A stretch of 47,609 nt of DNA from an uncultured Methanosarcinales archaeon (GTDB lineage Archaea; Nanobdellota; Nanobdellia; Woesearchaeales; CAZPJY01). Under the pieces are notes generated by a model. The model did no database searches and was not told where the DNA came from. It saw nothing but the letters and a program-made list of their open reading frames with translations. Each line of letters opens with the position of its first letter. Position 1 is the first letter of the stretch. This document shows, piece by piece, positions 1 through 47,609 of the stretch. Both the position numbers and the translations under genes were made by a program. The stretch is taken from assembly GCA_964587045.1 (NCBI GenBank), contig CAZPJY010000010.1, positions 1-47,609 of the forward strand, given 5' to 3'.

Positions 1-3000
1 TGTCCACCGACCATGTGGTTGCTGATGATGCGTGCGCTGTTTCCGCCTCCTCCTCCTCCTCCCTCGCTGTGTGTGTCGCCGGCCTGTATCAGGAGGGAGT
101 CGTTGAGCCCTCCGTTCTCGAGTATCTGCACATACGTGTCGTTTTCGATTGCTGAGGCCCAGCCTGTTCCTGTGGTGGTGCCGAAGAGATCAGATGCCGG
201 AGGTGCGACTGGGTAGGGGTCTCCGCCGTCATCTATGTACACGAGGATGGAAGTGTTTGCGAGGACCTTAATGGCAACGGGTGTCGATGAGACTCCTCCT
301 ATGTTGTTGGTGACGGCTGTTCCCGCTGCTATCTCGTTGCTTTCTAAGTATGTGAAAGTCCCATCGCCGTTACCGCCGCGGTAGATATCTATCTTGGCTG
401 CTTCGTATGGGGCATAGAAGCTGAGGTCAGGAGTGTTAGAGCGCCCGTCCGGGAATACCCATGTGTCGGTTGCGAAGGCTATGGGTACTATGGCGTCGGT
501 GTCACCGTCATTTCCTGAAGCGAAGAACGGGGCTGTTCCTGAGAGGTTGGAGTTTTGGGTGGTATCTGCCTGGGCGAACTGCGCGACGTCTGAGGTGTTG
601 AGCAGGAGGCTGTCCGTTCCGAGATCCAAAAGGATGTAATTCCCGTCCGCTGCGCTTATTATGTCTAAGTCATCGCTTGCGAGGTTGTCCTGGACGACGA
701 AAAATAACGTCTCGGGCTGGGAGTAGTTGAATACCTCCATGCGGTCGCTCTTCTTGACTGTCTCGGCGGCGTAGCCGTAATAAAGGTAGACTGTGCTCGT
801 GCTGTTGGCTAGTATCAGAGGTACCTGGGCCCAGATCCAGGTTTCTTGTCCGCCGCATCCAAATACGCTGCTGCGTTCCAGATAGAACGGGATTTCCTGG
901 TTGCTTGAGTTGACCACCCGTATGTCTGCGCAGTCCGAGCGCATCTTGCCAGAAGATATTAGCTCTGCGCTGTTTATTGTGAAGTTGATTTGGTATTCTG
1001 TGAGGTCCTGGTTGGTGTTCTCAACGATTCCAACCTCACGCCGATAGTTGTATGAGTAGTTCCACCATTCGAGGTCAGTCAGGTTCAGTACCTGCTCGGG
1101 GGCATATGCGTCCTGTTCGGTGCGCAGAATCATCGTGGCATTGACCTGCACCGCAAATGATGTGGTGTTGGTCGAAGTGAAGCCTCCAGTGTCGTTTGCG
1201 TAGATTTTGACGCCGTAGGTTACGGCCCCCCATGTGTCTGAGAAGTTGGCTTCAAAGACGCTTCCGGAAACGTTTTGCATGGTGATGTTGGTCTTCGCTC
1301 CGCTTACAGGATAGGTTATCTCGGCTATTACCATGCTGACATTGCTGACCGCGTCTGTCACGTTGGCCCTCAGCGTGACTGTTGAGTTGTGGCCTATCAC
1401 TGGAGGGATTACTGAAAGCTCCCTGACCAATGGCGGGTCGATGTCGACTGTGAAACCGCGGTAGGTTGTCGAGTTTGCGAACTTGGCGTCGCTTGCGTCC
1501 TCGCATGTCACGTTCCACCTGCGGTAGCCTGAGGTGAAGTTCCTGGTGAAGCTCTGGGTGATGTTTTGGACGACTGCGTAGTTGGGCGGGTTGCTGACGG
1601 TCCCATTGATGAATAGGCGGCAGCGGAAGATTCCTGAGCCGATGTCGGTCGTGTTGTAGTAGAAACTTACCGTGTCCGTGTTGAATAGCTGTCCGTCACC
1701 GGGCCCCTCAGCGTACACCAGAGGAGGTGTTGCGTCCAGGTATATGGTGTCGTTTGTGAGGGCCGACTCGTTGAACACGTTGTAAGCTTGGAAGAAAACA
1801 ATCTTTTGACCATCACCGGGCTGACACCCAAGTGTTGCGTTGGTCAGGTTGAAATTGAGGTACCAATTGGTTGCAGAAAGGTTGGTCCAGGCAGTCCAAG
1901 CGGTCGCGTTTGAGGTGTCGTTTTGGCATGAGAACCTGGTGTACCTTACATAGCTCCCGCCATGGTACAGGTTTGCCGCTTGGGTGGTGACTGAGACGTC
2001 GCCTCCTTCGATCTGCAACCAGGGCGCTGGCACTGGCACATCAACCCCGAAGTATCTGGTCTCGAAATCGATGATTCCTGAATTGTTGATGTACACGATG
2101 ACGTTATGAGGACCCTCTGCGAGGGGTCCAAGAGTTATCGCGAAACCTGAGACGTTGTCGTACTGGGAGCTGTTGCTTCCGAAGTCGATGCTGTACCACG
2201 TGTCGAAGCTGCCGTTGAGCGTCACGTTCAGCTTCGGGGACTCTGTGGTCTGGGTGGCGTTGGTAGGTGTCAATATTGTGATAAGGCCTGTTCCGATGTA
2301 GAACTTGACATTTTGGCTAGTGCCGAGGTTGCCGACCGTGTCGTTGCAGTAGTATGTTACGTTGTGGTAGCTGTAGACCGCAAGGTCGCTTCTGTTGTAA
2401 TAGAACGCGCTGTCGTTGATGGCGTTCATCGTGAAGTTCCATGTCTTGTCAACTTCAGCAAGGCACGTGTGTCCTGACTTGTCAAGCGTGACGTTAAACC
2501 ATATCTCTCCTGCGGTGTAGGACTTAGACTCGGGTGACAACACCTGGATGGAGGGGGGTTGGGTGATGTCTTGGACAATTATGTCATCGAAGTCCGCGAT
2601 GCCATCCCTGACATAGAACCCCACACTTCCGTTGGTGTCCCAGCCCAAGTCATCATACCCGTACATCATGGTCCAGTTGTTGGGTTCGGTGTCGGACGAG
2701 TTCCAGACCATAGCATATACTGTGACATTGGTTGAGTAGCTGCGCACCCTTATCTTGAAGCTTACCCATGTGTTGTTGGCAGGGACGAAGCCACTCCTCC
2801 TCTGTGAGGGGAGGTTGTCGAAGTCAAGGGAGCTGGATGAATCCACCTGGAATCCGTTTGTTATTCCGTTGAACCACCTGAGCCTGTAAAAATTCGCTCC
2901 TGGGCCGTCGGAATAGAATATTACTCCGAGGCCTGCTGAGCTGCTGTAGTTACCCCTCATGCGGAACTGGCCTTGGTACATGTAATCAAGCCAGCTGGTG

Positions 3001-6000
3001 GCGTTGGTTGTGTTGTACCAGGAGTAAGTCTCGTTTAGGCCTGCTGTGTCACCAGTGTACCAAACTCCTGTGCCGTTGTCGAGCGTTTCATAGTTGTCGT
3101 ATTCGGTTGGTTCTATCTGCATGTTGTGGTAGTCCTTCCAGTTGGGGGGGTCGGTGTTGTTTGCGTACGATTCGAAGTCCTCATAAAGGTAATAGCCGTA
3201 GTTGTATGCGTATGCTTCCTGGCTTCCGAAGCTGAAACTCAGCACGTGGCGGCCGAGAGTGATGATTTGGTCATCCAGCTTAGAGGGGTTCTCGCAGGTC
3301 CAGTTGAAGTACTTAATCGACTCGACCTCGAGGCTCTCCCCCGATATAGAATTGTAGGGGACTTCTGTCCCGTTGGAGAGCAAGAGATACACTTGGTCCG
3401 TCCTCGCCTCATCTCCGCAGTAAAGCGCCAGATAGACAAGGTCGTCGAAGGTGAGGGGTAGATCGTTCTCCATCTCAGCGAATGTGGTGCCCTGCGTTGG
3501 CGTGATAGTAAGTAGGTCTGTTCCTGTCGTGTTGAACCCCACGGTCCAGTTCCCGAAGAGCGATGGGGTGGACTTGACGTTAAGTATGGTAATTGAGACC
3601 TCATATGACTGGTTAGAGAGGTGTGGCACGATCCATTCTATCCTGTCTACCAGCCCGTTGCTGTTGGTGTCTAGCAGCTGGAAGTCCTTCACGGGTTGTC
3701 TTGTGCCGTTTTGCAGCCAGTAAAGCGAAACAGCATCATACGGGCTTTCCTCTATTTGGGTGAAGGCGCGGATGTTTTCGTAGTGGGTCTCGCTTGTCAC
3801 GGTGATGACTTTTCTGAATCTGCTTATCTCCTCTTCCTCCTTCTCAGGAGGTTCGGTTTCATATACCACCCAAAGCAGCTGGTCCTGGCTCAGAGCTGCT
3901 TTGATGTCAGTATCGATTGTTATGGTTGGAGATTCCTGCCTTAGTCCTGCCAAGGAAGCTATCTTGACCGCTTTCCTCTGCGCCAATCCTTCCTTCCTGG
4001 ATTCGACCCACTCCTTGGATCTTTGTCTGAAGGCCTCAAGGGAAGCGGGTTGGCCTCCCACGCGGAGCTTGACCAGGCTGTCGGGGAGCCTTTTGCCTGA
4101 GGAGTCCAGCAATGTCAAGTTTATGGTGCCATTTGGAAGGCGCAATGAGCTGGTGCTGTTAGCCTCGATGACTCTCACCCACCTAACAGGCTTGCCTATT
4201 TCAGCTTCGCCCTGCTCTGCGGCGTCTTCGGGTTTGGTGACTGGCTCTGTTTCGTTGTCCGCAGATTCTTGGGTTTGCGCCTCTATGCTTGACTCTAGGT
4301 ATTCCAGGAGGGTCTGCTTTGTAGGGTACCCTGCGACCTGCGAGACCCTCACCAGCTTGATCGCGTCGGCGACCACCAACCCTTTCGTCTTCTCGTTGCT
4401 TATCTGGAAAGTGCTCGAGCCGTTAAAGGAGTACAGGCCCAGATACTTCCATGAGGCGCCTCCCTCCTGCAGGTTAATCTCCACCTGCTCTTGCCCATCG
4501 ACATTGCTGATTGTCGCAGGAACCGAGCTTGCGAATCCAGAATCCGACGGGTGCCAGATGTAAAGCTCGTAGCTGTCCTCCTCAAGGCTGGGGGTGTACG
4601 TCACTGATTTGGCCCCCTTGCCGATGCCGAAATCATGCAGGTAATCATATCCATAGTAGCCTGGGATGAGATAATCATCGATCCACTGTCCTGATGTGGT
4701 GACCCGACTGTCCCCATTGTCTATAATATAATCTTGGGGCCAGATGATCTTCTGCGCAATTGGCAGGACGACCACGCCCGCATCTTCTGAAGCTGATTCT
4801 CCATAATATACATACAGCGATGTCTGGTCGTTGGGAAGGATGCCCTCGAGTCCGAAGAGTATGTAGCCCTGCCCTTCATTCAGCCTGCTTGAATCTACCT
4901 TGGGCTCGAAGGAGTTGAACCTCGTCCCGTCATAGAGACTGAACATTGGCCTCAGGGATGAGATATCAGTGCTGCCCAGGTTGACAGGCACCTTGACCGT
5001 GTAGATTTCACGGTTTAGATGGCGCACATCCTTCACCTGGATTATGAGCCTCCTGTTGAGGCTCTCGTCCTCCCAGACACTTGAGAAGGTCGCCTTCCTC
5101 TCATTGTTCAGCGGATTTGTATCCTTGAATGGCTGCCCCTGCTCGTCTTCGAGCCTGCCTGCCACGAACACCTTATCTGTCAGACTGAGTTCTGGCAAGG
5201 CAGGACTGACACTGATCTCGGCATCCTTCGGGACCTCTACTGGCATCCTGTCGGATCCTTTGAATAGGCTGCCTTCTGACTCAATAGCGTAGGATACGGT
5301 GAGCCAGACCTTCTTGGCGACCAGGTCGTTGTTCCTTATGACGAAGCTTGCCGTGCCGTTCTCCAGCACCACCTCGGTCAGGTCGAGATCATCATAGTTG
5401 GTCGGGATGGCCTCTTCGACGCTCTCAACAACGGTAGTTGTGTCCTTGACTTCAGAGCTCAGGTTGGCATTGTTGGAGCGGGCGGTTATGGTAGTGACAT
5501 CAGACGTGCCGGGCTCCGCGTCTGGCGGGATGTAGACCTGCGCTGTTATCCTCATCTCCTGGGCAGGGAGGAGGATGCCTGTGTCCAGCCTGCCGTCGTT
5601 GTTGTTGTCAAGGAGCTTCTGGCCGCTCTGGTCGACGAGCAGTACGGTAGAGAGGTTGGATTTTATCTCAAGCTCTATTATATCTGTCCTGTTGAGGTCG
5701 TTGTTGCTCACAATGTGTTCATACTCGACCATGTAATTCGGCGAACCCGTCCCGTTCCTGCTGGGACTGATCGTGATGGATGGTGTGGTCGCGTACTTCT
5801 TGAAGGTTGTGGCAAGCCTGTCACCCTCTGCGGTCCTTGCGATGACATAGAACCTTCCGACACCGGTTATGCTAGTTAGGTTTATTTCGCCGTCACTGTT
5901 TAGCCTGGTTGCGCCCTCTTGGTCATACACTGTGAAGTTGAGGCCTTTTGTCGGCAAGCTAAGGTTCACTCCAACGACCAAGACCCCCTTGTCCGGAGCC

Positions 6001-7817
6001 CTGCCCAGCTCATCCAGTCCGGTCAGTGTGATGGCCGTTATCTGCTCTTGCGGGTAGGTTCCGTAGTTAATCCTCGATTGGGGGAGCAGCGAGAACGCCG
6101 TGCCGTTTTGGGACATTATCGTGATGTTAAGGTCGCCTCCAGGTATGTCGAAAGTCATGAGTTCTGAGGCATTGCCTGACATCGTGAACTGCCTTTCAAG
6201 CGTTTGGGTCCCGCTTTCTATGGTCAGTATTGCCGGGACGTCGCCGCTGGCGCGGTAGATCAGGTCCACTGTGAGGTTGGTCCCTGCCGCTCCGCTGATT
6301 GAGATTCCGACCATGTCGGTGTCGTTCGCCTGCAAGTATGAGGTTTTACCTACCTGTTTGAGTAGCCCGATTAGTAAATCCTGATACAGTCTGTCATAGA
6401 AGTTGAACTCGTAATTGTCATCTGTCCAGCCTGTTGCCTGTCTGCTCCCTGACAGGATGTACCTGAGTTTCTGTCCGGCTGCGTGAGGTATTGAAACCTT
6501 GTATAGTCCAGCGGAGTTTTTCGAAGGTGACAGCACAATTTCATCTTGCCATTCCCTGAGGGAGTACTGCATCTCCTTGAAGCCAGGGGCAAGCGTCGCA
6601 TTGATGTCTATCACGCGCTGCTCGAACGCGGCCGGCACGCCTCGCATGTTTTGGGTCAGGTTGAATACCTCAGCCCCGTTTTCCTTCTTCCCCCGCGTGA
6701 GGAGGTGTCCCACCCTCAGGTAGCTGTCTGCCTGTTCGAACTCGGGGCTTTCGGGCACTATAACAGACACGCTAGGAGTGTTTGGCAGGATTACTTCTGA
6801 AACCTTCCAAAGCTCGCCATAGTAAGGATCGTACGCTAACGTCGAGTTGTCGGTGATGACTACATCCTGTCGCTTCGCTGCGGTCAGGGTTATGTAGGCC
6901 TCAGCGTAGGACCCGTCCGCGGTCAGGTACGCCCTCCCGCTGTATTCACCTGGCTCACTGACTGACAGGTTGGCATAATAATATAGTGTGGTGTAGGTGC
7001 CGGATGGCGGAAGCACTAGGGTGTCAAATGATCCGGATGGCGTCTCGATCTCGAGGTACGCAGGAGGCATGCTGGACAGAGGGGTCTTAGACACGGCTGT
7101 CAGGTTGATGGCAGCAAGATCTCCCAGGTACGCGTCAGGTGGGGACTGTATGCTCAGGTTGAGGGTGCCTGTCTGGTTGCCTTTTATGTAGAACTGTTTC
7201 TTGCTCGTATAGCCCAATCCCTTGTACTCCAAATCAGAGACCAGGAAATATCCTGACGTGTCGTATATCTGGTCGGTCACGCACTCGAACTGGCAGGGGG
7301 ACTTGCATTCTAAGTCGCACAGCGGGATCCTCTGCTTGCCGTCCAGGGTCTCGATGCTGAGGTTCAGCCAGGCTTGGTCGATGTTTAGTTCTATTCCCCC
7401 TGCGATCCTGACATAGTCACCCATCATGAAGGAGGATGGTATGGTCACTTCGGTCTCTATTACCGGAGCCTTAGCGGTGAACGATTTGGTCGCTGTCAGC
7501 TCGTCCGTGCCCATCTCAGTTACGGCTTTTACTAGGTACAAACCCTTTGATGGCGGATAATAGGTTGCTGTGTACACACCTGTGAAGGTGTTCTCAAGCG
7601 GGACCTGCTGGGTCGAGTTGTCCGGCAGGCTGATCTCCAGGTATGTCGGTACGGATAGTATTATCACATCGCCGACATATGAGCTCACGTTGATTTCTAT
7701 CGGGCTGAGTATCTCAACCGCTTGGCTGGATAGGTTCAGTCTCACATTTAGGGTTTCTTCTGAGCTTATAGCAGGCAAGAGCAGGAGGATCATGAGGGTA
7801 AGGATTGCGGCCCTCAT
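1..7817 (-). CDS. Giant secreted multidomain surface protein (>2,605 aa, 3' end beyond the window): Ig-like, Golvesin/Xly-CBD-like, lectin-like and DUF2341-like domains
   Basis: Manual translation from ATG at 7817 (preceded by AGGGGTG) gives signal peptide MRAAILTLMILLLLPAISS and stays open to position 1. Motifs: YIDNGDS..PGYYGYDYLHD..VVADAIKLV (about 4350-4730); DTNSNGLVDRIEWIVPHLSNQ (about 3610-3670); EDFESY..ADFDDIIV (about 2575-3190); WWNYSYNYRRE..GKMRSDCADIRVV..VYLYYG (about 770-1070). Many N-x-S/T sequons. Confidence 0.9.
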   Translation of the reverse strand, partial: MRAAILTLMILLLLPAISSEETLNVRLNLSSQAVEILSPIEINVSSYVGDVIILSVPTYLEISLPDNSTQQVPLENTFTGVYTATYYPPSKGLYLVKAVTEMGTDELTATKSFTAKAPVIETEVTIPSSFMMGDYVRIAGGIELNIDQAWLNLSIETLDGKQRIPLCDLECKSPCQFECVTDQIYDTSGYFLVSDLEYKGLGYTSKKQFYIKGNQTGTLNLSIQSPPDAYLGDLAAINLTAVSKTPLSSMPPAYLEIETPSGSFDTLVLPPSGTYTTLYYYANLSVSEPGEYSGRAYLTADGSYAEAYITLTAAKRQDVVITDNSTLAYDPYYGELWKVSEVILPNTPSVSVIVPESPEFEQADSYLRVGHLLTRGKKENGAEVFNLTQNMRGVPAAFEQRVIDINATLAPGFKEMQYSLREWQDEIVLSPSKNSAGLYKVSIPHAAGQKLRYILSGSRQATGWTDDNYEFNFYDRLYQDLLIGLLKQVGKTSYLQANDTDMVGISISGAAGTNLTVDLIYRASGDVPAILTIESGTQTLERQFTMSGNASELMTFDIPGGDLNITIMSQNGTAFSLLPQSRINYGTYPQEQITAITLTGLDELGRAPDKGVLVVGVNLSLPTKGLNFTVYDQEGATRLNSDGEINLTSITGVGRFYVIARTAEGDRLATTFKKYATTPSITISPSRNGTGSPNYMVEYEHIVSNNDLNRTDIIELEIKSNLSTVLLVDQSGQKLLDNNNDGRLDTGILLPAQEMRITAQVYIPPDAEPGTSDVTTITARSNNANLSSEVKDTTTVVESVEEAIPTNYDDLDLTEVVLENGTASFVIRNNDLVAKKVWLTVSYAIESEGSLFKGSDRMPVEVPKDAEISVSPALPELSLTDKVFVAGRLEDEQGQPFKDTNPLNNERKATFSSVWEDESLNRRLIIQVKDVRHLNREIYTVKVPVNLGSTDISSLRPMFSLYDGTRFNSFEPKVDSSRLNEGQGYILFGLEGILPNDQTSLYVYYGESASEDAGVVVLPIAQKIIWPQDYIIDNGDSRVTTSGQWIDDYLIPGYYGYDYLHDFGIGKGAKSVTYTPSLEEDSYELYIWHPSDSGFASSVPATISNVDGQEQVEINLQEGGASWKYLGLYSFNGSSTFQISNEKTKGLVVADAIKLVRVSQVAGYPTKQTLLEYLESSIEAQTQESADNETEPVTKPEDAAEQGEAEIGKPVRWVRVIEANSTSSLRLPNGTINLTLLDSSGKRLPDSLVKLRVGGQPASLEAFRQRSKEWVESRKEGLAQRKAVKIASLAGLRQESPTITIDTDIKAALSQDQLLWVVYETEPPEKEEEEISRFRKVITVTSETHYENIRAFTQIEESPYDAVSLYWLQNGTRQPVKDFQLLDTNSNGLVDRIEWIVPHLSNQSYEVSITILNVKSTPSLFGNWTVGFNTTGTDLLTITPTQGTTFAEMENDLPLTFDDLVYLALYCGDEARTDQVYLLLSNGTEVPYNSISGESLEVESIKYFNWTCENPSKLDDQIITLGRHVLSFSFGSQEAYAYNYGYYLYEDFESYANNTDPPNWKDYHNMQIEPTEYDNYETLDNGTGVWYTGDTAGLNETYSWYNTTNATSWLDYMYQGQFRMRGNYSSSAGLGVIFYSDGPGANFYRLRWFNGITNGFQVDSSSSLDFDNLPSQRRSGFVPANNTWVSFKIRVRSYSTNVTVYAMVWNSSDTEPNNWTMMYGYDDLGWDTNGSVGFYVRDGIADFDDIIVQDITQPPSIQVLSPESKSYTAGEIWFNVTLDKSGHTCLAEVDKTWNFTMNAINDSAFYYNRSDLAVYSYHNVTYYCNDTVGNLGTSQNVKFYIGTGLITILTPTNATQTTESPKLNVTLNGSFDTWYSIDFGSNSSQYDNVSGFAITLGPLAEGPHNVIVYINNSGIIDFETRYFGVDVPVPAPWLQIEGGDVSVTTQAANLYHGGSYVRYTRFSCQNDTSNATAWTAWTNLSATNWYLNFNLTNATLGCQPGDGQKIVFFQAYNVFNESALTNDTIYLDATPPLVYAEGPGDGQLFNTDTVSFYYNTTDIGSGIFRCRLFINGTVSNPPNYAVVQNITQSFTRNFTSGYRRWNVTCEDASDAKFANSTTYRGFTVDIDPPLVRELSVIPPVIGHNSTVTLRANVTDAVSNVSMVIAEITYPVSGAKTNITMQNVSGSVFEANFSDTWGAVTYGVKIYANDTGGFTSTNTTSFAVQVNATMILRTEQDAYAPEQVLNLTDLEWWNYSYNYRREVGIVENTNQDLTEYQINFTINSAELISSGKMRSDCADIRVVNSSNQEIPFYLERSSVFGCGGQETWIWAQVPLILANSTSTVYLYYGYAAETVKKSDRMEVFNYSQPETLFFVVQDNLASDDLDIISAADGNYILLDLGTDSLLLNTSDVAQFAQADTTQNSNLSGTAPFFASGNDGDTDAIVPIAFATDTWVFPDGRSNTPDLSFYAPYEAAKIDIYRGGNGDGTFTYLESNEIAAGTAVTNNIGGVSSTPVAIKVLANTSILVYIDDGGDPYPVAPPASDLFGTTTGTGWASAIENDTYVQILENGGLNDSLLIQAGDTHSEGGGGGGGNSARIISNHMVGG

Positions 7818-7855
7818 CACCCCTTTTTCTCCATCCTTTCCGAACTGAGATCCTA

Positions 7856-8452
7856 TCATGTGTCTCCTAAAAAGCGTCTGTAGATCTTTTTCTCCTCCTG
7901 TGTCTCCAATGATGATATTACCTGTATCAGGCGAGTGTGCTTGAGTCCTACCTGTGCTTCGATTGCGGAGATGGGCACTCCTTTTTGGTAGGCGTGAATT
8001 ATGTGGGTGTATCTGAAGGTTTGGGGGAAGGCCTTATACTCCAGGTGGATTTTGGACAGGTAGATCATGACCAGCTGCCGGATCCTTTTGGTGGTCATCT
8101 GGGCTGACTGTCTCGTGTCGAAGATGTAGGAGGTCGGCTTTTTGTCCTTGCAGAACCGTTCTATTCTCTTGGCGAGGCTCTTGGAGATGTAGCAGTGCCT
8201 TTCTTCCCTGTACTTGTTGCCTTCTGACCTTATGTGTGCTGTGGCCTCTTTTGGGTCCAGGTCGCTAACCTTGACGTTGACAAGCTCGTTGACAGTGCAT
8301 CCGCTTTCGTAGAGGAAATCGAGAATGAGACGGTCGCGTTCGGGTGCGGACAGGCTGTCTATGGCCTTCTTTTCTGCTGTGGTAAAGTAAGGGAGGGGTG
8401 CTCCGCTAGGCTTGACTTTGCTCTTGCCCTTCCCTTTCTCCCTCGGCATCAC
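7856..8452 (-). CDS. Tyrosine recombinase (Xer/integrase) catalytic-domain-only protein with degenerate active site
   Basis: Box I RDRLILDFLYESGCTVNELVNVKVSDLD, hairpin GNKYREERHCYI, box II PQTFRYTH..GVPISAIEAQVGLKHTRLIQVI. Start is GTG 8452 or ATG 8449. Confidence 0.85.
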   Translation of the reverse strand: MMPREKGKGKSKVKPSGAPLPYFTTAEKKAIDSLSAPERDRLILDFLYESGCTVNELVNVKVSDLDPKEATAHIRSEGNKYREERHCYISKSLAKRIERFCKDKKPTSYIFDTRQSAQMTTKRIRQLVMIYLSKIHLEYKAFPQTFRYTHIIHAYQKGVPISAIEAQVGLKHTRLIQVISSLETQEEKKIYRRFLGDT

Positions 8453-8478
8453 TATCTCTCGTCAGCATCGGGCAAGCA

Positions 8479-8506
8479 GTTTCCCTTTTCTGAATTAAAG
8501 GGAATC
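8479..8506. promoter_or_regulatory. 28-bp dyad site 1 (11-6-11): GTTTCCCTTTT-CTGAAT-TAAAGGGAATC
   Basis: Imperfect inverted arms around a 6-bp spacer, read directly; lies 27-54 bp upstream of the recombinase-like gene start. Confidence 0.7.
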
Positions 8507-8598
8507 TTAATGTCAGCCATTTTTAGATGGTCGACTTTGCCTTCCACTACATCTCTCGGCTATAAATCGGGAATCAATATTTCATATACTGAAATACA

Positions 8599-8626
8599 GT
8601 TTCCCTTTTATGAACCATTAGGAAAC
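8599..8626. promoter_or_regulatory. 28-bp dyad site 2 (11-6-11): GTTTCCCTTTT-ATGAAC-CATTAGGAAAC
   Basis: Same left arm as site 1, exactly 120 bp downstream of it. Confidence 0.7.
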
Positions 8627-8711
8627 ATGGTTTTTTGGAGCTCCCACACATCCCATGAAGACAAAACCGGCCTGATGACGCGAAGATCCAGCCATTTGCC
8701 CTGAGGACCAT

Positions 8712-8739
8712 GTTTCTAATTTCTGTAAAAAAGGGAAAC
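8712..8739. promoter_or_regulatory. 28-bp dyad site 3 (11-6-11), inverted: GTTTCTAATTT-CTGTAA-AAAAGGGAAAC
   Basis: Right arm is the exact reverse complement of GTTTCCCTTTT. Inner 10-mers GAAACATGGT (8622-8631) and ACCATGTTTC (8707-8716) are perfect inverted repeats. Confidence 0.7.
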
Positions 8740-8848
8740 TGCTATATATACTTTTTGGTGATAACCAAAGGGCGTTGCAATTGAGGGCAGGATTTAAGTC
8801 CTACTCTTGGGTGGGCACATACTCTCCTCGGAAATGGAAAATGATAAT

Positions 8849-8864
8849 CGAAAGGTTTATATAC
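8849..8864 (+). promoter_or_regulatory. Archaeal BRE-TATA promoter of the first archaellin
   Basis: CGAAAGGTTTATATAC about 30-45 bp upstream of ATG 8893; similar elements near 11976, 16592, 18727 and 19895. Confidence 0.65.
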
Positions 8865-8892
8865 TTTATAGCTGAATATTAGCATCAAGAAA

Positions 8893-9870
8893 ATGCTCAA
8901 ATGGGTTCGAAGGAATAGAAGGGCGTTAATGGGTATAGGAACCCTTATCATCTTCATAGCGACTATTCTGGTCGCTGCTGTTGCGGCGGGTGTTCTGATA
9001 TCGACCTCCAATGTCTTGCAGCAGAGAGCACTCCTGACAGGACAGGAGGTGCGAAAGCGCGTCACCAACAGTATTCAGGTGATATCTATTCTCGCAGGTG
9101 GCAACTCCACTTCTGAGGAAATAAATGACTTCGAGATACTCATAAGGCTTGAGGCAGGCTCTGATCCCGTGCAGATGAAGAAGTTTGATATCCAGTGGAT
9201 ATCTCCCCAGCATGATGCTGCTGCCAGCCTCCAAGATCCAGAGCTCGATACAACCTTCATTACGATTGGGCTCGTTTCCAACAATTCCTATACCAACTTC
9301 GGAGACCTTGATGATGACGGCAGGACTGATAGCGTCACCATCATAACCCCTTACTCCAGCACATGCTGTGGGTGGAACAGCACGGACGACGACGCCCTGC
9401 AGTTCAACATTTCAGGCTATGGAATCTCAGATCCTGTCGACCTCGGCTATGACCTCTCGACCGGTTCGAATGTGACTTTCAGTCCACCTACCTATGAGGA
9501 GGCGATTGTGACCAGCGACGGCCATGTGTTGGGGTTCGTAACTGTCGATGGCTACTCAGGCACAACGGCCAATCAGCTGGATGCCTCTGCCAACATCACC
9601 ATCAAGAGATTCCCTGACATATGCGACTTCGACCATGTCATACCTGAGGACTATTACTGCGTTGAGGTAATGCACGGCAACACTGACACGGTCCTTGATT
9701 CAGGAGAGAGGTTCAAGCTTATTTACAAGGTTCTACCAGCAAATGTTCTCGGAATCAATGAGGAGTTCCAGTTCATATTCACGGCTGAGAAAGGCAGGTT
9801 GTCTGAGGTCAGAGCGAGGACGCCTGATGTAATCGTTACAAGGAAGGTCAGCCTCTGGCCGCTTGGATAA
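8893..9870 (+). CDS. flaB: Archaellin (ArlB/FlaB), divergent paralog
   Basis: Class III signal peptide [34 protein letters not shown] motif, C-terminal RTPDVI. Confidence 0.92.
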   Translation: MLKWVRRNRRALMGIGTLIIFIATILVAAVAAGVLISTSNVLQQRALLTGQEVRKRVTNSIQVISILAGGNSTSEEINDFEILIRLEAGSDPVQMKKFDIQWISPQHDAAASLQDPELDTTFITIGLVSNNSYTNFGDLDDDGRTDSVTIITPYSSTCCGWNSTDDDALQFNISGYGISDPVDLGYDLSTGSNVTFSPPTYEEAIVTSDGHVLGFVTVDGYSGTTANQLDASANITIKRFPDICDFDHVIPEDYYCVEVMHGNTDTVLDSGERFKLIYKVLPANVLGINEEFQFIFTAEKGRLSEVRARTPDVIVTRKVSLWPLG

Positions 9871-9954
9871 AGCTTTCTCATTCTGGGATAGTAACTAACT
9901 TTTTTATAGTCTCTAGGGCATATTTTATCTCAATAGCTACAGGTGTAAATTTTT

Positions 9955-11331
9955 ATGGCTGATGAGACCCCGGAAAAGAATTCTGACCATTACGATGAGC
10001 TGAACCAGGCCATCGGCAAGATTCAGGATGCCGCCAAGAAAAACCGAGAGGGGAAGGCGTCAGAACCAGAGCAACCAAAGGAAGGTGCTGAGCCACCCAA
10101 GGAAGGGCCTGGTAAAGCAACTCCAAAAGAAGGCAGCGGGCAGCCAGCAGAAACACCCAAAGAGGAGGCCCCACCCGTGGGAAAGGAGGAGCCTAAGGCT
10201 GAGCCTGAAGGTAAGGCTGAAAAGGAACCCGGACCCACAATAGCAGAGGCTGAAAAAACCAAAGCATCCCTGTTTGATGACAAGAAGTTCGACGGGCTAA
10301 AGGACCTAAAAGAGAAGGAGCTGACTCCATCCAGCGAGGTTGTAAAAACAGAGGGTGCAACCCGGACTGACCCGGCACTGGCTGAGGGAGAGAGCAACAT
10401 TGTTGCACCCCAGCGCAACGAGCCGGATGAGAGGATGCTCAACCTGATACTTGAGCAGATCAAGGAATTAATTTCAATCGATGATGACCTCAACAAGAAG
10501 ATAAAAGAGATCAATGACAAGATTACCAAGGAGGCAACAGGAGCGCACGAGACCAAGCGCAAGGTTGAGGGTTTCGATGAGAGGATAAGCCTCATCGAGA
10601 AGAACATGCAGAGGTTCATGGCCCTGTACGAGGTCGTGACCGACCAGTTCAACCCCTTCTCTGCAAGCTCTGATGAGGATAGTCCTGGAGTGCCCCGCAT
10701 GGAGGAAAGGTTGGAAAAGGAAGGCCTGGGTCCAGCCGTCAAGGAGGACGACATAATGGCTTCGTTCATGACTCGGCCGCCTCCACAGATGCCGCCCCCG
10801 CAACCGCCACCTCAACCGTGGGGCTACCCTCCCCAGTATCCTTACCCGCAACAGCAGGGAATCTCGCAGGAGAGCCTCATGTGGCTGTACAAGCAATTAA
10901 GGGAGGACAACAGGCGCTTCCTGCAGCAGATGACCGGGAGGAGGCCAACACTTCCCAGGCAGAAGGCTGCTTCTGCACCGCCTGATGAGACTTCAGCCAA
11001 GCTGGCCAAGGTAAAATCAGCCCTGACCCAAGCAGGGGTCTATGAGGGCCTGCCGGTTTCTACGAAGGCAAGGGACCTGATTAGGAATGTGCCTGAGGAT
11101 CAGGTCTTCAGGACGGCTGACGGCAAGGTCGCAAGGAACCTGCTCGAACTGCTTGACATCATCGCTGTCAGCCCAGACGAATTCTTCAAGGCGCACATAA
11201 ATGACGAACGCAACGACGTCGCTGAGTGGATTGAAGGAACTTACAAGGACCATGAGCTTGCTGCAAAGATCAGGTCGATAAATTCCAAAGAACAGCTTCT
11301 GCTCCTCTTAGAAGGCAAGCTGAAAGGTTAG
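9955..11331 (+). CDS. ArlC/FlaC-like archaellum accessory protein with low-complexity N-terminus and C-terminal DUF5752-like domain
   Basis: Coiled coil ending IEKNMQRFMALYEVVTDQFNPF (ArlC-type motif); P/Q-rich linker; C-terminal VPEDQVFRTADGKVARNLLEL..HINDERNDVAEWI. Confidence 0.7.
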   Translation: MADETPEKNSDHYDELNQAIGKIQDAAKKNREGKASEPEQPKEGAEPPKEGPGKATPKEGSGQPAETPKEEAPPVGKEEPKAEPEGKAEKEPGPTIAEAEKTKASLFDDKKFDGLKDLKEKELTPSSEVVKTEGATRTDPALAEGESNIVAPQRNEPDERMLNLILEQIKELISIDDDLNKKIKEINDKITKEATGAHETKRKVEGFDERISLIEKNMQRFMALYEVVTDQFNPFSASSDEDSPGVPRMEERLEKEGLGPAVKEDDIMASFMTRPPPQMPPPQPPPQPWGYPPQYPYPQQQGISQESLMWLYKQLREDNRRFLQQMTGRRPTLPRQKAASAPPDETSAKLAKVKSALTQAGVYEGLPVSTKARDLIRNVPEDQVFRTADGKVARNLLELLDIIAVSPDEFFKAHINDERNDVAEWIEGTYKDHELAAKIRSINSKEQLLLLLEGKLKG

Positions 11332-11334
11332 GAT

Positions 11335-11934
11335 TCACTTCCTGGCCCTATAAAGCACCTTCTTTTCGAACGGCACTTCCTTGAACAGGTCTGAGAACGC
11401 CCGGGTGAGTGGCGATTCCCAGTGCTCGAGCAAGCTTTCGATCTCATCTACAGGTATTTTGGTTGCGGCGCTGATTTCCTGGGGTGTGAAGTACTCGCCT
11501 GCCTTGTTGCTGAGGAATGAAATAATCTGGTCAGACTTCTTGGTGTCAATCCAAAAACCCTTTGACAAGAACTTGTTTACGGCCCTCCTGACAGTCGGGT
11601 TCCTGCTCACAAAGATGACTGATGGGGTGATGATGCGCTGCTTGTTGCCGGCATATGACATTTGAGTCTCTATCAGTCCTGCGTCCTGGAGCTTGTTGAT
11701 GTTTTCGTGGATGGTCGAGGAGGAGTGTCCGATTTTTTCCTTGACCCGTGACGGGGTGGTGTTGCCCTCCATGGTGAGGACCTTCATTATCTCGCGGGGG
11801 ATCAGCTGGGACCAGAGTTCTATGATTTTCGCCTTAAGCTCTGGGTCTGTTGAAGGGGGATAGATATCGAGGATGGTGTTGCTGCCCTCATCATAGTAGG
11901 CGATATTTTCCATTAGCTTGACTTTGGCCAGCAT
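11335..11934 (-). CDS. Winged-helix (ArsR-like) transcriptional regulator, probably with a second C-terminal wHTH
   Basis: TPSRVKEKIGHSSSTIHENINKLQDAGLIET and FTPQEISAATKIPVDEIESLL; divergent from the arlF/G-H-I-J genes. Confidence 0.8.
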   Translation of the reverse strand: MLAKVKLMENIAYYDEGSNTILDIYPPSTDPELKAKIIELWSQLIPREIMKVLTMEGNTTPSRVKEKIGHSSSTIHENINKLQDAGLIETQMSYAGNKQRIITPSVIFVSRNPTVRRAVNKFLSKGFWIDTKKSDQIISFLSNKAGEYFTPQEISAATKIPVDEIESLLEHWESPLTRAFSDLFKEVPFEKKVLYRARK

Positions 11935-11956
11935 CCTATTTAAACGTTTTGATTTA

Positions 11957-11971
11957 TTCGGAAAAACCGAA
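11957..11971. promoter_or_regulatory. Palindrome TTCGG-N5-CCGAA next to a BRE-TATA
   Basis: Perfect 5-bp inverted repeat between the divergent regulator and the arlF/G gene, just upstream of CGAAAGGTATATATA. Confidence 0.45.
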
Positions 11972-12040
11972 AAACCGAAAGGTATATATATTAGTATTCA
12001 AATATGTATACTGGTAGAGTTAAATAGTTAGGGAGGCACA

Positions 12041-12505
12041 ATGGGATTCGGCACAATAGTGGCTCAGATCATCATGTTCATTTCGATAATCAGCCTAGCC
12101 ACTGGGATGGTCATGGTCTTCAAGAACTACGTCGACGACTCATCCGGCTCCCTCAACGAGCAGATGCAGTCGACATCCAACCGCATCCGGACTGATATCA
12201 CCATAACCAACGTTAATTTCGACAACACGACCAACCACACCACGCTCAATGTCCTCAACACAGGCAAGACCTCCCTAAACACAGACTACATCGATGTGTA
12301 CCTGGACAGGATGATGATACCGAGGAACACGACTTACAGGAACATCACCGTCGAGCCCAGCACGGAGGTGAAGAACACAGGGATATGGGACCCAAACGAG
12401 GTCCTTGAGATAGTGGTGCTCGACCACTACCTTGACAAGGACGACCACTCGGTCGATGTGATAACGGAGTATGGGACAGGAGACACGGAGACCTTCTCCG
12501 TTTAG
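12041..12505 (+). CDS. Archaellum stator protein, ArlF/ArlG (FlaF/FlaG) family
   Basis: N-terminal TM MGFGTIVAQIIMFISIISLATG, VLNTGKTSL, IDVYLD, WDPNEVLEI; directly upstream of arlH. Confidence 0.85.
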   Translation: MGFGTIVAQIIMFISIISLATGMVMVFKNYVDDSSGSLNEQMQSTSNRIRTDITITNVNFDNTTNHTTLNVLNTGKTSLNTDYIDVYLDRMMIPRNTTYRNITVEPSTEVKNTGIWDPNEVLEIVVLDHYLDKDDHSVDVITEYGTGDTETFSV

Positions 12506-12516
12506 GGGGTGAGCTA

Positions 12517-13215
12517 ATGACAGAACTGCGATCGATAGTGCTTCGGAGGGACGAGCTCAACAGGAGCATAGGAGGAGGCCTGCCGACAAAGTCGCTCATC
12601 CTAATCGAGGGCAAGGACGGGGCAGGCAAGAGCATCCTCGTGCAGCGTCTTGCCTTCGGCCTGTTGCAGAACAACGTCAAGGTAACATACATATCGACAG
12701 AGCTGACGACCCAGGACTTCATCGAGCAGATGATATCCCTGGACTACGACATCAAGTACCACCTCCTGGAAGACAAGCTGCTTTTCCTGCCCATGTTCCC
12801 CTTCCTGGGAAATGTCACGCTCAGGGAGAACTTCATGGACAGGCTCCTTCACACCCCCAAGATATTCGAAAAGGAAGTGATAATCTTTGACACACTATCC
12901 TTCCTGCTGATAAACGACTCCATGCCTGACGACAAAAGCTTTGAGATCATAAGGATATTCAAGAAGCTCACGAGTTCGGGCAAAACCATCATAGTCAACG
13001 TAGACCCCGACCACTTAAATTCACGCCTCCTCACCTTGCTCAGGGCGGTCTCAGATGTCTACTTCAGCGTTGAGGTCAAGACGTTTGCGGGCGCCCTGGT
13101 CAGGGTCATCAACGTTCTCAGATTCAAGAGGCCCGGGGAAAACGTGCTTTCCGCAATACCATTCAAGGTGGAGACAGGCAAGGGCCTGGCAATAGAGATA
13201 GCATCATTCAGCTGA
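12517..13215 (+). CDS. flaH: Archaellum KaiC-like ATP-binding protein ArlH
   Basis: ELNRSIGGGLP, Walker A GKDGAGKS, YISTELT, IIFDTLS, FKVETGKGLAIEI. Confidence 0.95.
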   Translation: MTELRSIVLRRDELNRSIGGGLPTKSLILIEGKDGAGKSILVQRLAFGLLQNNVKVTYISTELTTQDFIEQMISLDYDIKYHLLEDKLLFLPMFPFLGNVTLRENFMDRLLHTPKIFEKEVIIFDTLSFLLINDSMPDDKSFEIIRIFKKLTSSGKTIIVNVDPDHLNSRLLTLLRAVSDVYFSVEVKTFAGALVRVINVLRFKRPGENVLSAIPFKVETGKGLAIEIASFS

Positions 13216-13221
13216 TGACGC

Positions 13222-14862
13222 ATGAGGAAGAAGCCACCAGTAACCAAGACCTTGAACCAGGCGATGGTCAAATTCCCCCACATGAGGAAGTATTTGGCCA
13301 AGGTCCGCCGTGAGATCGGCGAGCCGGAGTACCATGTGACCCTCGATCGGGAGATGGGGAAGATCGATTATCCTAACATCATCTACCCGGTCGGAGATCC
13401 GCTCTTCATCCATATCTTCCGCAAGAAGGGCATGCCCATTATGTACCATGTGATCGAGCCTGAGATGGATGAGGAGACGCAGGCCATCAACCAAAAGATC
13501 ATGGACCGCATGATAGAGATAGCTCACCGCCTGCCTGTGCCTGACAAGATAGAGGACGCAAGCGAGATACTGCTCAACATAATGGACCAGGTTGTGGAGG
13601 TCTCTGAGAAGAAGAGTTTCCTAGCCGAGGCCTTGTCGGGCAGCTCCAAGCTGCACGTGACGCAGAAGCAGTACGACATCATCAAGTACTTCCTCTTGAG
13701 GAACCGCGTCGGATTCCACAAGCTCGAACCCATGTTCAACGACCCCTACTTGGAGGATATCCACTGCACAGGCGTAGGCACGCTGACCGCCATCCACAAG
13801 GTGTTCAAGGCCATCCACACCAACATAGAGTTCAGAAACGACCTGGAGCTGAACAAGTACATCCTCGAGACCAGCGAGCGTGTGGAGAGGCCTGTTTCAG
13901 ACGCCCATTCGGTGGTGGATGCGATGATGCCTGACGGGTCTCGTGTGAACTTCATATACGGCAGGGAGATATCGCTGGAAGGCTCGAGCTTCACAGTGCG
14001 AAAGTTCTCTGAAGTGCCGGTGTCAATCACCCAGATCATCAAGTGGGGGACCATGAGCTCAGAGCTCGCAGCCTACATATGGCTCGCGCTCGAGAACGGC
14101 ATGAACATGTTCGTGTGCGGCGAGACCGCTTCGGGGAAGACCACTTCACTCAACGCGTGCTGCGTGTTCATCAAGCCCGACTCCAAGATATACAGCGTGG
14201 AGAACACTCCCGAGGTTACCATGCCCCACGACACCTGGCAGCACCTGATAACGCGCGAGGCTGGAAAAGCAACTGATGTCACCATGTTCGACCTGCTGAT
14301 AGCGGCGTTGCGAAGCCGTCCCAACTACATCATAGTAGGAGAGATAAGGGGTGCGGAAGGAAACGTGGCGTTCCAGGCCATGCAGACCGGCCACCCTGTC
14401 GTCAGCACCTTCCACGCCGGCAGCCCGCACTCCATGATCCAGCGTCTCACAGGCCACCCCATCGACGTGCCGATAGCGTTCATCGACAACCTGAATATCG
14501 TGCTCATCCAGCAGGCTGTGTCGGTCGAAGGCCACCTTGTCAGGCGTGTCCTGTCGGTGACAGAGATAGAGCGGTACTACGACCTTGAGAAGAAGGTCAT
14601 TACCAGGCAGGTTTTCGGCTGGGACCCAGTGAACGATGAGCAGCGCTTCCGCGGCCTTTACAACAGCTACATACTTGAGAAGAAGATCGCCACGATGAAA
14701 GGGCTGGAGGACACGCGTGACATCTACGGCGAGCTGGAGACCAGGAGGAAGATCCTGGACGCGATGGTCGAGCACAAGATCTTCAACTACTATGACGTAT
14801 GGGAAATTATCAAGAAGTTCTACTCTGAAGGCTTGGAAGGTCTGCCGTTCGAGGTATCATGA
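13222..14862 (+). CDS. flaI: Archaellum motor ATPase ArlI
   Basis: YPVGDPLFIHI, DPYLEDIHCTG, GETASGKTT, LRSRPNYIIVGEIRG, AFQAMQTGH. Confidence 0.96.
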   Translation: MRKKPPVTKTLNQAMVKFPHMRKYLAKVRREIGEPEYHVTLDREMGKIDYPNIIYPVGDPLFIHIFRKKGMPIMYHVIEPEMDEETQAINQKIMDRMIEIAHRLPVPDKIEDASEILLNIMDQVVEVSEKKSFLAEALSGSSKLHVTQKQYDIIKYFLLRNRVGFHKLEPMFNDPYLEDIHCTGVGTLTAIHKVFKAIHTNIEFRNDLELNKYILETSERVERPVSDAHSVVDAMMPDGSRVNFIYGREISLEGSSFTVRKFSEVPVSITQIIKWGTMSSELAAYIWLALENGMNMFVCGETASGKTTSLNACCVFIKPDSKIYSVENTPEVTMPHDTWQHLITREAGKATDVTMFDLLIAALRSRPNYIIVGEIRGAEGNVAFQAMQTGHPVVSTFHAGSPHSMIQRLTGHPIDVPIAFIDNLNIVLIQQAVSVEGHLVRRVLSVTEIERYYDLEKKVITRQVFGWDPVNDEQRFRGLYNSYILEKKIATMKGLEDTRDIYGELETRRKILDAMVEHKIFNYYDVWEIIKKFYSEGLEGLPFEVS

Positions 14863-16532
14863 TGGAGAAGGCCATAGGATCCCTGGGTTTTGAGAGCGTG
14901 AACGAGTTCTTCCTCAAGCTGGCTCTCCCGGTATTCGTTCTGTGCCTGGGTCTTTTCTTCGTGACGCTCACCCTGCTGCAGCTGCCCCCGTTCGTATCGT
15001 ACGTGTTCCTACTGGCCGGAATCGGCTTTGTCTTCGGCTATCCCTACATCATGTTCGAGCGAAAGAAGGTAAACATCCACGAAAACATCCACCTGTTCAT
15101 AACATACGCAGGGACCATATCGACTGTCCACCTCAACAGAGCGATGTTCTTCAAGAGGATCTCCAGCGGGGAGAAGTACGGCGAGATATCCAAGGCCGCG
15201 GAAAAGATACTCTACCTGGCCAAGGCATGGAACCTCGGGTTTGCGAAGACCTGCAGGAAGATTGCCCGCTACAGCCCATCGCACATATTTGCGGATTTCC
15301 TGGACAGGTTCGCGGCAGTCCTCGATTTCGGCGAGGACCTGGAGGTCTTCCTCATGACTGAGCAGGATGCTGTCATGGACGACTATGAGAACGAGTACAA
15401 GCAGTCCCTCCAAAACATCGGCATGCTCAGGGAGGTGTTCATCGCGATGACCATCTCGATCGCATTTGCGATGTCGGCCGCGCTGCTGCTCCCCCTTATC
15501 ATGGGTATATCAATCATCGTGGTGGTGAAGTACTGCCTGCTGGGGCTGCTTATTACTGACGGCATACTAATAACCTTGATCAAGGGATTCATCCCCAGCG
15601 ACAGGATCTGCTCGAGCCTCAAGATCAAGGATGAGGGCACCAAGAAGATCTACAAGACCTTATACATCGTTTTCCCGATAAGCGTAGGTCTCCTGCTGGG
15701 CATGCTGTACATCAACAAGCTCCCCTTCCTGATAAACCTCGCAATAGGGATAACCCCCCTGGTGGTCGTCGGCATCTACGCTGTGCAGGAAGAGGAGGCG
15801 GTCTTCAAGAGGGACCGGGCCTTTCCGGCCTTCATCAGGGCGCTCGGCGGCACGATAGAGGTCAGGCAGGGTGGCGTCATCTCCAGCATCGGGGCCTTGC
15901 GCGTGCACGACTTCGGAGCCCTGAACGAGATGATGATTCATCTATACAGGCGGCTTAGGCTGGGCAGCGAGCGCTTCAAGTCCTGGATGTACTTTGCGGC
16001 TGAGACAGGGAGCAACCTGATCAACTACTTCATACACATCTTCGCAGAGTCGGTGTACCTTGGCGGCAACGCGGAGAAGGTGGGGCAGATCATCAGCAAG
16101 AACTTCATGCGCCTTCTTTCCATGAGGAAGCTGAGGCTCCAGCTGGCCTCGGGCCTGAGGGGCGCCCTTTACGGAGCGCTCGTGGGCTTCACGGCGACCA
16201 TCTACCTCAGCACTTCCATCACCTCATTGCTAACCAGGATGTTCACGGACGCGATGTCAGCCTCGCAGATTGAGGGCTCGATGGGAGGGCTGGTCGAGGC
16301 GGTCCTTCCTGCGATGCCTGCTGTCAACATGGTCACTGTCGACCTTTATATGGGTATAATGATTATCATCCACGCCTTCGTCTCGGCCATGATTCTCAAG
16401 CTCGTGGACGGCGGCAATAAGTTCGCTTCCCTGTTCGACTTCACTCTTATGATATGGATAGGCGCAGTGCTAAGCTGGGTGATTCCGCGCATGGCATTTT
16501 CGATGTTTGGCCCCATGCTCGGAGGTGCGTGA
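14859..16532 (+). CDS. flaJ: Archaellum platform membrane protein ArlJ
   Basis: Polytopic membrane protein overlapping arlI (ATGA); FADFLDRFA, FPAFIRALG, HDFGAL, ETGSNLI, VDGG. Confidence 0.95.
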   Translation: MMEKAIGSLGFESVNEFFLKLALPVFVLCLGLFFVTLTLLQLPPFVSYVFLLAGIGFVFGYPYIMFERKKVNIHENIHLFITYAGTISTVHLNRAMFFKRISSGEKYGEISKAAEKILYLAKAWNLGFAKTCRKIARYSPSHIFADFLDRFAAVLDFGEDLEVFLMTEQDAVMDDYENEYKQSLQNIGMLREVFIAMTISIAFAMSAALLLPLIMGISIIVVVKYCLLGLLITDGILITLIKGFIPSDRICSSLKIKDEGTKKIYKTLYIVFPISVGLLLGMLYINKLPFLINLAIGITPLVVVGIYAVQEEEAVFKRDRAFPAFIRALGGTIEVRQGGVISSIGALRVHDFGALNEMMIHLYRRLRLGSERFKSWMYFAAETGSNLINYFIHIFAESVYLGGNAEKVGQIISKNFMRLLSMRKLRLQLASGLRGALYGALVGFTATIYLSTSITSLLTRMFTDAMSASQIEGSMGGLVEAVLPAMPAVNMVTVDLYMGIMIIIHAFVSAMILKLVDGGNKFASLFDFTLMIWIGAVLSWVIPRMAFSMFGPMLGGA

Positions 16533-16688
16533 GCATGGATTATAGAGGAGAGTTTTCACCCGGGTTTTGTAGTGAATATATAAAGGAAACAGAAAAGTTT
16601 ATATATTACCGATACTGATATACGGTATTGTATATTAAATGTGGGAATAGTAACCATAATTCGCCTTAATAATTGCAGAGGTGCTAAC

Positions 16689-17612
16689 ATGATAGGACGT
16701 GGGAAAAAGGCAGAGATGGGCGTCGGGACACTTATTGTATTTATCGCAATGCTTCTTGTTGCTGCTGTGGCGGCAGGGGTGTTGATATCGACGGCCAACA
16801 GCTTACAGGAAAGGGCGCTTGCGACCGGCCAACAGGCTGAGGGGCAGATTGCCACTCATGCGATTGTTGTCGAGGTGAGCGCCAATAACGGACAGAATGG
16901 AGATGTAGAGAATTTCGCTTCAATCATGAAGCTTGCTGCTGGGTCGGACCCGATCAAGCTCGATGATGTGCTGTTCACCTTCAACACAGTGCAGAAGACC
17001 GCGACTCTCAAGTATGCGGGGACAGAAGCGACCACCAACAATGACTACTCAGGCTACTTCACCCTTAAGGAGTTCGATGTGGACGGCGACGTTGACAATG
17101 CAGCCTGGGTAGAGATTGGAGACTGGGACCTTGATCAGGCAATGGATTACATCCAGGTCGCACAGGACAATGCCTTCCAGTTCAACTTCAGCACTGATGG
17201 CCTCGTGACCACCACCAACATAACAGATCTGGACCTCACTGCTGTTGACACAATCCAGAACGCAACAGGCACGCTGTACAGCGCTGCGGACAACTCCGAG
17301 CTGGGTCAGATCAACTTGGCTGCATACATCTACGCGGCCTCGACTGTGTACAACAACCAGTCATTCAATCTGACTCCTGCTAACGAAGGCCAGGGTTACT
17401 TTGCTGTTGAGTACATCCAGCAAGGCACCAACTTCAGGGCGGGCAACCTGCAGCGTGGCGACATAGTCAAGCTGTACTACGAGGCGCCAGAGGAGATCAA
17501 CGAGGATGAGGAAATCAGGCTGAACTTCATCCCCAAGATCGGCACGACGACTCTGACCAAGTTCGTGACACCTGATGTCATCGCGGTGGAGCGCGTCTAC
17601 CTTTATCCGTAA
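16689..17612 (+). CDS. flaB: Archaellin (ArlB/FlaB)
   Basis: ATG 16689 after GAGGTG RBS (the track start at 16641 is probably too early); [36 protein letters not shown]. Confidence 0.93.
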
Positions 17613-17618
17613 AACCCA

Positions 17619-17647
17619 TTTTTTTCTTTTTCCCACTCCTTTTTCTT
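17619..17647 (+). terminator. Oligo-T archaeal terminator
   Basis: T-tracts right after the archaellin stop codon. Confidence 0.5.
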
Positions 17648-17797
17648 CAGGGGCAAGCAAGGGTTCCCTGACAAAATTCCCCTTTGGGCAGATGGTTGGG
17701 CTGTGCAATCCTCCTTCCTTTTCCAAAAAATATTTAAACAACTGCTCTCATAAATTAATCTACCTAGTCATAGATTAATAGGGGAGGTGGCTTTTCA

Positions 17798-18709
17798 ATG
17801 TCTAGAAAGGCAGAAATGGGAGTAGGAACCCTCATTGTATTCATAGCATTTCTCCTGGTCGCAGCAGTTGCGGCAGGGGTGTTAATAAGCACAGCCAACA
17901 GCCTTCAGGAGAGGGCGCTAGCTACGGGCCAACAGGCGGAAGGTCAGATTGCATCTCACGCTCTCGTCGTTGAGGTCAGCGCGACCGACGGCCTTGACGG
18001 CACTCTCGACGACTTCACATCCATTATGAAGCTAGCATCTGGCTCTGACCCGATCAAGCTCGACGACGTGTTGTTCACCTTCAACACGGTGGACAAGACC
18101 GCAAGCCTCACTTATGCGGGCACGGACGCCACTACCAACAATGCCGTAACCGGCTACTACACTTTGAGGGAGACCGACATCGCTACTACATTCGACACGA
18201 CTACCAACGCGAGCATAGGCGACTGGGACCTGGACAAGGTAGATGACGCAGTAAGCGTAGCGAACTCAAGCCACTTGGCGTTCTATTTCAGCACTGACGG
18301 CCTTGCCTACGCTGGCGGCGCCCTTAACCTTTCTCTTGTCAATTCCACACAGGCCGTGAATGGCGCAAGCATCATCAGCGCGACCGACGGTTCCACCCTT
18401 GGGACTCTGACCCTCGACGCATACATCTACACTGCGAACACGATACAGGACAACCAGACCTGCAATGTGACCCCTGCAAAGGAGGGTGACGGGTTCTTCA
18501 GCGTGGAGTACATCCAGGAGGGCACCAACTTCAGGGCGGGCAACCTGCAGCGTGGTGACATAGTCAAGCTGTACTACGAGGCCCCCGGCTCGATTGGGGA
18601 GGATCAGGAGGTCAGGCTGAACTTCATACCCAAGATCGGCACGACTACCCTGACGGAATTCGTGACCCCGGACGTCATCGCGGTGGAGCGAGTCTATCTC
18701 TACCCATAA
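17798..18709 (+). CDS. flaB: Archaellin (ArlB/FlaB), tandem paralog
   Basis: [38 protein letters not shown]; termini nearly identical to the 16689-17612 gene. Confidence 0.94.
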
Positions 18710-18795
18710 TTTTTTCTTTTATTTTTCGAAAAGTTTATATACTTCTCGCCTAATATTTTTAATATCAATCTCGACAAGCAAGAGGGGAGGTCACT

Positions 18796-19005
18796 ATGGT
18801 CAGAGTCAAATCACACATCCTTGAAAAAGTCATCGGAACCCTGATGGTCATCTTCGGTCTTTCTGCGATATTTGTTTTCATACAGGCGCTGTTAAACAAC
18901 GCCCCCGCCCAAGATGTGGCACTAATCGAGATACTGCTGATTGTGGTGCTCGCAATCCTGGCCCAGACCGTCGTTCTGATTAGGATCTACGAACAACACG
19001 AGTAA
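18796..19005 (+). CDS. Small two-TM membrane protein
   Basis: GGAGG RBS, own BRE-TATA at about 18727, two hydrophobic helices. Confidence 0.7.
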   Translation: MVRVKSHILEKVIGTLMVIFGLSAIFVFIQALLNNAPAQDVALIEILLIVVLAILAQTVVLIRIYEQHE

Positions 19006-19037
19006 TTATTTTATACTAATTCAATTTTCTTTTTCTA

Positions 19038-19865
19038 ATGATTGTAGCTGTAGTGTATTCTCTGAAGGATGCGGCAGGAGTCAACATCGCATCATCAATC
19101 CAAGCGATGCGCCCGTTCAGTGAGACAGAGCAATCATACGATGGTCTGCCCATCAAGGAATGCGGAGACATCAGACTCGTATCTGCTGACAAGGAATCCA
19201 TAAACTGCGAACGCATCGATGAGGATGTTGCTGGTGATATATTCATCTTCGCCACCAAGCACCAGTCAAAGAGCGGTGTTCGATCGCTTTCTGTACACGC
19301 TCCAGGGAATTGGGGCTCTGCTGACCTAGGGGGCGAGACGCGCAAGCTTTGCACATCATTGCCCTGCCTGATGAAGGAGTCCGTTCGCGTTATTACAAAA
19401 CTCTCTGAAGGAATGGGTTTCGACGTGATTTTGGAATGCACCCACCATGGCCCTTACTTGGAAAAGCCGGTGATGTTCATCGAGATAGGTTCCTCCCATG
19501 AGCAGTGGATAAGAAGCGATGCAGCTGATGTCATCGCGAAAACAATATTTCATATTTGCGATAACGTTGATGCGATCATAACAAAATGGCAAGCTGCCAT
19601 TGGCATTGGAGGTCTCCATCACACTCCGAACTTCTTCAACATCATTCAAAATTCTGAGATTGCAGTAGGCCATGTCTGCCCGAAGTACAGGATGGATGAT
19701 ATCGACGATAAAATGATACAGCAAGCGATGCAATCATCGTACCCAAAAGCGACACTCGCTATCTTGGATTGGAAAGGTCTCGCTGGGAAAAAAGATGAAG
19801 TCGTTTTCTTTCTCGAAAAACTCGGAGTGAGTTGGAAGAAGACTAAAGAGTTCTCGCACGATTGA
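19038..19865 (+). CDS. dtdA: D-aminoacyl-tRNA deacylase (DTD2/GEK1 family)
   Basis: IFATKHQS, LSVHAPGNW, LECTHHGPYLEKPVMFIEIGS, GIGGLHH, GHVCPKY, ILDWKG. Confidence 0.93.
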   Translation: MIVAVVYSLKDAAGVNIASSIQAMRPFSETEQSYDGLPIKECGDIRLVSADKESINCERIDEDVAGDIFIFATKHQSKSGVRSLSVHAPGNWGSADLGGETRKLCTSLPCLMKESVRVITKLSEGMGFDVILECTHHGPYLEKPVMFIEIGSSHEQWIRSDAADVIAKTIFHICDNVDAIITKWQAAIGIGGLHHTPNFFNIIQNSEIAVGHVCPKYRMDDIDDKMIQQAMQSSYPKATLAILDWKGLAGKKDEVVFFLEKLGVSWKKTKEFSHD

Positions 19866-19963
19866 AATTTTTTTCCGAAATAGCGTCGAAAAATCAAAAA
19901 GTTTATATACTAAATAGTCCAAAAAAGTTGTATAAAATTTTTTTAGTTTCGGAGGTACGCACA

Positions 19964-20183
19964 ATGGCTGCAAAGAAGAAGAAGCCTGCCAAGAAGAAGG
20001 CGGCAAAGAAGAAGCCTGCCAAGAAGAAGGCGGCAAAGAAGAAGCCTGCCAAGAAGAAGGNNNNNNNNNNNNNNNNNNNNNNNNNNNNNNNNNNNNNNNN
20101 NNNNNNNNNNNNNNNNNNNNNNNNNNNNNNNNNNNNNNNNNNNNNNNNNNNNNNNNNNNNCGGCTAAGAAAAAGAAGAAGTAA
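19964..20183 (+). CDS. Histone H1-like Lys/Ala/Pro repeat protein, interrupted by an assembly gap
   Basis: GGAGG RBS then MAAKKKKPAKKKAAKKKPAKKKAAKKKPAKKK, N-gap 20061-20160, then ..AKKKKK-stop. Confidence 0.8.
19977..20060 (+). repeat. 30-bp tandem repeat AAGAAGAAGCCTGCCAAGAAGAAGGCGGCA (KKKPAKKKAA)
   Basis: Nearly three perfect copies running into the 100-N gap. Confidence 0.9.
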
Positions 20184-20250
20184 TGATTCTTAGTTTCGTG
20201 TTTTTTTTATTCTCTATTTCTTTTCAATGAATGGGTTGAAGAAATAAGAT

Positions 20251-20982
20251 TTATTCGTTGCCAGAAGCAGGAGCTTCACCTTTCTCCTCTTCCTTGGGCA
20301 GAAGCGGTTCGAAAATCTCTGGTGGGATCTTGGCTTCGGTCAGCTTGGCTTTCATCTCGCCCCGGGTCTTGCCAGTCATTCCTGACAGGATCTTCTTGGC
20401 CTCTTCCTCGAGCTCAGCGTGTTTCTCTTTGAGATCCTCAGCCATCTTTCTCTTCTCCTCTTCCATCTCCTTGATCTCCTCGGCCGAAAGCTCAGTCTTG
20501 CCAGAGGCTATCTGGGAATCGAACTTGCCCTGGTCGATCATGGCAAGAATCTCCTGTGCCTTTACACCCTCAACCATGATGCCCATGGACTGGCATGTGC
20601 CAATGATCTCTTTTACCCTCTCCTTATCGCCCTTGCCCAGGAGGGAGTCCTGTTTCATCTTCGCCACCTTAATGATGTTCTCTATGCGGAGGTCAGCGAC
20701 GAACTCGGTGCTGGGATGGCCTGACCCTTGGGTCAGACCCGCTTCCTTCAAAATCAGCGACGATGCTGGCGGCGTGCCGATGCTTATTGAGAATTCCTTG
20801 GTGTCGGTTTCCACCATGACTTTAACAGGCACCTGCATGCCCTTGAAATCCGCGGTCTTCTTGTTGATCTCGCTGATCACCTGGCCGATGTTGACTCCCA
20901 AGGGACCGAGCGCTGGTCCAAGAGGTGGCCCTGCGGATGCCTTCCCACCTTCCACCAGTGCTTCGACTTCTGTCTTTGCCAT
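20251..20982 (-). CDS. rpl11: 50S ribosomal protein uL11 with long charged C-terminal extension
   Basis: MAKTEVEALVEGGKASAGPPLGPALGPLGVNIGQV; ATG at 20982. Confidence 0.95.
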   Translation of the reverse strand: MAKTEVEALVEGGKASAGPPLGPALGPLGVNIGQVISEINKKTADFKGMQVPVKVMVETDTKEFSISIGTPPASSLILKEAGLTQGSGHPSTEFVADLRIENIIKVAKMKQDSLLGKGDKERVKEIIGTCQSMGIMVEGVKAQEILAMIDQGKFDSQIASGKTELSAEEIKEMEEEKRKMAEDLKEKHAELEEEAKKILSGMTGKTRGEMKAKLTEAKIPPEIFEPLLPKEEEKGEAPASGNE

Positions 20983-21051
20983 ATCGGTTCGGAGGAATAG
21001 GAGAGGGTTTAAATAGGTTTCGCTGTACAGCATCATCAGAAAGGGAAAGAG

Positions 21052-21178
21052 TGCCGCTGGAGGGAGTTGAACCCTCGACTTCTACGTTTCCGCGCTTAAT
21101 TGTCAGTCATCGGAAAGCGGACTTTCCTCCTCGCTCAAGCTTATGAGCGTAGCGCTCTAACCTCTGAGCTACAGCGGC
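21052..21178 (-). tRNA. tRNA-Met(CAT), probably elongator, with a 54-nt intron at canonical position 37/38 (21088-21141)
   Basis: Acceptor GCCGCTG/CAGCGGC, D-arm GCTC..GAGC, anticodon stem CTACG/CGTAG with CTCATA|A loop, T-loop TTCAACT; spliced length 73 nt. Confidence 0.92.
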
Positions 21179-21218
21179 ACGTGGAGCAAGGAAATCCCCG
21201 CATCATATAAATAGTTTT

Positions 21219-21626
21219 CTAGAGAAGGGTTGCAACCTCAGCGGCGAACTTAGCTAGGTCTTCAGGATCCGCTTCGTTCCCCGGCCAGGACTTCAGGCCA
21301 TCACCCTTGTACCTCGGTATGAGATGTATGTGTGTATGCATCACAACCTGCCCGGCAGCTGGATTCACGTTTATCCCAACATTCATCCCGTCAGACTCGC
21401 ATACATTCATCAGCGCTTTGCCCAGCTTCTGCACAAGCGCCAGCACGGCGTTGCCCTCATGCGTCTCCATCTCGAATACTGTTGGGGAATGCTCCTTTGG
21501 AACGATCAGGGTGTGCCCTCTCGATATGGGATTGATGTCTGCGAAGGCAATGAACTCGTCATCCTCATATATTTTCGCGCACGGGATGTCACCCCTGCTA
21601 ATCTTGCAGAATATGCATTCATCCAT
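21219..21626 (-). CDS. HIT family nucleotide hydrolase
   Basis: MDECIFCKI, DINPISRGHTLIVPKEH, GQVVMHTHIHLIPR. Confidence 0.95.
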   Translation of the reverse strand: MDECIFCKISRGDIPCAKIYEDDEFIAFADINPISRGHTLIVPKEHSPTVFEMETHEGNAVLALVQKLGKALMNVCESDGMNVGINVNPAAGQVVMHTHIHLIPRYKGDGLKSWPGNEADPEDLAKFAAEVATLL

Positions 21627-22113
21627 GATTCTCGACCTCCATGAATTCGACGCTGCCATCCCCTGTGTCGAGGAGCGCGATTGTGCCTGAGGTGTGCCAG
21701 TAGTGCGCCCCCGGGTTGATGACCCTGGTCTTTCCCACCATTTCGTTTCGCTGCTGGTGGGTGTGCCCTGTCAGGACATAGTCATATTTTCCTGAATTGA
21801 TCATCGTGCCCAGCCTGTCACTGTCCTGCCCGTGGTAGACTGCGAACCGCTTGCCGCCGAGCTCGAACTGGGCCTCGTCGCCAAGGAACCTGCCGCCAAT
21901 CTCCTCTGCCTTCCTGGTGATCATCGGCACGTCGCCGTCGCAGTTGCCCTGAACGAACCACACCTTGACGCCCTTGAAGAAGGGCACAGAAGCCGGCGCG
22001 ACTATGTCGCCGCAGTGGACCACCAGCTCGACTCCCTTGTCGATGAAGAGCTTCGTGGCAGCGATGATGTGGCCTACATTGTCATGCGTGTCAGATATGA
22101 TCCCTATCAGCAT
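21619..22113 (-). CDS. YfcE/MJ0936-type metallophosphoesterase
   Basis: IGIISDTHDN, HCGD, VQGNCD, YHG, GHTH, INPGA; ATG at 22113. Confidence 0.93.
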   Translation of the reverse strand: MLIGIISDTHDNVGHIIAATKLFIDKGVELVVHCGDIVAPASVPFFKGVKVWFVQGNCDGDVPMITRKAEEIGGRFLGDEAQFELGGKRFAVYHGQDSDRLGTMINSGKYDYVLTGHTHQQRNEMVGKTRVINPGAHYWHTSGTIALLDTGDGSVEFMEVENHG

Positions 22114-22187
22114 GGGTTGTTGGTTGGCCAGCCCCACATAAAAACATTTCGTTACATATATATAGATAAGACCGCACATCACATGCA

Positions 22188-22526
22188 ATGGCCATCGAGA
22201 TCGCGCTCATCGTGCTGGTATTTGTCGTATCTGCCATACCGCTGCACCTGGCTGTCAGGATGCTGCACGGCAACACGACTTTTTTGAAGACCGTCTTTGT
22301 CTCCTTGCTGGTAGGTGTGGCCGCTGTCGGTGTGAGGCAGTTCTTCCAGATCTGGGCTGGGCTCATCGCTTTCGTCCTGATGCTCTGGATTTACCACGCC
22401 CTCTTCGACCTCTCCTGGCCGCGCGCGTTCTTCGCTTGGATCCTGCAGGCTGTCATAGTTGTCGCGCTGGTGTTTGCAATTGTTGCGCTCTTTGGGATAA
22501 CTTTGTTCACCATCGCTGTCCTGTAG
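22188..22526 (+). CDS. Small polytopic membrane protein
   Basis: About four hydrophobic segments; TATA-like element upstream. Confidence 0.75.
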   Translation: MAIEIALIVLVFVVSAIPLHLAVRMLHGNTTFLKTVFVSLLVGVAAVGVRQFFQIWAGLIAFVLMLWIYHALFDLSWPRAFFAWILQAVIVVALVFAIVALFGITLFTIAVL

Positions 22527-22566
22527 AAAATCTTATAAGGATAAGCCCTCTTCTTGCCTCTTTGAA

Positions 22567-22638
22567 GGGCTCGTGGTCTAATGGCATGACGCTCGCTTGG
22601 CTAGCGGGAGATTCCGGGTTCAACTCCCGGCGAGTCCA
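22567..22638 (+). tRNA. tRNA-Ala(GGC)
   Basis: Acceptor GGGCTCG/CGAGTCC with G3.U70; anticodon stem CTCGC/GCGGG, loop TTGGCTA; T-loop TTCAACT. Confidence 0.9.
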
Positions 22639-22788
22639 TTCCTGTTCCTCATTAGCACTATTACTGTGGGTATAGCGTCATTATGTATAACACAGCAATA
22701 GTAGAGTTCTGATGGCAATACCAATATACGAAAAGCAAAATTTATATATTAGCATAACCTTTCAATACCTATTCGGGGGTGTAACTGC

Positions 22789-23181
22789 ATGGTTATACTA
22801 TTTGATAGATTTAATCTTCCAGAAAACGTGTTCGAGATAATCTTTGCAACGAAGCAGCAGAAGATCGTGGGAGAACTTCTCATCAAGGAGCTCAAGGCCA
22901 AGGGAGGCGTCATGAACAAGAGCGAGATGAGCTATTTCGCGACGACCCTGCACGAGGGCAACTACATCACGACCATCAACGAGCCCCCGTACGTAGGAAA
23001 GAAGGTGAAGATATCATACAACAAGCGGCAGTTCTACGACCGCATCCTCACCCCGTTGAAGGCGATGGGCATGATCGACTACGACCTTTACAGGAAGACC
23101 TACCACATCTCTGACAAGTTCAACAAGGCTCTAATCAAGATAGGCCTGATGTGGGTCAGGGAGATACGGGGAGAAGAATAG
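22789..23181 (+). CDS. Hypothetical protein, possibly winged-helix
   Basis: Host-like codon usage, GGGGGTG RBS, BRE-TATA upstream; FYDRILTPLKAMGMIDY resembles a wHTH helix plus wing. Confidence 0.75.
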   Translation: MVILFDRFNLPENVFEIIFATKQQKIVGELLIKELKAKGGVMNKSEMSYFATTLHEGNYITTINEPPYVGKKVKISYNKRQFYDRILTPLKAMGMIDYDLYRKTYHISDKFNKALIKIGLMWVREIRGEE

Positions 23182-23184
23182 GAC

Positions 23185-23391
23185 TCATTGGATCTTGATG
23201 TCCCCTGCCTGAACAGTCTTCCTGCCTGAATGCTTCGCTATCTGTACAGCTTTAGCTGCTATTTTGTTGCCCCTCTCCTCTAGCTCCTCTACGAACGCGG
23301 TGATGGCGCTCTGGCTCACCCTTTTCGCGCCGAGGTTCATAAGTATCCTCGCAAGCGGAGCTCCAGGGACGATGTTGGTTCTCTTTGGCAT
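23185..23391 (-). CDS. Archaeal histone (HMf-like, nucleosomal type)
   Basis: PGAPLARIL..GAKRVSQSA..IAKHSGRKTVQAGDIK. Confidence 0.92.
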   Translation of the reverse strand: MPKRTNIVPGAPLARILMNLGAKRVSQSAITAFVEELEERGNKIAAKAVQIAKHSGRKTVQAGDIKIQ

Positions 23392-23467
23392 GCATCCACA
23401 CCAAACCCGAATTGTATTTATACTTTTCGAAAAGGCTTAAATACATGGCTTCCAACCTCCAAAGCTG

Positions 23468-25132
23468 ATGGAAATAGATGATGCGATACGCAATTTCGTC
23501 CTGCAAAACGCCATCCGCTACAAGGGCAAGGCCAGCCCCGGCGCGATCATAGGCAAGGTGCTCGGCGAGTTCCCTGAATGGAAGGACCGCTCAAAGGAGC
23601 TCGCCAAAAAGGTCCAGGCGGCCGTAAAAGGCGTCAACTCCCTCTCGCAGGAGCAGCAGCTGGCTGAACTGAAGGAGCGGGCGCCTGAGATGCTGGAAAA
23701 GAAGGAGAAGGAGAAGCGGGGACTGCCGCCCCTTCCCAACGCGGTCGAAGGCAAGGTCGTCACACGCATCCCTCCCGAGCCTTCCAAGTACAACCACATC
23801 GGCCACGCTCTCTCATTCCTGATCAACTACACCTACGCCAAGAGGTACAAGGGCAAATCGGTTCTCCGGTTCGAGGACACCAACCCCGAGAAGGCCGCGC
23901 AGGAGTACGTGGATGCGATGCGCGAAGACGTGCTGGACTACCTGGGCATCAAGCCTGACAGGACAGTCTTCGTCAGCGACGACATGGAGAAGTTCTACTC
24001 ATACGCTCAGAAGCTGATCAGCATGGGTGAGGCTTATGTCTGCTCCTGCGCAAGGGAGAAGATGCAGGACCTACGGCGCAAGGGACAGGCCTGCGCCTGC
24101 AGGGGAATGGATGCCGCAGTGGAATGGAAGGCGATGCTGGGGGGCAAGTACAGGGACGGCGAGCGCGTCCTGCGCCTGAAGGGCGATATGGAATCCAAGA
24201 ACACGGTCATGCGCGACCCGGTCCTATTCAGGATAGTCTCTACGCCGCACTACAGGCAGAAGGGCAAATACAGGGTCTGGCCAATGTACGATTTCGAAAA
24301 CGCAGTCGAAGAGGACCTCTGCGGCATAACCCACATCCTGAGGAGCAACGAGTTCGGCACCATGAGGGTCGAGCTTCAGAGCAGGATTAAGCAGGCGCTG
24401 GGCCTCAAGGACCAGACTGTGGTGCAGTACGGTCGGTTCAACATAACCGGAGCGGTGACGCAAGGCAGGGAGGTCAGGCAGCTGATAGAGGAAGGCAAGG
24501 TGATGGGATGGGACGACCCAAGCCTCGTGACCCTGAGGGCGCTCAGGCGGAGGGGCTTTGTCAGGGAGATGTACTATGAGCTCATGGAGGAGGTAGGGAT
24601 AACGCCCAGCCAGACCAAGATAGACTGGACCCTGCTGTCTACGATAAACCGGCGGATACTGGACCCGGTTGCGGAGAGGTTCTTCATGGTCCACGACGGA
24701 GTCGAGGTTGTGATCAGAGGCGCCCCGTCGCAGGAGGTCGAGCTCGACCTTCACCCTGATTCGAAGGAGGGAGGCAGGAAGATGAGGTGCACCGATAGGT
24801 TCATCCTGTCCAAGTCGGATGTCAAGAAGCTGAAGGAGGGCAAGCTCTACCGGCTCATGGGGTGCCTGAATTTCACCAAGCAGGACGGCAAGTTCATCTT
24901 CCAGTCAACGGAGCATGAGAAGTACAAGGATAGGGGTTCTGGCATCATGCACTGGCTGCCTGCCGGCGAAAAGCTCCTGGAAGTCGAGGTGCTCATGCCC
25001 GACCGTAAGGTCATACGAGGGGTTGCGGAGCCTGCCACCTCGAAAGTCAAGGTGGGAGCGGTCATCCAGTTCGAGAGGTTCGGCTTCGCAAGGCTCGATT
25101 CCCCCAACAAATTCTGGTTCACGCACAAGTGA
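23468..25132 (+). CDS. gltX: Glutamate--tRNA ligase
   Basis: RIPPEPSKYNHIGH, LRFEDTNP, RDPVLFRI, WPMYDF, GWDDP, QFERFGFARLD. Confidence 0.96.
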   Translation: MEIDDAIRNFVLQNAIRYKGKASPGAIIGKVLGEFPEWKDRSKELAKKVQAAVKGVNSLSQEQQLAELKERAPEMLEKKEKEKRGLPPLPNAVEGKVVTRIPPEPSKYNHIGHALSFLINYTYAKRYKGKSVLRFEDTNPEKAAQEYVDAMREDVLDYLGIKPDRTVFVSDDMEKFYSYAQKLISMGEAYVCSCAREKMQDLRRKGQACACRGMDAAVEWKAMLGGKYRDGERVLRLKGDMESKNTVMRDPVLFRIVSTPHYRQKGKYRVWPMYDFENAVEEDLCGITHILRSNEFGTMRVELQSRIKQALGLKDQTVVQYGRFNITGAVTQGREVRQLIEEGKVMGWDDPSLVTLRALRRRGFVREMYYELMEEVGITPSQTKIDWTLLSTINRRILDPVAERFFMVHDGVEVVIRGAPSQEVELDLHPDSKEGGRKMRCTDRFILSKSDVKKLKEGKLYRLMGCLNFTKQDGKFIFQSTEHEKYKDRGSGIMHWLPAGEKLLEVEVLMPDRKVIRGVAEPATSKVKVGAVIQFERFGFARLDSPNKFWFTHK

Positions 25133-25236
25133 CATATATTGCACCTACAGAACTTGTGAACAAAAAATTTATATATGACGCCTTTTTCGTCCTCAATAGA
25201 CCTCAAGGTCAAATATAACGAATGGGGTGAAACCTA

Positions 25237-25407
25237 ATGGGAGATTATGTCGTTGTTCGAGCAAAAATCAAGGAATTTGCCAAGGGATGCAACGTCTCCG
25301 GCGACTTCGCTGAGACGCTGAACAAGAAGGTTATCGAGCTCATCCAGGCCGCTTGCGCGCGCGCTGAGGGCAATAACCGAAAGACCGTCATGGGCAAGGA
25401 CCTTTAA
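25237..25407 (+). CDS. Short histone-fold protein (56 aa) with truncated helix 3, face-to-face/Bd0055-like; absent from the ORF track
   Basis: GGGGTGA RBS; MGDYVVVRAKIKEFAKGCNVSGDFAETLNKKVIELIQAACARAEGNNRKTVMGKDL-stop. Confidence 0.88.
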   Translation: MGDYVVVRAKIKEFAKGCNVSGDFAETLNKKVIELIQAACARAEGNNRKTVMGKDL

Positions 25408-26114
25408 TTCTTTTTTTTCTTTTCTACGGTTTTCGTGATCGTTACCTTCGTTGTCACTTCAGAATTCTTGGGTGCTTTCTTGGAGGGCTTTTTCCTTGAG
25501 GCAACGGACTTCTTCGTCGCCTTCTTAGCGACAGTCTTTTTCTTGGGCTGCAGGGTCCTGACGCGTTTCTTTATCTCAAGAATCCTCTTCTTGACAGATG
25601 CGAGCTCTGCCTTGTTGACCCCCTGGACAGAGAGCTTATCGTAAATCGCGTCAAGCTTCTCGAGCCTGGAGTTGAGGGTCCGGACAGTCACCTCGTCCGC
25701 CTTGATGGTCTTTTGCACCTTGGCCTCGAGGGCACGCATGCTCTTCTCATGCAGCGACTTGATCTTATTGTAGTCCCCAAGGTGCTGGCGGAGGAATGCC
25801 AGCTCGGATTCCTGCTGGTCATGCTTCAGGTGCATGTCAAAGACTTCCTTCTTTAGGCTCTTGATGATCTCCTCCTGGGCCGTCTCGACAGCGGTGAGCC
25901 GCCGCTCCTTGTCGACGAGGTTGTCTATCTTCACCTCAAGCTCCACTATCTCGTCCTTTAGCTTGGCCCTGGTCTTGCCGTCGGCTATGCGGTGCAGCCT
26001 GCGGATGTGACTTTTCAGCTCCTTCCTGGCCTGCTCTCGCTCGTCGTACTTCAGCGAAGCCCTCGAGAGGGCGCTTAAGAATTTCTTGGCCTTGATGAGG
26101 GATAAGTCAGTCAT
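25404..26114 (-). CDS. Coiled-coil protein with Lys-rich C-terminal tail
   Basis: Heptad-rich; tail KKTVAKKATKKSVASRKKPSKKAPK; overlaps the upstream gene. Confidence 0.75.
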   Translation of the reverse strand: MTDLSLIKAKKFLSALSRASLKYDEREQARKELKSHIRRLHRIADGKTRAKLKDEIVELEVKIDNLVDKERRLTAVETAQEEIIKSLKKEVFDMHLKHDQQESELAFLRQHLGDYNKIKSLHEKSMRALEAKVQKTIKADEVTVRTLNSRLEKLDAIYDKLSVQGVNKAELASVKKRILEIKKRVRTLQPKKKTVAKKATKKSVASRKKPSKKAPKNSEVTTKVTITKTVEKKKKN

Positions 26115-26665
26115 TTCCTCAGCCTGCCGAATAGCCCCTTCTTTTCATCGGACATGGGTCCTGGCGGAGGCATGGTCGGCGGCGGAGCCCCCTGAGGCGG
26201 AGGCTGCTGGGGCGGAGGCATCATGGGTCCGCTTGGCTGAGGTCCTCCAGGGGGCGGCCCGAACGGATCAGGCTCCGGGAACCTGGGAGGCTGCCTGTCC
26301 AAAGGGGGCAGCACAGGCATCTCAGGGCCCTTGTTGCTCTCCTTCATCTCCTTGACCATATCAGCTATGGCAACGATTCCTTCTGCAATCTTTTCGTTCT
26401 GGTCGATGACCTTGTCAAGCCTCTCGAGGAACGGGTCAAGCCTCTTTGATATCAGCTCAGCCTCGTCCTCGCCCCTCTTGATCTCTGAGGATGCTGTCTT
26501 GAATATCTCGAGCATCTTGTTCATGGAGCTGTTCAGCTCGGTCATCGAGCCCACTAGCGCCTTGGCAGAGCTGGTCGATCCAGCAGGTCCCGACTTGATT
26601 GTCTCCAGCTCGGCCTTGATTTTCTTTACCTCGTCACGTGGGAGAAGTTCGTATTCATCATCCAT
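26111..26665 (-). CDS. Coiled-coil protein with Pro-rich C-terminus
   Basis: MDDEYELLP..QNEKIAEGIVAIADMV, poly-Pro region, KKGLFG end. Confidence 0.8.
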   Translation of the reverse strand: MDDEYELLPRDEVKKIKAELETIKSGPAGSTSSAKALVGSMTELNSSMNKMLEIFKTASSEIKRGEDEAELISKRLDPFLERLDKVIDQNEKIAEGIVAIADMVKEMKESNKGPEMPVLPPLDRQPPRFPEPDPFGPPPGGPQPSGPMMPPPQQPPPQGAPPPTMPPPGPMSDEKKGLFGRLRK

Positions 26666-26765
26666 GGGAGTTCACCGCCTTTTTCCTGTCCTCTATCGAG
26701 GATTATTCCTATATAAGGTTTTCGTTTGGAAAAGAAATATATAGTCTTGGACTCAGAATAATCCC

Positions 26766-27596
26766 ATGGCCATCGAATCTGAGGTGGAGTTCTCGTTCCG
26801 ATACGTTCTCAAGATCATCGCCCTGATAATCCTGCTGCCTTACCACCTGCTCGACCTCCTGTTCCACCCTCCCAAGTTCTCAGAGAAGGTCAAGCTGTAC
26901 TTCGAGCCGTGGGAAGCGATGCTCCGGTGGCTGTTCCAGCCCAAGGCCACGATGCTCCTTGTCATCGCGAACGTCGTTGTGTTCCTTCTGGCGGCTTTCT
27001 ACTTCTCTGAGGACCAGCTCGCGGGGTGGGTTTTTACACCTTCCATGCTGTTTTCGCTGGACCTGCTGCCCATGGTCGGCTCGTGGTTCTTGCACGCGAA
27101 CCTGACCCACCTGGCAGGCAACATGCTCGCTTTGCTGGTCTTCGGACGCATAGTGGAAAGGGAGTACGGGTCAGCCAGGCTCCTGCTCTTCTACTTCGGC
27201 GCTGCGGTCATCGCGAGCGTGGTCAACGCCCTTGCCACCTACCTTATCTTCGGTTCTAACATCGGGAGCGTGGGCGCGAGCGGCGCCATATCAGGCCTCG
27301 TGACCATCGCGCTGCTCGCCGACCCCTTCTACTTCACCTACCTCATGGGCATACCGCTGCCCGTGATACTGATAGGCTGGCTGTACATATACGCTGACGT
27401 GTTCGCAGTCATCTCGCCTGCCGTCGGCGACCAGGTCGCGCACTTCGCACACCTCGGCGGATACCTGGCAGTGGGACTGCTCTACCTGGGGCTTGAAAGG
27501 GACAGGAGAGAAAAAGTAATCAAGGGCGTGTGGATAAACGCGGCCTTCCTCGTGCTGGTGGTGGTGATGGGCCTTTGGCTTGGGATAGTACCCTAA
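26766..27596 (+). CDS. Rhomboid intramembrane serine protease
   Basis: [30 protein letters not shown]. Confidence 0.93.
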
Positions 27597-29230
27597 TACA
27601 TGCCGCCAGGCGGCATCCCGCCAGGAGGCATCGGAGGCCCTCCGCCTTCTGAGGAGCCTCCTGAGGCTATCACGTCATCGATGCGCAGGATCATGACCGC
27701 AGCTTCGGCGGCAGCGCTGATGGCCTGGGTCTTGATCTTCAGCGGCTCGATTATGCCAGCCTTCCATGCGTCGATGACCTTGCCGGTGAATACGTTGATG
27801 CCAGCCCACTTCTGGCCCTTGTCGTGTGCTGCCTTGATGCTTGTCAGCACGTCGATCGGGTCCAGCCCCGCGTTCTCTGCGAGCGTTCTGGGTATGACTT
27901 CGAGAGCGTCTGCGAAGGCCTGAACAGCGAGCTGCTCCCTGCCTGAGAGGCTTTCTGCGTAGTTCCTGAGCTGCCTTGCCACCTCGACCTCTGTCGAGCC
28001 CGCCCCGGCGACCACTGTCATGGTCTGGAAGGCGGCTATGACATCTCCCACCGCGTCTTCCATGGCGCGCTTTATCTCGTCGACTACGTGCTCTGTGCCG
28101 CCGCGGATCAGTATGGTCACGGCTTTTGGGTTCTTGCAGTCCCTGACGTAGGTCATCTGCTCGTCGCCCACTTTGCGCTCCTCGACTATGCCGGCCCTGC
28201 CCAGGTCGGCCTTTGAGAGGTCGTGCAGGTTGGAGACGACTTTCGCACCTGTCGCTCGCGCTAGCGCGTCCATGTCAGACTTCTTGACCCTCCTCGCTGC
28301 GTAGATGTTGTTCTTGGCCAGGAAGTGCTGGGCCATGTCGTCGATGCCCTTCTGGCAGAAGACCACGTTAGCGCCTGACGCTATGACACGGTCGACCATG
28401 TCTTTGAGCATCTTCTCTTCCATGTCGAGGAAGGCCTGCATCTTCTCAGGGTCGGAGATGTTGATCTTCGCGTCGGTCTCGGTGCTCTTTATCTCGAGTG
28501 CGGCATCAAGAAGCGCCACCTTTGCGCCCTGAACGAGCTTGGGCATGCCTGAGTGCACGCGTTCCTTGTCGAGTATGACGCCCTGCACCAGCTCGGAGTC
28601 GTCGACCGAGCCGCCGGTCTTCTTCTCGAGCTTGATGTGGTCGGTGTCCACCACTACCTCGCCGTTGTGGTGCTCCATCACCTGCTTGACCGCCTTGACT
28701 GTCAGGTGGGAGAGCTTCTCCTTTGACGACTCTGCGCCCTTGCCAGTCATTGCGGTGTCAGCGATCCTTGCTAGGACCGTGAGGTCTTTGTCTGTGACCT
28801 TCACAGCGAGCTTCTTGAGGATTTCCTGGGCCTTTTCCGCGGCCATGCGGAATCCCTTGGCGAGCACGGTCGGGTGAATCTCTTGGTCCAGCAGGCCCTC
28901 TGCGCGCTTGAGCAGCTCACCTGCTATTACTACTGCTGTAGTCGTGCCGTCCCCGACCTCGTTTTCCTGGGTCTTTGCGACCTCTACGATCATCTTGGCC
29001 GACGGGTGCTCAATGCTCATCTCCTCGAGGATGGTCACGCCGTCGTTGGTGATCACGACGTCGCCCAGGCTGTCGACGAGCATCTTGTCCATGCCCTTGG
29101 GTCCTAGCGTCGTCCGGACTGTCTCTGCAACGAGCTTCGCTGCCATGATGTTGTTCCGTTGGGCGTTCTTGCCCGTGCTCCTCTGGGAGCCCTCTGGTAG
29201 TATGAATATCGGTTGGACGTCTCTTGCCAT
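27593..29230 (-). CDS. ths: Thermosome (group II chaperonin) subunit
   Basis: [39 protein letters not shown] tail. Confidence 0.97.
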
Positions 29231-29342
29231 TTGTGAATCCCTCCTCAGCGTTTTCGGTGAATTCGAAGTGGTATAAAAAGGTTATGTCTAACTTCCGACT
29301 TTAATAAAATTTTTATATACCCTTACCCTTTGTGGGAAATCT

Positions 29343-30341
29343 ATGGGAAACAAGGGGGGCAAGGATCCTATACTAAATAAAATACTTTTGATGCTGGCTG
29401 CAGTCGTGGTGCTGGCAGGCCTCTATGTGCTGCTGGTTGACACGGGTCCGCAAAGTAAGGGGTCTTCTGCCGACACAGGAGGCCTCACGATCGAGAATTT
29501 CTGCGGCGACGGTACGTGCGACTCTGGGGAAGACTGCAACGGCTGCGCTGCTGACTGCGGGGCCTGCCCGGTTTTGTGCGGGGACGGCAGCTGCGACCCA
29601 GGCGAGGACTGCGCGTCCTGCGGGGCGGACTGCGGCGCCTGCGATCCCTGCGGCGACGGCGTGTGCGCCCTGAACGAGTCCTGCCTGGACTGCCCAGCGG
29701 ACTGCGGCGAGTGCGCGCCAGGATGCGGTGACGGCCTATGCGAGGTGGATGAGACCTGCCGCTGCCCGTACGACTGCGGCAAGTGCGGCACTCTAAACGA
29801 GTCCGGATGCGGCGACGGAATCTGCGGCATCAACGAGTCCTGCGCCTCGTGTCGTCCCGATTGCGGATACTGCCCTCACTGGTGCGGTGACGGAATCTGC
29901 GATTCGAGCGAGAACTGCCTCACCTGCAATCCGGACTGCACGTGCCCTGAGCCTGACACCACCTTCACTGTGCGCGCCTTCGTGACAACTGAGAGGCCCG
30001 TGTATTCTGACCTGCCTTTGGACCCGCCCTCACAGGTGGAGCGGGATGTCCGGCTGGATTCCAACGGATGGTACGGCACGCTCTACCTAGCGCTCTTCAC
30101 GGACTACCCGGAGGAGACCACGTGCTCGATAGTGGAGCTGTACGACAGTGCTGAGGAAAGCAGGTTCGGCGCTGTTCTCTCACCGACGTACCTCCCGTAC
30201 AACGCCTATGCTGCGTACACGCAACTGGTGTTTTCACGTGATGACCAGCCGCACCAGGTCACCTATGCGCACACCTGTACGACTGAATCTGGGCTCGAGA
30301 CCTCGGGAGAAATCACAATCAGCTTGAGGTACCTGCCATGA
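29343..30341 (+). CDS. Membrane-anchored Cys-rich protein with CGDGxC repeats
   Basis: N-terminal TM followed by six CGDGxCxxxExCxxCxxDC-type units. Confidence 0.85.
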   Translation: MGNKGGKDPILNKILLMLAAVVVLAGLYVLLVDTGPQSKGSSADTGGLTIENFCGDGTCDSGEDCNGCAADCGACPVLCGDGSCDPGEDCASCGADCGACDPCGDGVCALNESCLDCPADCGECAPGCGDGLCEVDETCRCPYDCGKCGTLNESGCGDGICGINESCASCRPDCGYCPHWCGDGICDSSENCLTCNPDCTCPEPDTTFTVRAFVTTERPVYSDLPLDPPSQVERDVRLDSNGWYGTLYLALFTDYPEETTCSIVELYDSAEESRFGAVLSPTYLPYNAYAAYTQLVFSRDDQPHQVTYAHTCTTESGLETSGEITISLRYLP

Positions 30342-33300
30342 GGGTTGCGATCCTACTAATAATGCTCCTCGCGCTCGCGACGAGCGTCCTTGGCGATGCC
30401 TACTGCGATTCAGTCATCTGTGATTCAATCTGCACTCCGCTTGGGAGCTCAGAGTGTTCCATTGAACCCAACCTTTGCTCCAATAGGGGTGACTTTTACT
30501 GTTTTTGCGGCTCCCCCGCATGTTCGTGGGCCACGTCATGCCAGGCGGCATTTTCCTCCCAGTGCAATTCTGCACAAGATAGTGATCTCGGGGTCAATTA
30601 CAAACAGCCGGGGATCTGCACTGATCGGCAGGGATGCTCCACCCTGTCGGGATGCACTGCGGGCACCCCGCACTCCGACTACTGCAGCGGAAGCTCAGTG
30701 TATGATTATTATGTGGTTTCTGGCACGCCGGACTACTGCGCTGTGGCCTCAGCATACAACTGCAACAACTACGACCACGAAGCTTCGGGCTGCACGAGCG
30801 GCGAGGACAGGGACTACACCTGCTCGGGAAGCCCAGGATACTGCAGCTATACCGCTACAAATGTCGATTCCAGCTCTACCGCTTGCGGTAACTGCGGCTA
30901 CGTCTACATGTCTTCGGCACCGGTAATGAGCGGTTCTCGATGTTGCGGCGACGACTTGGGAGAGAACTGGCCTGGCTATACCGCAGCTTCGGGATGCTGC
31001 TGCGATCCGACAGGCTCCACGCGAGGCACCCAGATAGGGACTGGAAACGATGAGTTCTGCGCAGGCAACAACCAGTGGTGTTTAGATGGCTATTACAGTT
31101 TGACTGCGATGGTCTACGATGCCAGTGCGGTCAGCGGCACCACCTTGTCAGGAGATGATTTGTGGATAACAAATTACAATTTAGGAGCTGATGGCTCCCA
31201 GCCCAACATCTGCGACACCAACGATGCGGGAAGTGCAGCGAATGGTGTGGTGGTTGATAATGACGGGGACGGCGCCGGCACGACTTACTCCTGCGACTCT
31301 GATGAGGTCTGCGACGACGGAACCTACTTCGCTGACGACTGCAGCGACTGCTACACAAGCGGGACCACGCAGTACAAGTGCGACAGCAACGTGGCAAGTC
31401 CGACTCCATACTCGTGGGTAGCCGACGGCATATGCATCTACCCTTCAACTTGTGGTACCGGAACAGTGTGCTATGACTCTACTGACACGCGATACGAGTT
31501 CGGCTGTACAAACTGCTACACAACCGGATCGACAAGCCAGGCTTGCGACACCGATGTGGATGCTTCAGGCTACATCGCCAACGGCATGTGTGTGTATGGG
31601 GGCTCGTGTGACACTCTTGAGGTGTGCTATGATTCCGTTGAGGGTTGGTTCGAGTCAGACTGCAGCAGCTGTTACACTTCAGGCTCGACTGCCTTCAGCT
31701 GCATGACTACCGCGGGCGCGACTTCCTGGAACCCGAACGGCATCTGCGTGTCCCCCAGCGGGACCTGCGCCACTGGAGCTGTATGCTACGACAATGAAGC
31801 CGTTTTGTACTACTCAACCCTCAGCAATTGTGAATATGACCATGACTTGGATCCTACAGGCGACGCCTGCGACGATGATGTATGGACCGGGGGTTCAGGG
31901 TATGTAACCAACGGTATTGTCGCATACGAGGATTATGACCTGTCTGTCTTGACCTGTGTAGGGGTGGCGTGTTATGAAGATGTTAACGGTTATTTCTACG
32001 ACCCGTCCCTCGCATGCGTATCCACATGGGACAGGTGTGACTCCAACGTTGTCAGCGGGTCTTTTTCACAGAACGGGCTTTGCTTTGGGGGTACTGACAA
32101 CGTCAACAACATCTGCGCCGAGGAGATAGCCTCAGACACGGGGGCCAATGCAGAGTGCGGCAGCCAGAACTCCGGCTGTATCGACGAGAACTGGGGGACT
32201 GTACCCGACTGCGGCTGCGACACCTCCACTTACGGCATAATCTGCGACAGCTCGCTCTCGTCAGGCACGGGCCCTTCTGCCGACGGCGTCTGCGTCTATG
32301 GTGGCTCCTGCTGCACCGGCGGTGCTGTTGCCAACTGCCCATCAGGAAGCTGCACCTCAACGGATGTTTTGGCAGCCACGACAGTCTGCTCAACCGGCGC
32401 AGGGGGATACCAGGGCATGGCCTGCGATTACGATGTTGGTGCCAACGGATTCGACCAGGACGGCAATGTACTCATGAACAACGGCGTAATTGATTACGAA
32501 TGCTTAGGCGAGGCCGGTTCTGGCAATCCTTCGGTGAGCGGGCAGGCAGTGTATTCTGACACATATGGATGGTGGGGTGATCAGGCATGCAGCGCAAGCT
32601 TTCAGGGGGCAGCTGACCGATGCGACCTGACGCTCGACGACGGCAACGTCCAGGCTGAGGGAATGTGCGCGCAGTACCAGGACAGCGCGACCTACTACTG
32701 CTGCGAATCCGCCACGGGAACGACGGCCACGGACGCGATACCGCTCGATTACTGCTACCGCTATGGAGGCTCGTACCAGGCCTCGTGGTACAAGATGACC
32801 GCGGCCTCCTGCGACGACGACCTCAGCGACGGCTACAGCAGGGAGGGTATCTGGGCCGGCACCGCTGCCGCGTACCTTTCGACCACCCAAGCCGGCAACT
32901 GCTGCTCGTCCAACTTCGTCTACGGCGGCAGCGTGACTGACGCAGAGCCGTGGGACGAGTGTTCATCCTCTTGCCTGAACGGAAGGACGTGCATGGACAA
33001 GGTCAACTGGGACGACGGCGACGGCCATGTCGATGCGGACAAGGGCGTGTGCACGACCTCTGGCTGCGAGGAGGGTGAGGTCTCGATGTCAGGTTCGACC
33101 TACTACACCGGCTGCACCGTGATGGGCCGTGCGTGCGACGGCGATGTCTTCTCCAACGGCGCTGGCTTCCAGCTCGACCAGACGGACTCGGGCATCTGCG
33201 TGGACACCGATTCCAACACGGCCGCAGACGACTGCCAGCCAGGAGGAGGAACGCCCACGACCGCCATCTGCGAGTTCTCGTTCGGCGACTACTCAAACAA

Positions 33301-35321
33301 CTACGCGGACTGCACCGATGGGGTCGCGTGCGACCCGGACGTGACCGACGGGACATTCGATACCTTGTATGGGAGGCTGGCGCCGGACGCCGATGACGAT
33401 AGTCTCGGATGCTGCCCGACTACCCAGTGCTGGGACAGTTCCGCGGGTTCATGCGTCGCTGGAGGCACCATACATACGTCGGTCACTGAGTACATCTGCT
33501 CAGGCAGCGACAACAACTGGATCCGATGCTCCGCGTCCACGCAGTGCGACGAGTACGGCTTCTATTACTGCGACGGTGCGTTTACCTGGACCGGGGGCAG
33601 CAGCAACGGCGTCGATGCGGCCTGCTCCTCTTGCAGGCTCTGCGGCGGCACCGCAGCTGTCGGAGAGGGCGACCTTTCATGCAGCGAATACGTTGCCGAC
33701 TTCGATGATGACGACTGCGCAGCGTGCACCAGCTGCCGGAGCGGCTCTTGTGATGCGACAGAATACACATGCGGATCGCAGGACACCTACGCGGCAGGTA
33801 GCGGCACGTGCAGCGGCACGAGCAGGTGCGACGGCGCGGGCAACTGCGACACCTCTGTTTCGAACTGTCCCTCAAGCCAGTGCTTTGACAGCACATACAG
33901 CTGCACACCCCCTAACGTCGCTCAGGACTGCTACACATCTGGCGACCATGACTGCCCCGCATGCCAGGCTTGCAACGGCGCTGGAGCCTGCGCTGCCTCT
34001 CAGAGTTGCGGTGTTGAAGACGCTCTTGGGGCTAACACTTGTTTGCTTGCGAGTGATGATTTGTGTGATGGTTTGGGTGCTTGTGATACTGATGTTGCTA
34101 ATTGCGGTTCTGCTGTTTGTCATGACGGTACTTACTCTTGCGGTGCTGGTAGTGTGAGTGAGGATTGTTATACTTCTGGCGACCACGACTGCCCCGCTTG
34201 CCAGGCTTGCAACGGCGCTGGAGCCTGCGCTGCCTCGCAGAGTTGCGGGGTTGAGGATAATTTGGGTGCTAACACTTGTTTGCTTGCGAGTGATGATTTG
34301 TGTGATGGTTTGGGTGCTTGTGNNNNNNNNNNNNNNNNNNNNNNNNNNNNNNNNNNNNNNNNNNNNNNNNNNNNNNNNNNNNNNNNNNNNNNNNNNNNNN
34401 NNNNNNNNNNNNNNNNNNNNNNGTGTGAGTGAGGATTGTTATACTTCTGGCGACCACGACTGCCCCGCTTGCCAGGCCTGTGGCGGCGGCGGCTCTTGCA
34501 CTGCCTCGCAGAGCTGCGGGACCGAGGACACGCTGGGCGCTAACACCTGTCTGCTCGCGACCAACGACCTCTGCGACGGGCTCGGAGCGTGCGACGCTGA
34601 CGTCACCAACTGCCCGTCCAACCCCGAGTGCTGGGACACGACCTACAGCTGCGGCGCAGGAGCGGTCAGCCAGGACTGCTACACGTCAGGCGACCACGGG
34701 TGCGCGGTGTGCAACTCCTGCGACGGCAGCGGGGCGTGCACAGGCTACACAGCAAACAACGACGTGGACGGGGACAACCAGAATTCTGACGACTGCAACT
34801 ACTGCAACTCCGGCTCATGGTCAGCGCGGGCGCAGTGCGACGGGACAGAATGCGCGGGAGACGCTCGCTGCGAGACCGCCGGCGGAGACTGCGCCTACCC
34901 CGACGCGTCGACGACTGTGTGCGCTACCTGCTACTCAGGCACGTGGTACACAGGCGCGTACTACGAGGCCGGAGGCGGCGACTGCTGCGGCGACGACGCG
35001 AGCGAGAACTACCGCTCAAGCTCCAGCGGCAGGGTGTGCGTGAACGCGTGCTGCGACAACTCAGCTGATTTCGTCGACTCTAACGGCAACTGCTGCGGGA
35101 CGCCCGACTCCGCAGACGGCGACGGCGCCAACTGGGTCATCAATGAGGCGTGCACCTTCGGGAGCGCCTGCACGGTCCAGATCGACACGCACGTCAAGCT
35201 CCAGGGCTCCTCTTCTGTCACGGTTCAGGGCACGTGGGACTTCACGAGCACCGGCCAGCGCATCTTCATGTATTCAGGAGCCGACCTGTACGTCGAGTCA
35301 GGCGCGACCGTCCAGGGCTAA
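30338..35321 (+). CDS. Giant secreted Cys-rich protein (about 1,650 aa or more) spanning the assembly gap 34323-34422
   Basis: Signal peptide MRVAILLIMLLALATSVLG. ORFs 30338-34432 and 34158-35321 join in frame if the gap holds the 66 nt seen in the preceding repeat copy (34086-34151), plus any whole 237-bp units. Confidence 0.85.
33926..34730 (+). repeat. Intragenic 237-bp (79-aa) tandem repeat DCYTSGDHDCPACQAC..LGANTCLL..LCDGLGAC
   Basis: Unit starts at 33926, 34163, 34434 (after the gap) and a partial unit at 34674. Confidence 0.9.
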
Positions 35322-35359
35322 CCGCAACTTTTAAATTCTCACGCCACTAACCTCCCGCT

Positions 35360-35899
35360 ATGATAATCACCATAGGGGGCGAGGCTGGCGCTGGCAAGAG
35401 CACTGTCGCAAGGGAGCTTGCCAGCCGTCTGGGCTTCAAGCACTACTCTCAGGGCGAGCTCTTCCGCAAGATGGCGGAGGACCGCGGGATCAGCATCAAG
35501 CAGCTCGCCGCCATGCGGGGCGCAGACCCAAACATCGACCGCGAGCTGGACCGGCGCCAGCAGGCCCTGGGAGAGAAGGAGGACAACTTCGTGATCGACG
35601 GCCGCCTCTCATTCTACTTCATACCGTTCTCGCTGAAGGTCTTCCTCGACGCAGACCTCCTCACCAGGGCCAAGAGGGTGATGCAGGAGGAACGCGAGGA
35701 GGAGAAATACAACAGCGTCTCTGAGGCTGAGGCTGCCCTTGAGAAGCGCGAGGCCGACAACCGCGAGGTTTACCTCAAGCACTACCGCATAGACATAGCC
35801 AACCGTGGCAACTACGACTGCTACATAGACACCACCGAAAAGAGCGTCGCGGAGGTGGTCGACGAGATAGTCAGGATTGTCGACCGGATCAAGACGTAG
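35360..35899 (+). CDS. cmk: Cytidylate kinase (archaeal type)
   Basis: IITIGGEAGAGKSTVA, FVIDGRLS, YDCYIDTT. Confidence 0.92.
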   Translation: MIITIGGEAGAGKSTVARELASRLGFKHYSQGELFRKMAEDRGISIKQLAAMRGADPNIDRELDRRQQALGEKEDNFVIDGRLSFYFIPFSLKVFLDADLLTRAKRVMQEEREEEKYNSVSEAEAALEKREADNREVYLKHYRIDIANRGNYDCYIDTTEKSVAEVVDEIVRIVDRIKT

Positions 35900-35972
35900 C
35901 CGAAACCTTTATAAGTGGTTTTAGATTCCCCCCTCACAGCCTCTCTTCTCAGAAAAGCTTAAAGGGATAAAG

Positions 35973-36623
35973 ATGGCAGTAAAAGAAAAGGACTTCGTGA
36001 AAATCGAGTACACAGGAAGGGTCAAGGAGGACGGCACGGTCTTCGACACCACAGACCAAAAGCTGGCAGAGGAATCAGGACTGGGCCACGAGCACGCCCA
36101 CTACGGCGCGGTCACTATCTGCGTCGGGGCAAGGCACATCCTGCCGGCCCTCGAAAAGAGCCTCTTAGGAAAGGAGCCTGGCGCTACCTACACAGAGACG
36201 CTGCCCCCTGAGAAGGCTTTTGGCAAGAAGAGCGCGAAGCTGCTCAGGCTCATACCGCAGTCTGCCTTCATCAAGCAGGACATCCAGCCCCAGCCCGGCC
36301 TCCAGGTCAACCTGGACCACATGGTCGGGCTGATCCGCTCGGTGTCCTCAGGCAGGGTCATAGTCGACTTCAACCACCCCCTCTCAGGCAGGGAGGTCCA
36401 GTACGAGGTGAAGGTCGTGGGAGTGGTCACAGACCCCGGAGAGAAGGCCAAGGCGCTGCTCGAGGTCGCCCACATGCACGACTCTGAGGTCGTGGTGGCT
36501 GACGGCAAGGCTACGGTAACCTCCAAGGAGGACGTGCCAAAGGAGCTGCAGGAGCACCTCTCAGAACAGCTCAAAACGCTTGCAGGCATCGCCTCTGTCG
36601 ATTTTAACCAGCGACAGGTTTAA
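35973..36623 (+). CDS. FKBP-type peptidyl-prolyl isomerase (SlyD-like, long archaeal type)
   Basis: IEYTGR, VFDTT, PPEKAFG, VDFNHPLSG. Confidence 0.93.
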   Translation: MAVKEKDFVKIEYTGRVKEDGTVFDTTDQKLAEESGLGHEHAHYGAVTICVGARHILPALEKSLLGKEPGATYTETLPPEKAFGKKSAKLLRLIPQSAFIKQDIQPQPGLQVNLDHMVGLIRSVSSGRVIVDFNHPLSGREVQYEVKVVGVVTDPGEKAKALLEVAHMHDSEVVVADGKATVTSKEDVPKELQEHLSEQLKTLAGIASVDFNQRQV

Positions 36624-36671
36624 ATATCAGTGATTTACCATGTTTTTACACATAGAGGGGAGGTGTCAAAT

Positions 36672-37772
36672 TTGGATGAGGACATAACAATCTCACAGCC
36701 GGAAAGGCCGGTCACTCGACACAGCGGAGTAGATGAGGAGCTGCAGGAGCTGCTCTCGCACCAGAAGGCCACCATCAAGGTGGTGGGCGCAGGGGGTGCA
36801 GGCAACAACACGATCAACCGGATATCAGACGTCGGAATAACTGGCGCAGAGACCATCGCTCTCAACACCGATGCCCAGGACCTGCTGTACACCACTGCTG
36901 ACTCAAAAGTGCTCATCGGAAGGGAGATCACCCACGGGCTTGGCGCGGGCTCGGTGCCGAAGATCGGCGAGGAGGCGGCAAGGGAGTCTGAGCACGATAT
37001 CAAGAAGCATCTCGAGGGAGCGGACATGGTCTTCATCACCTGCGGCCTGGGTGGAGGCACGGGGACAGGCGCAGCGCCTGTTGTCGCTGAGGTGTCCAAG
37101 AAGACGGGCGCGCTGACTGTGGGAATAGTCACCCTGCCCTTCTCAATGGAAGGGCACAGGAGGTATGAAAACGCGATCGTGGGCCTTGAGAAGCTGCAGC
37201 AGCTGGTGGACACTCTCATCGTCATCCCGAACGACAAGCTACTTGAGCTGGCGCCTGACCTTCCCCTCCATACCGCCTTCAAGGTCGCTGACGAGATACT
37301 GACCAATGCGGTGAAGGGCATCGCGGAGCTCGTGACCAAGGCTGGCCTCGTGAACCTGGATTTCGCTGACATCCGCGCTGTCATGGGCAACGGCGGGGTC
37401 GCGCTGATAGGCGTCGGGGAGTCTGACACCGACAACAGGTCTGTGGAAGCGGTGGAGAAGGCAATCGCCAACCCCCTGCTGGACGTGGACATCACTGGCG
37501 CCGACGGAGCGCTTATCAACGTCTCGGGCGGGGCGGACCTGACACTCGAGGAAGCCAAGACCGTGGTCGAGACCGTGTCGAACAAGCTCGACGAGGACGC
37601 CCGCCTGATCTGGGGCGCGCAGATATCGGACGACCTGGCCAACACACTCAGGGTGATGCTCATCGTGACAGGCGTCAAGTCCAGCCAGATACTGGGACAC
37701 CACCCGCCCACCACCAAGGGCACATACAAAAAGGAGATAGAGAGCGAGCTGGGCATAGAATTCGTGGATTGA
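36672..37772 (+). CDS. ftsZ: Cell division protein FtsZ (FtsZ1 type)
   Basis: GAGGAGNN, GLGGGTGTG, NLDFAD; probable TTG start at 36672 after GGAGGTG; followed by secE and spt5. Confidence 0.96.
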   Translation: MDEDITISQPERPVTRHSGVDEELQELLSHQKATIKVVGAGGAGNNTINRISDVGITGAETIALNTDAQDLLYTTADSKVLIGREITHGLGAGSVPKIGEEAARESEHDIKKHLEGADMVFITCGLGGGTGTGAAPVVAEVSKKTGALTVGIVTLPFSMEGHRRYENAIVGLEKLQQLVDTLIVIPNDKLLELAPDLPLHTAFKVADEILTNAVKGIAELVTKAGLVNLDFADIRAVMGNGGVALIGVGESDTDNRSVEAVEKAIANPLLDVDITGADGALINVSGGADLTLEEAKTVVETVSNKLDEDARLIWGAQISDDLANTLRVMLIVTGVKSSQILGHHPPTTKGTYKKEIESELGIEFVD

Positions 37773-37773
37773 A

Positions 37774-37950
37774 ATGGATATCACGCAACGTGTTTCGAGA
37801 TTCCTTAGGGAATCATGGAGGATCATCCGCATACTCAAGAAGCCATCCAAGGAGGAGTTTAAGGTGATTGTCAAGGTCTCAGGCATCGGGATGCTTGTGA
37901 TAGGATTCATAGGATTCGTCCTCCAGCTTGGCAAGCAGTTGCTGTTTTAG
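37774..37950 (+). CDS. secE: Protein translocase subunit SecE/Sec61-gamma (absent from the ORF track)
   Basis: MDITQRVSRFLRESWRIIRILKKPSKEEFKVIVKVSGIGMLVIGFIGFVLQLGKQLLF; conserved position between ftsZ and spt5. Confidence 0.93.
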   Translation: MDITQRVSRFLRESWRIIRILKKPSKEEFKVIVKVSGIGMLVIGFIGFVLQLGKQLLF

Positions 37951-37959
37951 GGGAAGAAG

Positions 37960-38496
37960 ATGGAAAAGAACACGCTAATTTTCGCCTTGAGGACCACCGC
38001 CAACCGCGAGGACCAGGTCATGGACTTCGTCGTGAGCAACGCTCAGAAGAAGAAGCTGGAGGTGTTCTCGGTCATTCGGCCTCACGGCATGCGCGGCTAC
38101 ATCTTCCTCGAGGCGGGCTCCAAGGCTGATGCTGAGCAGGCGGCATTCAACGTGCCGTACGCGCGCGGCATCCTGCCCCAGGAGCTCGAGTACAAGGAGA
38201 TAGAGCACATGCTCGAGCAGGTCAAGCGGGACATGAACATAAGAAAGAACGACATCGCCGAGATCATCTCAGGCCCGTTCAAGCGCGAGAAGTGCAAGAT
38301 CACCCGCATCGACAAGCAAAAGGAGGAGGTCGTCGTCGAGCTGCTCGAGGCGGCTGTGCCCATCCCGATAACTGTCCGCATGGACGCGGTCAAGGTGATC
38401 AGGCGCGACACTCCTGAGGGCGCGACCGAGGAGGAGATCGAGGCTGACAAGCGCGCGTCTGAGAAGATCCGGGACGAGGAACCGGATGAAAAGTAG
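37960..38496 (+). CDS. spt5: Transcription elongation factor Spt5/NusG
   Basis: NGN domain (GYIFLE) and KOW (EIISGPFK..VVVELLEAAVPIPITV). Confidence 0.95.
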   Translation: MEKNTLIFALRTTANREDQVMDFVVSNAQKKKLEVFSVIRPHGMRGYIFLEAGSKADAEQAAFNVPYARGILPQELEYKEIEHMLEQVKRDMNIRKNDIAEIISGPFKREKCKITRIDKQKEEVVVELLEAAVPIPITVRMDAVKVIRRDTPEGATEEEIEADKRASEKIRDEEPDEK

Positions 38497-38503
38497 GAAA
38501 AAA

Positions 38504-39049
38504 TTATTTCTTGATCTTGTCTTTTATCTTGCCGTACAGGTCTGAAGTCTTCTTGGTAATACCTTTTCCGAGCTTCTTTGCTTGCGGAATGATGGTGTCA
38601 GAGACGTAGCTTTTGGTCTTGCCTCTGGGCGCGTTCTTGCCAAAAAACTCGCCTGAAGCCGCCTTGAACCAGTCGTACTTCTCTCCTGCCTGGGCTTTCA
38701 GCTCCATGAACTTCTTGACGTAGTCAACGACCTCTGGGTCCTCGACGAGGATGGCTCCTGCCTTTATCGCTTCCTCGTAGGGCTTGAGCTTGTTCTGCAG
38801 CGTGGTTATCTTCTTCTGCGCTTTCGTGAGCTTGTCGTCGAGCTGCAGGTTCAGCTTGCTGGTCGAGTCGAGGGTTGTCGTATCGTTCTGCATCTTGGTC
38901 TCGAGCTCTGATATCTTTTCCTGGGCAGCGCTCAGTTGATTCTGTGCTTCGACCCTTAAGGCTATGTTTTCATGGTTCTGGATCCCTAGTTTGTCGTAAT
39001 CGATCTTTAGCCTGTTGTATTTTTCCTTCTTCACCAAAGGCCATTGCAT
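38504..39049 (-). CDS. Hypothetical coiled-coil protein
   Basis: 181-aa ORF with heptad pattern. Confidence 0.7.
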   Translation of the reverse strand: MQWPLVKKEKYNRLKIDYDKLGIQNHENIALRVEAQNQLSAAQEKISELETKMQNDTTTLDSTSKLNLQLDDKLTKAQKKITTLQNKLKPYEEAIKAGAILVEDPEVVDYVKKFMELKAQAGEKYDWFKAASGEFFGKNAPRGKTKSYVSDTIIPQAKKLGKGITKKTSDLYGKIKDKIKK

Positions 39050-39138
39050 TGTATCACCGCGGTGGGGGAGAAGCAGGTAATATTTAAGCGTCTTGGAATT
39101 TTGCAGGACACAAGTTGACCGATATACCGTAACATTTA

Positions 39139-39172
39139 AATAACAGTTGTTATTTTATTATAACATATGTTA
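39139..39172. promoter_or_regulatory. Overlapping TAACA/TGTTA palindromes at the MNT promoter (putative autoregulatory operator)
   Basis: ATAACAGTTGTTAT, TGTTA-N8-TAACA and TAACATATGTTA overlap just before and across the ATG. Confidence 0.45.
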
Positions 39173-39739
39173 CAAAAAAAAGACAAAGAAACCCCCCTTC
39201 TCTTCAGGGAATCTGTCTATAAAGTGGCAGAAGCCGTATTCGACCGGCCTATGAGAATGTTCCACATTCGGCTGTTGGAAAAAGAAACGGGCCTGTCGAC
39301 CACCGCTATAGTCAGCGCTGTGAACAGGCTAGAGAGGCTTCGAATCGTGAAAGTCGAGAAGACGGATCTGACTACCAACATCACTGCGGACATCGAATCT
39401 GAGGCATACAGATTTTACAAGACAATGGTCAACCTCTACAGGCTTGAGAGGCTTGGGGTTGTTTACAAGCTCGTGACCTTATTCAATCTTCCAAAATCAA
39501 TCGTCCTTTTCGGCTCTTTTGCCAAGGGAGAGGACCTTGAGGGGAGCGACATCGACATTCTCGTGGTAACTCCGGAAAAAAAGATGATGGTCTTAAATCA
39601 ACTGCTTGCTGAATGGGAAAGAGCTCTCAACAGAAAGGTCAACCTCGTCATCTTGTCATCTTTGGAGTCAAGCGAGCCCCAGTTCAGGAATGCGATTGCC
39701 AATGGTATTGTACTTTATGGGTACTGTAAGGTGATCTGA
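39167..39739 (+). CDS. Minimal nucleotidyltransferase (MNT) antitoxin with N-terminal wHTH
   Basis: HIRLLEKETGLSTTAIVSAVNRLE (HTH); IVLFGSFAKGEDLEGSDIDILVV. Confidence 0.9.
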   Translation: MLQKKDKETPLLFRESVYKVAEAVFDRPMRMFHIRLLEKETGLSTTAIVSAVNRLERLRIVKVEKTDLTTNITADIESEAYRFYKTMVNLYRLERLGVVYKLVTLFNLPKSIVLFGSFAKGEDLEGSDIDILVVTPEKKMMVLNQLLAEWERALNRKVNLVILSSLESSEPQFRNAIANGIVLYGYCKVI

Positions 39740-40179
39740 TGATCAGTTTTGATGCCTATCTAAAGCTTGGGAAGGTGAAGAAGAAGTCTGCTGATCCAGA
39801 AGAGGCTTCATCTCTGATGCAAAAAGCGAGGAATAGACTTCGTTATGTTGAGGCTCAGGAGCTAGATGACGACTCTGCCCCTTTCATATTTGAGAATGCA
39901 TACCTATCAGCAAGGGAGGCCGCCCAATCATTATTATCGCTTGCGGGATTTAAGCCATATTCTCATGAGGCGACGATAGCTTTCATCAAGGAACATCATA
40001 GTAATATACTTGATGAAGCTGATGCTGCTGAATTTGACAGGTTAAGGCAATTGAGGGCGGACTCAGAATACCGTGCTGTCAATATTTCTGTCGATGAGGC
40101 AAGGGAATGCGTAGCATTCGCCAAATCCTTTACCAAGAGAGCCTCAAAGAAACTAGAAACCGCCGCGGCCCGGATTTGA
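39739..40179 (+). CDS. HEPN-domain protein (putative toxin)
   Basis: Coupled to MNT (TGATG); AYLSAREAAQSLL..G.KPYSHEATI, FDRLRQLRADSEY. Confidence 0.85.
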   Translation: MISFDAYLKLGKVKKKSADPEEASSLMQKARNRLRYVEAQELDDDSAPFIFENAYLSAREAAQSLLSLAGFKPYSHEATIAFIKEHHSNILDEADAAEFDRLRQLRADSEYRAVNISVDEARECVAFAKSFTKRASKKLETAAARI

Positions 40180-40244
40180 ACCGGGAAATCCCGAAGGAAA
40201 CCTGCTCTCGAGGCAGGCGCAGTACCGAGTTGTGCCACCGCGGC
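40161..40244 (-). tRNA. tRNA-Ser(CGA)
   Basis: Acceptor GCCGCGG/CCGCGGC, G discriminator, stem CCTGC/GCAGG with loop CTCGAGA, long variable arm, T-loop TTCAAAT. Confidence 0.93.
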
Positions 40245-40317
40245 AACAATCTTTCCAAGAATCCCCCCAACTTTATAAACCTAGTGGGAAGGATTAAATA
40301 CTTTCGCAGCGCAAGTC

Positions 40318-40542
40318 ATGCACGGTATGGGGGAACCGTCTGAGCAGGAGCTCGAGAAGTACCTCTTTGGCTTGAAACCGACTGAGAAGTGCCAGTACAT
40401 GACAGGCTCCGTCGTGGACCTGTGCACCATAGGGACAGAATGCAAGTTCAAGGGCAAGGAAACCTTTTCGCTCAGGCACGGCTCCATGCCCGAATGCAGG
40501 CGCGTGCGCGTGATGGAGCTCAAGCGCCTCCTAGGGCGGTGA
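40318..40542 (+). CDS. Small hypothetical protein with four Cys
   Basis: 74-aa ORF, TATA-like element about 25 bp upstream. Confidence 0.55.
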   Translation: MHGMGEPSEQELEKYLFGLKPTEKCQYMTGSVVDLCTIGTECKFKGKETFSLRHGSMPECRRVRVMELKRLLGR

Positions 40543-41857
40543 GGTAGGTTTCCCTGCTCTTCTCCACCTTCTCCTGGTACCAGTCGCCTGCGTAGTGCAG
40601 GGCTGTCGCGACGTCGACGTTGTTCTGCCTGAAAGTGTGCTTTCCTCCTTCGAACGGCAGGGGTATGCTGATGTTCCGAACGATTTCCTTCTGTTCTTCA
40701 GTCAGCACCCTGTTCTCCTTCCACTCAGCCGCTTCAGGAAATAGCCTGTTCAGCCGCTCGACCTTCTCGTTGAGGAAGGTCTGGAAGTGCCTGAACAGCG
40801 GGACGTAGCAGCTGCTGCACGCTTCCTTGACCTTATTGATAGTCTCTTTCGGCATGCCGGTCAGGCGCTGTGCGTACGCGTCGCCCCACTTCCTCTTCGC
40901 CGCTGCAAAGATTGCAGCGTATCCTTCGTAGTCGTGCAGCCCGTCGATGTCCCACATACGCCAGAAGTCGTCGTGCTCCACCTTCATCCTGGCCTTCAGC
41001 TGACCCTTCTCGTCCAGCACGAAGCTTGCGGTCGCGCTCGCCTTCTCCTCGCTAAGCGGGAACCAGTCCTTCTTGACCAGGTAGAGTCCGAACCTGGGCA
41101 GGTGCTGCAGGGTCCTGACAGGATGGCCCAGCTTCCCCAGTATCAGCTTGAGTATGGGCGCCGCCTGCCTTCCTCCCTTCCTGTTGCTGTGGAAGAGGTC
41201 TGCGATGGTCCCCACCCTCTCGCCGCCCCTGCTGTTGAAGGTCAGCGCGTTGAATTCCTTGAGGGCGACTGTTCGGCCGTCCCTCTTTCGCATGTAGTCG
41301 TAGAAGGTGCGCGCTATGAACTCCGGGACGTAGGAGAAGATGGTCTGCCTGCCGTTGAGGTCCATGACGATGTCGTTTTCCCTGATGTCCTCGTCGGCCA
41401 TCATCGAGTAGATGTTCCTGATCAGGGGCAGGTCGCCTGAGTACGCGGCCATCACGTCGTCATCCCCCATGCCGCTCTCTGTGCTAAGCCTCCTGATGGT
41501 GTTGCCCAGGCTTGGGCTGTTGCCTTCGTGGATCAGGTTGAGCCCCTTTCCCATCGCGTCCGCTATCCTCTGCCCGAAGTCCAGCACCTCATCAGGCCCT
41601 ATCAGGCTGGTGGTTGCGGGCGACGACAGCGCGTACATGAGGGGGTATGCGAAGATGGGCAGGCCGTCGAGGTTGTAGATGAACTTGACGTCGTTTCCCC
41701 ACTTGCCGTAGGAGCGGTAGAACGGAAGCGTCTGGCACTTCTTCTCTGCCAGGCGGTCCTCTAGGTACTTGTTGACCGCTTTCCTGTCTGCTTTCTCCTG
41801 GTCGTAGACGTCGTAGCTGGCCATGATGCCGATGTGTGTCGCCGGGTAGGTGTTCAT
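40520..41857 (-). CDS. Hypothetical protein with possible GT-A/MobA-like NTP-transferase fold
   Basis: KFIYNLDGLPIFAY, LIGP, YSGDLPLI, WDIDGLHDY resemble sugar-nucleotidyltransferase motifs. Confidence 0.55.
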   Translation of the reverse strand: MNTYPATHIGIMASYDVYDQEKADRKAVNKYLEDRLAEKKCQTLPFYRSYGKWGNDVKFIYNLDGLPIFAYPLMYALSSPATTSLIGPDEVLDFGQRIADAMGKGLNLIHEGNSPSLGNTIRRLSTESGMGDDDVMAAYSGDLPLIRNIYSMMADEDIRENDIVMDLNGRQTIFSYVPEFIARTFYDYMRKRDGRTVALKEFNALTFNSRGGERVGTIADLFHSNRKGGRQAAPILKLILGKLGHPVRTLQHLPRFGLYLVKKDWFPLSEEKASATASFVLDEKGQLKARMKVEHDDFWRMWDIDGLHDYEGYAAIFAAAKRKWGDAYAQRLTGMPKETINKVKEACSSCYVPLFRHFQTFLNEKVERLNRLFPEAAEWKENRVLTEEQKEIVRNISIPLPFEGGKHTFRQNNVDVATALHYAGDWYQEKVEKSRETYLTALGGA

Positions 41858-41894
41858 CAGTGCCGGGAGATGAACAGGGTATATAAAAAGGTTG

Positions 41895-42485
41895 TCAGAG
41901 CAGCTTTCCCTTGACCCTGCTCCTCCTCTCGTCCTCCAGGTCTAGAAAGTCTTTCTGCGCGTTCTGCAGCCAGCTCATGCTGGCATTTACGGAGTCCTTC
42001 ATCCTGTCTATTTGTGCCATTATCTCCCTTGCGGTGCGGTCCCATAGCTTCATCTTCTTCTGGTTCTTCTCGCTTTCGGCGTAGAGGTTGTGCGAGTCCC
42101 TCAGGATGATCTTGTTGATCTCGTAGGACATGCTCTCGATCATCGGGATGGCGGCAGAGTCTATGCGGTTTATGGCCTCGAAGCAGTCCTCTGCAGCCTT
42201 CGGATTTGGGTAGGCTGACCTGTAGTTCACTCGGAGGTCGGCAAGAATCCTTTCCCTCTTCTCGTGCAGCTTCTGGAGGTGCTTGAGCTGTTCCTCCAGC
42301 ACCAGGACGTTCTTGCCCATCTCCTCGATGAGCTTGACCTCGAGAACGATCTGTTTCTGGAAGCCCTGGGCGTCGCGGATCTCCTTTTGCAGCATCTGCT
42401 CCACCCTCGCCAGGTGCCCCTGCTCAGCGAGCTCCTTCTTCCCCTCTTCCTCCAGACGGCTGTTGAATCCAATAACCTTAGACAT
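41895..42485 (-). CDS. Hypothetical coiled-coil protein
   Basis: ATG at 42485 (MSKVIGFNS) with TATA upstream; helical composition. Confidence 0.7.
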   Translation of the reverse strand: MSKVIGFNSRLEEEGKKELAEQGHLARVEQMLQKEIRDAQGFQKQIVLEVKLIEEMGKNVLVLEEQLKHLQKLHEKRERILADLRVNYRSAYPNPKAAEDCFEAINRIDSAAIPMIESMSYEINKIILRDSHNLYAESEKNQKKMKLWDRTAREIMAQIDRMKDSVNASMSWLQNAQKDFLDLEDERRSRVKGKLL

Positions 42486-42635
42486 CAAAGTGGTTCTGGT
42501 CTTGTAGTTATATAAAGATTTCCAAAAGATTCTTATAGCGACCCGGCTTCCCACCTGCTCATGTACAGGCCCATCCTGTTCGACACCGTCTCCTGCTCAG
42601 GGAGATGAGCGTTTAATTCTCAGAGGTAGTTCCAA

Positions 42636-43580
42636 ATGGCATACGTAAAGGACTTGTTATGGAAGAAGGGCATGAAGGCATCGGAGCTCGCGCTCGCATT
42701 GGACGACGTGGGCTTCCAGAGCGTCCAGCTTGGCAACGCGAGGAAGGTCATACTTAAGATGAGGAAGGAGGGGGCGAAGATCTTCCTGACCTTCACCTCC
42801 AACATGGTGACCTCAGGGCTAAGGGGCTTCTTCGCCCAGGCGATCCGCCTCGGGATGGCTGATGTCATAGTCACGACCGTCGGCGGCATCGAGGAGGACA
42901 TCATGAAGTCGCTCGGCGAGAGGTTCGCGATAGGCAGGTTCTCGACTGACGACGTGGAGCTGTACGAGAAAGGGGTCAACCGCGTCGGCAACCTCATGAT
43001 CAACAACGAAAGCTACTGCGCCTTCGAGGACGCGATAATCCCCATGCTCGAGAAGGCGTACGCGAAAAAGAAGCGCTGGGCGGTGTCCGAGCTCCTCTCT
43101 GATATTGGAAGTCATATCGAGGACGAAAACTCGATCCTGCGTCAGGCTTACCAAAGGAAGGTGCCCATTTTCTGCCCTGCGATTACTGACGGCTCATTCG
43201 GCTTCCACCTTTACCTTTTCGCGCAGAAGCACCCCGACTTCGTAGTCGACGTCGTCGAGGACTTCAAGAACATCCTCTTCAGCACGAGCCACGACGACAA
43301 GAAAGGGGTCATCGCTCTTGGCGGCAGCATCTCGAAGCACCACGCGCTGCTCGCCTGCCTGCTCAACGGAGGGCTAAACTACGCAGTGTACCTCACGACC
43401 GCTAGGCACACGTCGGGCAGCATGTCTGGCGCGACGACCGACGAGGCCAAGAGCTGGGGCAAGGTCAAGGACGACTCCGACGTCGCGACCGTAGTAGGAG
43501 ACGTGACCATAACATTCCCTCTGCTGATGGTTGCGGCCTACGAGGAGCTCGCAGAGGAAGGTATAATCAAGGGTGATTAG
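42636..43580 (+). CDS. dys: Deoxyhypusine synthase family protein
   Basis: GFQS..LG, FTSNMVTSGLR, NRVGN, FCPAITDGSFG, GSMSGA..EAKSWGK with the catalytic Lys. Confidence 0.93.
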   Translation: MAYVKDLLWKKGMKASELALALDDVGFQSVQLGNARKVILKMRKEGAKIFLTFTSNMVTSGLRGFFAQAIRLGMADVIVTTVGGIEEDIMKSLGERFAIGRFSTDDVELYEKGVNRVGNLMINNESYCAFEDAIIPMLEKAYAKKKRWAVSELLSDIGSHIEDENSILRQAYQRKVPIFCPAITDGSFGFHLYLFAQKHPDFVVDVVEDFKNILFSTSHDDKKGVIALGGSISKHHALLACLLNGGLNYAVYLTTARHTSGSMSGATTDEAKSWGKVKDDSDVATVVGDVTITFPLLMVAAYEELAEEGIIKGD

Positions 43581-44606
43581 ATGGCAAGATTTGTGCTATC
43601 AAAATCAAAAGTGATCTCCAGGTTCGGAGAGGCAAAGGAGCTGGCAGATGAGGTCTCATACAGCCTCAAGACAAACCCTGAGGTGGGGAAGGTCCTCGAG
43701 CAGGAGACCGACTGCTGCTTCTCCGTGCATTCGCTCCCCCTTCTCTCAGAAATCGTTGACAAGTCGAGGGTATGGTTTTTCGCCCAGGCGTGGAATCCCA
43801 AGCTATTGACGAAGCTCACGTCGATTGGTGTGAGGCGCTTCGTCGTCGACAACTCAGCTGACCTATCAGTCCTGCTCGCCTTCCTCAAAGGCTACAGGGG
43901 GAAGGTCGACCTGATGCTCCGCATGCGCCTCAAGGAGCAGACCATCCACACGGGCAAGCACTTCGTCTTCGGCATGTACGGCCGCGAGATCGGAGAGCAT
44001 ATCCCCAAGCTTAGGGAGAACAATAAGATCCAGAGCTTGGGCGTGCACTTCCACAGGAAGACCCAGAACATCTCCGAGTGGTCTCTTGTCGAGGACTTCT
44101 CAGCGGCTGTCGGTGACGACATCGCAAAGATGCTCGACGTCGTGGACATCGGCGGCGGCCTGCCAGTCGAGTACAAGAACTCGAGGGTCGAGGTGATGGT
44201 GGGCATCAAGAGGAGGATCATGGCCTTCAGGGAATGGCTCGCAAAGAGGGATGTCAAGATGATAGTCGAGCCCGGCAGGTTCATAGCAGGTCCGTCATTA
44301 GAGCTTGAGACCAAGGTCATTTCGGTATACTCAAACAATGTGGTGGTCGACGCGTCTGTCTACAACGCGGCGATGGACACCTTCGTCGCCCACGTCCGCC
44401 TCAAGGTTAGGGGGGAGGCTGAGAAGGGTGAAGCGTACACCATCAAGGGATGCACTCCCGATTCCATGGACATTTTCAGGTACCGCGTTTACCTGGAAAA
44501 GGAGCCGAAGGTCGGCGACACAATATTTTTCGAGAACGCAGGAGCGTATAACTTCTCAACAGAGTTCTGCGGTCTGCAGAAAATAAGCACTGTGATAACA
44601 GATTGA
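43581..44606 (+). CDS. PLP-dependent group IV (Orn/Lys/Arg/DAP) decarboxylase
   Basis: SYSLKTNP (PLP Lys), HFH, DIGGGLP, VEPGRFI, GCTPDSMD, AGAY. Confidence 0.9.
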   Translation: MARFVLSKSKVISRFGEAKELADEVSYSLKTNPEVGKVLEQETDCCFSVHSLPLLSEIVDKSRVWFFAQAWNPKLLTKLTSIGVRRFVVDNSADLSVLLAFLKGYRGKVDLMLRMRLKEQTIHTGKHFVFGMYGREIGEHIPKLRENNKIQSLGVHFHRKTQNISEWSLVEDFSAAVGDDIAKMLDVVDIGGGLPVEYKNSRVEVMVGIKRRIMAFREWLAKRDVKMIVEPGRFIAGPSLELETKVISVYSNNVVVDASVYNAAMDTFVAHVRLKVRGEAEKGEAYTIKGCTPDSMDIFRYRVYLEKEPKVGDTIFFENAGAYNFSTEFCGLQKISTVITD

Positions 44607-44642
44607 TTCTCCATACCTTTATATAGAAGAGCTGTTCAACAG

Positions 44643-45569
44643 GTGCTTATGGGCATGCGTTTTGGGGTAGTATTAATCGTTCTTGTGCTAGTGCTCACTT
44701 CCGGATGCGAGCTGCTGGACCTCCTTTCAGGTCCTTCTATAGACCCGTCTGACCCTTATGATGAGAACTGCAACCTCAAGCCTGAGTACCAAAAGGACTG
44801 GAAGAAGTATTCCGATTTCGACTACCGCATCCCGATGGAGTCGCGAAGCTATGAGGCGCAGCAGTATTACAAGGCAGTCGACGACATAGCTGAGAAATCT
44901 GCCAAGGTTTATGAGCTGGAGAGGGACATGGCTATTGAGGAGGTCGCCAAGCAGAACCTCATCGACATGAAGCAGGCGGTGTTCATAGGCAACAAGAAGA
45001 ACCTCGTCAAAGCCTTCATCAGGCTCTCTTACGTGACAGCGCACACCATTGTCAAGGCATCACAGGCCGGTAGGTCTTATGGGGATATGCTTGTGGATCC
45101 GACCAAGAACGGTGTGCAGGTGCTTGGTGAGGTCATCAAGGCTGTCGATCACCTCGACCCGCCCAATTCCGCCATCGCTATTAACACCAACACCACGCGC
45201 GGTAAGGTCAATGAGGTCGCCCGTGCTGGCTGGCAGGAGACGCTGACATCTTTCGGCGACGGCACGGCCACCGGGACTGCGATGGCGAAGAAGGCTTTGG
45301 AGCTTGCGACCAAGGCGCCTGAGCCTAAGCTCTCGGAGGCGGACTTCGCGATCCTAAAAGCCGAGTACCAGGAGATGAAAAGGCTTGATGCCGAGATCCA
45401 GAACTCTGATGCCAGGCTGTTCAAGATGCTCTGGGAGAAGCGCGCCCTCGAACAGCAGATAACCTATCTCAAATCTGACCTTTGGGATTACGAGATGGAC
45501 GAGAAGGAGAGGACAGACTCGATGTTGATTGCCGAGTGCGAGCGAATCAAGGAGAGGATGGAAGAATGA
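44643..45569 (+). CDS. Putative lipoprotein, helical
   Basis: Lipobox-like LVLTSGC after a hydrophobic stretch; true start may be 44649 or 44655. Confidence 0.75.
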   Translation: MLMGMRFGVVLIVLVLVLTSGCELLDLLSGPSIDPSDPYDENCNLKPEYQKDWKKYSDFDYRIPMESRSYEAQQYYKAVDDIAEKSAKVYELERDMAIEEVAKQNLIDMKQAVFIGNKKNLVKAFIRLSYVTAHTIVKASQAGRSYGDMLVDPTKNGVQVLGEVIKAVDHLDPPNSAIAINTNTTRGKVNEVARAGWQETLTSFGDGTATGTAMAKKALELATKAPEPKLSEADFAILKAEYQEMKRLDAEIQNSDARLFKMLWEKRALEQQITYLKSDLWDYEMDEKERTDSMLIAECERIKERMEE

Positions 45570-46066
45570 GGTACGCGACGTTGCTTGTTGTGCTGCTTTT
45601 GATGCTTCCTGCCGCCTACGCTGTCGAGACCCTCAAGGTCGGCGGCTACAAGATCCAGTACGACCAGGTGCTCAAAGGAGACAGCGACTTCGACGGCATA
45701 AACGACCGCACCTCTTACTACCTCGATGACGAGCTGGTTTTTGCCGCGTTCGACACTGACGGCGACGGCAAGGCTGACATGTGGTTTCGCTACCCCGACG
45801 GTATGCACAAGGATCTCGCGATGAGGGACACCAACGGCAACGGCAGGCCTGAGAACATCCTCGAGTACGACGAGGCCGGGGACATCACCTCTGAGGTGGA
45901 GAAGGGATTCAGGATGCCTGACCTCTCGGGTCTGCTGAATGTTAAGGGCGCTCTGTACGGCGTGATAATCCTTGCGGTGCTCATCTTCGCAGTGACCAGG
46001 CTGCGTAAGAAATCCAAACCTGCAAAGAAGAAGTCCAAGAAATTGAAGAAGAAAAAGAAAAACTAG
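45566..46066 (+). CDS. Secreted, C-terminally anchored protein with Dx[DN]xDG Ca-binding-type loops
   Basis: ATG 45566 overlapping the upstream stop; signal peptide; [28 protein letters not shown]-terminal TM and Lys-rich tail. Confidence 0.8.
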
Positions 46067-46257
46067 TTCTCAAATATGAAGAGCTCGTCGACTGTGGAGC
46101 CGAGGGCGTTTGCGATGTCGTGGGCAAGCTTCAGCGACGGGTTGTACTTGCCCTTTTCCAGGAACACGATGGTCTCCCTTCGCACGCCGGCCTTCCTTGC
46201 GAGGTCCTCCTGCGTCATGTCGTGCCTGGCCCGGAACTCCTTGATCCGCGTCTTCAT
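46063..46257 (-). CDS. XRE/Cro-C1 family HTH regulator
   Basis: [32 protein letters not shown]. Confidence 0.95.
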
Positions 46258-46668
46258 CTAGATCTCCTGCCGGTTGTAGTACGCCCAGCAGCCTGCGAAG
46301 AGCAGGGCCATGCACCCGACCGATATGCTGGTGGCCTGGCTGACGTCCCTGAATGGAATCATCTCCTCTGACAGGAAGCCCACCGCCAAGAGCAGGTACA
46401 GCGAGATGTAGAACGCTGTCGAGCTGGCCTTTTCCATCACTCTCCTGCTCCTCTCGTCCTTGATGGGGAAGCCGTTCTTTATGTCTTGGTTTCCCCTCTT
46501 GTAGACGAAGAGCGCGAACACGATTATTATCAGCGCGATGATAGCTGCGAGGACCCCTCCCATGATCTCTCCTTGGGCGAAGGACTGGTATGAGAACAGG
46601 GCTCCTGTCAAAATGACCGCTATTGCGACGAAGAGTATCGCGAGCAGCCTCACCTTTTCTTTTTTCAT
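46258..46668 (-). CDS. DUF2178-like membrane protein
   Basis: Four TM segments with KDERSRRVMEKAS; typical partner of small XRE regulators. Confidence 0.8.
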   Translation of the reverse strand: MKKEKVRLLAILFVAIAVILTGALFSYQSFAQGEIMGGVLAAIIALIIIVFALFVYKRGNQDIKNGFPIKDERSRRVMEKASSTAFYISLYLLLAVGFLSEEMIPFRDVSQATSISVGCMALLFAGCWAYYNRQEI

Positions 46669-46685
46669 GGTGAATACCTCCTTGG

Positions 46686-46747
46686 GTTAACTATTTTGCA
46701 CATTTTGTTATATATAATTAACCTTATGTTAGAAATAGATAACATAA
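46686..46747. promoter_or_regulatory. Tandem GTTA-N8-TAAC operators upstream of the DUF2178-XRE operon
   Basis: TTATGTTA-N8-TAACATAA (46724-46747), GTTA-N8-TAAC (46707-46722) and a half-match at 46686; GTTA starts are 21 bp apart. Confidence 0.6.
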
Positions 46748-46884
46748 CTAGTATTTAATTGTTGTGATTTTTCTGGGGAAAATAGAATCAAGATGCCCCG
46801 CAGGGGAGCCATTTTATTTCTATACTTTTAGGGCATTTGTGATAAATAATTGTAGGAATTGTGATACATTTGAATTGAATTATT

Positions 46885-47163
46885 CTACTTAATCAATATA
46901 TATAATAAAAGTAGTCCAACTAAAATAATTAAACCTGCATATGGGACAATAAACTTAAACCATAGAGGGTACCTTGCACGAGTAAACCATACTAAAAACC
47001 ATCCCGACCAAAAAATCATAGCTGCAAGTAGAATAAAATTAGGTGAATCATAAATTTCTTTAATTTGACTTAGGAGAAGAATTGATCCAGATACAAGTCC
47101 TGCTATAACTGCTGTTAAATATGTTAAGACATCATTTTTAGTTTGTTGAGAGATTTTTCTCAT
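46885..47163 (-). CDS. Small AT-rich membrane protein
   Basis: Three hydrophobic segments; A/T-ending codons unlike the host genes. Confidence 0.65.
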   Translation of the reverse strand: MRKISQQTKNDVLTYLTAVIAGLVSGSILLLSQIKEIYDSPNFILLAAMIFWSGWFLVWFTRARYPLWFKFIVPYAGLIILVGLLLLYILIK

Positions 47164-47207
47164 TGATTGCTCAGTAAATATGTTATATTAAAAGCTATCC
47201 TACCAAG

Positions 47208-47586
47208 GACTTCTTGCCTTTGTTTGTACACAACAAAGGATATTACTCCTTCATGACAATATTTAAATAGAATAGTATCTGACAATGCACTGTTGGGGGT
47301 GGATTAATGAGAAGCAGTCAATGGTTTATTCTTGGAATGTTTTGCATTCTGATGATGCTATGGTTTATACGCTTGGATTCTAATTGGAATGCTAGCTGTG
47401 ATGAATTTGATGGATCTTCAGAAGTAACTAAAATGGACATTGTAGCATGTGTAAATTCTGAGATTACAGATCCATTGATATACCTCTTGTTTCCTTTAGG
47501 AATAATATTCTTAATTTTTGGATGGATAGAGGATTTCGCAGAGAGAAAGAAAAAGCGGAAATAATCAGTGACTTCTTGCCTTTGTT
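47208..47586. repeat. 17-bp direct repeat GACTTCTTGCCTTTGTT at 47208-47224 and 47570-47586
   Basis: Two exact copies bracketing the 47307-47564 ORF and its upstream region. Confidence 0.8.
47307..47564 (+). CDS. Small AT-rich two-TM membrane protein
   Basis: GGGGGTGG RBS-like element, two TMs with a Cys pair in the loop. Confidence 0.65.
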   Translation: MRSSQWFILGMFCILMMLWFIRLDSNWNASCDEFDGSSEVTKMDIVACVNSEITDPLIYLLFPLGIIFLIFGWIEDFAERKKKRK

Positions 47587-47609
47587 CCCCCTGCTAAGCG
47601 GATTTCTCA

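Follow-up and report, generated by a model that had tools for sequence, protein, structure and literature searches.

What does a tyrosine-recombinase-like protein do when it has lost its catalytic residues and its gene stands between a giant surface-protein gene and an archaellum locus, behind DNA sites shaped like recombination sites? This arrangement occurs in the window, a 47,609-nt stretch of DNA from an uncultured, presumably host-dependent archaeon. The earlier note on this DNA had proposed a domesticated, non-cutting recombinase that binds or loops three dyad sites, regulating itself and coordinating attachment with motility. Our results suggest that the protein is probably a recombinase-derived transcription factor, which would bind these dyads and repress its own operon, including the giant surface-protein gene, as part of a small regulon.

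The gene in question (7856-8449, minus strand) encodes a protein of 197 aa from an ATG (198 aa if translation begins at the GTG at 8452; the open frame has 201 aa) with a tyrosine-recombinase fold, of which only the catalytic domain is present and the N-terminal core-binding domain is absent. Pfam Phage_integrase (PF00589) matches residues 31-173 only, with 59 bits against a cut-off of 27.1, and the predicted structure (pLDDT 90.7) finds its best fold matches in archaeal XerA 5hxy and 4a8e (Foldseek TM 0.74 to 5hxy). The XerA family is the best match by sequence as well, albeit with a score of 81.6 bits, below the cut-off of 220, in NCBIfam NF040815, whose profile aligned only from position 103; a search of the ESM Atlas returned generic integrase clusters only. 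Of the catalytic residues, the second Arg alone remains. All 44 close homologues retain at most two of the five residues R, H, R, H/W and Y: the first Arg is replaced by Thr in 44/44 and the catalytic His by Gln in 42/44, the His/Trp is retained in none, and the Tyr is retained in three. The catalytic Lys position is ambiguous, with Lys in the window protein and Arg in 37/44 homologues. R113, Q114, K121, R122 and Q125 are invariant in all 44, and the family retains a near-invariant TTKRxRQ helix together with an RQ loop.

In a quick tree, the 56 dead rows all fall on the same side of a branch (SH-aLRT 96) and group according to host family, which is best read as a chromosomal, vertically inherited family. 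Taken together with the loss of the cleavage residues in 44/44 homologues, this grouping supports the proposal that the protein is a domesticated recombinase that probably no longer cuts DNA. Searches of viral contigs with alignment A1 and P0121 as queries found no full-length relatives, alignment A1 giving a single 40-residue match (E 5e-4) and P0121 giving none. The nearest tree rows (P0121, P0150, P0175, P0105 and P0167) are uncharacterised catalytic-domain-only recombinases, which share their size and several motifs with the dead family but have an intact R, H, R, H, Y set. The idea that the N-terminal domain and catalysis were lost together was rejected, as these relatives lack that domain and yet keep the catalytic set.

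The giant gene downstream (3-7859, minus strand) encodes at least 2619 aa and is open at the contig end, for which a search for an overlapping contig end found none. Its product has a signal-peptide-like N-terminus, Golvesin_C and DUF2341 domains and 91 N-glycosylation sequons; its relatives are longer than 3300 aa, with laminin-G, FG-GAP or Ig domains. Judging from these domains, it may be an adhesin. The 38-bp gap reported between the two genes is correct for the ATG at 7817, which is preceded by a GGTG ribosome-binding motif, and an alternative in-frame ATG at 7859 overlaps the recombinase stop codon (ATGA). A -4 overlap of this kind between the recombinase gene and the next gene is the most frequent layout, occurring in 19/47 loci. 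The neighbourhood is conserved, since the gene that follows codes for a secreted protein, often a giant one, in 42/46 loci and the two genes keep the same order and orientation in all loci, in support of the suggested coupling.

On its other side, the recombinase gene is divergent from the archaellin gene arlB1 (8893-9870, plus strand), and the region between them indeed measures 440 bp (8453-8892). The three 11-6-11 dyads reported in it are real. A dyad matrix was trained on the upstream regions of 46 homologous loci, with the window sites as its seed but final counts from homologues only. On this matrix, site 1 (8479-8506, 28.1 bits), site 2 (8599-8626, 23.7 bits) and site 3 (8712-8739, 24.0 bits) rank first, fourth and third among the 13 matches in the 1.6-Mb genome that score 12 bits or more, and none of 5000 shuffled intergenic regions reached 23.7 bits. 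The arms of the dyads are unequal, one being strong and one weak. The predicted recombinase/giant-gene promoter (8743-8758, minus strand) was read from the sequence, with its TATA box at 8743-8750 and its BRE at 8751-8758, and homologous loci look alike. Site 3 begins 3 nt behind this TATA box, which is the position of a repressor, whereas site 1, 29 nt before the recombinase ATG, and site 2 would lie in the 5' leader.

Across the family, a dyad lies within 9 nt behind the TATA-like box of the recombinase promoter in 31/45 loci (gap 1-7 nt), while 14/45 have no TATA-adjacent dyad and 4/45 no site of at least 12 bits. In leave-one-out scoring, 36 of 46 upstream regions outscored the best of 18 active-Xer controls and 10 did not; the 46 rows include one duplicate (L072 = L021) and G135/L070, which was dropped as a carrier as it groups with the intact catalytic-only recombinases. 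Because the 18 controls were partly coding sequence, the scoring was repeated on 38 correctly placed active-Xer upstream regions, which gave a median of 4.65 and a maximum of 13.1 bits. Two loci, G334 and G397, encode a two-domain form, a tandem of two catalytic domains, and each has two TATA-plus-site copies. The dyad is thus conserved upstream of the homologues, and its place behind their own predicted TATA box argues for the autoregulation that had been suggested.

Could the dyads instead be recombination sites of an active Xer, serving promoter inversion or a mobile cassette, with the dead protein an accessory or relic? The 11-6-11 geometry, the orientation of site 3, which is opposite to that of sites 1 and 2 with the promoter outside it, and the two intact Xer-type genes elsewhere in the genome would fit, but the spacers of the three window sites all differ and the family spacer is 6 or 7 bp, so that the matching-spacer site pair of an active Xer is missing. 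Most loci (27/45) have a single site, and the gene order and orientation never change. Archaeal XerA/dif (4a8e, 5hxy, NF040815) resembles the dead family in its two-armed site with a 6-bp spacer, and active xerA genes of the order have a similarly spaced dif-like dyad directly behind the TATA box of their promoter, an arrangement also seen here; yet where both exist, the dif-like site differs from the dyad in arm sequence and scores low on the dyad matrix, and the dead family differs from XerA in lacking the N-terminal domain and the catalytic residues. Remote copies of the dyad, moreover, stand at housekeeping promoters and inside a coding region. We therefore consider recombination at these sites highly improbable. 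Two DNA sequencing runs yielded short low-depth contigs without joints, and these contigs leave most of the intergenic region uncovered. FimB/FimE-type invertases are active enzymes that invert a promoter between two sites. They are similar to the dead family in size (~200 aa), in having a catalytic domain only, and in lying beside adhesion genes, if the domains are a guide to adhesion here, but the dead family has lost the catalytic set and mostly has one site per locus; the dead recombinase gave no match to the NCBIfam 'tyrosine-type DNA invertase' models (198-200 positions).

Alternatively, the dyad may be bound by another regulator, or be a promoter or RNA-hairpin element, with the dead recombinase doing something other than transcriptional control, for instance tethering DNA to the anchor of the surface protein. 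The link between protein and dyad is one of guilt by association, and membrane-fused forms (P0108 and P0195, with the dead domain, a transmembrane helix and an extracellular part) would fit tethering too. Against this, no other DNA-binding gene is consistently adjacent, and among 401 genomes all six with at least two matches to a strict dyad pattern are carriers (window genome included; one of the six is unpublished); a match upstream of arlG in the non-carrier G029 is one of 12 single matches and was treated as chance. As for a hairpin, arm complementarity is poor at several positions, yet the primary sequence is conserved (0.29-0.98 per position), and sites occur in both orientations and also upstream of the TATA box, where transcription would miss them. 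All this makes another binder or a tether very unlikely, and regulation by the dead recombinase itself is the reading we prefer.

The use of a tyrosine recombinase as repressor has already been described for Bacillus phages (PMC10516654), where MrpR (YopR) and SroF are the master repressors of SPbeta-like prophages (PMC10516654; bioRxiv 10.1101/2025.11.27.690993; PDB 9rd5, 9rgl). Like the dead family, they have the recombinase fold, as a fold match confirmed, and have lost most catalytic residues. They repress with a catalytic-domain helix that reads DNA at an A-tract-rich site, a composition that the dyad shares, and the dead family may repress in a similar way. MrpR_C_cat (PF22823) is among the precomputed domains of the dead recombinase, although a direct Pfam scan at E 0.01 did not report it. 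Unlike the dead family, SroF is a phage protein of ~320 aa with core-binding and catalytic domains, whose monomer binds a 26-bp box, and MrpR retains the Lys and the Tyr, the latter mostly missing here. The dead family, in turn, is chromosomal and archaeal, catalytic-domain-only or tandem, associated with a dyad, and located before surface-protein genes. In the best reading, the dead recombinase would work like MrpR/SroF but outside that family. Among the papers listed in our literature search there was no report of a chromosomal archaeal recombinase-derived repressor.

We propose that two protomers, or one two-domain protein, would sit on the dyad through the TTKRxRQ helix, which would read the outer portion of both arms. 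A dimer prediction with two copies of the protein (alignment A1) scored 0.22 against a mark of 0.42 and was given no weight in either direction. Reading of the outer arm by a catalytic-domain helix has a precedent (PMC5241119). In XerH, on the other hand, the N-terminal domain makes most of the base-specific contacts, and the absence of such a domain from the dead recombinase speaks against the proposal. Bound behind the TATA box, the protein would block polymerase recruitment, and this block at its own promoter would give a negative feedback capping expression of a very costly surface protein. The TATA and BRE elements concerned are predictions from sequence only. The three copies in the window most likely tighten repression, one being promoter-proximal and two in the leader; the looping proposed earlier is not needed, because 27/45 loci have one site. 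How a recombinase might turn into a transcription factor is suggested by the active xerA genes of this order, whose promoters already have a dif-like site behind the TATA box. For the giant surface proteins made by uncultured archaea with small genomes, the family would provide a regulator together with an operator and candidate targets, and with a 197-aa soluble protein and a 30-bp site the system is testable without cultivation.

Near-identical dyads were also found at remote orthologous genes of carriers, but not of controls, namely those for a presenilin-like protease, an M24/M16 peptidase pair and SAMP-TtuA. The presenilin-like gene has an upstream site of 22.6-28.8 bits in 7/29 carrier rows, two of the seven not picked by the pattern, and in 0/26 non-carrier rows (maximum 14.5 bits); 22/29 carrier rows, the window genome among them, have no site. 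For the M24 gene, the site was present only in the one carrier genome among 29 unselected loci (25.7 versus at most 15.6 bits), and in each of six carriers only 0-1.1% of 3000 synonymous recodings scored as high as the real sequence. The pattern itself had picked out 5/6 M24 and 5/7 presenilin sites, and they are shared among related carriers, so these sites are not independent. The remote dyad of the window genome, at a SAMP-TtuA/zinc-finger promoter, is present in one other genome and absent in a third. A weak match to the dyad matrix (C41:3244, 18.3 bits) overlaps the start of a thioredoxin-reductase-like ORF. The predicted regulon is best read as small, and it is labile.

At the promoters of the remote genes, 13-30 nt separate the end of the site from the TATA box downstream of it. 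For archaeal regulators, a site upstream of the TATA box is the activation position and one behind it the repression position (PMC4706686), so the protein probably activates those genes: the presenilin-like intramembrane protease, SAMP-TtuA and the peptidases, in some lineages. Judged by position, the dead family would resemble the TrmBL1-type dual regulators in having the palindrome behind the TATA box of repressed and upstream of that of activated promoters and in an autoregulated small regulon; TrmBL1-type proteins are helix-turn-helix proteins, whereas the dead family has a recombinase fold without an obvious ligand-binding domain.

Does the protein also control the archaellum? Its plus-strand cluster (9955-16532), with Pfam families and Arl names from domain and gene order, comprises ArlC/D/E-like (9955-11331), ArlG-like (12041-12505), ArlH-like KaiC ATPase (12517-13215), ArlI-like ATPase (13222-14862) and ArlJ-like (14859-16532) genes, followed by two further archaellin genes (16641-18709, plus strand) with no upstream dyad (6.6 and 3.1 bits). 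In a stick-or-swim switch, the protein would repress the adhesin operon and control the archaellum from the common region, possibly by looping the three sites. An archaellin gene does lie within 1.5 kb upstream in 20/42 evaluable loci (13 divergent, 7 tandem), but the other 22 have none adjacent, and the tandem loci checked have the site after arlB rather than before it. arlJ is present in 18/26 carriers versus 41/373 non-carriers (7/9 versus 21/126 families, kin not being independent), yet it was not found in 8/26 carriers, and 41/59 arlJ genomes have no single-domain member of at least 150 bits. The predicted BRE/TATA of arlB1 (8849-8863, plus strand), a motif conserved in 15 divergent loci, lies 108 bp from site 3. 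Among these 15 loci, five have a site 29-30 bp upstream of the arlB BRE, oriented as at the presenilin promoter, and two retain a site at 30 or 40 bp from it even though their start-proximal site is ~300 bp further on, but the nearest site may be anywhere from 29 to 337 bp away from the arlB promoter. There is a precedent in TrmBL1, which acts in opposite directions on the two sides of a divergent pair (PMC4706686). An EarA-like archaellum regulator would, however, be expected to have sites at archaellum promoters anywhere, and there were none at 50 non-adjacent archaellin-like genes of 10 carrier genomes, the relocated arlB1 orthologue of G413 included, nor any of at least 16 bits in 17 arlJ regions of carriers. 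A winged-HTH gene within the cluster (11335-11934, minus strand), with a homologue in 18/37 arlJ regions, is a better candidate for regulating the archaellum. The envisaged coordination of attachment with motility thus finds no support as a general rule; the switch is doubtful, and an effect on arlB1, if there is one, would be local and restricted to certain lineages.

A broader scheme, unlikely as we judge it, would make the protein a master regulator of host attachment in Woesearchaeota-type archaea, repressing the giant operon and activating the presenilin-like protease and protein-turnover genes, as well as arlB1 in the divergent lineage, with the membrane-fused forms as sensors freed by that protease. 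If true, it would represent a real stick-or-swim switch in the divergent lineage and a regulated-intramembrane-proteolysis circuit built from a recombinase. No longer fused forms were found among 8000 candidates in a weak search with alignment A2, and no fused forms among the 401 genomes; a search with residues 1-165 of P0108 retrieved one further membrane-fused form. The two-domain and membrane-fused forms, as well as the remote protease and SAMP sites, had all been missed by the earlier note.

In the 1.6-Mb source genome, contig C10, which makes up the window, carries on its minus strand a 197-aa ORF (7856-8449) whose single Pfam match is Phage_integrase, and next 3' of it on the same strand lies a giant ORF of at least 2619 aa which has a hydrophobic N-terminus and Golvesin_C and DUF2341 domains and runs off the contig. 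The divergent archaellin gene at 8893 is the first gene of a full archaellum cluster, as judged by the Pfam scan of the window. ORFs and Pfam matches bear out the arrangement described in an earlier note, that of a recombinase-like gene located next to a giant gene on the same strand and divergent from an archaellin. The 38-bp gap reported there fits a start of the giant gene at ATG 7817; an alternative in-frame start, ATG 7859, overlaps the recombinase stop, and such an overlap is found in 19 of 47 family loci. The three 11-6-11 dyads that had been noticed upstream (8479, 8599, and 8712) also held up, ranking 1, 4, and 3, respectively, in the genome by a matrix built from homologous loci, and none of 5000 shuffles of the region scored as high as the weakest of them. 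The same genome has further very long open frames (C1:1-25521, C1:25768-49134, and C13:1-16932, with 8507, 7789, and 5644 codons, respectively), none of which could be joined to the giant gene of C10. The ribosomal protein L11 ORF of the window (20251-21036, 261 aa) has a C-terminus about 80 aa longer than the archaeal model.

The predicted structure of the recombinase-like protein (pLDDT 90.7) has archaeal XerA as its best match. Compared with XerA, the first Arg is replaced by Thr in all 44 close homologues found and the His of HxxR by Gln in 42 of them, the His/Trp is retained in none and the Tyr in three, and the second Arg is retained in all 44. A non-cutting recombinase, as proposed earlier, is what these losses indicate. 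Residues R113, Q114, K121, R122, and Q125 are invariant among the close homologues. Searching 50%-identity representatives recovered 205 proteins with an E value of 1e-10 or lower, and the best 150 of these include many single-domain and tandem two-domain forms. Tandem dead forms (P0045, P0047, and P0049; L105:5819-6859, L106:6002-7000, and L107:14321-15328) also precede giant secreted genes and have a TATA box plus site upstream. The two-domain loci of genomes G334 and G397 each contain two TATA-plus-site copies before the giant gene, and G208 contains a two-domain and a single-domain dead locus in a row.

The upstream dyads expected by the earlier note are widespread in the family. With the full matrix, a site of at least 12 bits was found in 41 of 45 loci (one site in 27, two to five in 14), and in 31 of 45 loci a site begins 1-7 nt behind a TATA-like box, as compared to 7% of random positions. 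In leave-one-out scoring, 36 of 46 upstream regions scored above all 18 active-Xer controls; for active Xer genes, 38 true upstream regions gave a median of 4.65 and a maximum of 13.1 bits. The outer bases of the dyad are the most conserved and the inner bases form an A/T tract, which fits reading of the outer arms by a catalytic-domain helix as described in the accessible part of PMC5241119. According to the available text of PMC4706686, TrmBL1 of P. furiosus acts as a repressor when it binds downstream of the TATA box and as an activator when it binds upstream of it. By that rule, the dyad located directly behind the TATA box of the dead gene is a predicted autorepression site. At two loci (L011:1-440 and L027:920-1370), the dead gene is preceded by a direct repeat of about 76-88 nt in five to six copies, every one of which contains a dyad.

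Active xerA genes of the order often have a dif-like dyad of their own directly behind the TATA box, in 7 of 19 loci by eye and in 3 more among 20. This dif/loxP-like 11-6-11 dyad belongs to one xerA clade (L040, L042, L043, L044, L046, L049, L055, L156, L157, and L162), and in a second active clade (L051, L053, L056, L163, L165, L167, and L168) the dif-like site is a different one and lies farther upstream. These dyads suggest autoregulation of XerA through its own site. The xerA dyad and the dead-family dyad have the same spacing but different arms, even inside one genome; thus, the layout behind the TATA box may be ancestral, with specificity having diverged since.

Of 400 sampled genomes of the order, 27, representing 9 families, encode a single-domain member that scores at least 150 bits; G135 is not among them, and later counts omit one of the 27. 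In a quick tree, 56 dead rows are grouped together by a branch with SH-aLRT of 96, and families f30, f46, f67, and most of f133 each cluster by family, a pattern consistent with vertical descent. Their closest neighbours in the tree are catalytic-domain-only recombinases whose catalytic set is intact. The nearest kin with a full or nearly full set are P0121, P0150, P0175, P0105, P0167, and the G135 copy (L070), which lacks the first Arg and also sits before a long ORF. Viral contigs yielded no full-length member. Seven loci (L003, L007-L010, L015, and L016) are titled 'uncultured Methanosarcinales', yet their rows nest among Woesearchaeota-titled ones and L016 is identical in sequence to a genome of the same order; these titles are probably wrong.

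The earlier expectation of synteny with giant surface genes proved correct: the next same-strand ORF begins with a hydrophobic segment in 42 of 46 evaluable non-redundant loci. Within the DNA fetched, this partner has at least 400 aa in 33 loci and at least 2000 aa in 17, and it is a closed ORF of 215-382 aa in 6. The exceptions to the secreted partner are L011, L036, L074, and L084; in L011, the dead gene and the giant gene are separated by an inserted YhcG nuclease gene. Large partners contain laminin-G, FG-GAP, Ig-like, MG2, Golvesin_C or DUF2341 domains, from which we infer a putative role in adhesion. Five loci (L023, L063, L065, L073, and L077) have a short secreted partner of 215-231 aa instead of a giant one, and that of L023, the sole one searched, gave no Pfam match. 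The giant gene at L009:10542-20534 is split over two frames (583 aa and at least 2808 aa) by a frameshift or assembly error, being continuous in the close relative L012. At L001:3361-6771, an MCM helicase ORF of 1136 aa appears to hold an intein in its Walker A region.

A pattern search of 16 genomes with a dead-family member (carriers) gave matches in 15, many far from the dead-recombinase locus, and 20 matches were fetched and read. A presenilin-like protease gene (PF06550) has an upstream site of 22.6-28.8 bits in 7 of 29 carrier rows; in six of the seven, the site precedes the TATA box and is 45-63 nt from the start. None of 26 non-carrier rows exceeded 14.5 bits (two short rows dropped). 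The presenilin-like gene of the source genome has no site upstream; in L023, the presenilin-like gene itself is located two genes downstream of the dead recombinase. In five carriers, the pattern also matched a site within the coding sequence near the 5' end of an M24 peptidase gene, which is mostly divergent from an M16 peptidase gene. Of 29 loci taken without selection (one locus dropped), only that of the single carrier has this site, and synonymous recoding attains the observed score in 0-1.1% of trials for each of six carriers. The divergent SAMP-TtuA/zinc-finger promoter has a site in the source genome (C31:20968, 26.5 bits) and in G003, with none in G402, and further sites lie at a radical-SAM gene (two genomes) and a proteasome ATPase gene (one genome). 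A remote regulon is likely, but its limits are loose, because the carriers concerned are kin and the pattern itself supplied most of the sites.

Features established for the dead family are its inactive fold, a conserved helix, a conserved dyad in a constant position, linkage to a gene for a secreted protein, and remote sites specific to carriers. Two protomers would probably bind the dyad, and the bound protein would repress its own operon, a negative feedback that limits production of a costly surface protein; at remote promoters, the same protein would probably activate. Two proteins from different sources, P0108 and P0195 (68% identity over 749 aa), are fusions in which the dead domain is joined to a transmembrane segment plus an extracellular part; the C-terminal 250 aa of the latter are common at the ends of large proteins in the order. 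Together with the presenilin-like protease in the putative regulon, these fusions allow, but do not show, release of the dead domain by intramembrane cleavage. As a predicted repressor, the family would work in a similar way to MrpR and SroF, recombinase-fold repressors of SPbeta-like phages, as far as the accessible parts of the sources describe them: no recombination was seen with MrpR (PMC10516654), and SroF, which has two domains, binds as a monomer (bioRxiv 10.1101/2025.11.27.690993). By architecture and setting, however, the family is outside that group. The accessible portions of reviews on archaeal tyrosine recombinases (PMC8371274), recruited mobile-element genes (PMC8987985), recombinase subgroups (PMC8138268), and giant genes (bioRxiv 10.1101/2023.11.21.568195) do not mention such a family, and literature searches, mostly outside subscription journals, gave no paper on it.

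Although its observations were confirmed, the interpretation of the earlier note was supported only in part. It had the dead recombinase coordinate attachment and motility by coupling the giant-protein operon to the archaellum, which we consider unlikely. Of 42 loci that could be evaluated, 20 have an archaellin no more than 1.5 kb upstream (divergent in 13 and tandem in 7), so that the expected synteny with arl clusters holds for these but not for the other 22. Carriers are enriched in arlJ (18 of 26 versus 41 of 373 other genomes; 7 of 9 families versus 21 of 126), but it was not found in 8 of the 26, and 41 of 59 arlJ genomes have no single-domain member. The site lies 29-30 bp from the arlB BRE in 5 of 15 divergent loci, whereas the distance extends to 337 bp among the 15. 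None of 50 non-adjacent archaellin-like genes in 10 carriers has a site, the highest score being 9.4 bits with one short row left out, and none of 17 arlJ regions has one of at least 16 bits, although the matrix gives more weight to the close clade and family-specific site variants could escape these scans. A better candidate for the archaellum regulator is the winged-HTH gene at 11335-11934 of the window, which lies between arlC/D/E-like and arlG-like genes and has homologues within 18 of 37 arl regions of the order.

Follow-up and report, generated by a model that had tools for sequence, protein, structure and literature searches.

A disarmed Xer-type domain, its upstream palindromes and the probable control of a giant surface-protein operon in an uncultured archaeon

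The minus-strand gene at 7856..8449 of the window (the whole stretch analysed, 47,609 nucleotides of contig CAZPJY010000010.1 from an uncultured archaeon) encodes a CAT-domain-only protein of 197 aa that resembles the Xer recombinases but has lost most of their catalytic residues. Judged from sequence comparisons, it is probable, though well short of certain, that this domesticated, disarmed CAT domain acts as a sequence-specific autorepressor of the operon that it shares with a giant surface-protein gene. A pair of subunits would sit on 30-bp palindromes upstream of their own gene, the pair on the palindrome beside the promoter (site 3) would block RNA polymerase at the start site, and the outcome would be negative feedback on a costly surface protein of 2,600-3,300 aa.

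A prior sequence-only reading of this gene had described an intact open reading frame with a tyrosine recombinase fold, no N-terminal core-binding domain and four of six catalytic residues replaced, and each part of that description was borne out. The frame is open over 7856-8452 (-), giving 198 aa from a GTG at 8452 (an alternative start) or 197 aa from the ATG at 8449. Residues are numbered here from the ATG (protein P0002), one below the earlier 198-aa numbering, in which T53, K80, Q144, R147, L170, I179 and Y191 were all confirmed by reading the translation. In phmmer alignments to XerA (4a8e, 5hxy) and XerD, the R-K-H-R-H-Y columns read T-K-Q-R-L-I, i.e., T52, K79, Q143, R146, L169 and I178. 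PF00589 spans residues 32-174 (E 6.7e-16; 59 bits, above the cut-off of 27.1), no core-binding family was matched, the match to the XerA model NF040815 is confined to profile positions 103-263 (81.6 bits, cut-off 220), and the AF2 model (pLDDT 89.4) has no helix ahead of residue 24. The best Foldseek matches of this model were the XerA structures 5hxy and 4a8e (TM 0.68-0.74, and 0.72-0.74 to 5hxy).

The one caveat raised earlier, that Tyr191 near the C-terminus might be the nucleophile, was settled against catalysis, and the candidate was rejected: this residue aligns with Y310 of 5hxy, 12 residues past the nucleophile-column Tyr (the column of Ile179 in the earlier numbering), and so with a second, non-catalytic Tyr already present in intact XerA. 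An intact Xer, P0007, also has Tyr in both the nucleophile column and the Y190 column, and based on the presence of both in P0007 and 5hxy, Y190/191 (codon 7880..7882, minus strand) was assigned to the C-terminal helix; it lies outside the nucleophile column and is kept in 91 of 95 clusters of relatives. A homodimer prediction scored 0.31 against a mark of 0.42 and weighs neither way. Two other genes of the source genome (G000; 1,605,157 bases) are Xer-like and have their catalytic motifs intact, one of them being truncated at a contig end; a single-protein scan of genome contigs gave a sole, distant match at 22%.

The loss of catalytic residues extends across a family. A profile search recovered 95 clusters of 155-339 aa, with 32-49% identity to the query, which come from one archaeal order (organism labels: Woesearchaeota, Nanoarchaeota or just 'archaeon') and whose members are currently annotated as 'integrase' or 'XerD'. 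The box I column of these 95 holds Thr in 92, Asn in three and Arg in none; the second-His column holds Gln in 87 and His in three; the third His/Trp column has Leu in 58, Ile in 22 and Met in 14, with neither His nor Trp in any of 94; and the nucleophile column has Phe in 59 and Tyr in 22 (non-Tyr in 73 of 95). The second Arg is retained in 92 of 95 clusters and R173 in 90 of 95. Outside the core, the best-conserved stretch is RQS...TTKRIRQ, in which all 122 aligned members have R122 and Q125. The earlier remark that Lys80 is kept holds for the query protein but not as a family invariant, the column being Arg in 62 clusters, Lys in 27, a gap in four and another residue in two (n = 95). The suggestion of selection for a non-catalytic role rather than decay was strengthened by the fixation of the same substitutions in the 95 clusters, and by pN of 0.22-0.32 versus pS of 0.59-0.92 in the 14 closest locus pairs, whose synonymous sites are at or near saturation. 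On these codon comparisons, the family is under purifying selection. A decaying one-off allele, with close homologs that retain R/H/Y, was rejected, since the catalytic loss is family-wide, the homologs are without the R/H/Y set and pN is well under pS.

Matches at 1e-30 occur in 36 of 401 genomes of the order, about 30 of them disarmed members; G083 and G236 aside, the weakest include intact CAT-only proteins, e.g., that of G055. A search of 301 genomes of the phylum gave 14 matches, every one within this order. Among the best 150 representatives (clustered at 50%), 85 are single-domain proteins and 65 contain at least two domains, and a full catalytic set is present in 12 single-domain matches, 11 of which are short and CAT-only-sized. 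Tandem double-domain members of 290-390 aa (P0098, P0101, P0103, L120:3320-4360, L121:4502-5500) are candidate single-chain pseudo-dimers; in many of the tandem forms the C-terminal segment is missing from the alignment. A tree of 65 rows has a 97-supported branch with every one of the 36 disarmed domains on one side of it, and another branch with the full-length Xers on one side, the intact CAT-only proteins lying in between; the order of events would depend on where this tree is rooted, and one row labelled 'intact' (P0153) has Thr at box I.

The short CAT-only genes, of about 205-215 aa, stand beside two conserved coiled-coil genes at L027:9911-10525 (G055), L122:3967-4593 (G081), L123:3554-4168 (G230) and L029:9598-10245 (G049). 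The sequences of L027 and L029 show a full catalytic set, and upstream of both L027 and L122 lies a 12-6-12 site whose spacer is identical in the two. These proteins are possibly active recombinases without a core-binding domain, and they are likely the sister group of the disarmed family. An apparent intermediate that has lost only the box I Arg lies at L124:4117-4809 (G135); the gene upstream of it is coiled-coil-like, and the one downstream is large and of secreted type.

The 440-nt spacer upstream of the window's disarmed gene contains a 30-bp imperfect palindrome in three copies, each built of two 12-bp arms around 6 bp of spacer. Site 1 (8478..8507, plus strand) lies 29 nt upstream of the ATG, site 2 (8598..8627, plus strand) has a different spacer, and site 3 (8711..8740, minus strand) is a third copy in the opposite orientation; the spacers differ in all three, the site starts are 120 and 113 nt apart, and sites 2 and 3 form an inverted pair around 75 nt. 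The strong 12-mer arm, AGTTTCCCTTTT, occurs four times in the 1,605,157 bases of the genome, three of them in this spacer. Site 3 begins 2 nt past a TATA-like box (8743-8750) that, together with a purine-rich BRE-like stretch on its upstream side (8743..8758 in all, minus strand), forms the predicted promoter of the recombinase-like and giant surface-protein genes. Since the archaeal TATA box is centred 26-27 bp upstream of the point where transcription begins (PMC6316755), the predicted start (about 8720) falls within site 3. A sigma-70 promoter scan, with a model unsuited to archaea, gave no matches. Two DNA sequencing runs yielded nine short contig pieces, none of them across the sites, and no joints.

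The fourth genomic copy of the site (C31:20968-20997) is flanked by two operons, one of ThiS/TtuA type and one with zinc-finger, TBP and MCM genes. It stands immediately upstream of the ThiS-family gene's TATA box, and a copy with the same position and orientation is found in G003 (L077:935), the two genomes belonging to two families. Among five other genomes checked, this remote site is weak in G073 and unseen in G065, G365, G089 and G091; further remote sites, G365:C1 and G003:C64, adjoin unrelated genes. A regulon upstream of TBP genes was considered and rejected, as no consistent site was found there in 30 genomes (18 with a family match and 12 without).

Similar sites accompany the gene at the loci of its relatives. 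With L063 (another subfamily) and L059 (no upstream DNA) left out of the motif counts, 28 of the 40 family loci had a half-site in the 450 nt upstream, compared with a mean of 2.4 and a maximum of 8 in shuffles, and with control counts of 1 of 16 intact Xers, 22 of 1475 genes of the source genome and 4 of 29 TBP genes. A profile made from the window's sites alone performed best with spacers of 6-8 (14, 16 and 12 of 41 loci; at most 6 with other spacers). The arm-to-arm distances bunch at totals of 30-32 bp, which account for 28 of the 58 pairs. In 31 of the 41 loci the site core lies 8-14 nt past the start of a TATA-like hexamer (shuffles: mean 4.2, maximum 10; opposite-strand control: 10 of 41 loci), a layout that two tandem-member loci share. 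Against the autorepressor reading, the loose TATA-plus-core pattern also fits 113 of the 791 genes of the source genome that have a TATA-like hexamer, and 8 of 29 TBP genes. The unpublished G182 locus L049 is included in the half-site and spacer counts and excluded from the covariation, dN/dS, downstream-gene and TATA-core counts; the tandem L073 is excluded from the covariation and dN/dS pairs.

A strict version of the pattern was designed after the loci of six positive genomes had been viewed, so its presence at least twice in 6 of the 401 genomes of the order (G000, G003, G065, G091, G365 and the unpublished G182) is partly circular, and its absence elsewhere is the clean test. These six are exactly the genomes with the six best protein matches. 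The strict pattern occurs once in 11 of the 401 genomes, and its reversed control once in 19 and twice in none. Counting against the autorepressor reading, only 7 of 36 protein-positive genomes carry it, the others having variant sites or none. A held-out genome, G504, bore out the prediction for the TATA box, for the site and for the secreted-type gene; G445 repeats locus L033 and so is no independent test. At that locus (L125:2130-2448 in G445), a 74-bp unit with a site in it is repeated in tandem at least 4.3 times upstream of a family member whose downstream gene is not secreted-type. Across loci, there are 26 distinct spacers among 31 sites, the outer six arm bases are conserved and the inner arm is merely AT-rich. 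The second arm is weak in many loci (0.2-0.5 bits at positions 25-28), another point against an autorepressor. A covariation of helix and site, Arg at residue 124 with C at arm position 7 (11/14 vs 5/17, Fisher p 0.011), was unsupported after kinship correction, with only two independent pairs on well-supported branches.

The gene that would share the regulated operon is a giant open reading frame (1..7859, minus strand) of at least 2605 aa that runs off the contig and has a hydrophobic N-terminus, Golvesin_C and DUF2341. Its ATG at 7859 shares bases with the stop codon that ends the recombinase-like gene (ATGA), and ATG 7817 is the more likely signal-peptide start. The giant protein has one copy in the genome, and homologs lie downstream of the family gene in 10 of 16 loci tested, the homology spanning most of the length in L032, L034 and L039. 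More broadly, in 34 of 37 loci the next gene downstream starts with a hydrophobic, signal-peptide-like segment (by a threshold without a control), and in G208 one tandem and one single member each directly precede a different secreted-type gene. Elsewhere in the source genome, C1:1-70356 and C13:1-16692 contain a number of very long ORFs, the longest of 8,507 aa, and most of them start with a hydrophobic stretch; for a genome of 1.6 Mb this is a large repertoire of surface proteins.

On the other side of the spacer, an archaellin paralogue (8893..9870, plus strand), with a putative TATA-like box at 8856..8863 (plus strand), is the first gene of an archaellum cluster that reaches 18709 and includes a FlaC domain, a winged-helix gene, a short archaellin-family gene, a KaiC-type ATPase, T2SSE, T2SSF and two more archaellins. 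The winged-helix gene (11335-11934, on the opposite, minus strand) is a candidate archaellum regulator, and G003 has a similar one (L025:5834-6430). Farther along the window, a Lys/Ala-rich repeat ORF enters an N-run at 19960-20167 and a second N-run region lies at 34158-35321; both are probable assembly gaps.

How a CAT domain alone might read such sites is suggested by XerH, in which a CAT-domain helix sits in the outer-arm major groove and the core-binding domain makes most of the base-specific contacts (PMC5241119). The conserved TTKRIRQ helix (residues 119-125 of 197; 8075..8095, minus strand) is, by way of the XerD and XerA alignments, the putative equivalent of that XerH helix, and each subunit would insert it into the major groove of one outer arm. 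From the XerH placement, a CAT-only protein would be expected to keep the helix and to select the outer bases only, and this is the pattern seen: conservation of the outer six bases next to an AT-rich inner arm fits outer-arm reading without a core-binding domain. The two subunits would pair via the C-terminal helix carrying Tyr191, or be fused in the tandem forms; in XerH, the C-terminal helix docks into the neighbouring subunit and mediates cyclic swapping (PMC5241119). The predicted position of site 3 over the start is also that of the sites of the archaeal repressors Phr, LrpA and TrmBL1, which overlap the transcription start site (PMC6316755), and the unlike spacers argue for an operator and against a crossover site. 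Several observations pull the other way, i.e., the domain responsible for most base-specific contacts in XerH is absent here (PMC5241119), SroF, a repressor with a recombinase fold, binds as a monomer (bioRxiv 10.1101/2025.11.27.690993), Tyr persists in the nucleophile column of 22 of 95 clusters and R173 in 90 of 95, a displaced Arg can stand in for the box I Arg in IntDOT (PMC8138268), and another potential regulator, the winged-helix gene at 11335-11934, is nearby.

Three regularly spaced sites between divergent promoters could also bring to mind an architectural factor or two-way switch, in which a synapse-like tetramer would loop the three sites, repress the surface operon and alter the divergent archaellum promoter. 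An archaellin paralogue within 1.5 kb in 13 of 37 loci, the conservation of the C-terminal helix that is the cyclic-swapping element in XerH (PMC5241119) and the remote copy just upstream of the TATA box of the ThiS-family gene in two genomes are all in its favour. It is nonetheless unlikely, as most loci have one or two sites, an archaellin is absent nearby in 24 of 37 loci and where present may be divergent or co-directional, 116 nt separate site 3 from the archaellin TATA box, and a clear remote site was unseen in four of the five other genomes checked. Crossover by tyrosine recombinases normally requires matching spacers, and the three spacers of the window are all unlike, as are 26 of 31 across loci, which makes it quite unlikely that the sites are targets of an intact Xer encoded elsewhere in the genome, with the disarmed protein as a partner or blocker that does not itself cut and that controls inversion, excision or amplification of the surface-gene cassette. 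Moreover, no inversion between any pair of sites would shift the TATA box at 8743-8750, and the inner arm bases, which the core-binding domain of active Xers reads (PMC5241119), are the least specific. What speaks for such targets is the 12-6-12 shape, the inversion of sites 2 and 3 around 75 nt, the two intact Xer-like genes in the genome, the 74-bp array of site-bearing units in G445/L033, the similar site upstream of intact CAT-only relatives, and the precedent of streptococcal difSL, which adjoins xerS in one module (PMC1914069).

We consider it very unlikely that the palindrome is the operator of another regulator, travelling with the gene via a shared operon while the disarmed protein has some other non-catalytic job. 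A winged-helix gene is present in the neighbouring cluster of both G000 and G003, and the dead Xer-like YnbA of streptococci failed to bind difSL (PMC1914069), but the site accompanies the gene also where the archaellum cluster is absent, its geometry and outer-arm conservation suit a CAT domain, and few parts of the protein are as well conserved as the recognition helix. Highly improbable in our estimation is an unorthodox recombinase that stays active by means of substitute residues, e.g., R173 or R113 for box I and Tyr190/191 in trans. The conservation of R146, H149, H152, R173 and Y190, the use of an alternative catalytic Arg by IntDOT (PMC8138268) and the existence of FimB/FimE-size invertases of about 200 aa (the NF007370/1 models) lend it something; the joint loss of four of six positions, with a non-Tyr nucleophile column in 73 of 95 clusters, the alignment of Y190 with a non-catalytic Tyr of intact XerA, the many tandem forms without an aligned C-terminal segment and the variable spacers stand against it.

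If the autorepressor reading is true, the family is a recombinase-derived class of archaeal transcription factor that now goes under the wrong annotations 'integrase' and 'XerD', and of which what look like evolutionary intermediates survive. As both operator and targets are predicted, it could be tested in vitro without culturing the organism, and it would provide a handle on the control of the largest surface proteins of uncultured symbionts, which are candidates for host attachment. A bolder proposal, and a rather doubtful one, is that one order of host-dependent archaea converted a Xer stepwise (through core-binding loss, catalysis loss and tandem fusion) into its own transcription factors guarding giant adhesin-like genes, with recombination-style synapsis of three operators, at loci such as this one, switching between swimming (the archaellum) and attachment to a host.

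Among known systems, the active Xers, XerA (4a8e, 5hxy; NF040815) together with XerC, XerD and XerH, are the closest in sequence and fold, and share the C-terminal helix and a two-arm site with a spacer of about 6 bp (6-8 bp here, where the site is associated with the gene and binding would be a prediction), whereas the disarmed protein lacks the core-binding domain and four of six catalytic residues and has several sites with unlike spacers. The intact CAT-only Xer-like proteins of the same order (L027:9911-10525, P0141, P0177), for which no published name was found, match it in size, domain layout and the possession of an upstream palindrome of their own, but differ in their full R-K-H-R-H-Y set, two coiled-coil neighbours and identical spacer in the two sites compared. 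Invertases of the FimB/FimE type are active: their catalytic set is complete, and the promoter that they flip is framed by inverted repeats whose spacers match. Here the catalytic set is lost, the spacers are unlike and the TATA box falls outside the inverted pair. The streptococcal XerD-like YnbA is likewise a conserved chromosomal protein without catalytic residues, and has no recombination activity (PMC1914069); its model, NF002685, matches the disarmed protein weakly (E 7e-4). In a survey of tyrosine recombinases, simple recombinases usually comprise CB plus CAT, and no such disarmed CAT-only group was noticed there, although its supplements could list these proteins (PMC8138268); a literature search with limited coverage of subscription journals found no paper on the disarmed archaeal family.

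The most instructive comparison is with MrpR (YopR) and SroF, the master repressors of SPbeta-like Bacillus phages (PMC10516654; bioRxiv 10.1101/2025.11.27.690993; PDB 9rd5, 9rgl) and the sole well-studied prokaryotic precedent found, which the archaeal family, if read correctly, would extend to a cellular CAT-only form. As described for MrpR/SroF, the recombinase fold is kept, catalytic Arg and His are replaced, recombination is absent and repression acts via a repeated DNA element (PMC10516654), and the SroF structures are among the Foldseek matches of the disarmed protein (E 4e-5 to 1e-4). At the archaeal locus, a repeated site lies over the predicted start, where it may play the operator's part. 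The differences are equally clear. MrpR/SroF keep the core-binding domain, at about 320 aa, and the archaeal proteins are CAT-only, at about 180-200 aa, or fused in tandem; MrpR/SroF keep the nucleophile Tyr and have lost the second Arg (PMC10516654), the reverse of the archaeal family, in which the second Arg is kept and the Tyr mostly lost; the 26-bp SroF box is bound by a monomer that clamps the DNA with CB and CAT (bioRxiv 10.1101/2025.11.27.690993), and the archaeal site is a two-arm palindrome; and MrpR/SroF are encoded by phages or prophages, the archaeal gene among archaellum and housekeeping genes. With the fold search placing the protein nearer to XerA than to SroF, its origin was probably independent of theirs. 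The disarmed family belongs neither to MrpR/SroF nor to the active Xers.
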